From assembly GCF_006345805.1 (NCBI RefSeq), contig NC_042997.1, positions 136,772,001-136,836,000 on the forward strand: 64,000 bases of DNA. Reading direction: 5' to 3'. Each line of letters starts with the position of its first letter. The first letter of the stretch is position 1. Source of the DNA: Octopus sinensis. Its lineage: Eukaryota. Below are positions 1-64,000 of the stretch, piece by piece. Position numbers and translations under genes: made by a program. Under the pieces are notes generated by a model that was given only the letters and a program-made list of their open reading frames with translations, made no database searches and had not been told where the DNA came from.

Positions 1-72
1 TTGGCTCGTGTTGTGCTTTAATTTAATTTAATCCATTCTTGAGTATTTAATTTATATTTTCCTTTACATTGA

Positions 73-3293
<3,221 letters not shown>

Positions 3294-6200
3294 TAAAATG
3301 ACATTATGTTATTGTTACAAGACAATTTTTTTTATATAAACATTTACTAAATGTTATCACGGGGACAACTAGAAAAAGGAATACTCTCAAATTTAACTTT
3401 TATATATGCAGGCTTACTCAAAAAAAATCTTTCTGTGAAATCTAAAAAAGTTTTTTTATAAAATTATATTTTTGAAACACTTAACCTCATCTTTAATAAT
3501 AAAACATTTTGTAATATTTGCAGCTACATTATATTTCAGTCAGAGTCTTATTCCTAGTTGTGTACACAGTATTGGCCTGGATTTGAGTGTTACTATTCCT
3601 TATTTTTTGGAATAAGTGTTTCTTGTTGAAATCCAGTTTGATACCAGATACATATCCAAGAATAAAATACCTGCTGATGATAAAAATTTAACCGGTTAAA
3701 ATGTAGTGAAGGTATAATTATCAAAAAAAGTTTCATCACTTAGGATGAAGTTTAATAGTCTACAAAATTATAATTTTATTAACAGTAATTCATCACAAAC
3801 ATTTGGGCATACTGGGTTTTTTACTTTTTTGTCTGGATGGGGGTTTTTTTTTCCACATTCCTTTTTTGATTATATTTGAGACGGTTAAACTAAATGACAA
3901 TTTTTTATTTTTCATTTTTCCTACAAATAATTTGTATCATTTACAATTTACAATTAATTATTATTATATTTTATTCAACTGAATTAATTTTGAAATTCTT
4001 AAACCAATAACATTACAGAATAAAGTTGGAGGTTGATGAAATTGGTGTGGATCTATATTAGCACAAAATATTTCAAGACATTTTGTCCAATGTGCTAGTA
4101 ATTCTGCTAATCCCTCCTTTGTTACTATCCAAATTTGTTATTTTCAGGAAAATTTATTTAATTTTTCTTACAATTATATTTTCAGACCACAATTCATGTT
4201 TTAAATAAAATTTATTTTAAAAAGTATATAAGTCTACTGGATTGTTTTATTGTTAAAATTAATGAAATATTCTATCTTCATTTCATTTACGATTTTATCA
4301 TAATCTTCATTTTCTTTTCCCTATTCTTTCATATATCATTCAAATTGAGCCCACTTTGGAAGAACGATGTGTTGGTGGTTGGTTCTATCTATAACTCTAT
4401 AGGATCATTTGGAAATATAGATTCAAGAGAGGAATATACTGGAATTGTTTTCCAAAAGCCTTTTCCAATTACACAAAAAGTCATGCTCTCAGCAATTGGT
4501 TGAGAAAGAACCACAAAGTAACTGGCCCAACAACATGGGAAACATGAACACAAATAACAAAACTCTGATTACTAGGAGACTTTTGCTACCCATAGTTCAA
4601 ATAGGGAAATAAGAATTTCCTATGAGTTAATTTTCCCTTTCATCAGAATAGGATTTCTCAGATAAGTCCTGATGATACACTGGAGTATATTCACTTGCCT
4701 TCTACTTCTCTCCTTACAAAAAGTGCTTTGTAACATAAGGAATAAATTTGCTCAGTTCACATAAAATTTAACATAACTTAAATTACAAGTTACTTGGTGA
4801 CCTCACTAGTGCTGATGATTGGAAAATGCATCCATTACACACTGTAAAGCAGCTGACACTAAAAAGGGTATCCAGCCATAGAAACCATACCAAAGCTGGC
4901 ACTGGAGCCTAACATAGACCTGTTTCACTGAATCCTTTCAAACCATCTAATGCATACCAGCTTGCAACATGTACATTAAATAAAAATAATAACAAGAGCT
5001 ACATCATCTGATTGTACATAATTACAACTAAACACATTGAGCCAACAAGAGTTAAATGTTTTGGTCATGGACACTACACAATGCAAGTAACAAGATATGG
5101 ACTGTGGTCAGTCATAGGCTGAAAACCCATAAATTTTACTGATTGAAACTTTTGTATTAGAAGGAAACCAATTAAGTAAATATTTATGAAAAAAACTACA
5201 GGCAAGACTTTACACAGCAATTTTGAAATAACACAAATCCCCTTTTCTTTATTCGTGATTCCCTTGTTCAGAACTTGAGAGCTCTACTTAGATCAACCTG
5301 ATGTCCCTACTTCTGCTATTCACTAAAATCAACATTAAATATGACTCCCTTTTGATAACCAACTGTAGATTAACTGCCAAACTTTAATGCTTAACATTAA
5401 TTGTATCAGTTTTACACACCCACTCCTCTTTACCATGAAACCTTTTCATAGTTTATGATGAAGAAGGCCTTCTGCTGGTAAGGGTGACTTCTAAAGCAGG
5501 GTAATCAAGAGTATCAGACTAGTATAATGATTCACAAAAAGCTCCTGAGATATAGCTAACTGATAATATGATAAAACCAAAAGGAATTTTATAGCACTTG
5601 AAATTTTTAACAGTTTAAATTAAAAAATATAAATATGCAGTATTTCTATTGAAACATCATCATCATCATCATCATCATTTTATGTCTGTTTTCCATGCTA
5701 GCATGGGTAGTACAGCTTAACAGGATTCAGTGAGTTATTGGACCACATCTTGCTCCAGTATCTCATTTTTGGCATGGTTCTACAGGTAGATACCCTTCCT
5801 AACACCAATTACTTTACAGAGTGTTCTGGATATATATTATCTATGACACCAAACACTACAGAGGTTGCCTTGTCAGCAAGGCTAAAGAGCCTTCTTGAGC
5901 CTTGTGCTGTCACTGCTCAAATCATAACCAATCACTTACAAAATGCACTGGATTGCTTTGTAGCTTTCAAAGTGAAAGAGAGCATCTCATAATGGAAGAA
6001 ACAGATTTATTGTGAAAGAATGATAAAACGATAATAATAGAGGGAACAGTATTGAGGTAGGAGTAGATACAGAAGAGTTCATGTAAAGGAGAGGATAATA
6101 GGGTTGGTTGAGTAAGAAGGACCAGTGATGGGAAGGGTCAATCAGTCTGCCATGCCAGCATGGGTTGAACAGTTCATTAGGATCCAAAGCAGTTCTCACA

Positions 6201-8701
6201 GATCTATTGTTGAGAGAGGGTAGAATCAATGTTAGAGAAAAGGGCACTAGGAGGGAAAGGGAAAAGTATCATCATGGTGTTAGACAGTCAGAGGACCTTG
6301 GAAGAAGTAGGAAAAAATGTAATGCTACCCCACATTATATATGGGTGGATAAAGTAATATGTGAAAAAAAAGACGGGAGAGGAAGATACAGGTAGTGTCA
6401 GGGGATTAGTTCGAGAGTTAGAGAAGTATGAGTGGCAAAGAGGAGGGGAAGATATCCACATTGTATTTGGGTGGGTAGAATAGTGCAGAGAAGAGATAAT
6501 AGGATGATGAGGGGCCAAGATGTATCCTCAAGTAACTTGTCCAATAGATCATGGTGGCAGGAGAATCAGGTCGGGTAGGTAAAAGTTGCCAGAGTTACAA
6601 TCCCTCCCCTCTCAATTCTCATGATTTGGGAGAAAAGAAGAAAAAAAGTTAGTAGGATATAGATGGGGGATAAATAGAAAAGGGAGACATTTAATATGCA
6701 CAAATTCTGTATATCATCCTAATTAATAAAGAAATATGATAGAATGTACACCTGTTTAAAAAGATAGAAATTAGAAGTAAGGCTATGGAGAAGAAACTTT
6801 AAAAGTAGAGATTTAAAAAACTCAATAAGTATTTCTCAAAGAATTAAGCATTCCTCAATTGAAAATCACATAATAAAATTCAGAATTTCATTACAAATGA
6901 GATGATGTCCTTTACATTTTCTTGAGTTCAAATGTGCTAATTCTCATAGCAGAACAGTTCAATAACTGAAAATGTTTGAAGAGTAAAACGTTGATATGTA
7001 TAATTAAATGGAGAACATGTTTAAGTTCATCAATAGCTGAAATATTTAATGTATGATGACATTAGGTATTGGGTGTAAGTTGGAAGAGAGCAAATAAGAG
7101 ATCAATACTTTTGAAAGTCATGTGTAAAAAGTAATAGTGAAACTTATAAGATTTTGAAGCTCACAAAAACATTGTGCCTGCACAACTTCTGTCAAGGTTC
7201 ACTCAAAGAAAAATCAATTCTTTAACATGTAGCATATACTCACTGGTTTGTATCTAAGTATTGAATGTACCTTATCAATTGTTTTCCCCTTCTAAAATAG
7301 ATTTCACACAAATTGCAGTTTATTTCTATAAGACATGTGTGATTCCTTCAACTACTTCAGAACAACTCATTAAGGAAAATAGCTATTTAGAATTACAGCA
7401 CTATATCAAATAAAAATTACTCTAAATCTAAAGACAGCCTGTTACATTATATACTAATATATATATATGTTTAGTACCCAGTAAAGTAATTAGCAGTAAG
7501 ATAAAATAACAGCATGTTGTATTATTTTCTCAAGAGTCAATGGTTCATATAGTATCACCATTGTTGTGTCTTTAGCCAAAGTACTTTACTTTTTATGACT
7601 CACTCTACCTAGCTGTAAATAGATACTATGTGTAAAACTGGAACATTTATTTAAAAGTTGCTAGGCAAATAGGCAATCTCAAGCAATAATATTGTCAGCA
7701 AGAAATTTTATTATATTTTTGAGTCCTGCTTTAGACTAAGTGAAAGTACTATAAAATTAGCGGCTGTTAGATAGAACAGAATTCCTTCTATAGACTTGTG
7801 TCATAATAATTGCATTTGTATTGTTGCTCTATTTCATAATTTTTTTTTTTTTTTATGCAGGAATTTTTTTAAAATCTATATAAAAAATCAGCAATGTAAA
7901 AGAATCTTTAAAAATAAAAATATATTAACATAAGCACAAGGCTTGAAATTTAGAGGAAGGGAATAGACAATTATATCAGCATCAGTATCTGACTGATACT
8001 TTATTTTATGAACTCTGAAAGAACAGAAAGCAAAGATGACCTCAGCAGGATTTGAACTTTTAGTGGCCTTATTTTCATACAATTTTCAATATTATTACAG
8101 CATCTAAAATTTTGTTTTGTAACTAAAAATATATAATTATCATATGTTGCAAAAAAAATATATAATTACAATATGCTACAAAATAAATTATTCAAGAAAA
8201 GAAAGCTCTGTTAATTCCAGTGTATTTCCCTATCTCCCAACAACTACAAGCACTCTACAAAGCTCAAATGAAACCTACAATGGAGTACTGCTTCCACATT
8301 TGGGATGATGCTTCTGCTACACACACACACACATCTTATATCATAGCCAATGGAAGGCCACTAACTGACTGATATGAAGTTGCTCATGAACACACTCCAG
8401 CCTCTGGCTCACAAATATGCTGCCTCCTCTCTTTGTATTTTCTCCTACAACTACAGTGGCCTTAGTTTCTTGGAGCCAGCTGCTTTCCTGCCACTTTCAC
8501 TCAAGCAATCCTGACCTATTCATCATCCATATTTTGTCCATCCCACCCAACAAACCACTATTCTTTCTTTACAGAATGTTGTTCCTCTGAAAATCTTTCC
8601 CAGCACATGCTTTTTCCACCAACTATAGGGTTGCAACTGTTCGAAAGAAACATTAACCACATCTATCTCACCTATCTTAACAATCAGTAAAGGTTGGGGA
8701 C

Positions 8702-8845
8702 CAGGGGTGGACTGAACCGTTGGTCAATCAGATACTGCCTGAGGGGCCCACACTCTACATGTTAACTCTACTAAAACACACATTCAAAGGGGCCCAGTAA
8801 ACAATTATGCACCCAAGGATCCTTAATACTCTCAGTTTACCCCTG
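8702..8845. mobile_element. hAT-like MITE
   Basis: TIRs CAGGGGTGGACTGA / TCAGTTTACCCCTG and 8-bp TSD ttggggac / ttggggat. It is inserted in a degenerate LINE fragment (about 8200-8700). Confidence 0.7.
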
Positions 8846-9109
8846 TTGGGGATACACTCCTTCCCCTAGATTGAGCCAAGAAATTTTTTTAATGACCTTG
8901 AGAACTTTCTGCAATAAGGACATAATAACCTAATCTTTTTCAACCAATAGTCACTACACATATCATTTATTATTTCTCTTTTGTTCATATTTTACTCTTA
9001 TATTCATAAACAGATAATTATTTTATTGAAATTTATGTCCCATTTGAAACAGTTTTCATTTAATAAATCTTCAAAAATTTCTCTTTAAAATTTTCAAGTG
9101 TTGTAGTGA

Positions 9110-9620
9110 AACATCATCATCATCATCATCATCGTCGTCGTCATCCTTGAACATCTGTTTTCCATGCTAGCATGGTTTGACCAGAGAGCTGCACCAGGTT
9201 CCAGTTTAATTTGGTTTGGTTTTAATGGTGAATGTACTTCCTAATGCCAACCACTTTACACTGTGTGCTGGGTGCTTTTAATGTGGCACTGGCACGAGCA
9301 CTTTTAAATGGTAGCAGCATAGATAATTTTCATGTGGCACCAGCAGGACTCTTGCTGGCCAATCTACTTCACTAACAAGGGGATGCAGCCATAACACTTC
9401 TGTTGTGAAGGACAGGTCTCCTTAAGTACAGCAAGGCACCAGGTATCTCGGTAGTTTGTCATCTCATTTGAAAGGTTCAGTGTTCTGAGGTCATCTTTCA
9501 GTACTTCATCCCATGTTTTCCTGAGTTTCCCTCTTCCATAAGTTCCATCCACTTTGAATGAGGAACATTTCTATATGGAGCTGTCAGCATCCATCCACAT
9601 TACATGACCTTACACTTGTT
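9110..9620 (-). mobile_element. SINE-type tail plus RTE-clade LINE 3' fragment
   Basis: (CAT)n tail and ORF GRGKLRKTWDEVLKDDL, typical of the RTE C-terminus. Confidence 0.6.
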
Positions 9621-9723
9621 GAATATTGTTGAAGAAATATTGTTGTGGTGCACCTGAGCACTGTATACAATAATTTCATTATTATTATTATTACTTTATT
9701 TAAATAGAAAGCTGAATATTAAA

Positions 9724-10190
9724 AATAATAATGAAATTATTGTATACAGTGCTCAGGTGCACCACAACTTGTCAAAAGTGCGTATAAAGCATGTGCCTTA
9801 ATGTACAAATGTCTGGGAAGTGAACAGTGTATGAGTCAGATACATGCTTGCGTGTGTAGGGGAGAAAATCAGGTGTAGTGTTGGCGAATCTCGGAAGCAT
9901 GGAAGTTTTGAAGGATGCAGTACTCCGACAACTAACAACTGATGCCGGCAGTTTGTTCCATGCTTCAGCAACTCTCAGCGTGAAAAAATGTTTCCTGAAG
10001 TCATGGGAGCTGTGCTGTTTTCTGACTTTGTAAATATGTCCATGGGTGTTAGACGGGTGGAGTTTGAAAAGGTGCTCAGAGTTATTGTTTGTAAGACGGT
10101 CAATAATTTTATGGGTGTCTGCCAAGTCAGCTGCCAGACGTCGGAGTTTCAATGTGTCCATGCCCAGGGAAGTAAGGCGTTCAGAATATG
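9724..10190 (-). mobile_element. CR1/L2-group LINE 3' fragment
   Basis: ORF2 C-terminus YSERLTSLGMDTLKLRRLAADL..RKHFFTLRVAEAWNKLP with a (TTA)n tail. Same family as 57106-57960. Confidence 0.85.
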
Positions 10191-10485
10191 ACAAATATAA
10201 AAAAATATTACCAGATATAAACAGCTTAACAATAGATATGTTCTCCTTCCCTATGCGTATAATGAAATTTTCCGGTGATACATTTTAGATGGTGCAGATT
10301 AGAGTTAAAATTTTACAGAAGAAAGACGTTTCAGATAATTCATACATTTTGGTTAGTTTAACTGAATGAATTTCAAGGGAGACAACTATCATGTACTTCG
10401 CTTGAAATCGTAGAGAAGGAAATATTTGAAGTAAACACCGTAACACGTTACGTGAATCATTTCCTTTCTCTATTTTATTATCGCA

Positions 10486-13400
10486 ATGGCGCTTACTACA
10501 GATGCTGATGAACTAAAAGTGCAATCAGATTTGCTAAATCCAAATTTTGACGGTTACAAATTATCTCTGGAGCCTTTACCAACATATAAAACTAATTTGG
10601 AAACAGGTAAAAAAAAAAATTCGTTATTTCTTCCAAAGATAAGTAAAAACCATTCCACAAACAAATACATCTTCACTCTGTTTATGTTTTTTGCTTCCAA
10701 TTCATTCATCATAATTATATATTCGTTCGAAGATGATAATTTACTCCGTTGCTGTCACCTGAAGGATCGCAATAACTTTGAATGGTTAATGAACTTCGTT
10801 GCAAGTGGAGTATTTTTTGCAAAAATATAGCAATGTATGGAATCCCCGCAATTTGTTTCATTGTTTTGGTCATTGATATAAATATTTTTAAATTAAGGGA
10901 GGAAAGGTGCGAATTAATATATATTAACAACAATAGCTTTAATCTTAGATAACTTGATAAGTGTTGGGGTGGGGAGTATTACCAAAGAAATTCTACGACG
11001 AAGTTGTCCCGTTCACAGCCATCTTCAAAGAGTGATCTTGTCCGAAACACTAGAACTCCTCATTTATCACGACAGGGCAGACGAACCTATGAGAAGACCT
11101 CTCTAAGGAACATTTGCGAAGTCTCACAACGTACGGGGAATGGCAGCTAAATCTCTCTTAAAAGGAGAAGGACACATTGAACGATGTGATCCTAGATGTA
11201 CACTGCCTGCGAAGAAAAACAAATACGGCATAGTCATAGCTGTAACGTCTTTAATCATGTCAGGGCTAACTTGGAGCTAAACAGCAGACGAATTTGTCTT
11301 ACTTTATAAATTTTATCAACTTTCTGATGACACAACTAGGACCCTTAATATCTAGTTTAGCCTCAATCGAGCAGACCTATGATCGATTAAAGAGAGACGG
11401 AAGATGGAAGACACTAGAATCTTTATTGGTCACTACTATTATTTCGACCCTCGCTGGTGGGATACTATACAACTGGTTTTGATGTATCCCTCGGTGTAGA
11501 TGTGTCCCCTTAGGTGATTTCAAGAGATATCTCGTTATACCCATAAATTTAATTCACCCAACAGGCTTCAGCACAAATTGTCTGATCAGTTTCCCTTACA
11601 AGACCTGAGTCTATCCTCATTAATGCTAGAGCAACGTAATTATACACCCTGTACACTCGAATGAGGTTGGTGACAGAAAGGGCACCTAACTCTAGAAATC
11701 ATGTGCAAATAGAATGTACGAGAAAGACATCCTTGACCCGACTAGGGGAGCAATAACATGGAATAAGAACTGACTCAGACCATGACAACCTGCCTGCCCC
11801 ATGACATGGAAAAGAAGATGAGGAGGAGGAGAAGGACTGTGTATGTGTGTGTTTAAAGTCAGAGATTGAAGTGCCATAAATCAGTCCTGCATAGAAAATT
11901 GGGGACTGTGAAGAGCACATGGTAGTTAACATATCCACAGATATTAATTGGTCTTTAACAAAAAGCATTCCAAAGAAATGTACAACTTGTTAAAATAGGT
12001 ATTTGTTCCTTGCCTATCAATTACTGCTCCTTTCTGTTTCAAAATAGGTCCACCTCAGTTAATGATAATCAAGGGATTCTGAGGTGGTAGACAGAACATT
12101 TTTCAGATCTTGTTCACAGTTCATCCACAATAAATGAGAATGTTATAAAAGACTTGCCACATCAATATGTTTTGAAGAAAATGAGTAATAACCCTAACCC
12201 AGAGGAAGTCAAAATTGCCATTAAACAGATCAACTTAGAAAAGGAAAAAACCCAGGAATGCACAATGCATGTTACTGATATTATTAAGCATGGTGAGAAT
12301 GTAGTAACTGATCTTATGACCACACTAATTATTAACATGCAAAATGGTTCTCTGTTATATTGGATTGGAGAGATGCTACACTGACCTTAATGTACAAGGG
12401 AACTGTGTCAAGTCAAACTGGTAACTTTCATAGTATTTCCTTACTTGGAACAAGTTGTGCAAGTTCTTCAATTTTCTAGATATTTTGGTGATCATATGCA
12501 TTCTTGAAGTTGGTAAGCAACAATTGCATCTTCTCATATATGTTCTAGCAAAGCATTGTCATGGGCCTACTGCAATTCAATGATTCATGTGACATTGGTC
12601 TATTTTTGTGGGGAGTCTGGACAAGTTGAAAAGTCTTCAAAGAAACTTGAATTAAAACAACTAACCAAATTTGTGTTATTATTTCAATATAAAGTATATA
12701 TGGACCTTATATGATCAAACATCAAGAAATTCAAATACTTTGACTAGCTTCAATCTATTATGCATCAAAGTCACTATCATCAAAATTCAATTCAGATGGC
12801 CTTATCATGCATATTACATAAGTAGCACCAAGCTTCCCTACCAGGTACTTTCCAGTGCACTCAGCAGTAGTGAAAAATCCTACAGATGCCTTCAACAGCA
12901 TTACAAAGATCAACTCAAACATGCTATGGAAGAGGACAAGCAACAAAGACAAAAAGCTGCCAATTTCAACCACATCCATCTCTGCCAATCAAAGATAGCT
13001 TGAAATGTTAAAATGTTTTGTATTAAAATTGTAAATATTTGAAGAGTATCTTATGCAATGCCAATTTCTCCTAAATGTAATGATGTTCCTCAGTCTTTTC
13101 ACAAATCTTCCTATTTTTACAGAAATTGATGTTGCCACTCTCACTGATAAGCAATTTTCATATCAACACTTGAAAGCTTTAGGCTGCCATAATCATCTAA
13201 TTTTAGATCAGTGGGCTATGAATGCTGGCCATTACATTCTTTATTTTGTTGATAAACTATGGAATATTTGCTGCATAGAACTAACCACTGTAAGTACTTC
13301 TACATATTTTTCTTGAAAATGCAATCTTTTTTAACATTTCATTTATTTAATATGACTAATTGCTCATTGACATCTGCCTCTAGTCCTATAGCTTCTTCCT

Positions 13401-16400
13401 AAAATATACTTATCCCCTTTTGTGATGTTTAGAGAACCTGTAACTGTCTTTGTTGATATCTGTGTTACAAATATCACAATATATTTTATGTAAAGGATTT
13501 AGATAGCTTATGTTTACAACAACTCCATCACCTTTATATTACAAGAAAAGACTTAGGAGCTCTTTGCATGCTGAAAAGAAATGCAATCATAACCTTGTAA
13601 AAGGGGAAATCCAGACTATCCATTAAGATTTCTTTTACTGACATACTTGTGTTTAAAGCTTATCTAATGTTAATGAAAGTTTCAAATCAAAAACAATGTT
13701 CAAATACTTGATTAAATCTTTTTGTTTCCTATGTTTTCTTTTTATTCTCATTAATTCATATTTTTGTTACTGTAGAAATAAAAGGAATTTAATTCTAACT
13801 GGCAAAAACACCAAAATAAATTTACCATTTTACTTCAGCTTATTCTAAACTGATTTATAAGTAAGTAAGATCAATTGAGCATCATTGTCTAACCTTAAGC
13901 AAACTAAACCTGCCTTCCTATCTTAGCCTACAGTTTACTTTAGGAATGTTATTTACTATGATTTTTATTAATAGAATAAGTTAATTGAGCTAAATTTCAA
14001 TATCTGATATATCTGTTCAATTATTTCTCCTCTTTTAGGAAAGTGGACATCCAAAATTAATTAATGTCAATCCAGCTTTCCAAATACCAAACCGAAACAA
14101 TCTCCATTTGATACCTGGACGTCACAATGTTACAATAAACTTCCCTGCTCCAGACTGGGCTGTAATAGCAGATGGTGCTGGCACTCTATATTTACTGGAA
14201 ACTGGACTTCGAACAAATGTGCAAGATAGATCCTCATCATGGCAAGTGAGTATATTTAAATCAAGATCATTAAAATTTTTCTTAAATGTTACTGAATGGG
14301 AATTTATGTGTTAGCTGAAGAGCTTAACTGCTGGATTGATTCATATTTAGTTTGTAATATCATGTTATGTCCGTAAGCATATATCTCCAATCATATATCT
14401 CTAATCCTAATTAGGGGTAATAATGTACTAAATAACATATTCAAAGAATTCTCAATAAATTAAAACTTGCCTTATAGTTGGAGAAAGAAAACAAAAACCT
14501 AGCAGCAATTGTTATTCACAATGAAATGAAATGGGAGGTAATTTTGTAGAAAATGATTCATTTACATGATTATGGGGGCAATTCTTCCTCTATGTATATA
14601 ACAGTTATCTTTAAGTGATAATGGATATGTCTTATTCTAATTCTAATCCATAGCTCCGTTTCACCAAATCTGATGTTCTTGGTGAAAACCGTGGTCTATT
14701 TATACTATGTGATGCTTTATTCCATACTGAGAATGAGAGTCATTTTGTTGAATGTCTGATACTACACGTTGATGAAGCTGATGAAGAACTGAAGGACAAG
14801 TATAATGCTACCTTTATGACTGTTCTTGAATGGTTAACTCTGTCTTCAGGTAAATAATTACATTTTTCTTTTTATCTTTTACTTGTTACAGTCATTGGAC
14901 TGTGGCTATGCTAGGGCACCAATTTGAAGAGTTTAGTTATAAGAATTAACCTCAAGTACTTATTTTCAAGTTTGGTACTAATTCTATCAAGCCCTTTTGC
15001 TGAGCCACTAAGTTACAGAATGTAAACAAACCAAAACTAATTGTCAAGCAGTAAGGGAGGGGAACAAACGCAAGCACAAATACACACACTCTCTCTCTCT
15101 CATATATATATAGATAGAGAGAAAGAGAGAGGGGGAGAGTTTACGAAAAAAACAAAAGATGAAGACAGGTGATGTATTAGTATAACGCTCAGGAATAGAA
15201 AAAGTCGTGTGTGTGTGTATGTATATATTATATGTAATAATGATATTAACTTAGAAATTAATAAATATAAAAATAAAAAGAATATGGATAGAATAGAATA
15301 TAAATCCGATAAGAATAATATAAGTAAAACATCAAGAAACAGATAGAAAATGAAAATAAATCAAACACGTATGACAAATATGCAAACATTAAGGAATGGA
15401 TCAAAAGGAATTGAAAAGCTAAATGATAATATCCCTAACAATTCTGTAAAAAATTACACCCCATGCATAAATGACACTAAACTCCATAAAAATCGTTCTA
15501 AAGATAATATAATACCTTTCACAAAGCAAATTAGAACTAATATAGTGAAATTATTCTGCAAAGTAGTTTCTAAGCATTTTTCAGAGAAAAATAAATACCA
15601 CAAAATAATAAACTCACAGAAATTCAGAGTCAGTTTTTGCATATCAAAAGCATAACAGAAATTATTGCTGCACAAAATGCTAAAAGATTAAATGATTTCT
15701 AAGAGCAAAGAAAATAAAAATGAATTATTAAATGACCAAAATGGCGAGAAAATCAATGATAATATGAGTTGCACGATAAACGAAGGAAGGGAAATAACTC
15801 TAAGGGAATCCCTACTAGGATCTAAACATGCAATCTATAGAAAGAAGAAGCAATAAGCATAATATTAACAACAGAATTGATAATATAAATATAAATACTA
15901 ACAATAGCAACAGCAAACATAAAAGATAAAACAATAAAGGTATTAGGATAGGCAAAGAAAATAATAACAAAGAAGATAGTAACGAAAGTAGTAAACAAAC
16001 TAAGATAAATAATCTTAGGTTAATGGTAAAGATTCCAAACATAGAAAATAAATATAATGAGGATATCTCTGAAGGCGTAGAATACAAGCACAACATTATT
16101 AGTAAGGAAACAGAGCGCTACTAAAAATAAAACTTGCTATTGTGCTAAAAAAAAATGATGACCATTATCTGAGGGACAGGATTACTAATATATAGGTTCT
16201 ATGGAAAATTATATAAAAAGGATAGCTAATCATGAAAATACCTTTAGGGACAGTCAGTAAGAGGCTAGCACCAGTCTAAGTAAACTAATTTGGTCAATTA
16301 AAGATAAAAATAAGAACTATATACTTATATGAGAAATAATTAGTTGAGGAAAATCTTATAACATAGAGAACAAAAGATGTGAACTTTGTGTTGAAGAAAT

Positions 16401-18957
16401 TTACCAGATTCTTACATCAAAATGCAAATTAATCAACAACAAGAGGGAAAGTTAAATATACATTCAATAAATTTAAGTAGATATGGTTAAAATAAACACC
16501 ATGTAGAAATCGAAATCGAAATCGAATTGAACCAGCCAGGATCCCTGGTTTGGTGGTACGTAAAAAGCACTATCCGACTTGTGGCGTAAAAAGCACTATC
16601 CGACTCGTGGCGTAAAAAGCACTATCCGACTCGTGGCGTAAAAAGCACTATCCGACTCGTGGCTGATGCCAGCTCCGCCTCGTCTGGCTTCCGTGCCGGT
16701 GGCACATAAAATACACCAATCCGACCGTGGCCGTTGCCAGCCTCGCCTGGCACCTGTGCAGGTGACACGTAAAAAGCACCCACTACACTCACGGAGTGGT
16801 TGGCGTTAGGAAGGGCATCCAGCTGTAGAAACACTGCCAGATAAGACTGGAGCCTGGTGCAGCCTTCTGGCTTCCCAGATCCCCGGTCGAACCGTCCAAC
16901 CCATGCTAGCATGGACAACGGACGTTAAACGATGATGATGATGATGATGATGAATCATGCATCTATACTCTAAATTAAATAGACAAATATATATATACAT
17001 GAACCCAGCCTATCAACTAATATATTCTAGAAGAATATGTTATGGACATGTTGAACAGTATGAAAAGTAGGTGCAGGCTTGTAAGCCTAAATAGTTAATC
17101 AATTTGGCCAAATGGATGGAATAAGGGCATAGAGGAATGTGTTATGAACATACTGAAAAGGATGGAAAGTAGTGGCATGCTTGTAAACAGTTAATTGGCA
17201 CTGCCAAAAATGTGGAATAGTAACATGACCTAGTTCTTCTGAACTATGCCTATCCCTTGTCCAGTAAGTTCAAAAAATCAACTTTTAGCTATTTTTAGAA
17301 CAGAATCCAAGACATGCTACAATTCAATCGGAATAAATTTTCCATCCATTAGGATGTGAAAAATATCGGTCAGTCTGAGGAGGGTTTTTGTTTTTTATCA
17401 AATTCATAATGAACTTTAAAGTGTAAATATGAATGATAGCAATCAGTCGAAATGCAGCATAGGCAGTATGAATGAACTTATTAATTTGACTTAACTATGA
17501 AAATAAATTGACTATTCTATGTATATATTCTCTATTTTCTTTAAATTTTTAAACTCTTTTCTCCTATATCAAAAATGATGGAAATCTCCATAGTGACAAC
17601 TGGAATTTCAGAGGTGTAAAGTACTAATATTGAAGGAGAACCAACAATAAACTCTAGTACATATACACATGAAAAATTTCTAGTATCGTTAATCAATATT
17701 AGTGCAAAACTGGTGTATGCTTGGATAATCTTACATATTAAAACTAAAAATAGCTGTGTGTGTGCATCGGTATGTCCTCGTTTTGCACCAAAACGGCTCG
17801 ACCAACTTTTCTTAAACTTGACACGCACATTGCCTATGTTTCTGGGGAGGTTTTAAGTATAAATTAATTTTGGGAAAATGTTTGGGTAAACAGTGTGAGG
17901 AATAACATTTGAGTGTGAGTGAATGGTGGGAGTAAAATTTTTAAGCATCCAAGGGAAATAACCCATTCATTTTCAGTATGCTTATTTCTTAGTATTTGAA
18001 CTATTTTAGTTATTTTCTCAATTTATCCATTACAATGCTTAAATAAGTAAATAGTATTCTCCTAAACAATAGATCACTTATTTTGGTTAGTGACTTATTC
18101 ACAAATATACCAACACTAGCGCTGCTGAGGGTAATATTCTCTGGGAACGCACAAAAGCTTTTTTTCACAGTTAATTACTTTGAATTGTTATTATCTCATA
18201 TCTGATTAGCCTGTTATTACATAACATATTTCACGATATTAGTATACATACCTTAGTATTTCCTCCTAAAATCTGTATACTCTGGGAACGTATTAAAGCA
18301 CTTTTCAGGGCTAATTTGTTTGAATTCTTACTATAGAGTAATTAATTTCATGTTATTACATAACTGACTTCACAATTTGGGTATTCATGACTTATTGGGA
18401 ATTCCTAAAAACAAGATCCTTTGTAAGACAGTTCGGTATTCTCAATAAATACACAAAAACCTTTTTAAGGGCTACATACTTTGTATTGTTGTTACTGGAT
18501 TAGCGAAACAATTGAGAATGGAACCAAGGGATAAACCCGCTTTCCCGGGAATTACTGGGTATGTCAGCTACTATATATATACATATGTGCTTATTATAGC
18601 CTCAGGCTGACCAAAACCTTGTGAGTGGATTTTGTACTCGGAAACTGAAAGAAAACTGTTATATGTGTGTGCATGTCTTGTGTTTGTACTCCCACCATTG
18701 CTTGATAACTGATGTTGCTGTGTTTACATTCCTGTAACTTAGCGGTTTGGTAAAAGACACTGACAGAATGAGTACTAGGTTTACAAAGAATAAATCCTGT
18801 GGTTGATTTCTTCGACCAACAGCAGTGCTCCAGCATGGTCGCAGTCACATGACTGAAACAAGTAAAACAATAAAAATCTATGCCATTTTAATCCCGAGCA
18901 AGGCCAGGTATCTCTGCTAGTATATCCCTAAGAAAGAACAACTTCTTTCTATGCAGA

Positions 18958-18998
<41 letters not shown>

Positions 18999-20709
18999 CA
19001 GGCTTCCACACAGTTTCTATTTAACAAATTTACTCACAAGGCATTGCTCAGCCTGGAGCTATAGTAGGGTACACTTGTACAAGGTACCAGACAGTTGGAC
19101 TGAACCCAAAGCCACGTTGTTGCAATGCGATACAGCTGCGCCTGCACCTATAATCATTTGATTTTTTTTTTTTGGTTCATCATTATATTAATACAAGTAT
19201 CGCTGTATTATTAAGCAATTCCCTTTTCAGCCACATATTTTAGAGTTTCATGTTTCATCCCACAGTATCACATTTTAATCAAGTATTCTCTGCCATAACC
19301 TTGTTAGTGAAATTGGATAAACAATAACTTTGTTAAAATCTGATAGACTGTATGTGTATTTGAATTGTAGGCTTTATTGCCCATCTAACACCGCCACCTA
19401 GCCTTTGGCTGCTCCTAGTGGAGTTCAGACTTACTTTTTTATTTCTTCTTTTTCCTCTTCAGATGATAAACAGATTTGGTCTGTGAAGCAAACTCGAAGA
19501 TTACGTAGCTCCCGAAGTGCTGACTGCTGTTTTTTTGAAAAGAGTGGTAAAGCCATTTATATAGCAGGAGATAGACTATTTCAAATGATTTATGATTCTG
19601 AGCGACCAATAAATACAACTGAAGAAAAAGAACCATTAAAAGATGATTGCCGTAAGTATCTCGTAATAAGTATGAATCATCATCATCATCATCGTTTAGC
19701 GTCCGTTCTCCATGCTAGCATGGATTGGACGGTTCGACCGGGGTCTGGGAAGCCAGAAGGCTGCACCAGGCTCCAGTCTGATCTGGCAGTGTTTCTACCG
19801 CTGGATGCCCTTCCTAACACCAACCACTCCGTGGGTGTAGTGGGTGATTTTTACGTGCCAGGCGAGGCTGGCAACGGCCACAATCGGATTGGTGCTTCTT
19901 ACATGCTACCGGCACGGAAGCCAGTCAAGGCAGTGCTGGCATCGGCCATGTTTGGATGGTGTTTTTCACATGCTGCCAGCACGGAAGCCAGTCAAGGCAG
20001 CGCTGGCATCAGCCACGTTCGGATGGTGCTTTTTACATGCCACCGGCACAGGGATCACAGCTGCAGTTTCCATTGGTTTTTGAGGTTGGTGTACTTGACT
20101 CAATAGATCTCCTCAAGCACAGGGTCGAAACGGTGTTTCTTTACTTGCCACCTGCACAGGAGTCAGTCCAGCAGCCCTGAATGTGGGCATAATTTTACAA
20201 TCATAAAAGATACGTAGTTGATAAATAAGTAACTAGCATTTCATTACCATCCATTAAGTGATTTTGAATGATGTTAAAGGTACCTCTTTACTCCTATGAA
20301 ACTAATGAAAATCTACAAAGAAAATGTTAAACAGAAAGGGAAGCAGGAGGGGAAGAGAGAGAGACACATCTGCATGTTGGATGCTCCTGAACCAGTTGGT
20401 AAGTATCCCACCCATGAAGGATCGATGCTAGATGTGTCAAAATAATTGTAGTGATTAATAAAAATTCTCATATGTTCCATCTTCTGTCTTTCATTTAAAA
20501 TATATATATATTCAAAATGTGACATCGTGTGTACCGTTGGCGATTTTTTTTCCTCTGTCTTCCCTTCTCTGGATCTTTCCTCCTCCTATGTTTCCGACGA
20601 AGAGCTCCACTCGAAACGTTAAACCCTCCTTCTTTCCTGAGCGTCCAATAATACTATATTTGTTCCACGTCCTCGCGTTGTGTTTTTTTGGGCTTTCTTG
20701 CTTGGATTA

Positions 20710-20754
<45 letters not shown>

Positions 20755-21561
20755 CCAACCATATAGGTTCAGGTTCAATCAAACTGTGCAGATCCTTGGA
20801 TAAGTGTCTTCTATTGTAACCCTGACCTGCTCAAAGCCTTGTGAATGGATCTGGTAGATGAAAACTAGTGGTTAGGGATGTTCCACTCACAATCATGAGA
20901 TCGTGGTGTTGATTCTCAAACCAGCTGCACATAGTGTTCTTGAGCAAAACACTTCATTTCATGTTGCTCCAGTTCTCTCAGATGTAAATGGGTACCCCTG
21001 CAATGGATTAGTCTTCCAATCGGAGAATGTTGGCCTGCTTGCCTAGTCAGTGGTGTGGCATCATTCAGAAGCTAAAACAACACAAAGTGCATTGTGACCA
21101 GTGATGTATAACAACAACCAATAGCCTAGTCAATACCATGTGTGTGTGTATTTGTACATCTATATTTAAACAGTATATTATTAAATGATGTATTCATTTT
21201 TACATCTGTTTTTCTAACCTAGCAATGTATATTTATATGTGTGTGTGTAGTGTATGTACTTATGTATGTATGTGTGTGTGGTTGTTTGTGCCTCATTATC
21301 ATACAAGCCATGTCTTTCATTTCCAAATCTTTCATGAAAGCATGTCCAATTATGGGGAAATACTACCTTTTTGGATACAAGTAGGAGTTGGCAACAGGGA
21401 AGGTATCAGACTGTAGAAATCTGCATCGATGAATTCTGTCTTATCCTTGCAAGCATAGAAAAGTGGGAGGTAAAAACAATGATGGTGATATATATAAGAA
21501 AAAGATGTGTACAACAGATAAATAAACGACTGTGATGGAATAAGTTTATTTATACACTCAT

Positions 21562-21600
<39 letters not shown>

Positions 21601-24600
21601 CAGGGTGCACAAGATATTTGAGGACAGATTTATCATCATCATCATCGTTTAACGTCCGTTCTCCATGCTAGCATGGGTTGGACGGTTCGACCGGGCATCT
21701 GGGAAGCCAGAAGGCTGCACCAAGCTCCAGTCTTATCTGGCAATGTTTCTACAGCTGGATGCCCTTCCTAACGCCAACCACTCCGTGAGTGTAGTGGGTG
21801 CTTTTTACGTGCCACCTGCACAGGTGCCAGGCGAGGCTGGCAACGGCCACGGTCGGATTGGTGTATTTTATGTGCCACCGGCACGGAAGCCAGTCGAGGC
21901 GGTGCTGGCATCGGCCACAAGTCGGATAGTGCTTTTTACGTACCACCAGACCAGGGATCCTGGTTGGTTCAATTCGATTTCGATTTCGCTTGCCCCAACA
22001 TGTCTTCGCAAGCAAAGGGGGTTGGCATGGGTGCCTGTCGTACGGTCGGATTGGTGTATTTTATGTGCCACCGGCACGGAAGCCAGTGGAGGCGGCGCTG
22101 GCATCGGCCACGAGTCGGATAGTGCTTTTTACGTACCACCTGGGATCCTGGCTGGTTCAATTCGATTTCGATTTCGCTTTCGCTTGCTCCAACATGTCTT
22201 CGCAAGCAAAGGGGGTTGGCATAACTTTATTTATCAAAAAATGTTATGAGAATAAAAATAAAGCTTTTCTATAATGTTATTCAATAAAGCCACCTTCAGC
22301 TTCAACAACTGCTTCTATATGAGACCTAAGTCATCTACATGCTCGAATCAAGTGGTCCTGGTTCATTTTGGACATTACTTTGACTATGGCAGCTTTCAAA
22401 AAATCATTGGTGTTATAGGCATATTCATTGACCTCTCTCTCAACAACGCTCCACATGTAATAGTCCAATGGATTGAGATCTTGGGAATTAGAAGGCCAAA
22501 TGTTAAGAGTTATGTGATCAGGAAAATTTTCATCCATCCTTTCCTGTATTAATAGTGCAGAGTCTTACTGAAACACATGACTTTCCATTGCATACACTGT
22601 CTATCCAGGACTTCAATGTAAGGCAGCAGAGTTAACTCTAAGGCCTTGTGGAAAGAAGTAAGGAGGCATCACACATCCTTCATTGCTGACAACCCCTAAA
22701 ACCATGACAGTAAGGGGAAATTTTATATGCATAACACATGGAACTTCAGATGGGTCTACACATAACCATCTGTCATTTCTTCTGTTAACTTTTTGATCTT
22801 GGTCGAAGTTTTTCTCATTTGAGAAAAACCAAATCAAATCTTCTTCTGCTGGATTTTTCAGTTTATTTAATAGCCTTTTAAATCTAATGTAATAATTTTC
22901 TTTTGCTTTTTTCTGACAAATTGACCTTTCCCCATCATATAAGACTTATATCTGGTGTCTTTGTGGACAACATTTCTGACTGTTCCTTCTGATACATAGA
23001 GATCTTTTGCAATTGAGCTCGTGGACTTTCTGGGATTATAATCAATGGTCTGTTGAACTTGCTGGATAAATTCAGGTGTTCTGATGATTTCAGAGTGTTT
23101 AGAATGCTTTTTATGCTTTGATACTGGTGTTATGTTTCCATCTTCTGTCTCTAGCTCCTTACAAACTTTGTGGATGTAATATCTGACATCTTTTAAAAAT
23201 CGAGGTATTTCTAAATCACTATGCTCAGCTTTTATAACCACAATTACAGCATGCCTCTTCATTTCTTGAGTAAGCTGAGGGTCTGTCATTATCATTTTCT
23301 GAAACAAAGATTATACAGAGTTAGCAAAAAATGCAGCAATAACCCAAAAATGGTATCCTCAAATACCTTATGCACCCTGTGTATATATATATACACATGA
23401 ATATAATACCTTTCAACTTTTACTTACAGCCCCTGAATACACGTGGATGCAGAATGCAGAGTCTGTTACTGTTCATTTTTTGCTGCCAGAAGGAACACCA
23501 AAAGAATCAATTTACATCACTCTTCAATCTGATTACATTGATGTAGGATTTAAAACTGGTAACCAGTTGTTATCAGGACAACTTGACCATCTAATTAACA
23601 CACAAGAATCTACATGGACTTTAAATGATAACAAGTAGGAAGTTATTATTTTACATGTGCTTGTGTGTGGTTAAGATTTCTGCTTCTCAGCACATGGTTT
23701 TTGGGGGGTCGCTCTCACTGCACAGCACTTTGGGCAAGTGTCAACTATAGTCCCAAGCTGACAAAAACCTTTTTAGTGAATTGTTAGATGGTAATTAAAA
23801 GAAGAGTTGTGAGCGAGAGTGTGTGTGTGCGTGCACGCATGTGCATGTGTTTCTTTGTCTTAACATCACACTATAGTTGTAAAGATATATCACCGTCATA
23901 CAAGCAGTGATACTCGCTTCCAATCTTCCATGAAAACATGTCCAGCAATGGGGAAATATTATTACCTTGCTTAGAAACATGTGATGGTTGTTAACAGGAA
24001 GGGTATCTGATAGTAGAAAATGTACTCCACTAAATTCTATCTGAGCCATGCAAGTATAGAAAAGTGGGTGTTAAAATTATATACTATGTGAACTGAGATT
24101 CCCATGGACAATATTAAATAAAGTGCTAAACACATATATTGTGCAAATTAGTAACCCCATATCTCTGAAGCTACTGGATTGGCTGTGTATATAACCAAAT
24201 TGGCTTCTTATTTTTCTGTGATTGATGAAGTGATGTAAACATCTCTGATGAGAACCTAATAAGGTTTGAAAACTGATCAAGGATGTTTTTCAATCTGTAG
24301 AGAAATAGTTACACTTGCTGTGTTTATATATCTACTACATATAAACATTAACCACAGTAAACTCATCCAGCTATATTGCATTCCTAGTCCCAAGCTAACA
24401 AATATAATATTCATGAAGAAAAAAAACTCTTATGGTACTTTATAGCCTTTCTAGAAAATTTACCTTTCTCAACCAGTCCATACAAACAACAGAATATAGA
24501 AATGTTAAAATTCATGTTTCAAAAGATACCATTTGATCATATACATGTGTAACTGTCACACAATTGGTTTGAATCATTCATTATATTGTCTCTTAATTTA

Positions 24601-27600
24601 GATCATATTAAGGCTTTTTATTTAAAAAATGAGGACCCTCGCTGATATGTGCTAAAATAGATTTCAAGTGGATAGAAATAGCGGAAAGTCAGATTAAAAT
24701 AGTGTTCAGCATTTAGTTCCATTTTATATTGTGTTGAAACTTTTTACCAAGATACTATTGTAAGTTCAAATAACTGAGCAAAATAAGCCTTGTGCTTATG
24801 CAAAAAAAAAATTAATAGTCAATGGATAATCTTATTCTCTTTCAACATATTTATAAGTAAAATAAAAGCATATGGTTAGACATATCAGAACATATCCATT
24901 TCCTTTCTGTAAAACCGTTTTTATATACTCATTTTGTTTCTGTATATTTATATATTGTAGACTTGAAGTGTATTTGTCCAAGAGAGATGGAAGTATGTGG
25001 TCTCTTGTTGTCAGAGGTAATATGCGTGGTGAAATGGTTGCATCTGAGGAACAACTGGCTGAGATACACAATAGGTTATCTCATCTAACTTCTGAACAAT
25101 GGGTCAGTACCCTTTTCCTCTATATTTTGTAACTAGAAGATATTAATGTCATATCTATGGTTTACGAGTGCTCACAGTTATAGTCAATTACTTGCTGCAA
25201 AACTGTATTTAAAGGAGTTGATTGAATAAAATACATGCTCTTCTTTATCATTTAATAAATAAAATATATACAATTATATATATATATACACACATATATA
25301 GATATATATATACATATACACAAATCAAATCAAAATCAAAATCAAACAAAATCAAAATAGATGAACATCAATGGAATTTGTATCTTTGTGGTACCAGTGC
25401 CGGTGGCACACAAGAAAACCATCCGAACGTGGCCGTAGCCAGTACCGCACCGACTGGCCTCCATCCTGTGGGCACGTAACAATCACCATCCAATCGTGGC
25501 CGATCACCAGCCTAATCTGGCTCCTGTGTCGGTGGCACATAAATAAAAAAAAAATACCACCCGAGCGTGGTCGTCTGCTAGCCTTGTCTGGCACCTGTGT
25601 CGGTGGCACATAAAAACACCATCCGAGCGTGGCCATTCGCCAGCCTCGTCTGGCACCTGTGTCGGTGGCACATAAAAACACCATCTGAGCGTGGTCGTCT
25701 GCCAGCCTTGTCTGGCACCTGTGTCGGTGGCACATAAAAACACCAGCCGAGCGTGGCCGTTCGCCAGCTTCGTCTGGCACTTGTGTCGGTGGCACATAAA
25801 ATCACCCACTACACTCTCGGAGTGGTTGGCGTTAGGAAGGGCATCCAGCTGTAGAAACACTGCCAGATCTGACTGGCCTGGTGCAGCCTTCGGGCTCCCC
25901 AGACCCCAGTTGAACCGTCCAACCCATGCTAGCATGGAAAGCGGACGTTAAATGATGATGATGATGACACACACGCATATAAATATCTATATAAATACAT
26001 ATATATATATGTATGTATGTATATATACACGCATATATATATACACACTCACGAACGATGTCACAAATAACAGTAACAAACGAAATATACACCGCCTGAA
26101 GTAGTTAACAAACAACAGCAGTAATTTTATTCAGCTAAATACATATCACTGAGTGGTTGAAATTACCAAAATACAACTTAAACACAAAACTTTGAACATA
26201 TAAACTTTTCTCAACAACACTAAGAATAAAATGTGTTTTATATGACACATTCTTCCAATGTCCGAAGTTTGAAAGTGTTTTATTACAAAAAATTAATTTC
26301 TCAATCTGCCGTTCAAAGGGTAAAGCTCCTCAGTTTTTGTAAATTAAAACTGATCAGTAGTTCCTCTGCAATACAAATACAAGATTTTTAACAAATATTT
26401 TTCAAAAATATTCAGACTTCTACATGTTATTTTGATTTGCATTTATCAATTTCCAAGGTTATCTTCAGTAAAATTCATCATGTTTTTCTTTCAAAATTTC
26501 AATTTGCTTTATGAAATAGATCTGCTGGTTGCATAATCAATTAAGATACCAGCCTTCTGATTGAGAGATCCACAATTCATAACTTGTCTTTAACACTAAC
26601 CATGAACAACTCAGCATTGAGGGATATAGCGTTAATAACTCGGGATCTGTGGCTGATTAAGCATAACAACACAGAAACTTGTACTACAGTTTGATGACTT
26701 CAATCAATGTCCAGTTTAGTGTTTTCACACACATTGCCCATAAGGAGAATTTCTCTTCCAAAGCATTTTCCAGTCAAGGTCTTTCTACTTTTGAGTGTGT
26801 TAAATATAAATGTACATAACTTTATTTTTCAAATGTTAAATGAAATACTACACTTAAGAGTAAGAATACTTCGATTAATGGACGTTAAAAACAGTTCTAG
26901 TACTAATAAGTGTCGATTAGCATGTGTCATCAGCTGCTAAGAACAAAGGTTAAATCTCATTACTGATTCAACTAATGCAAGAAGAGATTTTATTTTCACA
27001 GCTCATAAATCTAAAAATGAAACAGAAATTGTCATATTGTTCTGCTAAAGCTACTGGTTATATGGAAATCCAATCCATGTGTTCCAACGTTGGTCGTTAA
27101 AGGGTATTAGCAATTCTTAGACTTAGAAAATGCATCTCTCTGAGAAACAATCATATATAATGGTTGTTTTTTTTTAATATTATTTTCATTTCTATTATTT
27201 TAACTCTGTAGAACCCCAATCCAGACAAGCAAAATAAACCCTTCAACAGCCAACAGTTAGAAGATTGTGATGCCTATCCCGATACACAGGCCATGTTAGT
27301 GCGTATTGATGGTGTCAAACATGAAATTACACACCAGGTAACTTCATTTTCTTTCCATCTTATCATTTTCACCTCCATTTTCCATAGCAGCATGGGTAGG
27401 CCATGTCTGCTTCATTATGTCACATCGTTTTGCTGTTTTGTCATCTGTGTGAGATTATGCAATCTTCACCATACCCACAAGCTCCTTCCAAATGGCACAT
27501 TTGACTCTTCTTAGCCATATTGTTATATAGTTGTTCTTTATATGCATCGCATGTCCAATGTAGTGTAGATTTCAAGCTACAACTAGTTTCTTTTTTCTCT

Positions 27601-28585
27601 CAGAACACTCATGGTGTCATTCATGCATGACGATTTATTCATCCAGTCGAGCATAGCTATCTCGTTTCTTCCCAGCATTCATACACTCTGCAATTAGTGT
27701 ATATATCTCACTTCTATACAAAACTTCACTTTGCATACAACCATCATATAATCTACTCCACTCTTAAAGAACTTTGTTGCTTACTGCAATAATAAATAGC
27801 TCCCTGAGCTTTCGCCTCTTCCATTACATTCTGATTATTGTTTCAACTGCTACTTAAGGTTACCCAAGTAACAAGTTGTTAGCTAATTGTAGTACGGTTA
27901 AAAGATTGCATTCATGCATATTATTTATGTCAGCTTTTCCTGAGATCCATTCCATATTACCTGCAAGCCTTTTATTTGTGTCATGAAACAGTAAAATCCA
28001 AGGAAAGTGATAGCATCATACTGTATTATATTAACAGATGAAATATTTATGATTCTCTCCAACTTTTGGGGGAGACTATTCGACTGTCTGAAATCAAATT
28101 TATTATTCACTCCTACATTTCAGGCCCATCTTGGAAGTCATCAATGGCTTTTCAACACCTTCACTGATGTTGAGAAAGCTCCTGCTGTCTGTCTACGCCA
28201 TGATGTTGATGGATTAGTGTGGCAGTTAGGTGATGATGACAGCTTTGACTTGGCTACACAACCATGGCGACATGTAGCAACATTCAACGCATTTGGTTAT
28301 GTTCAAGCTTCAAAACAACAAAAGAAATTTTCAACTTGTCCACCTGACTTCTCTTATGTAATCATCAGCGATTGTTCGAAACATTGTTACATATATCGTC
28401 AACCATTAGCCATTACTTCATCAATTAGAAACCGTAAGACTGGACATCAAGTAACAGCTGTTGCTAAGCAGCAAGTACTCTCTTTGGAAGCAGCAGAAAA
28501 TATTATGGGTGTCCAGGCAACTAATCATTATCTTTTTATTTTAACACCAACCAAACTTCTAGCTGTCAATATGGAATTACATTAA
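10486..28585 (+). CDS. NUDCD1: NudC domain-containing protein 1 (604 aa, 9 coding exons)
   Basis: Exons 10486-10606, 13123-13289, 14039-14245, 14654-14849, 19463-19651, 23430-23634, 24961-25102, 27212-27337 and 28124-28585 are all GT-AG and phase-compatible, totalling 1815 nt. Motifs LLNPNFDGYKLSLEPLP, YTWMQ (CS domain), CLRHDVDGLVW, HVATFNAFGYVQASK and VAKQQVLSLE match NUDCD1. Confidence 0.95.
12050..13000 (+). mobile_element. Degenerate RTE-like LINE ORF2 fragments
   Basis: Remnants EEVKIAIKQI and LPYQVLSSAL..YKDQLKHAM, with many stops. Confidence 0.5.
15130..16460 (+). mobile_element. Degenerate Penelope-like element (RT thumb and GIY-YIG region)
   Basis: DNIIPFTKQIRTNIVKLFCKVVSKHFSEKNKYHKIINSQKFRVSF resembles the PLE post-RT motif. 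Downstream STSLSKLIWSIK and RCELCVEE resemble the PLE endonuclease. Confidence 0.65.
16500..16952 (+). mobile_element. SINE with (GAT)n tail and internal 4x26-bp repeat
   Basis: Conserved 3' part ggcgttaggaagggcatccagctgtagaaac..catgctagcatgga..gatgatgatg. Unit gtaaaaagcactatccgacYYgtggc repeats at 16560-16663. Confidence 0.8.
17550..18920 (+). mobile_element. Helitron-like element with nested SINE (about 18590-18870)
   Basis: Ends cccgagcaaggccagg...CTAG|T and has a (TG)n near its 5' part. The 5' boundary is uncertain. Confidence 0.4.
19675..20180 (-). mobile_element. SINE of the (GAT)n-tail family
   Basis: Reverse complement of the same family as 16500-16952. Confidence 0.8.
20590..20624 (+). 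ncRNA. Minimal type I hammerhead-like motif in a Penelope-like pLTR fragment
   Basis: gttt-CCGACGA-A-GAG(ctcca)CTC-GAA-ACGT-T-aaac: stem I, core with a U4C change, stem II and palindromic stem III. Confidence 0.5.
21601..23379 (-). mobile_element. Defective Tc1/mariner (maT/DD37D-like) transposon with nested SINE (about 21633-22220)
   Basis: TIRs CAGGGTGCACAAGATATTTGAGGA at 21601 and its inverse ending at 23379, with TA on the left flank. Transposase fragments include an HTH, FFSNEK (catalytic D to N), FQ*DSA and WPSNSQDLNPLDYYMW. Confidence 0.88.
24237..24288 (+). ncRNA. Degenerate hammerhead-like motif
   Basis: aaacatct-CTGATGA-gaacc(taataa)ggttt-GAAA-actgaTC-aaggatgttt. Stem III is defective. 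Confidence 0.4.
25390..25975 (+). mobile_element. SINE of the (GAT)n-tail family with expanded ~60-bp internal repeats
   Basis: About five units of ggtggcacataaaaacaccatccgagcgtgg...tggcacctgtgtc followed by the canonical 3' tail. Confidence 0.8.
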
Positions 28586-29196
28586 ACTTAATTACCTTAC
28601 TGCTCTTTTCCAATTAAACTAATGAAATATTGGCTCTGAGTCTCTTTTTCTTTCTTTTGGTTATTCATACCTTGAATTGTCTAATATACCACAACCCCAC
28701 ACATTTGAGGGGTCTTGTGAGTTATGTGGTGGGAAGATTCTATGAAGAAAGCAACCAGTACAATGCAAAGGGGTTGGTCCTTGAACAAGCACCCAACTGC
28801 CAAAGCAGAAACTGGAGCTCAAGCAATCCTGTCTCTGTCAAACTGCCCAAAGCATGGAAGACAAGCATTAAATGAAGTACAATGCAAGACAAAAATTTAA
28901 TTTACAAATCCTATGCGTGAAATTATTTCAAGTATATTTATTGCATATTATTTACACTCATATTTGACTTATGATCACAAAGCTTTTTATTTTGATGTAA
29001 TAAAAAAATTTGTTTGAATATATAATACATACAAGGTCCTGTGAAAATAATGAAAAGGCTTAGTAACCATAATTTAAATATCATACAATGTGCAATACAA
29101 TAAATATAATTGAAATAATTGCACAAAGAATATTGTGGGTCAAATACGAAGATGAACACAAACCAAGTATTATATATTTAAGCTTTATTTTTCCAT

Positions 29197-32100
29197 TTAT
29201 TTTTCTTTGACTTGGAGACCTAAAAAAAATAAATTAAATAGTACATTAGTAATCAGCCACATTAAAATTTGTTACAAAGATGTTACAAATTTCATAGTAT
29301 GCAAAATTAAATCAAAATGGTTTTGATATACAACAAATGCAAATCTGGATAAAGATTTTTACAATAAACACTCCAGAATAATCACATAAGTCCCTAACAC
29401 TTGTATCATAGTCCTAATAGAATATTATAGATGTCCAGTTGAGATTTAAGGACAATGCAATATTATAATAATCATGAATATGGATGGATTTCCATAAATT
29501 ATGTAACTCTAGCATTTTTACTACAGAAGTACAAGTCCATGTAAAAAACATTGAATGAACTTAGTACATAGGAAAGCAAAGAATACTAAATAGTAATGAT
29601 TATTCAATGTATTTTCCTCTTTTAATGAACTCTTGCTCCCTAAGACTAGTAACAGGGACATGGTTGCTATTAAACTACAGAAGAAGAAGAAACATGCACA
29701 AAGGGTTAATTCCAGAGTGGGTGATTACTATGGCAAAGAGGTGGATATGTTTAGTGCAGTTTGGAGAGAGAGGAGGAGATACAAATGGATTTGAAAAGTG
29801 ACATGAGCTTAGCTTGGTCCAAAACCGGTCATTGTAAGTAGAAAACACAAAAACAAGGAAAGAGCACACAACAGACCAGAAATAGGGAGTCTAAGACGTC
29901 TATTTTTAATAGAAGCACAGTCCCAGATGTTGAGACAATAGGCTTTATAACTATTATCTGTTCCTGAAGAAGGTCAATCTTTGTGATTATAGTCTTTATT
30001 GAGGCAATTGGGTATTTAAGGTTAGAGTAAAATGAAAGCTAACTCATCAGCACTGACACTTTAGGCAAATATGTTGCTATGTAAGGAGGAAAATGAGTAA
30101 GACAAACTGCTTATGTTGCAGGTTAATGGGCAACCTATTAAAGAGATAGGTAGAACCCAGGGGTAAACAGTTTAGCTTGAAGATTTACATGACAAACAAA
30201 AAAGAATATTTTGCTAATGTCCTATTTTAACAGTTTTCAAATTTCTCACGAGCAAGTGGTACTACTGAATGACAATGAACAGTTCAAGCCGGCCTATTCC
30301 CAAAGGCAATCCAGTCACATCTTCCCTTTCTAGGACCAGATTATCCAGTATCCTGTATTTGTTGGGACAACAGGGTATGAGGGAAATCTGGCAGTTGTTT
30401 CTTGTAAATCAAGCAACTACATACAAGTTGTCATTTTTGTTAGGAAATAAGTTAATTTTTTGGCTCAAAAAGCAAAAAGCAAGGCCATGTGTACAGAGTT
30501 CAGGCCATTTCTGGTCAAGTGAGACTTTGAACCGAGCAGTCGTCGGCATCTTCACTCTCGTCCGGCAGCTTATTCCACAGATCTGTGGCCCGGATGGAGA
30601 AAGCCCGACCCCAATCTACTATGTTTACATCATCTCTAGAGATTGTATTCTTCCAACTAAACCACTCAACATTGAAACATAAGCACAGACTAAATCTGAG
30701 ACAAACAGAGAGTTACTAATTGTCAATGAACAAAAACTTAACTAGTATATAATATAAAATTAGGCATGATAAAAGCTCTTCTACTGAAGCAAGAAATTAA
30801 GCATATTTAATTTAAAAGAACAAACAAAATCCAAGTCAGGCAAAGCTTTCCGTGCACTGTGTCATAAGACACTCAAACAAGAGGTGTCAAAGCTTAATCA
30901 TCACACAAGGACAAATAGTTGCAGAGTCTCAAAGAATCATATCTTTTGGTTGGACACCTATCCAAGGCATTTATGAAAGTGGGGACTCTGCTAAGTGATT
31001 TTGGTTTAACTAGCTAACACATTAGGATTACAACTTAACTCTTACTGCAGTTCTAACAGAACAATGTGTGCCAGTGGAAACAGAGCTAAACAGATAATTA
31101 TGATAACTATTGCAAAACATTAACAGTTATAAATACGAAGTCATACTAGGGTATAAATAAATATCACAAACATTACTACACACTAAGCATTCTGAAGAAG
31201 GTTAAGATGAACTATACAGCTTCATGATAGTAATAATTCCAAATGCTATGTATCAAGATCTTTTAATCTAAATCAATAAAATTGCATTAATGTTGTAAAT
31301 TAACTCTCAGTACAGAGATTACCTTAAAAAGATGACCCAGCTAATTTTAATTCTAAGTAGTGAACATTTGATATTTCTGAGAAAAAAACACCACTCACAA
31401 ACATAGGTGGCAGGCTCATAAAAGATACAAGTGCTTGTGTAATTTTACATTTTTGTAAGCCTGCATATAACAGTTCATTGTACTAATTGAGTCCATCAAC
31501 GCAAACTTACTCTTAACTCAAAAGAGAATAAACAAATATCCAAGTCAGTCAAAGCTTCCCGTGCATTGTGTCATAAGACACTCAAACAAGAGGTGTCAAA
31601 GCTTAATCATCACACAAGGACAAATAGTTGCAGAGTCTCAAAGAATCATATCTTTTGGTTGGACACCTATCCAAGGCATTTATGAAAGTGGGGACTCTGC
31701 TAAGTGATTTTGGTTTAACTAGCTAACACATTAGGATTACAACTTAACTCTTACTGCAGTTCTAACAGAAAAATGTATGGCCAGTGGAAACAGAGCTAAA
31801 CAGATAATTAAGATAACTATTGCAAAACATTAACAGTTATAAATACGAAGTCATACTAGGGTGTAAATAAATAACACAAACATTACTACACACTAAGCAT
31901 TCTGAAGAAGGTTAAGATGAACTATACAGCTTCATGATAGTAATAATTCCAAATGCTATGTATCAAGATCTTTTAATCTAAATCAATAAAATTGCATTAA
32001 TGTTGTAAATTAACTCTCAGTACAGAGATTACCTTAAAAAGATGACCCAGCTAATTTTAATTCTAAGTAGTGAACATTTGATATTTCTGAGAAAAAAACA

Positions 32101-35100
32101 CCACTCACAAACATAGGTGGCAGGCTCATAAAAGATACAAGTGCTTGTGTAATTTTACATTTTTGTAAGCCTGCATATAACAGTTCATTGTACTAATTGA
32201 GTCCATCAACGCAAACTTACTCTTAACTCAAAAGAGAATAAACAAATATCCAAGTCAGTCAAAGCTTCCCGTGCATTGTGTCATAAGACACTCAAACAAG
32301 AGGTGTCAAAGCTTAATCATCACACAAGGACAAATAGTTGCAGAGTCTCAAAGAATCATATCTTTTGGTTGGACACCTATCCAAGGCATTTATGAAAGTG
32401 GGGACTCTGCTAAGTGATTTTGGTTTAACTAGCTAACACATTAGGATTACAACTTAACTCTTACTGCAGTTCTAACAGAAAAATGTATGGCCAGTGGAAA
32501 CAGAGCTAAACAGATAATTAAGATAACTATTGCAAAACATTAACAGTTATAAATACGAAGTCATACTAGGGTGTAAATAAATAACACAAACATTACTACA
32601 CACTAAGCATTCTGAAGAAGGTTAAGATGAACTATACAGCTTCATGATAGTAATAATTCCAAATGCTATGTATCAAGATCTTTTAATCTAAATCAATAAA
32701 ATTGTATTAATGTTGTAAATTAACTCTCAGTACAGAGATTACCTTAAAAAGATGACCCAGCTAATTTTAATTCTAAGTAGTGAACATTTGATATTTCTGA
32801 GAAAAAAACACCACTCACAAACATAGATGGCAGGCTCATAAAAGATACAAGTGCTTGTGTAATTTTACATTTTTGTAAGCCTACATATAACAGTTCATTG
32901 TACTAATTGAGTCCATCAACGCAAACTTACTCTTAACTCAAAAGAGAATAAACAAATATCCAAGTCAGTCAAAGCTTCCCGTGCATTGTGTCATAAGACA
33001 CTCAAACAAGAGGTGTCAAAGCTTGATCATCATACAAGGACAATTTATACAAAGTTTTGAAATTTCAAGAATACCAACCCAGCCATACAAAAGTGTTCAC
33101 ATTCAAAATCTCATAACAAATGATTTCAACTCCAACAATGCCCACCAGGCTATACCAGTACATAAAACAAGACAGTTCTCAAAATACTGATTATATAGAA
33201 AATTAGTTGAGAGAAATGAAATCAAAGCTAACTGCACAGTATTGTCAAGAGACTAAAAGCAAACTGTCTAAATCTTGATTACACAAGAATTGTTCAAGTC
33301 CCTCAAATTCTAATGTAATGTTGCATTTTAATAAACCTGTATATATTTAACAATCTATCAGCAGAACTCAATTCAGCTTAAACCTTCCTATAATCACAAT
33401 TACTCAAGCATCCATATTTAATTCAAAATCAAACATGAATGACATCTTAAAATTTACACTGTCAACAGCATAACACACCTATATGTAAAGGTGGATATTT
33501 TACAAAAACCCTCCAAAATACTGATTATATAAAAAAATTTATTTAAAGCATAAGCAGTCTACTCATGAAAAATAGCCAGAAAAGGATTACAGATAAATCC
33601 AAGTCAGTCAAAGCTTTCCGTGCATTGTGCCAGAAGACACTCAAACAAGAGGTGTCAAAGCTTGATCATCACACAAGGACAATATTTACAGAAATTTATG
33701 TATAACCCTGCATATATATCAGACAACATATATTTCAAGAAGTTGACATGGCTGTAGTTGTTGACCAATATCATGTGACAATTTAATACAGTAAGTAATA
33801 GTGACAACAGAGGGTAGAGAAGGTTAGCTGAGAAATGGACGAAATATTCAAGTCAGGACATGCAATAGAATAATTAAGATGAAATCATTATCATCATCGT
33901 TTAAGGTCCGCTTTCCATGCTAGCATGGGTTGGACGATTTTGACTGAGGGCTGGCGAACCAGATGGCTGCATCAGGCTCAAATCTTGATTTGGCAGAGTT
34001 TCTACAGCTGGATGCCCTTCCTAATGCCAACCACTCCGAGAGTGTAGTGGGTGCTTTTTATGTGCCACCAGCACGGGGGCCAGTCAGACAGTACTGGCAA
34101 CAACCTCGCTCGAATCCTTTTACACATGCCCCCAGCACAAGTTAAATGAAACTCAACATTTATCTCCGCATACACCACACCAAGAAGACGTACTCCAACT
34201 ACTCTATAATGAGTAGCTGTGTAGCTTCCCTACAGCAAGAAATCTGCTCTGGTCCCTTCTCTCTCACTTTCACCCCTCATTCTATAGCATAAAACCCTAC
34301 TCAGTCAAACAAGATCTTAGTGTTGCAGGCATCATGGTAGCATCCCTTAATACTGGTTCCACAAGCAAGTGCAGGCTGTAAAACAGTTGGCATTAGGAAG
34401 GATATCCAACCATAGAAACCATGCTAAAGCAATGGAGCACAATCTCGTCTTTGAACATGTCATATAACACAACCAATGATAGCTTGGAACATGGACATTA
34501 AATGGTATGTGTGTGTATGTATGCATACAAAAGAATTGTCTATATATAATTACACATTCATCACTACCAGTTAGGGTAAAGCAGTTAAACTGACATGATG
34601 CCATTAGCAGTTAATAATAAACCCATATCAGTCAAAAGTTATGATCACAGTCACCGTTAGAGGCTGACTAACATAATACATGCAACATCATGTACAGGTT
34701 TATAATAGGTGTAAAGTTGCAGCTATTTCATTTGTTAACATCTTGAAAATCCCAACATATAATGATTAAAATCCTTAGAACACCAATGTTCCAAGTTATT
34801 TTTTCCATAAACAGCAACAGTATTACTCCTTTAGCAGTTAAACTGACCAAATCTGGCCCAAATATTCTTCCAGACCAAGCAAGTCTGGCATCTCACACCT
34901 AACCTACAATATCATTATAAAAATAAAGAACCACTTCATAGAAATTTTCCAACTATAAGACAATGCAGGAGTCAAAACAATAAGACAAAATAACCATTAC
35001 ATTTAACAGAGTAATCTAAATGCTACAGGGTTAAAGATGGCATTAATATGATGCTGTTAGGAAAGACATCCAACCTTGGAAACCTGATACTCACAAAATT

Positions 35101-38100
35101 AAAGCTGACTACAGGTAAACTATCAAGCAAAAGAAAATTGATTACAATATGAATAGCAATATTACAAACCTGGTGGTAAAGATTGCTTTAATTTGTCAGC
35201 CTTTTCTCTGTCATGTATAACCAGTGTATACAAGAAGCGGCTACAACGAACTTTGAATTTAACATTATCCCGATTCTTCTTAATTTTTACGGCTGGAAAA
35301 GGAAAATGATTCAGGTAAATCTCAATGTACAATTTCTAATCACTGATGTAAATACATGCGTAAAGAAAATGCAGTATAAATTGTTGCAAAGCATTCATAT
35401 GAATACATAATTTGCCACTCAACTTTTAATTGCGGCTGTAAGCAGTTAACTCGAATCTTTTCCTTTTGATGGACGGAATTTTCTAGTTAACTAAACAATT
35501 TGAAACTTTGTATACTGGTAGAATGTGTCAAAAGAAAACATTATTGTAAACAAAATTGTAATTTGTAAGTTTAACGTAGTTTAATTCGAAGAATTTTAAC
35601 CAATGAAATGTCAGCATTTGAGCTCAAATCATTTGCTGCGTCTAAAAACACACACACACGTCTTATTCATCCTTATCTCTTCTGTCTTCTATATGTGCTA
35701 GAAATAACAGCTATATCTCTTAAATCAATGAATTTCGTCGCCCAATATTAACGATATTTTTTGAATATTTTCTTTTATTTTTTTTTACCGAAAAGGCTTC
35801 TCCCATGGTTTTGAAGGGCCAGAAACAACAAAAACAAAACAATAATATGCCTAAAGCAGTCTAGAGTTTGCGCGTGGAGTGTGAGTCGTATTGTAAAAAT
35901 TTGCGAAATATTTTTTCATAAAAGGATGCCCCAGCTTGTCGGAGGCTGTGATATAAATTGGGAAAAAAAATCCTCGACACCAGTGCGTAATTGGTACTTA
36001 ATTTATCGACCCCGAAACAATGAAACATTGACCCCCGCCCATTCTGGCTTATTTACCTTTTGTGTAAATTTGTTGCAGCAAGGGGCAAAACACAGAGGGG
36101 ACAAAAGTATTAAGTCGATTCTATCGACACCCGTGCGAACACACGAACGTGTATGTATGTTTGTGTGCGTATGTGTGTATGTATATCTCCATTTGTATGT
36201 GTGTGTACGCTTATATATTAATTACTGTGCTTGTGCAAATGTATATGCATGTGTTTGAGAGAGAGAGAGAGAGAGTGTGTGGCAGTGTGTATGTATCTGA
36301 ATGTGTGTGTGTGTGTGTGTATGCGGCATGCGTCTATGTTTCTTTATCAATATCGATAACGCAGCAAATGATTTGAGCTCAAATGCTGAGATTTCATTGG
36401 TTAAAATTCGAAGAATTAAACTACGTTAAACTTACAAATTACAATTTTGTTTACAATAATGTTTTCTTTTGACACATTTTATCAGTATACGAACTTTCAA
36501 ATTTTTTAGTTAACTAGAAAATTCCGTCCATCAAAAGGGAAAAGATCGTTAACTCTAAACCTGTGTCAGTTCAAAATTGTACACAAAGAAAATTAACATA
36601 AAAAGTTTTACACTAACAACTATTTTACATTGTGTACTAGGTATATTTTATCTTGGGATTTAATACAGAGTGTCCTGTCCTCATCATCATTTAATGTCCA
36701 ACCTTTCAACCCTACACTATCCATTCATTGGCCAATGACTTTATGGCATGTACCGAGTGTATTTTATCATGGCACAAGCACTAAAGACTGAGCAAAAGAG
36801 ATCAAGAGTACTCTGTCACTCACTAAGTTAAAAGATTCGGCAATCGTTTTGTCTCAGAAATGCTATTCACGATTTGTCATCCAGTCGTTACTTTCCATGA
36901 AAAGTTTTTATTTATTTACTTCTGACATGTCCAAGTGGAAGAGGAAGCAAATGGGTGTACGTGTGCATTGTTTTAAGTATTTGTATTCACTATAAATTTT
37001 GCATACACAAATGAAGTAGGTAAGAACGAATCCTAGCCACACACACACAAAAACGCATATAACTTGCACATTACAAAATACGATACAGTTTTTGTTATGC
37101 GTGTGTGAGTAGGCAGCATTAATGAAGATGTTACATGTTAATTTAATGTTAAACTTATCTTTCTTAATGCATATCGAATTATACATAAATATATACAAGA
37201 TTTACACAGATACGAGTCAGAACTTGTGATCTGCCTGCCTCTTCGACATGTTGACAATACGTGCTTTCAAATCCTGCTTTCTGATTAGATAAAAATTTTT
37301 CATGGAAAGTAACAAAGATAATGGCATTTCTGAGACTCAAAAAATTGATTTCCAAGGAAACTCACTTCTTTACATTGCATTATACTTTATGCACAAGTCT
37401 CAAATACACTGTCCTTTACTCAGAGAGATACCCTTCATTACCAATAAAAGTGATAATTCTTTGAGCTTTCCACACTGGTGACTATAACGTAAATATCCAA
37501 TAGATAAAATATAAATTAGCCTTAAAAAAATGACTATTTGTATGAAGCTAATGAACGGAAACATTAACAGTTAACCCGCATCAGTCAAAAGTTATGATCA
37601 CAGTCATTCTTAAAGAGTGACTAACATAATACATGCAACATCATGTACAGGTTTGTAACTGTAAAGAAAACCTCAAAACTCACACAAATTTCTCACTTTG
37701 GTTTATCATACTTTCAGAAAACCCACCTCACTGCTAACAAGGCTAAGAAACAAATACAGCTTTATAAAGGTCAGCTAGGGAAAGGTCTCTGCAAAGTTAA
37801 CTTGATGGCATGACAAAAGACCATCAAGATGAACCAAAGTCCTTTCAACATTACTGGAAATACTATTGAATATATCTATAAAAGCAATACAGAGTTACAA
37901 ACAAATAGTGATAGAAAAACAGTGAAGCTGTCGACTAATAAAATTTTGGGGGATAATGCAGTTTCATACCTCTCCTTGAGAAACTGATATTAAACTATGT
38001 ATACCAGTATTTACTACATATGATGCCTATATAAAACAATGTAATATACTCACATTTTGCATCTTTCCTTCTCGCAGTCAACAAAAATTCCTTTATTTCT

Positions 38101-41100
38101 GATATTTGTCGTGGCTGTAACATAAAATCAAATAGAAGTTGATGAAAATTTCACTAAAATGACATTTTAAAATTATAAGGATTTTCATATCACTTCAGAA
38201 AACAAATTTACCTTCCCCAGCATATTATACAGTAAAAGGAATCAATTTGGATCCTTTCAAATATTTACAAGTGTCCATTCAGTTGTGCATGCATATCTGA
38301 TTTTTATTAATTACTTCCAAAAACTTCTTTTTCTCTTGAGGCAGCCAATTTAACAATAAGCTTTTTAAACAATTTTGAAAACAAATGACAATAATGCAAC
38401 TAATAATTTCCAAATGACATTTTTCATATACTAATATGGAGGACTTTTGGCCTATGTATTATCCTCTTATATTCTGGAACATTAGAAAATTAAGCACAAG
38501 GAAAACGATAATCTGTAACTATAAAAGGGTTTGTGTGTGTGTGTGTGCGAGTGTATGTTCCTTATGCATTCCAAAACAGAGCTGCTGATTTTGATGTAAT
38601 GGGTATTCAAAAGATTCAGTAAGCTTTTGGCTACGAACTAAACTATTTTCATTCACATATTTGCATTACAAAAATTTAACATTATCATTTTTCTTTTAGT
38701 CACGACATTTTACATCACCACCATAATGACAATTTCTATACAAGTGTTTGCACGTTTGTTACCGACGTTAGGCCAATGACTAACAAGTATGTGTGTGTGA
38801 TGGTGTGTTTGTCAGTATACATTTTCCTGACACACAGAGGAACGGAGATAGGCTTCAGGTGTGCGTGTACGCGTGTGTGCCTCCAACAGTGAAATGCACC
38901 GATATTGAAAGTTTACTTGCAGCCTGGACTTCAAAGAATGTTCACTTTCAAGTACTACCAACATGAAGATATGGCTGATTTAACACCACTCACAATACTC
39001 GCAAATATATTCTGGTTAGTATAACAAATTCGGAAACTTGGCAAAGTAGAAAGCCTCAGCAGCTCTTTCAATATAATTACAGAAATTTTATTCCACTCCT
39101 AACCAGTTTCAAGATATGACTTCTATTCCTACCAACTGATGTTAAGACTATTATAGCACAGGGCTTGAAATTTCGAGAGAGGGGACCAGTCGATTTACCA
39201 ACCCCGAAAGGATGAAAGACAAAATTGATCGTGGCAGCATTTGAACTCAGAACATAAAGACAGGCGAAATACTGCTTAAGCATTTTGCACTGACATGCAA
39301 ACGATTCTGCCAGCTCACCAGCTTCCAGAACAATTAAATCAATTACACATGTCAAACTTTATTCTCATTTACATATTTTCTACATTATCCCAATAACCAA
39401 CTATAGTTATTTCAAATACACTTCTCTACAACGACCAGGTGTCATTACAAAATAAAAATAGTTTCAATTTTAATTTGAACCAAAATTCCAATGTGTTGCA
39501 TTACAAGAGTGACGATGTGTGAATAATGAAAGTAATGTTTCTCCGAAATAGTCACATGTATATTGAATGGAACTGGATGGTCACACCCCCACCCAAAATG
39601 ATCTTTCCGATTTTTTTTCCCCACACCAGATTCCTATGTTTTCAATGACAGAGATTCCAAAGAAAAAAAAACGCCTTCAAAATTTTTTTAGATCTACATG
39701 GAAAAATACGTATTCTCTTGCTTTTTTCAATATTCAATGAAAAGGGGGAATATGTTGTTACCATCAACATTAAAACTTGAGTAACTTGATCGATCTGTCA
39801 TTGAATCAGGATTTTATTTTAATTTCATTTGATACAAACTTTTGCTATCATTTATATGGAGAATTGCAATCGTGGCATATAAAGATAACTTATTTTAATA
39901 GAAAGTTTATGAGTAGATTTCTATAAATGTTTTTCTTGCACATCCACCATTCCTACCCATACGGAAACAGACTAAACATCGTTTAAAATTTGTCCTCCCC
40001 ATATTTTTCCACATAGATTGAAAAAAAAAATTGGGGTGGGGGGTAATTAATTTTGAAGGCAGTTTTTCTCCGTCATCGAAAACATAGGAATCTGGTGAAA
40101 ACAATAGGTGGGGGACTCCTCCAGTACCACCAAAATAACCTCGACAACTAGGTTGAGTCGCACAATTTTGAGATCATTTTCAGGCAATATTTTGATTTGC
40201 TTCTAGTGTACCACTTTTGTCCGATGTTTCACGTGTAAAATTCTACTCAGGCAAACAATTATGAAAATGTACACATAAATATGTACTAAAATAAGCCACA
40301 ACCAAAATAATTGCATTAAAAGACATCCATTTTTCTATAGGTTATGAGGAAATACATCCTCACTCACTCTCTCACACACAAAAAAGATGTATGCATATGT
40401 ATTTATGGGCAAAGATCAAGAATACGCACTCTCGGTGTTTAGGGTTACGCCAAAAACGGGTCGTGTGCGTATTCTTTACCTCCGCCTATTTACGTTTAGG
40501 GTTGAGGTTAGGGCAACATAAAAAAGTGAAAAATGAAATTGAAGGGGAGACAAAAAAATTTAAAGAAACAATAATTTGCGGGAAATGGGGGGAGGGATAT
40601 GGGAGGAAGTCTTTTCATCAAATGCTAATGCTGCCAAGGGCCCTTCGAAAAAATTTCAAGTTTTTGATGGGTTTTTTTTTCTCTCCAATGCAAAAACATT
40701 GTTGAGCAGAAAAATTACCAAAACCATCTCATTTAAGCAAGATCTTAATTTTTATTTGTAAATGGTTTCGATTATTTCAATTGGTTACACATGGACAGAA
40801 CAACATTGTTTCTCTACTATCAAGTTCGTAAACAGAAGTACTACAATATTCGAAAAAGTCTTGAAAAACTACCTCGATTAACTATTTCCTCAAATTCCGG
40901 ATGCAAGAAAAAAGTTTGCCAAAGATACTCGTTAAATGTAAACAGAAGAGATAGTGAAGAAAGCGCCACGTGACATTATGACGACTAAACAAGTTAACAG
41001 CATGAGGCTATCATGAAAGCACTAATTTAATCGAGTCACATATGAATTTTCGTCTCAGTGCAAATAATTGTTATGAATTAACTAAATCAGACTATAATAA

Positions 41101-41708
41101 AAATCATTCCTATAACGATCCAAAAAGTAGATGGATTAAGGGTTCGCATTTCCGATTTGTCCTTAGAACACGTGGGTTTTTTTTTTGTTAAGCCAGATGT
41201 ACAAATTCTGAGATCGCTTTAGAGAAACAAATCGCTAATATTCCAGACTTAATGAAAAGACTGGGGGGGGGGATATTTGTTATAAATGTTGTAGACTTGG
41301 TTTTAAGTTCTGCCAATGTCGGAATTCTGATAGCTCTACGAAATTTACTCTGGCTAAAATAATACGGAAGAAGGCGACAATATTCAACTCGGCTGGTTTT
41401 CTTTCCCCCACCGATGGCTAAACTATATATTCAATACTCTTGAATATATACACAGCAAAATACAACATTCAATTTGAAACCTTTTAAAATAAAATATCAC
41501 TATTTCTAGTCTTTCAAAATTTTTTTTTACTGATATTAGCACGAAATATTAACTAATATTGAGTTCTATTATTCTATGCTGCATTTGAACTTACAATTCT
41601 TTCAGTTCACCTGTATCCTAATCACATGCATGCAGTATTTAATACATATCTATAAAAATTAGTCTATAAATCTGAACAGAAAATTGAACAAGTCATAATA
41701 CTCACCAT
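29197..41708 (-). CDS. RPL38: 60S ribosomal protein L38 (eL38), 69 aa
   Basis: Minus-strand coding exons 41706-41708 (ATG only, end of the 18-nt exon 41706-41723), 38054-38114, 35170-35292 and 29197-29219 are all GT-AG. They give [75 protein letters not shown] lies at 29184-29189 (-). The ORF track misses this gene. Confidence 0.96.
30495..30637 (-). ncRNA. Long (143-nt) C/D-box snoRNA/scaRNA-like RNA in RPL38 intron 3
   Basis: Minus strand: agag-ATGATGT (C box variant) ... CTGA-actct, with an AGAG/CTCT terminal stem. The GC-rich interior folds into a long hairpin (gtcgg/ccgac, ttctc/gagag, tccgg/ccgga, ccacag/ctgtgg). It is sense to the host and stands out from AT-rich flanks. Confidence 0.65.
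30830..30912 (-). ncRNA. C/D snoRNA, LSU rRNA guide (snR48-like site), copy 1
   Basis: Minus strand has C box GTGATGA, guide TGACACCTCTTGT followed by D' TTGA, and D box CTGA. The guide is complementary to conserved LSU GCAAGAGGUGUCA. Confidence 0.8.
31539..31621 (-). ncRNA. C/D snoRNA, LSU rRNA guide, copy 2 (chimeric)
   Basis: Same boxes and guide as copy 1; lies inside the tandem array. Confidence 0.8.
32249..32331 (-). ncRNA. C/D snoRNA, LSU rRNA guide, copy 3 (chimeric)
   Basis: Same sequence as copy 2. Confidence 0.8.
32959..33041 (-). ncRNA. C/D snoRNA, LSU rRNA guide, copy 4
   Basis: C box ATGATGA, same guide, D box CTGA; marks the right boundary of the array. Confidence 0.8.
33598..33680 (-). 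ncRNA. C/D snoRNA, LSU rRNA guide, copy 5 (dispersed)
   Basis: Boxes and guide are conserved while the flanks are unrelated to the array unit, as expected for a selected snoRNA paralog. Confidence 0.82.
33890..34140 (-). mobile_element. SINE fragment of the (GAT)n-tail family
   Basis: catcatcgtttaaggtccgctttccatgctagcatggg..ctggatgcccttcctaatgccaacc. Confidence 0.75.
34620..34700 (-). ncRNA. U45/SNORD45-like C/D snoRNA (18S guide), copy A
   Basis: Minus strand: aacctgtac ATGATGT TGCATGTATTA T GTTA .. GTGATCA (C') .. CTGA tatgggtt, with an 8-bp terminal stem. The guide is complementary to 18S UAAUACAUGC, and the layout resembles vertebrate U45 (from memory). Confidence 0.78.
35453..36547. 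mobile_element. GGATC-family MITE (long TIRs, 8-bp TSD)
   Basis: Inverted repeats of about 190 bp and TSD gttaactc at 35445-35452 and 36548-36555. The internal segment is shared with 52286-52971 and 61740-62620. Confidence 0.85.
37573..37653 (-). ncRNA. U45/SNORD45-like C/D snoRNA, copy B (RPL38 intron 2)
   Basis: Boxes and guide are identical to copy A. Only the central hairpin differs, and it stays paired. Confidence 0.78.
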
Positions 41709-41851
41709 TTTGAATGTTTAGAGCTGAAAATAAAATAAAACGTCAATTAATTTCAACAATATATTGAAATTACATTTTTAAATATTCATGTGCATATTTT
41801 TTCAAGTTTCAACAACTTAAAAGGTCTCGTCGGAAAAATCGAGAAAAATTT

Positions 41852-41862
41852 GACAGGGAAAG
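41852..41862 (-). promoter_or_regulatory. Probable RPL38 TSS with 5' terminal oligopyrimidine (TOP/TCT) tract
   Basis: Minus strand reads cgCTTTCCCTGTC about 155 nt upstream of the ATG. Ribosomal protein genes typically start at such tracts. The exon-1 donor could not be fixed. Confidence 0.55.
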
Positions 41863-42453
41863 CGTTTCCATAACGTTTTAAATTGCTTTTGCTTGTTTTC
41901 AAGTAAATAATATAAAAACGAAAATCTTAAGCCAACATAAAGTGATAAATAAACGACATATTGAAAAGCAAAATTTTTAAACGTGATAAATCAGTTTAAC
42001 CTCATTTGGATGTTGAAGATATAAAGGGATAGCAAAAAATGAGTCTCGACCAGGGGTTCTAAGAATCGTTGTACAACAAATCAAGATCAACATAAAACAA
42101 CAAATGTAATCATTTCTATAATGTTGATACTCATCCTAATCTAAATTGCCAAAATTTATAAAATAAAACTTTATACGTGTCACAGATGAAAAGAGATTTA
42201 TAAGACAAACTTACTGAACAACCTAATGGTTGCCTTGGCGTGTTTCGTAAAGGGAGATAATTATTTTCAGCAGGCGAAAAAAAAATTATAAGCGGAAGTA
42301 GCTATTCCAAAGCATCATGGTACAAATAGCTAGGAAAAATACGTTATTGAATTTAATGATTAATTGTTGTATTCACCTAGAATACCTGTTACCTGTCTCT
42401 TACTTAGAAATGATTTATATATATATATATATTTATGATTATTTACATGCAGG

Positions 42454-43059
42454 TTGCATTGCGGTGACACTCCCTTCGTCGACTGTCGTTTGAACATTAC
42501 AATGATTTCGGAACTGCCCGACAGTGTTGTTCCCTCTGAAAATTTATTCCAGTCGAGCCAACGCAGAATCTTAATTGCTCAGCCTGCTAACAATAACAAC
42601 TCAAAACGTTATATTTTGAAAAGGCGAACATGTATGATAATGTTGTGGGACCTTCTCTGTCGTTGTAGCAGGCTCCTCGACTCCACAGGCCTCCATGACC
42701 TTTCTTGCCGCCTGAATGCTGGTCGCTTCGCGCATCATACGGAGTTGAACCTGATACTCAAGAGGAGCTTGGCCTGGGCAAACATCCCCTCCATCTTGGA
42801 ACCATCTGAATTGTCTAGATGTGATGGGAAGAGATCTGACGGCCTTACTCTGTGCCCCTGGTCGCAAGGCAGATGCCTTGTCTGGGATGTCACAGTTAGC
42901 GACTCCTTTGTTTCTTCCCACATCCTGGATGCTGTGGTCAGAGTGAAATCCAAAGCTTCTGTGGCCGAGCGGAACAAAATCCTGAAATACCGCGATCTGT
43001 CGGCCAACTACATTTTCCATCCTGTGGCATTCAAGATGTTTGGGGGGTCGGACCACTAA
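42454..43059 (+). mobile_element. CRE-like non-LTR retrotransposon fragment (restriction-like endonuclease domain)
   Basis: HDLSCRLNAGRFAHHTELN..EPSELSRCDGKRSDGLTLCPWSQGRCLVWDVT..AERNKILKY matches the CCHC plus PD-(D/E)xK RLE pattern. It is truncated. Confidence 0.8.
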
Positions 43060-43539
43060 CTGTGAGATTCCTGTTTTCACAGGCAAAAGTTCTATTGTGT
43101 TCCATTTTTAAAGGGGACCAGTGTCTCAGAAAGATTTTTAATTAGAAGTAACCTAAGGGGGTATTGTTTCTCTAGTAAGTCAGAGTCTGAGAAAATGAAT
43201 TAATGTATGATTGAATAAATCTCTAATAGGAATCTTGAAAGTCAAGAAGCAAAAGTTGGGAAACAAATGCTGTTTTTACCAATTTGTAAGCCTAGAAAAC
43301 TAACTGGTCCAGTAAAACAAACCTCATAACTATAGTTGATATTATAATACATCGTCTCCCTTCCCTTTATATATGTAGAAGATATATAATGGATTCGTGA
43401 CTGAAGATCGAAAGTTGCATTTTCACCTTTGTTTCCAATGTTTCCTAAGGATGACAAACTTGCCAACAATCGGATGCAGCAGCTTCGAATTCAGAAATTA
43501 TCCTTAAATATTTGTGGTGGAGAATCTGGTGATAGGCTT

Positions 43540-43965
43540 ACCCATGCTACCAAAGTATTTATTTCTTTATTGCTCACAGGGGGATAAACAAGGACAGACA
43601 AAGGGATTAAGTCGATTACATCAACCCCAGTGCGTAACTGGTACTTATTTAATCAACCCCGAAAGGATGAAAGGCAAAATCGACCTTGGCAGAATTTGAA
43701 CTCAGAACGTAACAGCAGACAAAATACCTATTTCCTTACTACCCACAAGGGGCTAAACACAGAGGACAAACAAGGACAGACAAATGGATTGAGTCGATTA
43801 TATCGACCCCAGTGCGTAACTGGTACTTATTTAATCGACCCCAAAAGGATGAAAGGCAAAGTCGACCTCGGCGGAATTTGAACTCAGAACGTAACGGCAG
43901 ACAAAATACCGCTATGCATTTCGCCCGGCGTGCTAACGATTCTGCCAGTTCGCTGCCCTCGCTAC
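43540..43965 (-). mobile_element. tRNA-derived SINE with internal duplication
   Basis: Minus strand has a tRNA-like head with B box gagttcaaattcc and the conserved core gcctttcatcctttYggggtcga twice. Confidence 0.75.
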
Positions 43966-44439
43966 CAAAGTATTGGAACAGCAAGTAGATCATCTTTAAA
44001 AAAGCTTAAAATTTTCCTGGAAGCCCAAATCTTTCATTCCACCTCAGAAACCTCTCTGTCTGCTTCTCAGTATTGGCAATGTTGTTGCTGTCAGTGAGTG
44101 AATTATCAAACACTCTCCAAAGCATTTGATCGGGTATAGCCTCTCCTTATACTCCTTGTATTCAGTTGCCTCTCAAAGTAGTTGGTGATAATTCTTTTGA
44201 TATACAGAGGAATATGACAGTAATCTATGATTGCATTATGAAGGCATCCTCCAAATCTCGGATATCCTTTTTATTTATTTATTTATTTATTTTTACTTTT
44301 TTTAGTCTCCTGGATCATCTGATTGAGAAGTATGGTATGTTCCAAACATCCAGAAAAATTTTAAATCTCACCTTTTTGGAGAGAGGTGTTTATGCATCTA
44401 TTGTCAGTCATGTATGAGATCATCCTTTTGGCTAATACT

Positions 44440-45026
44440 TGTACAGTCACCGGAAGTAACTTGCACGGACATCGGAAATACATCTGCCATCACCAGAGAA
44501 AACAAAGCAACTACCCCCAGCGACTTGCCTGACCTTTCATTGGACAAAAGCTACCTACCTGCCATTCTATTGGACACTGGCTAAATATCACTGCTTATAT
44601 TTTTGTATAAATAGACATCATAAATTGCTATAAAGACAGTTGGCTTTTTGGCACTCGACTGATGTAAATCATGTCCCTCTCACCTGCCACGCTCGCCACT
44701 CACGCCGCCTCGAACCTTTGTACTGCTATTTCACGCCTGAAATAAATCGCTGTATAAACTTGCACCTCTTGTCTGCTCGTCACTTCAGCTACTGCTTTCG
44801 TCTGTCCAGTTTTGCTGATTACGACCACAGTCCTTTTCAGGGCTAACTCAAGTCTGATCTGAATTCGATAACAGTCCTTTTTAGGACCACTCTCAGATCC
44901 GATCTAATTGCGATAACAGTCCTTTTTAGGACTATTCTTGGATCAGATCTAATTGCAATAACCGGCCTTTTAAAGGCTACCCTCAGATCAGACCAGAAGT
45001 AGTGGCCAAGAATCATACCCGCTACA
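44440..45026 (+). mobile_element. Solo LTR (Gypsy-like by TSD length)
   Basis: TGTA...TACA termini, 4-bp TSD tact at 44436-44439 and 45027-45030, internal TATAAATA and AATAAA, and three ~50-bp internal repeats. Confidence 0.75.
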
Positions 45027-45379
45027 TACTAAAAAGATTTTACTTTCAACATTCAAGAGTAAGATGGGTCTGATTTGTCTGGTGGTACAAAACTCTCTTC
45101 TGCCTTCTTCCAACATAATGGAATTAATCCCTTTTCCACATCTTCCAGAACAATATCGACAATCTTTGAGTTATGGACGTTATTCTAGAAAATCTACCAA
45201 AATTAAGTAGTAAGAATATTGGTAGTGTCTCAACTACCAAGTCACTACCTAGAAATCGAACTCAGATCATTATGTCCGCACGTGAAGCCAAGAACAGGAT
45301 TTTGTTAGAGATTTATGACGTCAGGAAATAATTGACCTATCAATTCTGTGATAGAAATCATTGTATAAAGAACAAGTAA

Positions 45380-46110
45380 GCAACTGCTTGCTTGCTCTTG
45401 CATGACGGGGTCGGGGTCATCCTAGGTTGGTGGCCTCAAAGCTGTGGTGTGCGTAGAGCCAAATAGGTCCATCAATGTTCCCTATCGGTGGTGGTCCTGT
45501 GCTAGCCCCTCTACATCCTCCAAGACGACGTTGAGCTTCTGGAGATCTTCCTTAATCACATCCAGCCATCTGGTGTGGGGCTTGTCATGATACCTCTTCC
45601 AACCCACTGCTGCTGCATCGAATGAGAGTAAGGCACTGGTGGGAGGCAGAGGGCATGACCGTACCAGCGCATACAGCGGATAGCTGTGAGGTAGAAGGCT
45701 GCAGACTGATGCATACGCACGCACAGTTCTTTGTTGGAAACGTGATGGTACCATTTGATGTTCTGGGTAGCTCTCGAGGCTCTGCTATTGAAGCTGTCGA
45801 CCCTCTTTGCTAGGGTCTTCATAAGATGCCAAGTTTCTGCTCCACAGAGAACAGAGAGAACCAATGCATTTTAGATGCGAAACTTCGTCTTCCAAGAAAG
45901 AGAGCAATGGCGCCAAAAGGGCTTCCATAGGGAGCACATGACCCTGGTGGCCAGACAACATCTGCGGTTGATCTCTGGGGTCAGGACCCCACTGTTGGTG
46001 ACTGTGAAGCCCAGGTAAATGAAGGAGCTGATAAACTCCACAACGCCAAGGCCAATATGGAGAGGGAGAGAGTCTGGGCCATCACTGACATATATCAGCT
46101 TGGTCTTCGC
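45380..46110 (-). mobile_element. RTE-clade LINE 3' fragment
   Basis: FIYLG..EINRR..VLCGAETW..RWYGH..RWLDVIKEDL remnants. Confidence 0.75.
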
Positions 46111-47329
46111 CTAACTCACCTAAAGGCCATGTTTTGCAGATTCCACTTGGTATACGGTATAAGTAAGCAACATAAACAGGATTCGGTAAATGATTGATGA
46201 CGTTGGCAAAGAACTGACCATTCAGATTTCTGGTAGAAATAGGTTGTCATCAACATCAATTTTGGACGCCCTTTTTCTTTGTCAAACCATTGCCAGTATA
46301 TAGAATCGTTTGTCTGCAAACCACTAGTGGTCACAGCTCAGGCAAGACCGATAGATGCCGAATCTACACCACTCAACATCAACAACGATGACAATTGTCA
46401 TGACATAGCTTAAACCAGCTAGCTGCCAGAAGCTACACTTCTCACAGTGTTGACACACAACATGATATATAAACTGCTTAACTTGGTGCAAAATTTCTTT
46501 TCTGTTGTTTGTAGTAACACACATTGTTTTGTCAGTGATAAATATGTAGTAGATCTTGCATGCATGAAGTGGATTCAATCAACCATAGCCAAATTTAAAT
46601 TAACACTGCAACAGAACTTTTCCCACAGCGGAACAATGGCTTTTCTCTGACAGCAGTTTTATATTTTCCAGACTGCGTTTAGCTAGGCCGAAATAATGTC
46701 TTCACCACTTGACCCTTTCTAACCTCTTCTAATTCACCAAAAGCTAGAATAGAGATAACAAGACCACCAACTAAATCTATTGATCTCAATGATATATCTA
46801 TCCTACTGGATAGTTATAAAAGCAAGAACACCCCACGCAAAAATCAGTCAGTGACGACTCAACGAGTCCAGTCACATGGTGATGACTCAACCTAGTAGTC
46901 ACTTGGCGACAACTGAACGAGGTGGCTTGTAATGACTCAATTAGTTAGGGAACGGACTGCTAGAATCATGAGTACAAGGAATGCAGCTACTAAAGACAAT
47001 GGTCAGCGAGAGAAATAAAGTTTACTGTCAGCAACTGTGAGACAACACCCTACAACTCTCAATAAGCTCTAATTCTGCTCTCATACAACATCATTCTATC
47101 TCTCTCCGCGATTACTACTAAACAATGCAGAGAACACAAACACAAACTTTACTTCACATGTTTTTGGATTTGTCATAACCTGCCCATCGAGGCAAGGTAT
47201 TGTAACGAAACGGTAAATAAATATTTCCTTAAAAACTTCATGCATTGTTCATCTTTCACATATTACAACTTGCCATTATAACAACAAATTTTTATTGTCA
47301 CAACTGCTGACTCCGACATTTCATATTCT

Positions 47330-47870
47330 TGTTTACTAATCAATTTCTCCCACTACAATTGGTGACCCTGACCAAGAGAATTGCAGCCTTCCCAAGAACC
47401 AACCATTACAAATATTTTATATTAGGAACTTCACACGAATTTCTTGTTCTTTCATCTCTCAATTCAACCAAAGTATATATTCAATACACTGATGACAACC
47501 AAATCGAAATATATTCACGTTACTTGTATATGCCTGATGAAGTATACGATTTGAGCCTGATCTGACCTTCTTCATTTTCTCATTAACTTCTTTCCGGGGC
47601 TGGCTGCTGATATCAAGCAGAATTCCTAGTAACTCAGATCTATCTACATTTGGGTTGGAATTCGGGCTCTGGATTTTGAGGTTGTCATTGGGTCTTTCCC
47701 TTGGGAACTTTGGTATGTCTTTGCTAAAACGGATCAACCTACCTGATTTAACCTCACTTAGCAATGTTCTGGTGAACTTAAACAGGTTCTTGATAAACTG
47801 AGCTATTTTAGTCTCCTTCTTCCATCTTTTTAACCCTTTAGACATTTCCGGAGTTGACTTAAAGTGCTAA
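47330..47870 (-). mobile_element. Possible Hero/R2-group non-LTR remnant
   Basis: AQFIKNLFKFTRTLLSEVKSGRL resembles the pre-RT motif of Hero-like elements. It is heavily degenerate. Confidence 0.35.
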
Positions 47871-49286
47871 GATGGAAAAATAATTATAGATGAAAGAAAT
47901 TTCTATGAGAGGTTATGTATTATAGGATGTAAATATTCTTCCACATTCTGAAGGGAATGTTCGCGAAGACCCCAAAGATTCTCTTCAAAAGGATGATTGG
48001 CAAATGCAGTGATAGCAAAAAAAAAAAAAAGATGATACATATAATTGTAAATATTTTTTACCATCGCATTTGCCAATCATACTTCTGAAGAGACTTTCAG
48101 TTCCCTGCATTAAGACACTCATGTATCAAGCTTCATGCACGTTGATAATGTCTTTGTTTATGTCCTCTGTACATTATGTATACCTGTTTGCATAATATGA
48201 ATTATATATCAACCATTCACCATATTTTTGAAACAGCTGTTACGATAATTTTTCATCCTGTAACATCTCATAAATGAACTCCTTTCATTTATAATTGTTC
48301 TTTCCTCTTTGTTCACTTGAATGTTGATAACTCTGAGCCCTAGTTCGATACTTATCGATTCTTTGCTTACAAAAGCATCTTCTCACTCAACACACAAATG
48401 CGTGTGTGTGTGCACGCAGATGCATGTATCATTTTAATCCTTTATTATAATAGCTTCTTTCTCCGAACTGCTGCTGCTATCTAGAACTCACTAGTATCAT
48501 CTATAAGAAGAAGGATCCACCCACTGGATAGTTGGCAATATTTCGATAGTTACAAGTTGGAACATTGATCAAAGGCTGTGGAGTTGTGTATTTTCAGCTA
48601 ATGTAGCGTACAATATTTGAAACAATGCTATCTAAGCAGTAGTAACTGACATTTACGTTGTGAGGACTGAAGAGTTGATAATTACTTATGTGTCCTAGGG
48701 TAATGTTTTTCAAAGGCTGTAGTCTAATAGAACCAATCTCATACCATACAACGACATCACAAGACACGAAACAGTTACGGCAGCCAATGATTTCAAGTGA
48801 AAGTATACACAGAATATGCACTTCTTCGAGTGCGGGGATGGAAAAAATTCCACCTCCCTGTTCTGCTTCATCAGAATGACTTCTCCAATATCAAATGGAG
48901 TATCATTGATAGCCACCACCAACCCTCTTTACTCACCTTGAACTCACAACTGCCAACTCTGTCTCCAAGAAAGACTATACATCCTCCACCAACCTGCAAT
49001 ATCCACCAACAGGAAGCATGAATTACCTTATTTTTGCCACCAATAGTACACCTTGTTAATGAACTTCAAGCCACCGGCAGCTGACAATCCAGACATACAA
49101 CTCAAGACCCAGCTGCCACACACCCAAGGACAGGGTATTTAATTTGCCGGAACTAAGATTCACATTAATGTATAGGAAATTAACTTCTTTAAGATTAGTG
49201 CTAGTTGTACTTTTAGATTGAATTGATTAAATATTTTGCATAATTTCCTTCTTATCTTATCAGATTGTGGTCGTTTTTATTATGTA

Positions 49287-49646
49287 CTAGCACTATGACC
49301 CGGCATTGCCGGGTCATAATGCTAGTGCATGCATATACAGCTGCGTGCGCACATACACGCGAGTACTGTTCAAATCTCCGACCAATCACATACAGCTAGC
49401 TGGCATTCAATTGGCGTATCAAGTTTCGGGTATTTTGATTGGGTTTTGGATAGAAAATTCACAAAAAAGTCACTTCTATTGCTTTTTTAATGGCTTTGCG
49501 GGGTGACTGGGGAAATGTAAAGATGTGCACGACCACCCTTGGACGGTTTTGAATGACCATAGAAAGTGCGAGCTCTCTAACTGAAAAATTGTGGATTTGT
49601 ATAAAGGACACACATGCAGATATTTTGCTGTTTATATATAGAGAGA
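49287..49646 (-). mobile_element. Non-autonomous Helitron, second family
   Basis: TC start at 49646 on the minus strand, terminal hairpin tatgacccggca-t-tgccgggtcata and CTAG end. Confidence 0.7.
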
Positions 49647-49679
49647 TTATTCCTAGACCATCGTTTCTTTATAACCCTA

Positions 49680-50067
49680 CTAGCAGTATCGCCTGGCGTT
49701 GCTCGGGTTTGTAAGGGAATTAACTATATAAGCATTTTTAGAGAGTTATAGCCAAAAAAATGCATTAAAAATGGAAAAAAAATTAAGGTAAATTTTTTTT
49801 TAAATCGTTGACACATCGTAGATATTTTTAGAGAGTTACTTCCCTTATATAATAGCGAAAAAAATGCATTAAAATGGAAAAATATGATGGTAATTTTTTT
49901 TTAAATCGTAGACTCATCGTAGACGCGCGCTAATACCCAGAAGGGCTTGATATGAATCATGACTATAAGATACCCGCTTTTGGTTAAACTGCACCGCAAA
50001 ATGTGGGAGTAGTTACGAATCTAAATCGTAGGAGACAGACACACAACTTCACTTTTATATATAAAGA
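49680..50067 (-). mobile_element. Non-autonomous Helitron (same family as 1447-1840)
   Basis: A|TC...hairpin-CTAG|T termini and high similarity to 1447-1840. Confidence 0.8.
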
Positions 50068-52285
50068 TATAAGCCACGTAGTTATATACACATACTTTGT
50101 TATATACACATTCTTAAAAGAAAATGTTATTTTGAACACAACATTTATAAAGAATAAAATATTTTTTGGTTTTTCTTTTAAACGGATGCATACATTTATT
50201 AATAACTATATATAAGTGTCGTCTGTTTATACATAAACACTGTTTCATACTGCAATTATATATACATATATCTATATATAATATTATATAATAAAATATA
50301 TACAGAATATGTGTATATATTTATGTATGTATAAATATATACTGAAAGAAGCTCGGCTCGCCAATTAATACTACCAAAATTTAATGACAGAAAGTAAATT
50401 AAAAACCAATTTACCTTTTCTGTATTGTTATGGCAATTCGACCGTCGGTGTGTTTTTGCAAATGTGTTCGTATGAGAAGTGAGTTGTGTTTGGCGCCTTT
50501 TTTTACTAATAACAAACACACACGTGTTTGTATGTAGTTGTTTGAAATGTTTGTGTTTGTCACTGTCATATATGTATGTGTATGCGTGTGTGTGAGGAAT
50601 GGCAAACCAGATAGATAGCGCGCGAATTTCTTTTGAAGTTCGCGCTCCGCTTGTGTGTGTGTGTGTGTGCGTGCTTTAGGTGTACATAGGTATGTGTTTT
50701 TGTGTGTGTGTCACTGAAGCCATACATACATATATACATACATAACCTCTCTCTCTCTTTTCTCTCTCAGTCACTCACTACAAAAAGTGAATTACTTTCA
50801 CTTTAATCGTTGCACACTTGCAAAGAGAAAGGAGGAGAAATTAGGGTGATAGCGTCAGTGAAGCAGTTCGCTCCGTTTGTGTGTGTGTGCTGTAGCCCAC
50901 ACTAAGAAAAGCACTTGACTTACACACCACAATGTGAGTTTTCTCTAAATTTTGCTTAATTGGGGTTGAAATTTTAAAAACTGGACCTGGCACGACCCGA
51001 TTTATTCTACTCTTAAAAATGCTAGGTAAATTGTAATTGAAGAAATCCTATATTGTAGATTTCTATAAGAGACAAAGGGAGGCAGATAAAATCTGCCTTT
51101 TATAATAAGAGATAATGGTGTCTTTATTTAGTTGCTAAGTTTATGTAGGATGTAGAGGTCAACTAGATCTGCTACCTCCGCTCTATCATAGCACCTCATA
51201 AATATATCAAATATTTCATCTTCATTTTTTTTCAGTCAATAGGTATTATTGTGAAAAGACAATGATATCTTTGTGTTCATTATAATGGCTATATCGGTGT
51301 TAGTGATGGTTGTAATTCTTTACTAAACTCAAGTGCCTTTTAGAGGAGATATTTGGAGATCAAGGTGTAGGGACCTCACTTAGCCCTGCCTGAGATTTGA
51401 AACCAAATCCACCCGCTTGCTGCTTGTCAAAACGAGCAGGAAATCCTCTCCACACCAGATGATTGATGAGGAAGCACTTGATCCCCAATGACCTGTGCTG
51501 GTCAAGAATAGGTTGGTCCTTTGTTTGGGGTTTGGCCTACATTACTGACCATAGTCTATATAACAGAGAACATTTCCTATTTCTTCCTCTTCTGTGTCAG
51601 CCACGCCAAGGAGCAACACCGTCTTTTGCATCGGCTATGACCAAGAGCAGCACTTTTCCTTGCCCTTCACTCAGCATATGAAGCGAAGCTTTCGGCTGCA
51701 AAAACGACGATGCCACCTTTATCCTTTCTAGTCAGTACCGTGCATTCTTTACTCTTTCACTTTCTACTGACAGACAGCAACTTCTACACTATTCACTACA
51801 AGCCAGCGAGCCAACCTTGTTGTCACTATCACTAGAATTGCTACTGTCTCTTTAACTACCTGTTGGGCAAACGAATAAATATATGTAAATAATATTTCTT
51901 CCTTCTTGGTGTTGATTCTTCGATGTTCACTGGTTACTCCGATGTGAGAACTTTTAAGCATTACATTTGGTCGTGGGCTATATCATATCAACATGATATG
52001 GCACATCACATTCAACCCGCTACAAAGGGGTAAAACTTCATTATGTCAAACTGGACGAATTTGCATTTCAGCTTATCTTCTTTTTTCTTAAACCATTCAG
52101 TGGTTGTGCTGCTACAGATCTAACCAAGGATTTCTTTCTAACATTAAGGACAATTAAGATAAATACAACTATAAATAATTTGCCATTACATATGCTTTGT
52201 ATATCATAACTAGTAACACTGCTAAGTACAGTGGTTGAGTGTAGGACAAAAACCCCTTGGGACAAAGCCCCTCAGAACAAAACCC

Positions 52286-52971
52286 GGATCTTTACCTTTT
52301 GACCTACAGATTTAAAAAATAATTTTTTGTAACAAAACACTTTCAGACTTCGGACACTGTTAGAATGTGTCATATAAAACATTTTTACTCTTAGAATTTT
52401 TGAGAAGAACTTATATTTATGAAGTTATTTCACGTTAAAGTGAATGATGTGTATTCAGCTGAATAAAATGACTGCCGTTGTTTGTCAACAACAACTACTA
52501 AAAGTATTAAGTCGATTCTATCGACACCAGTGCGAACTCACGAACGTGTATGTATGCTTGTGTGTGTATGTATATCTCCGTTTGTATGTGTACGCTTATA
52601 TATTAATTACTATGTGCTTGTGCAAATGTATATGCATGTGTTTGAGAGAGAGAGAGAGAGAGAGAGAGAGTGACAAAGAGTGTGTGTGTGTGTGTGCAAG
52701 TGTACGTGAGTATGTATCTGAATATGTGTGTGTGTGTGTGTATGCGGCGTGCGTCTGCTATGTTTGTTTATCAATATCGATAACGCAGAAAATGATTTGA
52801 GCTCAAATGCTGGCATTTCATTGGTTAAAATTCGAAGAATTAAACTACGTTAAACCTACAAATTACAATTTTGTTTACAATAATGTTTTCTTTTGACACA
52901 TTCTACCAGTTTACGAAGTTTCAAATTGTTTAGTTAACTAGAAAACTCCGTCGATCAAAAGGAAAAGATCC
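52286..52971. mobile_element. GGATC-family MITE, hybrid ends, no TSD
   Basis: Begins GGATCTTTACC and ends GGAAAAGATCC. The two arms come from different subfamilies and the flanks share no 8-bp duplication. Confidence 0.7.
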
Positions 52972-54489
52972 GAGAATGTTAGTACATTTGCTGGAAACGG
53001 TCGTAGAGTAGAATATGTGGCTACACTTTGTAAGAATAATCTGGTGAAAACTCGAAAAAACTTAAAGAATGGGACAAAGGAAGACACAGTCGGTAGAGCC
53101 ATCTATTGGAGAATTAAAGAAGTACAACCATATAAAGGGAAATAACTTCTACACCGGTTCAACAATTCAATTATTAATTAAGGTGCTTAATTAGTGATTC
53201 ACTGACTCGTTGCTTATTTGTGAATACGGTAAGTTAATAAAGATTTACTTTAAGGCTGTAAAGGTGATAATACTACTACTAGTAATAATAATGTGAATAA
53301 TAGATTTATGTGAACCTCTCGATGTTACAGTAATTATTTTTCGAAGCGGGAACCTGACAACAATTAGGAAAATATATTTGCTCGTCTTAATTAATAATTT
53401 CCAAACTGAAATGTTGATCTGTTGTTTAGGAAAACCTGATCGTCTGTTACGTGTGATATAAAGGAAATTAATTGGTAAAATGAGAGTAAAACAGCAAAAT
53501 TAATTAGTAAAATGCGAGGAAACCGATTGAAGAATACCACATTCATTAATATTGTTCCGTTTGTTTCTGAGGCCAGATTAAACCGTAAGTTGACAAATAT
53601 TTCCTTTAAGTTGTGTCTGGGGAGAGTAATTTTCTTTTTGTGCCTTATAATTTAACACACTCACCGGTAAAATTTCCACTTCTCTTTTTTTTTTTCTAAA
53701 ATTTTCGTTGCGTCTTGCAATCTTTTTAATAATCTTGACTCTCAGAGTCAAGTGGAAATTTTAACGGTGTTTGTGTTAAATTATAAGGCACAAAAAGAAA
53801 ATGACTCTCCCCAGACACAACAGAATATGCTTCAACACACGAACTCATATAAAGTATCTTGCAAACCAAATACAAAAACGAAAAATAATAATAAAGTTAA
53901 AGTGAAAACCAACAAATATGACCATCCCCAAATATATATAGAGGAAATTTATCTCTAAATATAATTATATGTGTATGCATGTATTATAGTGTCTTCTTGC
54001 CTTAACATTGTGTGATAGTCGTAAACGAGTATCACTGTCATACAAGCAGTGTGTTTTGTTCCCAATCTTCCATGTAAAGATATCCTGTCTGCCTTAATGA
54101 ACTGTGAACCATGCAAGCATTGAAAAATCTGCATTGAAATGATGAGAATGTTGTTGTTGTGACAGATGCTATGTTGAATTACGGTTTTGTTCAATATCTT
54201 AAGGTTTTCTTGTATTATTTCAGGATATCACACCCTGTTGGCATAAAAGAAAGTTCTTACATCCGATGTGATTTCGATGTTATCAACATTCATTGACCAA
54301 AGGAAGACGATATATTTATAAGGAGCGTTCATCAATACATCAACCTCTTTATATATATTTAAAAGAAACATTCATGAAACAAAATCTATGATATGATGGA
54401 AAAATATTTCTTCTAGACAATAGAATTAACAGCAGCATTTTCTTGTCTTTGCTGTCTGGAATGTGGAGAAGGTGACTGCTTTACAAAAA

Positions 54490-54850
54490 GGAAAAAGAAA
54501 TTATTCTTTTCATAATCAAAATACAGGACGAGAAAAAAAGAAAAAAAATACAGGACTAGATACTGCAACAGCTTGGGTTTCAGGGGACCACAGCTCTTCA
54601 ATATCCTTCCTAAATGCTTGATAGACCTTCATGGTGTGGATGTGGGTTTCTTTAAAACTAAACTGGATCTCTTCTTGTCAGGGGTTCCAGATGAACCTAC
54701 CTCTCAGCAGGAAACACACATGCAGGTAGCAGTGCCGAACTCCCTTGTTGACCAAGTGCCATGTATCAAAGGTGGTTTCACATACTAGTGTAGCTCATTC
54801 AACGGTGGTGCTCCAGCATGGCCGCAGCTTGCGGACTGAAACATTTTTAA
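54490..54850 (+). mobile_element. CR1-group LINE 3' fragment in the ZNF1 5' UTR
   Basis: GPQLFNILPKCL..FKTKLDLFLSGVPDEP. It is absent from the paralogous ZNF2 UTR. Confidence 0.7.
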
Positions 54851-55011
54851 GGTTAATTAAACTTGGATAACTGCAAAGGAGTTGACAGTTTACATCTGCT
54901 GTTTTAGATAAGCAAAGTTACAGACTGAAGAAACATAACATTGAATTATTCCCTGAAAATAGTGACTCGCCTGAATTCAAACATCATTGTGGCATGTACG
55001 ACGAATTATTC

Positions 55012-56249
<1,238 letters not shown>

Positions 56250-57063
56250 TCATTCTCTCGAACTAGTAATTTTACTGCTCACAAATTAATTCACAGAGGT
56301 GAGAAGCTATATCAGTGTGATATCTGTGGTCAATCATTTGCTCAGAATTGTAATTTGACTACACACAAATTCATTCATACAGGGCAAAAATTGTATCATT
56401 GTGATGTCTGTGGCAATTCATTCTCTCATAGTAGTCACTTAACTAAACACCTATGTATTCATACAAGAGAGAAGCCATATCACTGTGATATCTGTGGTAA
56501 AAAATTTTCTTCCACCAGTCACTTGACTATTCACAGACGTATTCATACTGGGGAAAAACCATATCATTGTGATATCTGTGGTATATCTTTCTCTCAAAAT
56601 AATCACTTGACTAAACACAAATGTACACATACAGGTGGGAAGCCATATCATTGCGATATCTCTGGTAAAACATTCTCTCAAACTAGTCAATTGAATATTC
56701 ACAAGCATAGTCATACAGGTGAGAAGCTATATCACTGTGATATCTGTGGTAAATCATTCTCTCAAAACTGCGAGCTAAGTACACACATGTGTTCATACAG
56801 GAGATAAGCCATATCATTGTGATATCTGTGGTAAATCATTCTCTCAAACTGCGAGCTAAGTACACACAAATGTGTTCATACAGGAGATAAGCCATATCAT
56901 TGTGATATCTGGTAAATCATTCTCTCAAAACTGCGAGCTAAGTACACACAAATGTGTTCATACAGGAGATAAGCCATATCATTGTGATATCTGTGGTAAA
57001 TCATTCTCTCAAATGAGTGCCTTGGCTAGACACAAACAGGCACATATAAGAGAGAAGCCATAA
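56250..57063 (+). pseudogene. Post-stop continuation of the ZNF1 finger array with frameshifts
   Basis: Fingers continue in frame after the TAA, then small indels accumulate at about 56785-56910. Further degenerate finger remnants lie at about 57960-58100 beyond a LINE insertion. Confidence 0.75.
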
Positions 57064-57105
57064 CATTACAATCTGTAGTGATTCACTTTCTGAAAATAGA
57101 TCTTT

Positions 57106-57960
57106 TAATAATAATAATAATGAAATTTTTGTATACAGTGCTCAGGTGCACCACAACTTGTCAAAAGTGCATATAAAGCATATGCAGCAATGTACAAATG
57201 TCTGGAAAGCGAACAGTGTATGAGTCAGATAGATGCTTGCGTGTGTATGGAGGGGAGAAAGATCAGGTGTAGTGTTGGCGAATCTCAGGAAGCATGGAAG
57301 TTTTGAAGGATGCAGTGCTCCAACAACTAACAACTGATGCCGGCAGTTTGTTCCATGCTTCAGCAACTCTTAGCTTGAAAAAATGTTTCCAAAAGTCATG
57401 GGGGCTGTGCTGTTTTCTGACTTTGTAAATATGTCCACGGGTTTTAGACAGGTGGAGTTTGAAAAGGTGCTCAGAGCTATTGTTTGTAAGATGGTTAATA
57501 ATTTTATGGGTGTCTGCCAAGTCAGCTGCCAGACGTCGGAGTTTCAATGTGTTCATGCCCAGGGAAGTAAGGCATTCAGAATATGGCAAATGCCTAATAG
57601 AGGGTATTCTAAAATGTTTCTGAAAGTCATGGGAGCTGTGCTGTTTTCTGACTTTGTAAACATGTCCACGGGTGTTAGATAGGTGGAGTTTGAAAAGGTG
57701 CTCAGAGTTATTGTTAGTAAGATGGTTAATAATTTTATGGGTGTCTGCCAAGTCAGCTGCCAGACGTCGGAGTTTCAATGTATCCATGCCCAGGGAAGTT
57801 AGGTGTTCAGAATATGGCAAGTGCCTGATGGAGGGTATTCTCTTGGTTGCACGTCACTGAACGGTTTCCAGACGATTAATATCCTGGGCAAGACAGGGGT
57901 TCCAAACTGGTGATGCAAATTCCAGGTGAGGTCGCACTATAGCTATAGGAACACGTTTAT
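57106..57960 (-). mobile_element. CR1-group LINE 3' fragment with internal tandem duplication
   Basis: VRPHLEFASPVWNP..RATKRIPSIRHLPYSE.., with a ~78-codon segment present twice and a (TTA)n tail. Confidence 0.85.
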
Positions 57961-58212
57961 ACAAGAGACAAGCTTTCATGGTCATATCTGTGGTAAATCA
58001 TACTCCCATTGACCTAACTTAAATGTACATAAATGTATTCCTCCCGGATAGAAGCCATCTCACTGTGACATCTGTGGAAAATCATTTTCTCCAGAAGTGC
58101 ACATGCACACACGCACAACGTTGAAATTCACACACAAGTGTAACTGTATGAATGTCAAAATTTTTTAAATGATAACAATTAAGACTGTTTTGTCTGCTAT
58201 AAGACGGGGTTT

Positions 58213-58422
58213 CAAAGGCGGTGAGCTGGCAGAAACGTTAGCACACCAGGCGAAATGTATAGCCGTATTTTGTCTGCTGATACGTTCTGGGTTCAAATTC
58301 CGCCAAGGTCAACTTTGCCTTTCATCCTTTCGGGGTCGATAAATTAAGTACCAGTTATGCACTGGGGTCGATGTAATCGACTTAATCCGTTTGTTTAGCC
58401 CCTTGTGGGTAGTAAAGAAATA
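58213..58422 (+). mobile_element. tRNA-derived SINE with 15-bp TSD
   Basis: A-box-like tggcagaaacgttag, B box gggttcaaattcc and the conserved core. TSD tataagacggggttt at 58198-58212 and 58423-58437. Confidence 0.85.
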
Positions 58423-59076
58423 TATAAGACGGGGTTTTTTCCCTACATCAACTTCAGTACTGTCAATGTGAACCTCAAATTTTTGATCATCAGTAAAAAA
58501 TGTTGACTCTGAGATAAATTAATTACTGAAAATGCCTGTGGTTGGATTTTGAGGAATTTGTTTAAGAAAAATTAATAAAAAATTTATACTGTAACCATTT
58601 TGTGTTTGTTTTACTCTTTACTCTTTTACTTGTTTCAGTCATTTGACTGTGGCCATGCTGGAGCACCGGCTTTAGTCAAGCAAATCGACCCTAGGACTTA
58701 TTCTTTGTAAGCCTAGTACTTATTCTATCGGTCTCTTTTGCTGAACCACTAAGTTAAGGGGAAGTAAACACACCAGCATCGGTTGTCAAGCAATGCTCGG
58801 GGGACAAACACAGACACACACACACATATATATATATACATATATACGACGGGCTTCTTTCAGTTTCCGTCTACCAAATCCACTCACAAAACTTTGGTTG
58901 GCCCGAGGCTATAGTAGAAGACACTTGCCCAAGGTGCCATGCAGTGAGAATGAACCTGGAACCATGTGGTTGGTAAGCAAGCTACTTACTTTACGTTACT
59001 CTTTATTTATTCATTGTCTCCTCTATATATACTTTAAATCTCTCAACTGGCACAATGGTACACCCATACAATACTA

Positions 59077-59305
59077 TTGGGTTGTCCAGAATGTTAGTGC
59101 CGATTTATAGTAGCTTACCTTTCGACTTATTTTAGAACATGGTTGAGTCCATAAAATAGGATTTGACTACACCTCCATTTAGAGCACAGTTTAAGCTATC
59201 TTTTCATGGAAGAAGGTTTATGTTCCTATAACCTGTGTTAATTCTGTAACCCTTTAAAATGGAAGATAAGAAACTTCATTTTCGGCACTTGATGCTTTGG
59301 GAACC
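59077..59305 (+). mobile_element. Mariner 5' fragment
   Basis: TA followed by a ttgggttgtcc TIR, and ORF start MEDKKLHFRHLMLWE, a typical mariner N-terminus. It is truncated. Confidence 0.65.
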
Positions 59306-59359
59306 AGACAAAAATTGCTGCAGCTCGGCTGGGATGTGTTACCCCACCCTCCATATTCA

Positions 59360-61235
59360 CCAACTAAACACTTTTAAACTTCATATACTGGTAGAATGTG
59401 TTTATAAAACATCTTTTTCTCTTGGCTTTATTGAGAAAATTCTATGGTTTGTAAGATATTTGTTGTTTTTTTTCTGCAATTTCAACCAATCAATGACGTC
59501 TATTGAGGTAAAAAAAAACATTCTGTGCCGTATGAATATGTCCCTCGTTTAAGAAACAGATTAGATTTATTTACATTTCTGAAGAAAAAAAAGATACCCT
59601 TCCCCCCACCTCTAACCCTAAAACAGATTGAAATGCAAGAGATCGATACTAGGGTCATAATTATGGGTGACAATTTCATATGACACCGCTAGAAAAAACT
59701 GCCATTCAAACCGAAAAGATCCCATCATCTTTATCTATAAAAATATTGACTCTGAGATAAATTGATTACTGAAAATGCCTGTGTTTGGATTTTGATGAAT
59801 TTGTTGCAAATGAATTTGTTCCTCTAAATCTAGACACTGTCCCTTCTATACCTTAAATATCTATGTTTAGCCCCTTGTGGGTAGTAAAGAAATAGGTATT
59901 TTGTCTGTCGCTACGTTCTGAGTTCAAATTCCGCCGAGTTCGACTTTGCCTTTCATACTTTCGGGGTCGATAAATTAAGTACCGGTTACACACTGGGGTC
60001 GATGTAATCAACTTAATCCCTTTCTCTGTCCTTGTTTGTCTTCTCTATGTTTAGCCTCTTGTGGGCAATAAAGAAATAAGGAATAAGAACTCTGCTCTAG
60101 GTGCCACATTAAAATCACTGGTGGTGGTGCCATACAAACGGAAAAGCACTAATGATGGTGTCACCTAAAAAGTCCTGGTGAAGGTACCACATTAAGAAGC
60201 AGAAACTGGTGGCACATAAAATACCTTGGTGATGGTATCATGTAGAAAGCATTTGTGAAAAGATTCCCATTGGTGTGAATTTGATTTCAACCATTCAATG
60301 ACGCCTATTGAGGTAAAAAAAACATTCTGAGTCGTATGAATATGTCCCTCGTTTAAAAAACAGATTGGGTTTATTTACATTTGTGAAGAAAAAAAGATAC
60401 CCTTCACCCCACCCCTAACCCTACAACAGATTGAAATGCAATAGATCGATACTAGGGGTCATAATTATGGGTGACAATTTCATATGACACCGCTAGAAAA
60501 AACAGCCGTTCAAACTGAAAAGATCCCATTGGTGAGAATTTGATTTCAACCAATCAATGACGTCTATTGAAGTAAAAAAACATTCTGTGCCGTATGAATA
60601 TGTCCCTCGTTTAAAAAACAGATTGGGTTTATTTACATTTCTGAAGAAAAAAAGATACCCTTCACCCCACCCCTAACCCTACAACAGATTGAAATGCAAT
60701 AGATCGATACTAGGGTCATAATTATGGGTGACAATTTCATATGACACCGCTAGAAAAAACAGCCGTTCAAACTGAAAAGATCCCATTGGTGAGAATTTGA
60801 TTTCAACCAATCAATGACGTCTATTGAAGTAAAAAAACATTCTGTGCCGTATGAATATGTCCCTCGTTTAAGAAACAGATTGGGTTTATTTACATTTCTG
60901 AAGAAAAAAAGATACCCTTCCCCCACCCCTAACCCTAAAACAGATTGAAATGCAATAGATCGATACTATATTCTATAGTTTGTAAGATATTTGTTGTTTT
61001 TTTCTGCAATTTCAACCAATCAATGACGTCTATTGAGGTAAAACACATTCTGTGCCGTATGAATATGTCCCTCGTTTAAGAAACAGATTGGGTTTATTTA
61101 CATTTCTGAAGAAAAAAAGATACCCTAACCATAAAACAGATTGAAATGCAATAGATGGATACTAGGGTCATAATTATGGGTGACAATTTCATATGACACC
61201 GCTAGAAAAAACTGCCGTTCAAACCGAAAAGATCC
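59360..61235 (+). repeat. Head-to-tail array of GGATC-MITE right arms (~257-bp period, about 5 copies, interrupted by a SINE)
   Basis: Repeated aaccaatcaatgacgtctattgagg...aaaYYgaaaagatcc, with junctions at 60261, 60521 and 60778 and the last end at 61235. Confidence 0.85.
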
Positions 61236-61473
61236 TCGTCCTCAACAGAATGGACGACTACGAAACGGAATAAAGATGCATTGTTCTTCCGACCGGGTCA
61301 GTTGTCAAGGAAGGAGAATAATTAGAAGAGAGAAGAAATGACGTCATGAAGGAGCCGGAAGTACGACGGCATGACGTCAGGAAGCCAGAGGTTGAAGACG
61401 TCTTTATCCCTACAGTATCTGCGATGATGCCAAGTCGTGTGCTGGAAACGGCCGCAGAATAGAATATGTGAGT
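61236..61473 (+). promoter_or_regulatory. Probable promoter and non-coding first exon of ZNF2 (CRE-ETS-CRE cluster, donor site)
   Basis: CpG-rich island with TGACGTCA at 61339-61346 and 61372-61379, CCGGAAGT at 61355-61362, and donor GTGAGT at 61468-61473. A homologous remnant precedes ZNF1 at about 52990-53040. Confidence 0.6.
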
Positions 61474-61739
61474 ACACTTCCTTAAAATAATCTGGTGAGG
61501 ATTGGAAGACCCCTGAAGGTGAAGCTGTTGACAGAAGGGGACAAAGGTTTACGGTACTACCAGCGAACAGTGGTCCCGGTGCACACATCCGCGCTAGCTA
61601 GTCGTAAGTTGTCGATCCTAAAACGACATTTTAACCCTAACCCTAAACCTAGTACTACAAGCAAACAGTGGTCCCGGTGCGCGCACTCGCTCTAGCTAGT
61701 TTTAAAAATTATTTACTTTGTGATTTTGTGATGCTGCGT

Positions 61740-62620
61740 CTAAAAACCCACACACACACGTCTTATTCATCCTTCTCTCTTCTGTATGTGCTAGAAATAA
61801 CAGCTATATCTCTTAAATCGATGAATTTCATCGCCCAATAAAAATATTAACGATATTTTTTGAATATTTTCTTTATTTTTTTTACCGAAAAGGCTTTTCC
61901 CATGGTTTTGAAGGGCCAGAAACAACAAAAACGAAACAATAATCTGCCTAAATCGGTAGAGGGTGCGCGTGGAGTGTGGGTCGTATTGTAAAGATTTGCG
62001 AAATATTTTTTCATAAAAGGATGCCCCAGCTTGTCAGAAGCTGTGATATAAATTGGGAAAAAAATCCTCGACACCCCCCCCCCCTTCTGGTTTATTTACC
62101 TTTTGTGTAAATTTGTTGCGGCAAGGGGCAAAACACAGAGGGGACAAAACATGGGATACAAAAGTATTAAGTCGATTCTATCGACACCAGTGCGAACTCA
62201 CGAACGTGTATGTATGCTTGTGTGTGTATGTATATCTCCGTTTGTATGTGTATGTACGCTTATATATTAATTACTATGTGCTTGTGCAAATGTATATGCA
62301 TGTGTTTGAGAGAGAGAGAGAGTGACAGAGAGTCTGTGTGTGTGCAAGAGTACGTGTGTATGTATCTGAATATATGTGTGTGTATGCGGCTTGCGTCTGC
62401 TATGTTTCTTTATCAATATCGATAACGCAGCAAATGATTTGAGCTCAAATGCTGGGATTTCATTGGTTAAAATTCGAAGAATTAAACTACGTTAAACTTA
62501 CAAATTACAATTTTGTTTTCAATTTTGTTTACAATAATGTTTTCTTTTGACACATTCTACCAGTATACGAAGTTTCAAATTGTTTAGTTAACTAGAAAAT
62601 TCCGTCCATCAAAAGGAAAA
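61740..62620. mobile_element. GGATC-family MITE lacking its left TIR, in ZNF2 intron 1
   Basis: Colinear with 35640-36547. Confidence 0.75.
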
Positions 62621-63715
62621 GATACGTTTTATTTACTTTGTTTAAAAAATTATTTATTTTGTATTTTATTTACTTTGCTTGGTAGTTGTATGATCGACTA
62701 GTCACAACTAGGTAGCGCGAGTACGCGCACCGGGACCACTCTTCTAAAATAGTACCCAAATTGATTTACTTTGTATGACTTGTAACATTCAATCATAGGT
62801 TTCCATAAACAACAGATCGGTACTACTAGCGAACAGTGGTTCCGGTGCGCGCACTCGCTCTAGCTAGTCGTAAGTAGTCGATCCTACAACGACTTTTTAA
62901 CCCTTAGTTTGTTTATAAAAATAATATATTTACTTAGTTTAAAAAATTATTTACTTTGCATATTAACAATTACCAATATTGAATTTTGTACTAATAAATT
63001 GCCTTTGATTTTTTTTTTTGTTAAAATTCCAGCAACGAGGATTAACTGTTCGAAAAATATTTAATTTGTGTAAAAAATTTGTTTTAAAAAATAATTTATT
63101 TACTTAGAAGAGAAAGAAAACAGATAAATAATTAGAGAAATGTTGAAGTGATTCATCTTTATACAGAATGTTGTAAAAGTTTCAATGCCTCAATGGATTC
63201 TGATCCATGCAAACATAGACATTAAATGGATGACAGTGTTGATGTTGTAAGAATTGCAATGTTGGATTACTATGTCGTTTAACGATTCTCTTTATCTCAC
63301 TGCTTCTTTTTCTATTTCAGAATATCACATCATGTTGACGTAAAAGAAATTTCTTCATTTGGACATGCTTCTGATATTTTGATTGACTTTCATCAATTAA
63401 AGGAAGACCATATATTCATAAGGCACATTCATCAACACATCAACTTCTTTATACGAATAAAATCTTCAATGAATGATGGGAAAATAATTTTTCTGGACAA
63501 TGCAATTAACGGCAACATTTACTTGACTTCACTGTCTGGAATGTAGAGGAGATGATCAATTTACAGGTTAATTAACTTACTGGTTAATTAAGTTTACATC
63601 TTCTGTTTTGGGTATTAAGCAAGATCACAGATGAAAGAAACATAGCATTAAATATATTCATAGAAATGAAAACTTTATTATTGTTGTGATATGTATGACA
63701 AATTATTCTCTCATA

Positions 63716-64000
63716 ATGGAAAATTTCGCTAAACCAAAAACCCCTGATACAAGAGAGAAGCCACATCACTGTGATATCTGTGGTAAATCATTCACTTACA
63801 GAAGTGCTGTAACTGTACATAAACGTACTCATACAGGTGAGAAACCATATCAATGTGATATCTGTGATAAATCATTCTCTCGAAGTGGTCACTTGACTAG
63901 ACACAGACGTACACATACAGGAGAAAAGCCACATCGTTGTGAAATCTGTGGTAAATCAGTCTCTGAAAGTAGTAATTTGATTTATCACAAACGTACACAT
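63716..64000 (+). CDS. C2H2 zinc-finger gene 2, 5' part (runs off window)
   Basis: ATG at 63716 opens a frame to the window end: [95 protein letters not shown]. The ATG is in the same position as in ZNF1. Acceptor at 63319-63320. Confidence 0.88.
   Translation, partial: MENFAKPKTPDTREKPHHCDICGKSFTYRSAVTVHKRTHTGEKPYQCDICDKSFSRSGHLTRHRRTHTGEKPHRCEICGKSVSESSNLIYHKRTH

Follow-up and report, generated by a model that had tools for sequence, protein, structure and literature searches.

Seven predicted box C/D snoRNA genes clustered in the last two introns of octopus RPL38

Can several box C/D snoRNA genes share one intron of an animal ribosomal protein gene, and if so, how would the inner copies be released? 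An initial annotation of a 64-kb stretch of Octopus sinensis DNA (the window) raised this question by placing eight C/D candidates of three families in the introns of RPL38, all sense to the gene. Seven of these, belonging to two families (A and B), were supported in our analysis, and 7/7 lie on the minus strand, as does RPL38 (Table 1); the remaining candidate, 44 nt long and the sole member of the third family, was not retained.

The host gene was identified correctly. Spliced on the minus strand, the start codon and the three downstream coding segments in Table 1 encode a 69-aa eL38, with GT-AG at every border. This predicted protein was 93% identical to database eL38 proteins with PF01781 and, start methionine excepted, identical to the annotated Argonauta hians protein; the exact 69-aa sequence had no entry in the protein collection searched. 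The exon structure is predicted here and annotated in Argonauta. The sole upstream block alignable with Argonauta (window 42365-42133, L001 8817-9046) contains a segment that is probably an RPL38 5'UTR exon. Counting this exon shifts the intron numbering: the snoRNA-bearing introns, given as 3 and 2 in the initial annotation, become 4 and 3, with their identity as the last two introns (six units and one unit, respectively) unchanged. The last intron is bounded by GT at 35169 and AG at 29220, and the six supported units inside it are all on the minus strand. The annotation had counted at least seven there; the number is lower because family C was unsupported.

Table 1. Positions of RPL38 exons and supported snoRNA units in the window
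Feature	Position	Strand	Remarks
RPL38 probable non-coding first exon	42256-42214	minus	CTCCCTTTAC...TTCAG, then gtaagt; from sequence and alignment with Argonauta
RPL38 exon with ATG (41706-41704)	41723-41704	minus	gtgagt directly after
RPL38 coding exon	38114-38054	minus	kept in Argonauta, L001 10001-10060
RPL38 coding exon	35292-35170	minus	ends ...LPPG; kept in Argonauta, L001 11091-11213
RPL38 last exon, coding part	29219-29197	minus	LQVKEK and stop TAA; kept in Argonauta, L001 16499-16522
A1	37653-37573	minus	second-last intron; 400 nt from 5' splice site, 2,280 nt from 3' splice site
A2	34701-34619	minus	last intron, 468 nt 3' of its 5' splice site; 9-bp terminal stem
B1	33682-33597	minus	last intron; flanks not alignable with array copies
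B2	33043-32958	minus	last intron, in array
B3	32333-32248	minus	last intron, in array; sequence identical to B4
B4	31623-31538	minus	last intron, in array; sequence identical to B3
B5	30914-30829	minus	final copy, ~1.6 kb upstream of 3' splice site
Tandem array with B2-B5	33058-30826	minus	~3.1 units of 709-710 bp, 98-99% identical

Matches to C and D motifs are cheap by themselves, because a naive search for a C box, a D box, and a stem of 4 bp or more returned ~10 chance matches per strand per 64 kb. Among these candidates, stems of 8-9 bp were confined to family A. The exact core motif of family A occurred twice and that of family B five times, against none expected from shuffles in either case; nhmmer found no further copies of either family in the rest of the window. 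C and D boxes were found in 7/7 window copies and 8/8 Argonauta copies, and in both families a terminal stem closes the unit and an internal hairpin lies between D' and C'. From these sequence features, we regard the two families as seven well-supported predicted box C/D snoRNA genes.

In family A, the A1 unit comprises C box AUGAUGU, D' guide UGCAUGUAUUA, D' GUUA, hairpin AGUCA/UGACU, C' GUGAUCA, and D box CUGA, enclosed by an 8-bp terminal stem. Similarity between A1 and A2 begins and stops precisely at the terminal stem, and the flanks no longer align. Family A terminal stems are 8-9 bp in the window; two Argonauta copies have bulged stems of 12-13 bp. The proposed helices were paired in 92% of alignment cells, compared with 31-43% when the partners were slid; compensatory changes were present at 3 pairs, and RNAalifold recovered the terminal stem independently. 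The internal boxes are degenerate in octopods (D' GUUA, with GUGA in one Argonauta copy; C' UGAUCA).

For family B, the parts of B1 are C box GUGAUGA, D' guide UUUGACACCUCUUGU, D' UUGA, hairpin GUGUC/GGCAC, and D box CUGA. The family reads GUGAUGA or AUGAUGA at the C box and CUGA at the D box, and all 5/5 window copies retain both boxes. The terminal stem of the window copies is weak, with 4-5 bp followed by two U-U mismatches and a single G-C pair. In Argonauta it has 6-7 perfect pairs, or 9 positions if one U-U mismatch is allowed. Here too the octopod internal boxes are degenerate (D' UUGA, C' AUGCAC); the internal hairpin, together with alignment to Haliotis (D' CUGA) and Crassostrea (D' GUGA, C' AUGAGU), set the D' and C' positions. 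The Haliotis D' is canonical and in the same register as that of family B. Each unit of the tandem array consists of one B snoRNA and a ~620-nt spacer. Tandem Repeats Finder missed this 710-bp array because its period limit was 500, and a separate repeat search found it. The copy number of B2-B5 could be polymorphic or affected by assembly.

Several other candidates were rejected. Family C (~34340-34290, minus strand) reads AUGAUGC...CUGA, spans 44 nt from stem to stem, and has a 4-bp stem and no C' or D' box; it is not repeated, has no Argonauta counterpart, and its guide was matched by 21-32/200 shuffles. The naive-scan match at 33904-33848 is a GATGA-rich SINE tail, the 145-nt candidate at 30638-30494 is not conserved, and those at 46993-47102 and 42261-42325 had no independent support, the latter lying inside the promoter/exon 1 block. 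Cryptic exons may lie between the snoRNA units; the 5' splice-site consensus GTAAGT found ~30 nt 3' of B2-B4 was dropped as a sign of a hidden exon because B1, B5, and the Argonauta copies lack the motif.

Rfam, which the initial annotation had named as a check, matched nothing in the whole 64-kb window at gathering thresholds. A permissive scan of 27-41 kb returned only microsatellite "miRNA" matches and one SINE-tail "snoZ247" match. The targets of the guides were sought by complementarity to metazoan rRNA from metagenomes, not from a cephalopod, and the target nucleotide was picked by the rule of the fifth nucleotide upstream of the box.

The family A D' guide is invariant across paralogs and species and forms 12-13 bp with 18S CUAAUACAUGC, a pairing equalled by 0-20/200 shuffles. 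By the rule, family A is predicted to direct 2'-O-methylation of the last U of CUAAU, followed by ACAUGC, in 18S, equivalent to human Um172, the SNORD45 site. No Rfam SNORD45 match to family A was found up to E=10, also with a 106-nt search. Human SNORD45 is hosted by RABGGTB, whereas family A is hosted by RPL38. The Um172 register was set by the spacing of A159, A166, U172, and C174 (PMC11550049), the numbering being our own count. SNORD45A/B is the assigned guide of human Um172 (PMC11550049), and the invariant family A D' guide is complementary to the 18S stretch targeted by the human snoRNAs, the rule selecting the same U; the human snoRNAs differ in having a second guide, for Am159, which is absent from family A.

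The family B D' guide, likewise invariant across copies and species, forms 15 anchored bp (20 bp in total) with 28S, which 1-2/200 shuffles equal. The predicted target is the last G of GCAAG, followed by AGGUGUCAGA, in 28S, where family B would direct 2'-O-methylation at the plant snoR1/yeast snR48 site. The best Rfam match of family B was plant snoR1 (RF00345, clan CL00066), at 17.9 bits versus a gathering score of 49. Both share the guide core UGACACCUCUUGU in identical register relative to D', so the same 28S/25S G is predicted for both, the last G of CAAG followed by AGGUGUC (At Gm2781/Sc Gm2788). AtsnoR1 Gm2781 is listed as the equivalent of yeast snR48 Gm2788, with no human counterpart listed for the site (PMC3511168); by our own count, the family B site is 2-3 nt 5' of the human SNORD60 site (site spacing from PMC11550049). 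Plant snoR1 and yeast snR48 (RF00471) differ from family B in their 3' half and D guide, which are unrelated, and, unlike family B, neither is hosted by RPL38. For the guides upstream of box D in families A and B, no rRNA target was better than those of shuffled guides, and these sequences vary among copies and species; they are probably orphan or lineage specific.

Comparison of RPL38 introns across species supported the units. When the window locus was aligned by blastn with Argonauta hians L001, the alignable parts were confined to exons, scattered SINE pieces, and the snoRNA units (four A, four B), all eight of which keep C and D boxes and D' guides. A naive C/D scan of Argonauta RPL38 returned family A and B units alone. 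Among gastropods, B-type copies were found in RPL38 of abalone (Haliotis, 2) and limpet (Patella, 3); they were also present in oyster (Crassostrea, 3) and in the annelids Capitella (4) and leech (Helobdella, 1). The stems of these copies are unrelated in sequence yet complementary: 11 bp in Haliotis, 7-9 in Patella, 10 in Helobdella, 6-7 in Capitella, and 4-6 in Crassostrea. Oyster and limpet each carry three copies within one RPL38 intron. The suggestion that the unit is specific to cephalopods thus does not hold, since oyster, limpet, abalone, and Capitella also have multi-copy B arrays in RPL38. A neighbour-gene search for further cephalopod loci gave only single-exon ORFs that RPL38 did not adjoin, and a second protein cluster listing added no cephalopod to Argonauta.

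Taken together, these data make an intronic snoRNA gene cluster, encoded on the sense strand in the last two RPL38 introns, the probable explanation of the locus, and judged by the conserved sequence elements this cluster is under selection. In such a cluster, Snu13, Nop56, Nop58, and fibrillarin would assemble on each unit during RPL38 transcription, with the terminal stems (8-13 bp in family A, 7-11 bp among B-type copies from other species) freeing assembly from the distance to the 3' splice site. Splicing and debranching would be followed by exonuclease trimming of the outer ends. With several genes in one intron, trimming from the intron ends alone cannot release the inner copies; either an endonuclease would cleave the spacers between units, or some of the product would be left as snoRNA-ended RNA. 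Endonucleolytic separation of the copies is one possible route; a stable sno-lncRNA is the known alternative where an intron holds two snoRNAs (PMC5054931). Copy number would be set by tandem duplication, so that one round of host transcription would give several copies of the same guide.

An alternative, which we hold to be the less likely case, is that each family has just one or a few functional copies and that the rest are young duplicates or pseudogenes, degraded after transcription of the intron; no special processing would then be needed. The array copies, at 98-99% identity, are too young for visible constraint, and B5 carries three substitutions, one adjoining the D box. Paralogs of one species are closer to each other than are orthologs, as expected if copies arise and are lost rapidly, and several species have one copy at the usual distance of 85-125 nt from the 3' splice site, with the remaining copies far away. 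In the window, however, no copy lies at that distance. The flanks of B1 and of A1/A2 have diverged beyond alignment, yet boxes, guide, and stems are intact, and the retention of C and D boxes in every window B copy also argues against decay. Moreover, all sampled molluscs and annelids except the leech have 2-5 intact copies with complementary stems.

It is also conceivable, but unlikely, that the intron mainly yields snoRNA-ended lncRNAs, with exonucleases halting at the outermost snoRNPs and the ~620-nt spacers surviving as stable nuclear RNAs. No animal nuclear RNase III is known to separate intronic snoRNAs, which would favor such an outcome, and the mammalian requirement of two snoRNAs per intron (PMC5054931) is exceeded by the six in the last RPL38 intron. 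However, the blastn comparison with Argonauta showed no conservation of the spacers, which places the constraint on the snoRNAs and not on the intervening RNA, and Drosophila intronic clusters are reported to yield individual snoRNAs (Huang et al. 2004, 2005).

Transcription of the units from their own promoter within RPL38, as a polycistronic precursor like those of plant and yeast clusters, is very improbable. The B copies of Capitella, Haliotis, and Helobdella do precede the first annotated coding exon, their intronic placement being assumed, but the copies are sense to RPL38 in 7/7 species and lie between coding exons in the window, Argonauta, Crassostrea, and Patella, and no conserved promoter-like block stands upstream of the units in the window and Argonauta. 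A last reading, chance C/D-like motifs or transposable element fragments, fits the high background of short-stem matches, the SINE tail, and probably family C, but for families A and B it is ruled out by the cross-species data: conservation confined to the units, covarying stems, invariant rRNA-complementary guides, and the same host gene across two phyla, with the rest of the window free of copies.

The intronic cluster has precedents. Intronic snoRNA gene clusters were described in rice and Drosophila melanogaster by Liang-Hu Qu's group (Huang et al. 2004, 2005); they likewise are reported to have several sense snoRNA genes per intron of a protein-coding host, often as tandem isoforms, with ribosomal protein genes as frequent hosts, and the Drosophila clusters reported there are chiefly H/ACA, whereas those of RPL38 are C/D. 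The RPL38 cluster is thus a further case of a known arrangement, differing in its occurrence in Mollusca and Annelida and in a guide and host pairing kept across two phyla. Polycistronic snoRNA clusters of yeast and plants are transcribed from promoters of their own and cut by RNase III (Rnt1p in yeast). They share with the RPL38 case multiple snoRNAs per precursor that need internal separation, but the RPL38 precursor is a spliced animal intron. Human SNORD116 sno-lncRNAs also involve at least two snoRNAs in one intron (PMC5054931); for the RPL38 intron such RNAs are only a possible product, and its spacers are not conserved. The initial annotation knew of no description of the unit, and a literature search found no paper on this locus; cephalopod papers give Rfam-based snoRNA counts only.

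These snoRNA genes were missed by standard annotation, and cephalopod snoRNAs are poorly catalogued; the locus supplies seed alignments for two snoRNA families. Across molluscs and annelids, one guide and one host have stayed paired despite copies moving between introns and turning over, which makes the B-guide/RPL38 pairing a case for studying how snoRNAs remain tied to a host. The last intron, whose six units all lie away from the usual position relative to the 3' splice site, is a natural substrate for asking whether animals free inner snoRNAs with an endonuclease, by way of hidden exons, or as snoRNA-ended lncRNAs. More tentatively, tandem arrays of one 28S methylation guide may have been kept in RPL38 introns since before the mollusc/annelid split, a possibility we rate as doubtful. 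If true, it would imply either an efficient endonucleolytic pathway that separates snoRNAs in a spliced intron or an RPL38 gene that routinely makes stable snoRNA-ended RNAs, and copy number would act as dosage control, uncoupling snoRNA output from host mRNA output.

In the window, RPL38 is encoded on the minus strand, with GT-AG at every exon border, and its spliced product is a 69-amino-acid protein with up to 93% identity to database eL38 proteins carrying PF01781. The protein equals the annotated Argonauta hians eL38 except for the first methionine. A likely non-coding first exon falls within a block that aligns with Argonauta (42365-42133). Counting that exon, the snoRNA-bearing introns are introns 3 (38053-35293) and 4 (35169-29220); the initial annotation was right that two introns carry snoRNAs, but its numbering of them as 2 and 3 must be shifted. 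The last exon of a convergent neighbor gene ends ∼600 bp away from the stop codon of RPL38 and has 86% DNA identity between the window and Argonauta, where the gene product is a 601-amino-acid protein with a CS domain (PF04969).

Features of the RPL38 locus in the window and of snoRNA copies in RPL38 loci of other species
Feature	Sequence	Position	Strand	Remarks
RPL38 likely non-coding exon 1	window	42256-42214	minus	
RPL38 exon with ATG	window	41723-41704	minus	
RPL38 coding exon	window	38114-38054	minus	
RPL38 coding exon	window	35292-35170	minus	
RPL38 last exon, coding part	window	29219-29197	minus	
A1	window	37653-37573	minus	terminal stem 8-9 bp
A2	window	34701-34619	minus	terminal stem 8-9 bp
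B1	window	33682-33597	minus	
B2	window	33043-32958	minus	
B3	window	32333-32248	minus	
B4	window	31623-31538	minus	
B5	window	30914-30829	minus	
Inserted element in intron 3	window	35458-36542		terminal inverted repeats 184 bp, 95% complementary; 717 bp between arms
Last exon of neighbor gene	window	28007-28585	plus	
A-type units (4)	Argonauta hians L001	10904-10984, 11249-11330, 12064-12146, 12842-12924		
B-type units (4)	Argonauta hians L001	14171-14257, 14752-14837, 14976-15057, 15452-15540		
B-type copies (2)	Haliotis rubra L125			upstream of first mapped coding exon
B-type copies (3)	Patella caerulea L126			one 14-kb intron, beside two copies of another C/D family
B-type copies (3)	Crassostrea virginica L130			one 1.8-kb intron between coding exons
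B-type copies (4)	Capitella teleta L131	1350-2410		tandem, 90-460 nt apart, just upstream of annotated RPL38 ATG
B-type copy (1)	Helobdella robusta L127			10-bp stem

A naive C/D scan of the 64-kb window (C box, D box 35 to 160 nt downstream, and a flanking stem of 4 bp or more) gave 9 plus-strand and 10 minus-strand matches, so such motifs alone carry little weight. The 28-nt core of family A occurs twice and family B five times, against an expectation of zero for each. The likeness between A1 and A2 starts exactly at the 5' stem arm and stops at the 3' arm, and their flanks are unalignable. B2 to B5 form a tandem array of 709- to 710-bp units that are 98 to 99% identical, with B1 lying in flanks unrelated to those of the array copies. 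All seven supported units are on the RPL38 strand, bearing out the sense orientation initially reported. Of the three C/D families proposed there, A and B hold, but the third (∼34340-34290) was rejected: it has 44 nt between stem ends, a 4-bp stem, no internal boxes, no Argonauta counterpart, and a guide that scores at the level of shuffled sequence.

A 145-nt candidate (30638-30494) was discarded as unconserved. An Rfam “snoZ247” match (33901-33837) was also discarded: it corresponds to the GATGA-rich tail of a SINE that occurs dispersed. Copies or fragments of this SINE (core GTTGGCATTAGGAAGGGCATCCAGC) occur at 33890-34100 and 34384-34428 and are strewn across the Argonauta locus; its tail, GATGATGA, mimics a C box and is the source of the near-match. 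Microsatellites of the (CA)n/(GT)n and (CT)n types at 36150-36340 produced false mir-297 and mir-3149 matches in a permissive Rfam scan. B2, B3, and B4 are each followed, after about 30 nt (∼32910-32950, 32200-32240, and 31490-31530), by a pyrimidine tract, an AG, and then a consensus 5' splice site (TTCTCTTTTGAG TTAAGA GTAAGT). This motif could mark a hidden micro-exon, but it is probably due to chance, since it is missing after B1 and B5 and in Argonauta.

The RPL38 locus of Argonauta hians (L001, GCA_054771915.1), reached through its protein, was compared by blastn with window positions 28000-42500. Matches were limited to exons, the promoter block, the neighbor's last exon, SINE pieces, and the A-type and B-type units, four of each. 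Both families are kept in the orthologous gene. The naive scan of the Argonauta gene recovered seven of these eight units and nothing else. Identity within species is 86 to 99% for family A and 89 to 100% for family B, versus 65 to 80% and 72 to 80%, respectively, between species. Paralogs resemble each other more closely than orthologs do, a pattern that points to recurrent local duplication or to concerted evolution. Two near-identical A-type units of Argonauta (L001 10904-10984 and 11249-11330), with extended stems of 12 to 13 bp, flank one small coding exon, one lying ∼100 nt upstream of its 3' splice site and the other ∼30 nt downstream of its 5' splice site. A1 and A2 bracket this exon in the window as well, at larger distances.

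For the helices proposed in family A, which are the terminal stem and the basal pairs of the internal hairpin, 92% of cells were paired, versus 31 to 43% when partners were slid by 1 to 3 columns. Three pairs changed on both sides (e.g., A-U to G-C), and RNAalifold found the terminal stem independently. The D'-C' hairpin retains complementarity while its sequence varies: the window copies have AGUCA/UGACU, two of the Argonauta copies have AGUUUCU/AGAAACU and GUUCCU/AGGAAC, and the remaining two have AGUUACCUU/AAGGUGACU. The family B stem is weak in the window (4 to 5 bp, two U-U mismatches, one G-C pair), and in Argonauta it runs for 6 to 7 perfect pairs, or for 9 positions if one U-U mismatch is counted in. 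In family B, the same partly palindromic motif follows the C box and precedes the D box (e.g., 33665-33655 and 33612-33602). The window version is AAGCUUUGAC and the Argonauta version (U)AUGC(A/U), both stretches having changed together between species. These stretches could pair with each other, perhaps giving the non-conserved “D guide” of family B a structural role.

Targets were sought in metazoan rDNA, using complete units on metagenome contigs (L102 and L030), which are not cephalopod. In family B, UUUGACACCUCUUGU, which directly precedes the D' box UUGA, pairs with 28S UU(U/C)AAGCAAGAGGUGUCAGA through a total of 20 bp, of which 15 are box anchored; only 1 to 2 of 200 shuffled guides equaled its score anywhere in the rDNA. 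The D' register is confirmed by homologous snoRNAs, which carry canonical CUGA (Haliotis) or GUGA (Crassostrea) at the same position, and the predicted site, the 28S G of CAAG*AGG, is paired to the fifth nucleotide upstream of D'. In a 116-nt Rfam scan, the top match to family B was plant snoR1 (RF00345, clan CL00066), whose consensus has the same guide, although the score of 17.9 bits is far under the cut-off of 49. Within this clan, Hoeppner and Poole give yeast snR48 Gm2788 as the counterpart of AtsnoR1 Gm2781 and have no human entry (PMC3511168). The invariant UGCAUGUAUUA of family A pairs with 18S CUAAUACAUGC(A/G) over 12 to 13 bp (equaled by 0 to 20 of 200 shuffles). Its D' is GUUA (GUGA in one Argonauta copy); counted from this box, the fifth nucleotide is the one paired to the U in CUAAU*AC. 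Published human 18S sites Am159, Am166, Um172, and Cm174 (PMC11550049) are spaced such that they fit GGUAAUUCUAGAGCUAAUACAUGC in one register only, so the predicted family A site is the equivalent of U172, the SNORD45A/B site, with numbering by our own count. The D guides vary among copies and species, and their rRNA pairing is at shuffle level. That of B2 to B4 with 28S CCGAA*GUUUCCC (yeast A807 by our count) was matched by 62 of 200 shuffles, which is not significant, and is not common to B1, B5, or Argonauta.

In five further species, RPL38 carries on its sense strand B-type snoRNAs that share the C box and guide. Capitella copies share the UUGA and the GUGUC/GACAC hairpin of octopus; their array may be either 5' UTR intron content or an independent polycistronic unit. 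No B-type copy was detected at RPL38 in Saccoglossus, Branchiostoma, Tachypleus, or Bugula. Copies sit in different introns in different lineages. Because they occur in RPL38 of both molluscs and annelids, the pairing of the B guide with RPL38, mostly in multiple copies, appears to be older than the split of the two phyla. The arrangement, first envisaged as a cephalopod unit, is not restricted to cephalopods, with multiple B-type copies also in Haliotis, Patella, Crassostrea, and Capitella. In Patella, the second C/D family (L126 3443-3517 and 16139-16209; stems of 6 to 9 bp) shares the intron with the three B-type copies, and its D guide AAUAAUUACCA pairs with 18S UGGUAAUU, adjoining the human Am159 site.

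Processing would begin with C/D snoRNP assembly on every unit of the nascent RPL38 transcript, followed by splicing and debranching of the introns and exonuclease trimming up to the outermost particles. The spacers between particles would next need internal cleavage, or some of the output would remain as snoRNA-ended RNA, whose persistence has been documented for two-snoRNA introns in humans (PMC5054931). None of the seven window units lies ∼70 nt from the 3' splice site, the distance favoring splicing-coupled assembly; A1 is 2,280 nt and B5 ∼1,600 nt away. Part of the A1 distance is due to the inserted element with inverted ends, which looks like a DNA transposon and is missing from the much shorter Argonauta intron. 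Work in the Steitz laboratory reportedly showed that long external stems free snoRNP assembly from position, a mode consistent with family A and with B-type copies in other species.

Clusters of snoRNA genes within single introns have been described in rice and Drosophila. Two chicken introns each contain two identical snoRNAs (PMC2770669), and cephalopod genome papers report snoRNAs as Rfam match counts only. In the literature, we found no description of the RPL38 snoRNA locus or of a pairing of RPL38 with a snoR1-like snoRNA. The RPL38 cluster is a well-supported, deeply conserved example of a known arrangement. It reveals a gap in snoRNA annotation and is a good natural substrate for learning how animals process multi-snoRNA introns.

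Follow-up and report, generated by a model that had tools for sequence, protein, structure and literature searches.

SNORD115 and SNORD116 are present in tens of copies within a non-coding imprinted host that provides one exon per unit, and their guides are orphans. Unequal crossover between short paralogous repeats is familiar from the alpha-globin 3.7-kb deletion with its reciprocal triplication and from the red/green opsin arrays. Among the snoRNAs with the guide considered here, snoR1 occurs in gene clusters in plants and snR48 is an independent gene in yeast; human SNORD60 is presumably a member of the same clan, CL00066. This clan includes snR48 (PMC3511168), and SnoR1, which targets G2792 of 25S rRNA, is described as the orthologue of snR48, the yeast guide for Gm2791 and Gm2793 (PMC8053127). 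Cis-duplicated snoRNA paralogs stem from tandem duplications inside a single host gene, with purifying selection keeping the guide and the boxes (PMC2653536), and the paralogs of vertebrates usually occupy different introns, one per intron (PMC3089462).

The window analyzed here, a stretch of 64,000 nucleotides from Octopus sinensis (NC_042997.1, positions 136,772,001 to 136,836,000), carries a family of box C/D snoRNA copies in the last intron of RPL38. We consider it probable, taking the account as a whole, that this is an RPL38-intron snoRNA family with the guide target described below and that its array was built by two steps of unequal exchange. The mode of origin would then be that of the cis-duplicated paralogs found in ribosomal-protein and other hosts. 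Unlike the vertebrate paralogs, the RPL38 locus has five copies in a single annotated intron, and its breakpoints are resolved to tracts of 38 bp and 120 bp. As in SNORD115 and SNORD116, the copies are arranged head-to-tail, with one C/D snoRNA per unit and an expansion attributable to unequal exchange, whereas here there are only three units, the host is a protein-coding ribosomal-protein gene, the guide is a canonical rRNA guide, and exons within the units are hypothetical. The likeness to the globin and opsin loci lies in misaligned paralogs that would yield hybrid junction genes together with a duplication, and a reciprocal deletion allele is predicted; in the RPL38 array, however, the homology amounts to ~85-130 bp, with a perfect tract of 38 bp. 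Because the homology is so limited, replication slippage is at least as plausible here as meiotic crossover.

RPL38 (eL38) is encoded on the minus strand, the same strand as the snoRNAs, and has exons on both sides of the array region. A short putative exon at 41706-41723, placed from splice signals and carrying the ATG start codon at its end (ctctaaacattcaaaATG before gtgagt), is followed by exons at 38054-38114, coding 20 residues, and at 35170-35292, coding 40 residues flanked by (S) and (G) (tblastn E=4e-22). The coding part of the last exon (29197-29219) begins with GT after the acceptor ttttttttag; together with the G at 35170 this completes a GGT (Gly) codon, which is followed by LQVKEK and the stop, with AATAAA signals downstream. 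The last intron (29220-35169, minus strand, 5.95 kb) contains all the snoRNA copies of the family described here (family A), a SINE-like repeat, and one candidate snoRNA of a family B. All family-A copies are in the sense orientation relative to RPL38.

The array occupies 30829-33041 and consists of four 84-nt copies on the minus strand with three spacers between them. The spacers are 625-626 bp long and 98.5-100% identical to one another, giving a period of 709/710/710; a repeat search returned three ~99% identical units at the same spacing, and TRF, for which the longest period covered is 500, did not report the array. Copy c1 (30829-30912), the most downstream in the transcript, is an older paralog with box C GUGAUGA, the D' guide UGACACCUCUUGU, and box D CUGA. 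Along the plus strand it is followed by spacer S1 (type Sa, 30913-31537), the hybrid copy c2 (31538-31621), the mosaic spacer S2 (31622-32247), the hybrid copy c3 (32248-32331), which has the same sequence as c2, spacer S3 (type Sb, 32332-32957), and c4 (32958-33041), an older paralog with box C AUGAUGA. A further older paralog, c5 (33597-33680, minus strand), lies outside the array and is used as the outgroup; its D' guide is that of the other copies, and 4 positions separate it from c4. At 33843-33870, on the same strand and adjoining the SINE-like repeat, there is probably a relic of a sixth copy, in which CCTGACTTGAATATTT retains 14 of 15 bases of the family box D, 3' end, and flank. The count of four copies given in an earlier note is thus right for the array, but not for the locus as a whole, to which c5 and the relic have to be added. 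The same note held that the array begins and ends at snoRNA copies, and this is what we find, the high identity switching on and off inside the snoRNAs or at their edges. Beyond each array end, and also beside c5, a weaker similarity (~60%) continues for roughly 20-25 nt, as would be expected of old paralogs. Neither the c4-c5 spacer nor the outer flanks show significant homology to the 625-bp spacer, and the older copies therefore have only ~130 bp in common.

That we are dealing with true box C/D snoRNA genes is supported by their boxes, their position on the sense strand of an RPL38 intron, and a guide shared across phyla. A point against our account is the placement within the intron, which all five share: 0/5 copies stand at the usual distance (~70-90 nt) from the annotated 3' splice site. 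Box C (GUGAUGA or AUGAUGA) and box D (CUGA) are present in 5/5 copies. The terminal stem, GUCCUUG against CUUGGAU, has 5 pairs and 2 U-U mismatches and is lengthened by flanking A/U pairs in the folds predicted for c2 and c4; the folding energy is no better than that of shuffled sequence, as is usual for the box C/D class. The candidate C' box is UUAUGA, degenerate in c5 (UUCUGG), and the candidate D' box reads UUGA in the window, CUGA in Haliotis, and AUUA in Patella and Dimorphilus. The likeness to snoR1 (RF00345) and yeast snR48 (RF00471) of clan CL00066 lies in the box C/D architecture, the 13-nt D' guide, and the register of this guide to a degenerate D' box. All 13 bases of UGACACCUCUUGU agree with the Rfam snoR1 consensus, which continues with AUGA where the window has UUGA, and the fifth nucleotide upstream of D' pairs with the first G of AAGAGG, that is, G2792 for snoR1 and G2791 for snR48. 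Since guide and register are the same as in snoR1, the same LSU G is predicted (G2792/G2791; PMC8053127), and the site of 2'-O-methylation should be the G that ends AAG directly before AGGUGUCAG in LSU rRNA, yeast 25S G2791 and Arabidopsis G2792. Methylation itself, expression of all copies, and any dosage effect are putative.

Beyond this guide the present family stands apart from snoR1 and snR48. All five copies score 18 bits with the snoR1 model, compared with a gathering threshold of 49, and neither the window nor the mollusc loci gave an Rfam match at gathering thresholds; the RNA, its D-box guide included, is otherwise unrelated, and in lophotrochozoans it is hosted by an RPL38 intron. 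Of 120 eukaryotic rDNA contigs, 29 contain the 12-nt Watson-Crick complement of the guide, CAAGAGGTGTCA, and 42 allow a 14-bp guide duplex with one wobble. This agreement is partly circular, as the contigs, which come from other organisms, were chosen with a pattern that includes the target core. Two of the contigs with CAAGAGGTGTCA were verified as eukaryotic LSU rRNA. A target in the LSU helix-63 region (GAGAGGUGUAGAAUAAG) is disfavored by the Rfam snoR1 alignment and PMC8053127, which point to AGAGGUGUCAGAAAAG as the target site. The D-box guide (CACGGGAAGCUUUGA) shows no conservation beyond the window, and its best match in rRNA, CCGAAGUUUCCC with two G-U pairs, does not surpass those of shuffled guides. 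A weak Rfam match to snoZ247 at 33837-33901 relies for its box C on the (GAT)n tail of the SINE-like repeat and is judged spurious as a snoRNA; its 3' part resembles a relic of the snoRNA family.

The same guide is found in or beside RPL38 in Haliotis (2 copies), Patella (3 copies), and Dimorphilus (2 copies), and across the 11 copies of the four species the sole invariant block is ACACCTCTT. In Dimorphilus, the two homologous snoRNAs occupy short introns directly past the RPL38 stop codon, each with an acceptor 65-70 nt downstream of it. Family copies were not found at RPL38 of Saccoglossus, Tachypleus, or Branchiostoma, and a 28-mer of the snoRNA had no match in a metagenome scan. These occurrences add an unannotated lophotrochozoan branch to the snoR1/snR48 guide family, one that is linked to RPL38 but lies in an intron that varies by lineage, which fits snoRNAs being mobile within host genes.

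The history of the array is recorded in a small set of markers. At plus-strand positions 30840, 30849, and 30857, c1 has G, T, and C and the equivalents in c2, c3, and c4 are T, C, and T; at 33025 and 33033, c4 has G and T and the equivalents in c1, c2, and c3 are A and C. Each of the two hybrids differs from c1 at 3 positions and from c4 at 2, and c1 and c4 differ from each other at 5 of 84. In both c2 and c3, the plus-strand left (the 3' part) is of c4 type and the plus-strand right (the 5' part) of c1 type, with a single switch, within 31567-31604 in c2 and 32277-32314 in c3, inside the 38 bp that form the longest identical tract of c1 and c4. All the markers quoted in the earlier note are present in the sequence, and the chimeric make-up that it described for the second and third copies, left of c4 and right of c1, persists on realignment. 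The outgroup c5 agrees with c1 (T) at the equivalent of 30849 and with c4 (G) at the equivalent of 33025; therefore, the C at the former is derived in c4 and the A at the latter is derived in c1, each being shared with c2 and c3. The support for a hybrid inside the snoRNA body thus comes to one shared derived base per side, as each of the remaining three markers is confined to c1 or to c4 and may be younger than the duplication. The left 28 bp of c1 show 3 differences from the other copies, compared with 9 in 620 bp between the spacers (binomial P=0.008), and because of this excess c1 and c4 would already have been separate paralogs before the array existed. Direct repeats were accordingly in place at both edges of the duplicated segment, namely c1 and c4, with 5/84 differences, diverged flanks, and c5 as outgroup. 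The first duplication appears best explained by homology-driven unequal exchange inside the 38-bp identical snoRNA tract. For classical homologous recombination 38 bp of identity is a short tract, and unequal crossover, replication slippage, and template switching between the same direct repeats cannot be told apart.

The step from two to three spacers has a different location. Unit 2 (U2) combines the left part of U3 with the right part of U1 and has 0 private variants in 710 bp: 6/6 spacer variants in alignment columns 233-336 group it with U3, and 3/3 variants in columns 457-635 group it with U1, so that S2 is S3-type to 31874 and S1-type from 31995. So perfect a partition has a chance probability of 0.024 for the spacer sites alone and of 0.009 for all 12 sites. 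The putative second exchange is placed within 31875-31994, in the spacer and not in the snoRNA. The proposal of the earlier note that the snoRNA paralogs served as the recombination substrate is therefore supported for the first step, inside the snoRNA, but not for this one. The ancestral intron would have contained c5, c4, and c1 as separate paralogs, with c4 and c1 ~710 bp apart from start to start. In a homology-driven unequal exchange, c4 of one DNA copy may have paired with c1 of the other, through an unequal sister-chromatid or meiotic crossover or through replication slippage between the same direct repeats, and resolution in the 38-bp c1/c4 identity would have given c1-S-hybrid-S-c4. 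Nine differences would then have accumulated between the two spacers, after which the 710-bp repeats may have undergone another unequal exchange, very recently and with the crossover inside the spacer, to give the present structure, c1-Sa-hybrid-(Sb-left/Sa-right)-hybrid-Sb-c4. We infer this order of events from the assembly of a single individual.

Other origins of the array can be weighed against this history. An assembly artefact, in which there are really one or two spacers and a composite unit was added or alleles were put in tandem, would agree with U2 being exactly U3-left plus U1-right with zero private variants, as a mis-assembled extra unit would be. However, 9 spacer positions, one of them an indel, distinguish U1 from U3, and the two are anchored in different unique flanks with different snoRNA variants, so at least two of the spacers are distinct sequences; near-identical 710-bp repeats tend, moreover, to be collapsed by assemblers and not expanded, and we regard an artefact as very unlikely. 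The lack of private variants also bears on the idea that the three-unit array is older and that gene conversion made U2 mosaic and possibly the hybrid snoRNAs too. Conversion tracts are expected between 99% identical 710-bp repeats and would leave the same left/right partition, but an old U2 should have private mutations where there are 0 in 710 bp, extra events would be needed, and conversion is unable to create duplicated spacers, for which unequal exchange would still be required; such a history is quite unlikely. The least probable origin, in our estimate, is a non-homologous tandem duplication of a snoRNA-plus-spacer unit with a partial fourth unit, in which c4 would be recent and the markers would postdate the duplication. 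It could accommodate the 3/5 markers that are private to c1 or c4, and the 2 differences in the right part of c4 are no clear excess (P=0.14 for 46 bp, 0.025 for 17 bp). Against it, the left part of c1 is too diverged, with 3 differences in 28 bp (P=0.008), the G at 33025 is common to c4 and the outgroup c5, the sequences outside the array ends retain ~60% similarity to the matching spacer ends and to the c5 flanks, and the array edges would coincide with snoRNA edges only by chance.

A reading of another kind concerns splicing, with each snoRNA in its own alternative mini-intron and the 710-bp unit being a module of snoRNA and mini-exon. As hints of it, every spacer contains a 54-nt segment between tttttttctcag and gtaatc, and 76 nt after c5 there is a 42-nt segment between tatataatcag and gtgtgt, whose 18-nt acceptor-like motif recurs as an identical repeat 334 nt downstream, before a second 41-nt segment; the short distance to an acceptor noted above for both Dimorphilus snoRNAs is a further hint. 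We find this reading unlikely. If true, array growth would add poison exons to RPL38, and snoRNA release would be tied to RPL38 isoforms that are non-productive and targeted for decay, with polymorphic copy numbers of both.

On the account of two unequal exchanges, the locus would keep both steps of a snoRNA cis-duplication with readable breakpoints, in a 38-bp snoRNA tract and then in the new 710-bp repeat, and would offer a concrete case of conserved small-RNA genes giving rise to further copies of themselves. This account predicts alleles with 1, 2, and 3 spacers. The array is a clear but ordinary example of the multiplication of a guide RNA gene, and current understanding is not overturned by it. 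As to the surroundings, look-ups of two ORFs of the window yielded no other contig, the exact spliced RPL38 protein was absent from the protein collection searched, the closest named RPL38 match is 93% identical, and the neighboring NUDCD1 exon has a 96% match, on short contigs only, with a C2H2 zinc-finger cluster also noted.

At 30829-33041 lies a head-to-tail array with three full units (709, 710 and 710 bp; 98.5-100% identity to one another) and a partial fourth, comprising the snoRNA-like element alone; the array is absent from the TRF output because the period limit of 500 misses a 710-bp array. The four 84-nt snoRNA-like elements are on the minus strand (c1, 30829-30912; c2, 31538-31621; c3, 32248-32331; c4, 32958-33041), and a fifth copy overlooked in the earlier note (c5, 33597-33680, minus strand) is found 639 bp beyond c4. 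On the plus strand, c1 carries G/T/C at 30840/30849/30857 as against T/C/T at the equivalent positions of c2-c4, and c4 carries G/T at 33025/33033 as against A/C in c1-c3. c2 and c3 are identical, differing from c1 at three positions and from c4 at two; c1 and c4 differ at five. The raw sequence, repeat units and marker positions bear out the array and all the markers described in the earlier note. Its interpretation, amplification by crossover inside the snoRNA, is supported in part: it agrees with a first step but not with a second, because the join in unit 2 falls within a spacer.

Three lines of evidence show that c1 and c4 were already distinct paralogs before the spacer was duplicated. 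Over its first 28 bp (plus strand), c1 departs from c2-c4 at three positions, compared with at most 9 in 620 between spacers (P = 0.008); with c5 as outgroup, the C at the 30849 equivalent is derived and common to c4, c3 and c2, and the A at the 33025 equivalent is derived and common to c1, c2 and c3; and similarity of ~60% persists for ~20-25 nt outside both array ends, relative to the matching spacer ends and the c5 flanks. All three observations also argue against a non-homologous duplication ending in a partial fourth unit. The hybrid copies switch from c4-type to c1-type sequence once, between 31566 and 31605 in c2 and between 32276 and 32315 in c3, in a 38-bp tract, the longest that c1 and c4 share without mismatch; the tract spans the D' and C' boxes as well as the conserved D' guide. 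A single switch is what an exchange between c4 of one DNA copy and c1 of the other predicts, and such an exchange would yield c1-spacer-hybrid-spacer-c4. The product fits meiotic unequal crossover, unequal sister-chromatid exchange and replication slippage alike; the direct repeats available to this first exchange are 85-130 bp long and 710 bp apart, and slippage is a serious option because the perfect tract (38 bp) is short.

Of the spacer variants, the six at alignment columns 233-336 all group unit 2 with unit 3 against unit 1, the three at columns 457-635 all group it with unit 1 against unit 3, and none is private to unit 2. Because of this partition, unit 2 reads as the left part of unit 3 joined to the right part of unit 1 between 31875 and 31994; the probability of so clean a partition by chance is 0.024 for the spacer sites alone and 0.009 for all twelve sites. 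The mosaic fits a recent unequal exchange inside the spacer, which would have converted a two-spacer array, with spacers ~1.45% diverged, into one with three. Gene conversion within an older array could mimic this mosaic but requires more events, and it leaves the lack of private mutations in unit 2 unexplained. That lack is also in keeping with unit 2 being an extra unit added in assembly, a possible artefact against which stand units 1 and 3, distinct sequences anchored by different flanks.

The snoRNA reading of the elements works on the minus strand only, the strand of the ribosomal protein L38 gene (RPL38), with its ATG exon (41723-41706), an exon encoding a 20-residue stretch (38114-38054), an exon encoding SVKIKK...SLPPG (35292-35170; tblastn E=4e-22) and a last exon from 29219 encoding GLQVKEK and a stop, followed by AATAAA. 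Since these exons flank them, c1-c5 are all intronic and sense-oriented, within the 5.95-kb last intron (29220-35169). In the copies, box C (GUGAUGA; AUGAUGA in c4) is followed by a 21-nt stretch ending in UGACACCUCUUGU, then by degenerate D' (UUGA) and C' (UUAUGA) boxes, another stretch of 20 nt and box D (CUGA); the terminal stem is GUCCUUG/CUUGGAU, with flanking A/U pairs able to lengthen it. Within the 64 kb, the nine-base guide core ACACCTCTT has five occurrences, all on the minus strand and inside c1-c5, compared with a mean of 0.6 in shuffled sequence. An AAGCUU palindrome is present twice in all five copies (e.g. 32958-33041, minus strand), immediately after box C and immediately before box D; minimum-energy folding of c2 and c4 predicts that the two sites pair, which would shut off both guide regions.

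The Rfam gathering score was not reached anywhere in the window. The best weak match of the copies is snoR1, at 18 bits where the gathering score is 49; it remains informative, for the snoR1 consensus has an identical 13-nt guide, UGACACCUCUUGU, ahead of its D' box. Arabidopsis SnoR1 targets 25S G2792 and has been called orthologous to yeast snR48, the guide for Gm2791 and Gm2793 (PMC8053127); Rfam clan CL00066 includes both snR48 and snoR1. Counting upstream from D' in the octopus guide, the fifth nucleotide pairs with the G of AAG*AGG, the same register as in snoR1. At least 120 metagenome contigs contain AGAGGTGTCAGAAAAGTTACCACAGGGATAACTGGC, the target core extended by the conserved bases that follow it; these contigs were picked by the core itself and come from organisms other than O. 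sinensis; the two checked are eukaryotic LSU rRNA, and contigs with GCA followed by AGAGGTGTCAGA are predicted to form a 14-15-bp duplex with the guide. Independent support for this predicted target is the guide identity with snoR1 and the conservation of the guide across animals. For the D-box guide, no convincing rRNA target was found, nor is it conserved in an 11-sequence alignment.

This alignment combines copies from four species, including those at RPL38 loci fetched from other animals. Haliotis rubra has two C/D snoRNA copies, both in RPL38 5' introns and one of them 85 nt upstream of an exon; their guide, UUGACACCUCUUAU, runs into CUGA. Patella caerulea has three in a 14-kb RPL38 intron that separates the two central coding exons. 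In the annelid Dimorphilus gyrociliatus, two members lie immediately 3' of the RPL38 stop codon (locus positions 3600-4100), each within its own short intron-like segment and 65-70 nt from an acceptor, an arrangement suggestive of either splicing in the 3' UTR or a distinct non-coding host beside RPL38. In the alignment the sole invariant block is ACACCTCTT; the boxes are kept and the remainder varies, a pattern that is the hallmark of a functional methylation guide. The RPL38 intron occupied varies between lineages, and the association with RPL38 looks lophotrochozoan because the family was not found at the RPL38 loci of Saccoglossus, Tachypleus and Branchiostoma.

The copies are probably co-transcribed with RPL38 and then freed from the spliced intron. 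In animals an intron commonly carries a single snoRNA (PMC3089462); here five C/D snoRNAs share one annotated intron, none at the usual distance from the 3' splice site, with c1 1.6 kb away. Crude splice-site scoring and inspection identified minus-strand mini-exon-like segments, bounded by acceptor-like and donor-like sites and positioned between the snoRNA copies: one of 54 nt in every spacer (31323-31376, 32033-32086, 32743-32796), one of 42 nt beginning 76 nt downstream of c5 (33479-33520) and one of 41 nt (33146-33186), the last two preceded by an identical 18-nt acceptor-like motif, tatataatcagtattttg. By analogy, this candidate layout would resemble the Dimorphilus arrangement, with snoRNAs in their own short introns. 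The D' guide is identical in all five copies, so the hybrids add no new specificity and any effect would be one of dosage; a dosage benefit and copy-number polymorphism are conjecture.

No homology was found between the c4-c5 spacer and the 625-bp array spacer, so the older copies have only the snoRNA and its immediate flanks in common. A probable relic of a sixth copy (33843-33870, minus strand) agrees with the family at 14 of 15 bases across box D, the 3' end and the flank. It is directly adjoined by a SINE-like repeat (33875-34108), which recurs at least four times elsewhere in the window (~16747-16945, 19667-19860, 21632-21830, 25774-25967); a weak Rfam snoZ247 match at the relic was rejected, its box C coming from the (GAT)n tail of this repeat. 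A second C/D-like family has minus-strand copies in the last RPL38 intron (34620-34700) and the preceding one (37573-37653), with an ~81-nt block kept between diverged flanks, box C AUGAUGU, box D CUGA and terminal stem AACCUG/UGGGUU. Its best Rfam match, SNORD72, reaches only 21 bits where the gathering score is 43, and its putative 5' guide, UUGCAUGUAUUA, is complementary to UAAUACAUGC(AA), a conserved stretch of SSU rRNA.

Intragenic (cis) tandem duplication is the main recognised origin of snoRNA paralogs (PMC2653536), and snoRNA mobility among introns and host genes is known (PMC3511168). The kind of system is not new, the locus resembling known paralogs that arose by tandem duplication within one host gene (PMC2653536); what it adds is a new member, so far unannotated, of the snoR1/snR48 guide family, as well as a tidy example of cis-duplication that can be dated. 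In the neighbourhood, the last exon of a NUDCD1 homologue (28007-28585, plus strand), with a 96% identical match on short public contigs only, converges on the RPL38 3' end ~600 bp away. A 184-nt inverted repeat (35458-35641/36359-36542; 95% complementary, arms 717 nt apart) that looks like a foldback or MITE-type insertion lies in the RPL38 intron separating the two central coding exons. Plus-strand ORFs consisting of tandem C2H2 fingers at 55428-56249, with nine fingers (Pfam E=3.6e-50), and 56355-56807 suggest a zinc-finger gene cluster.
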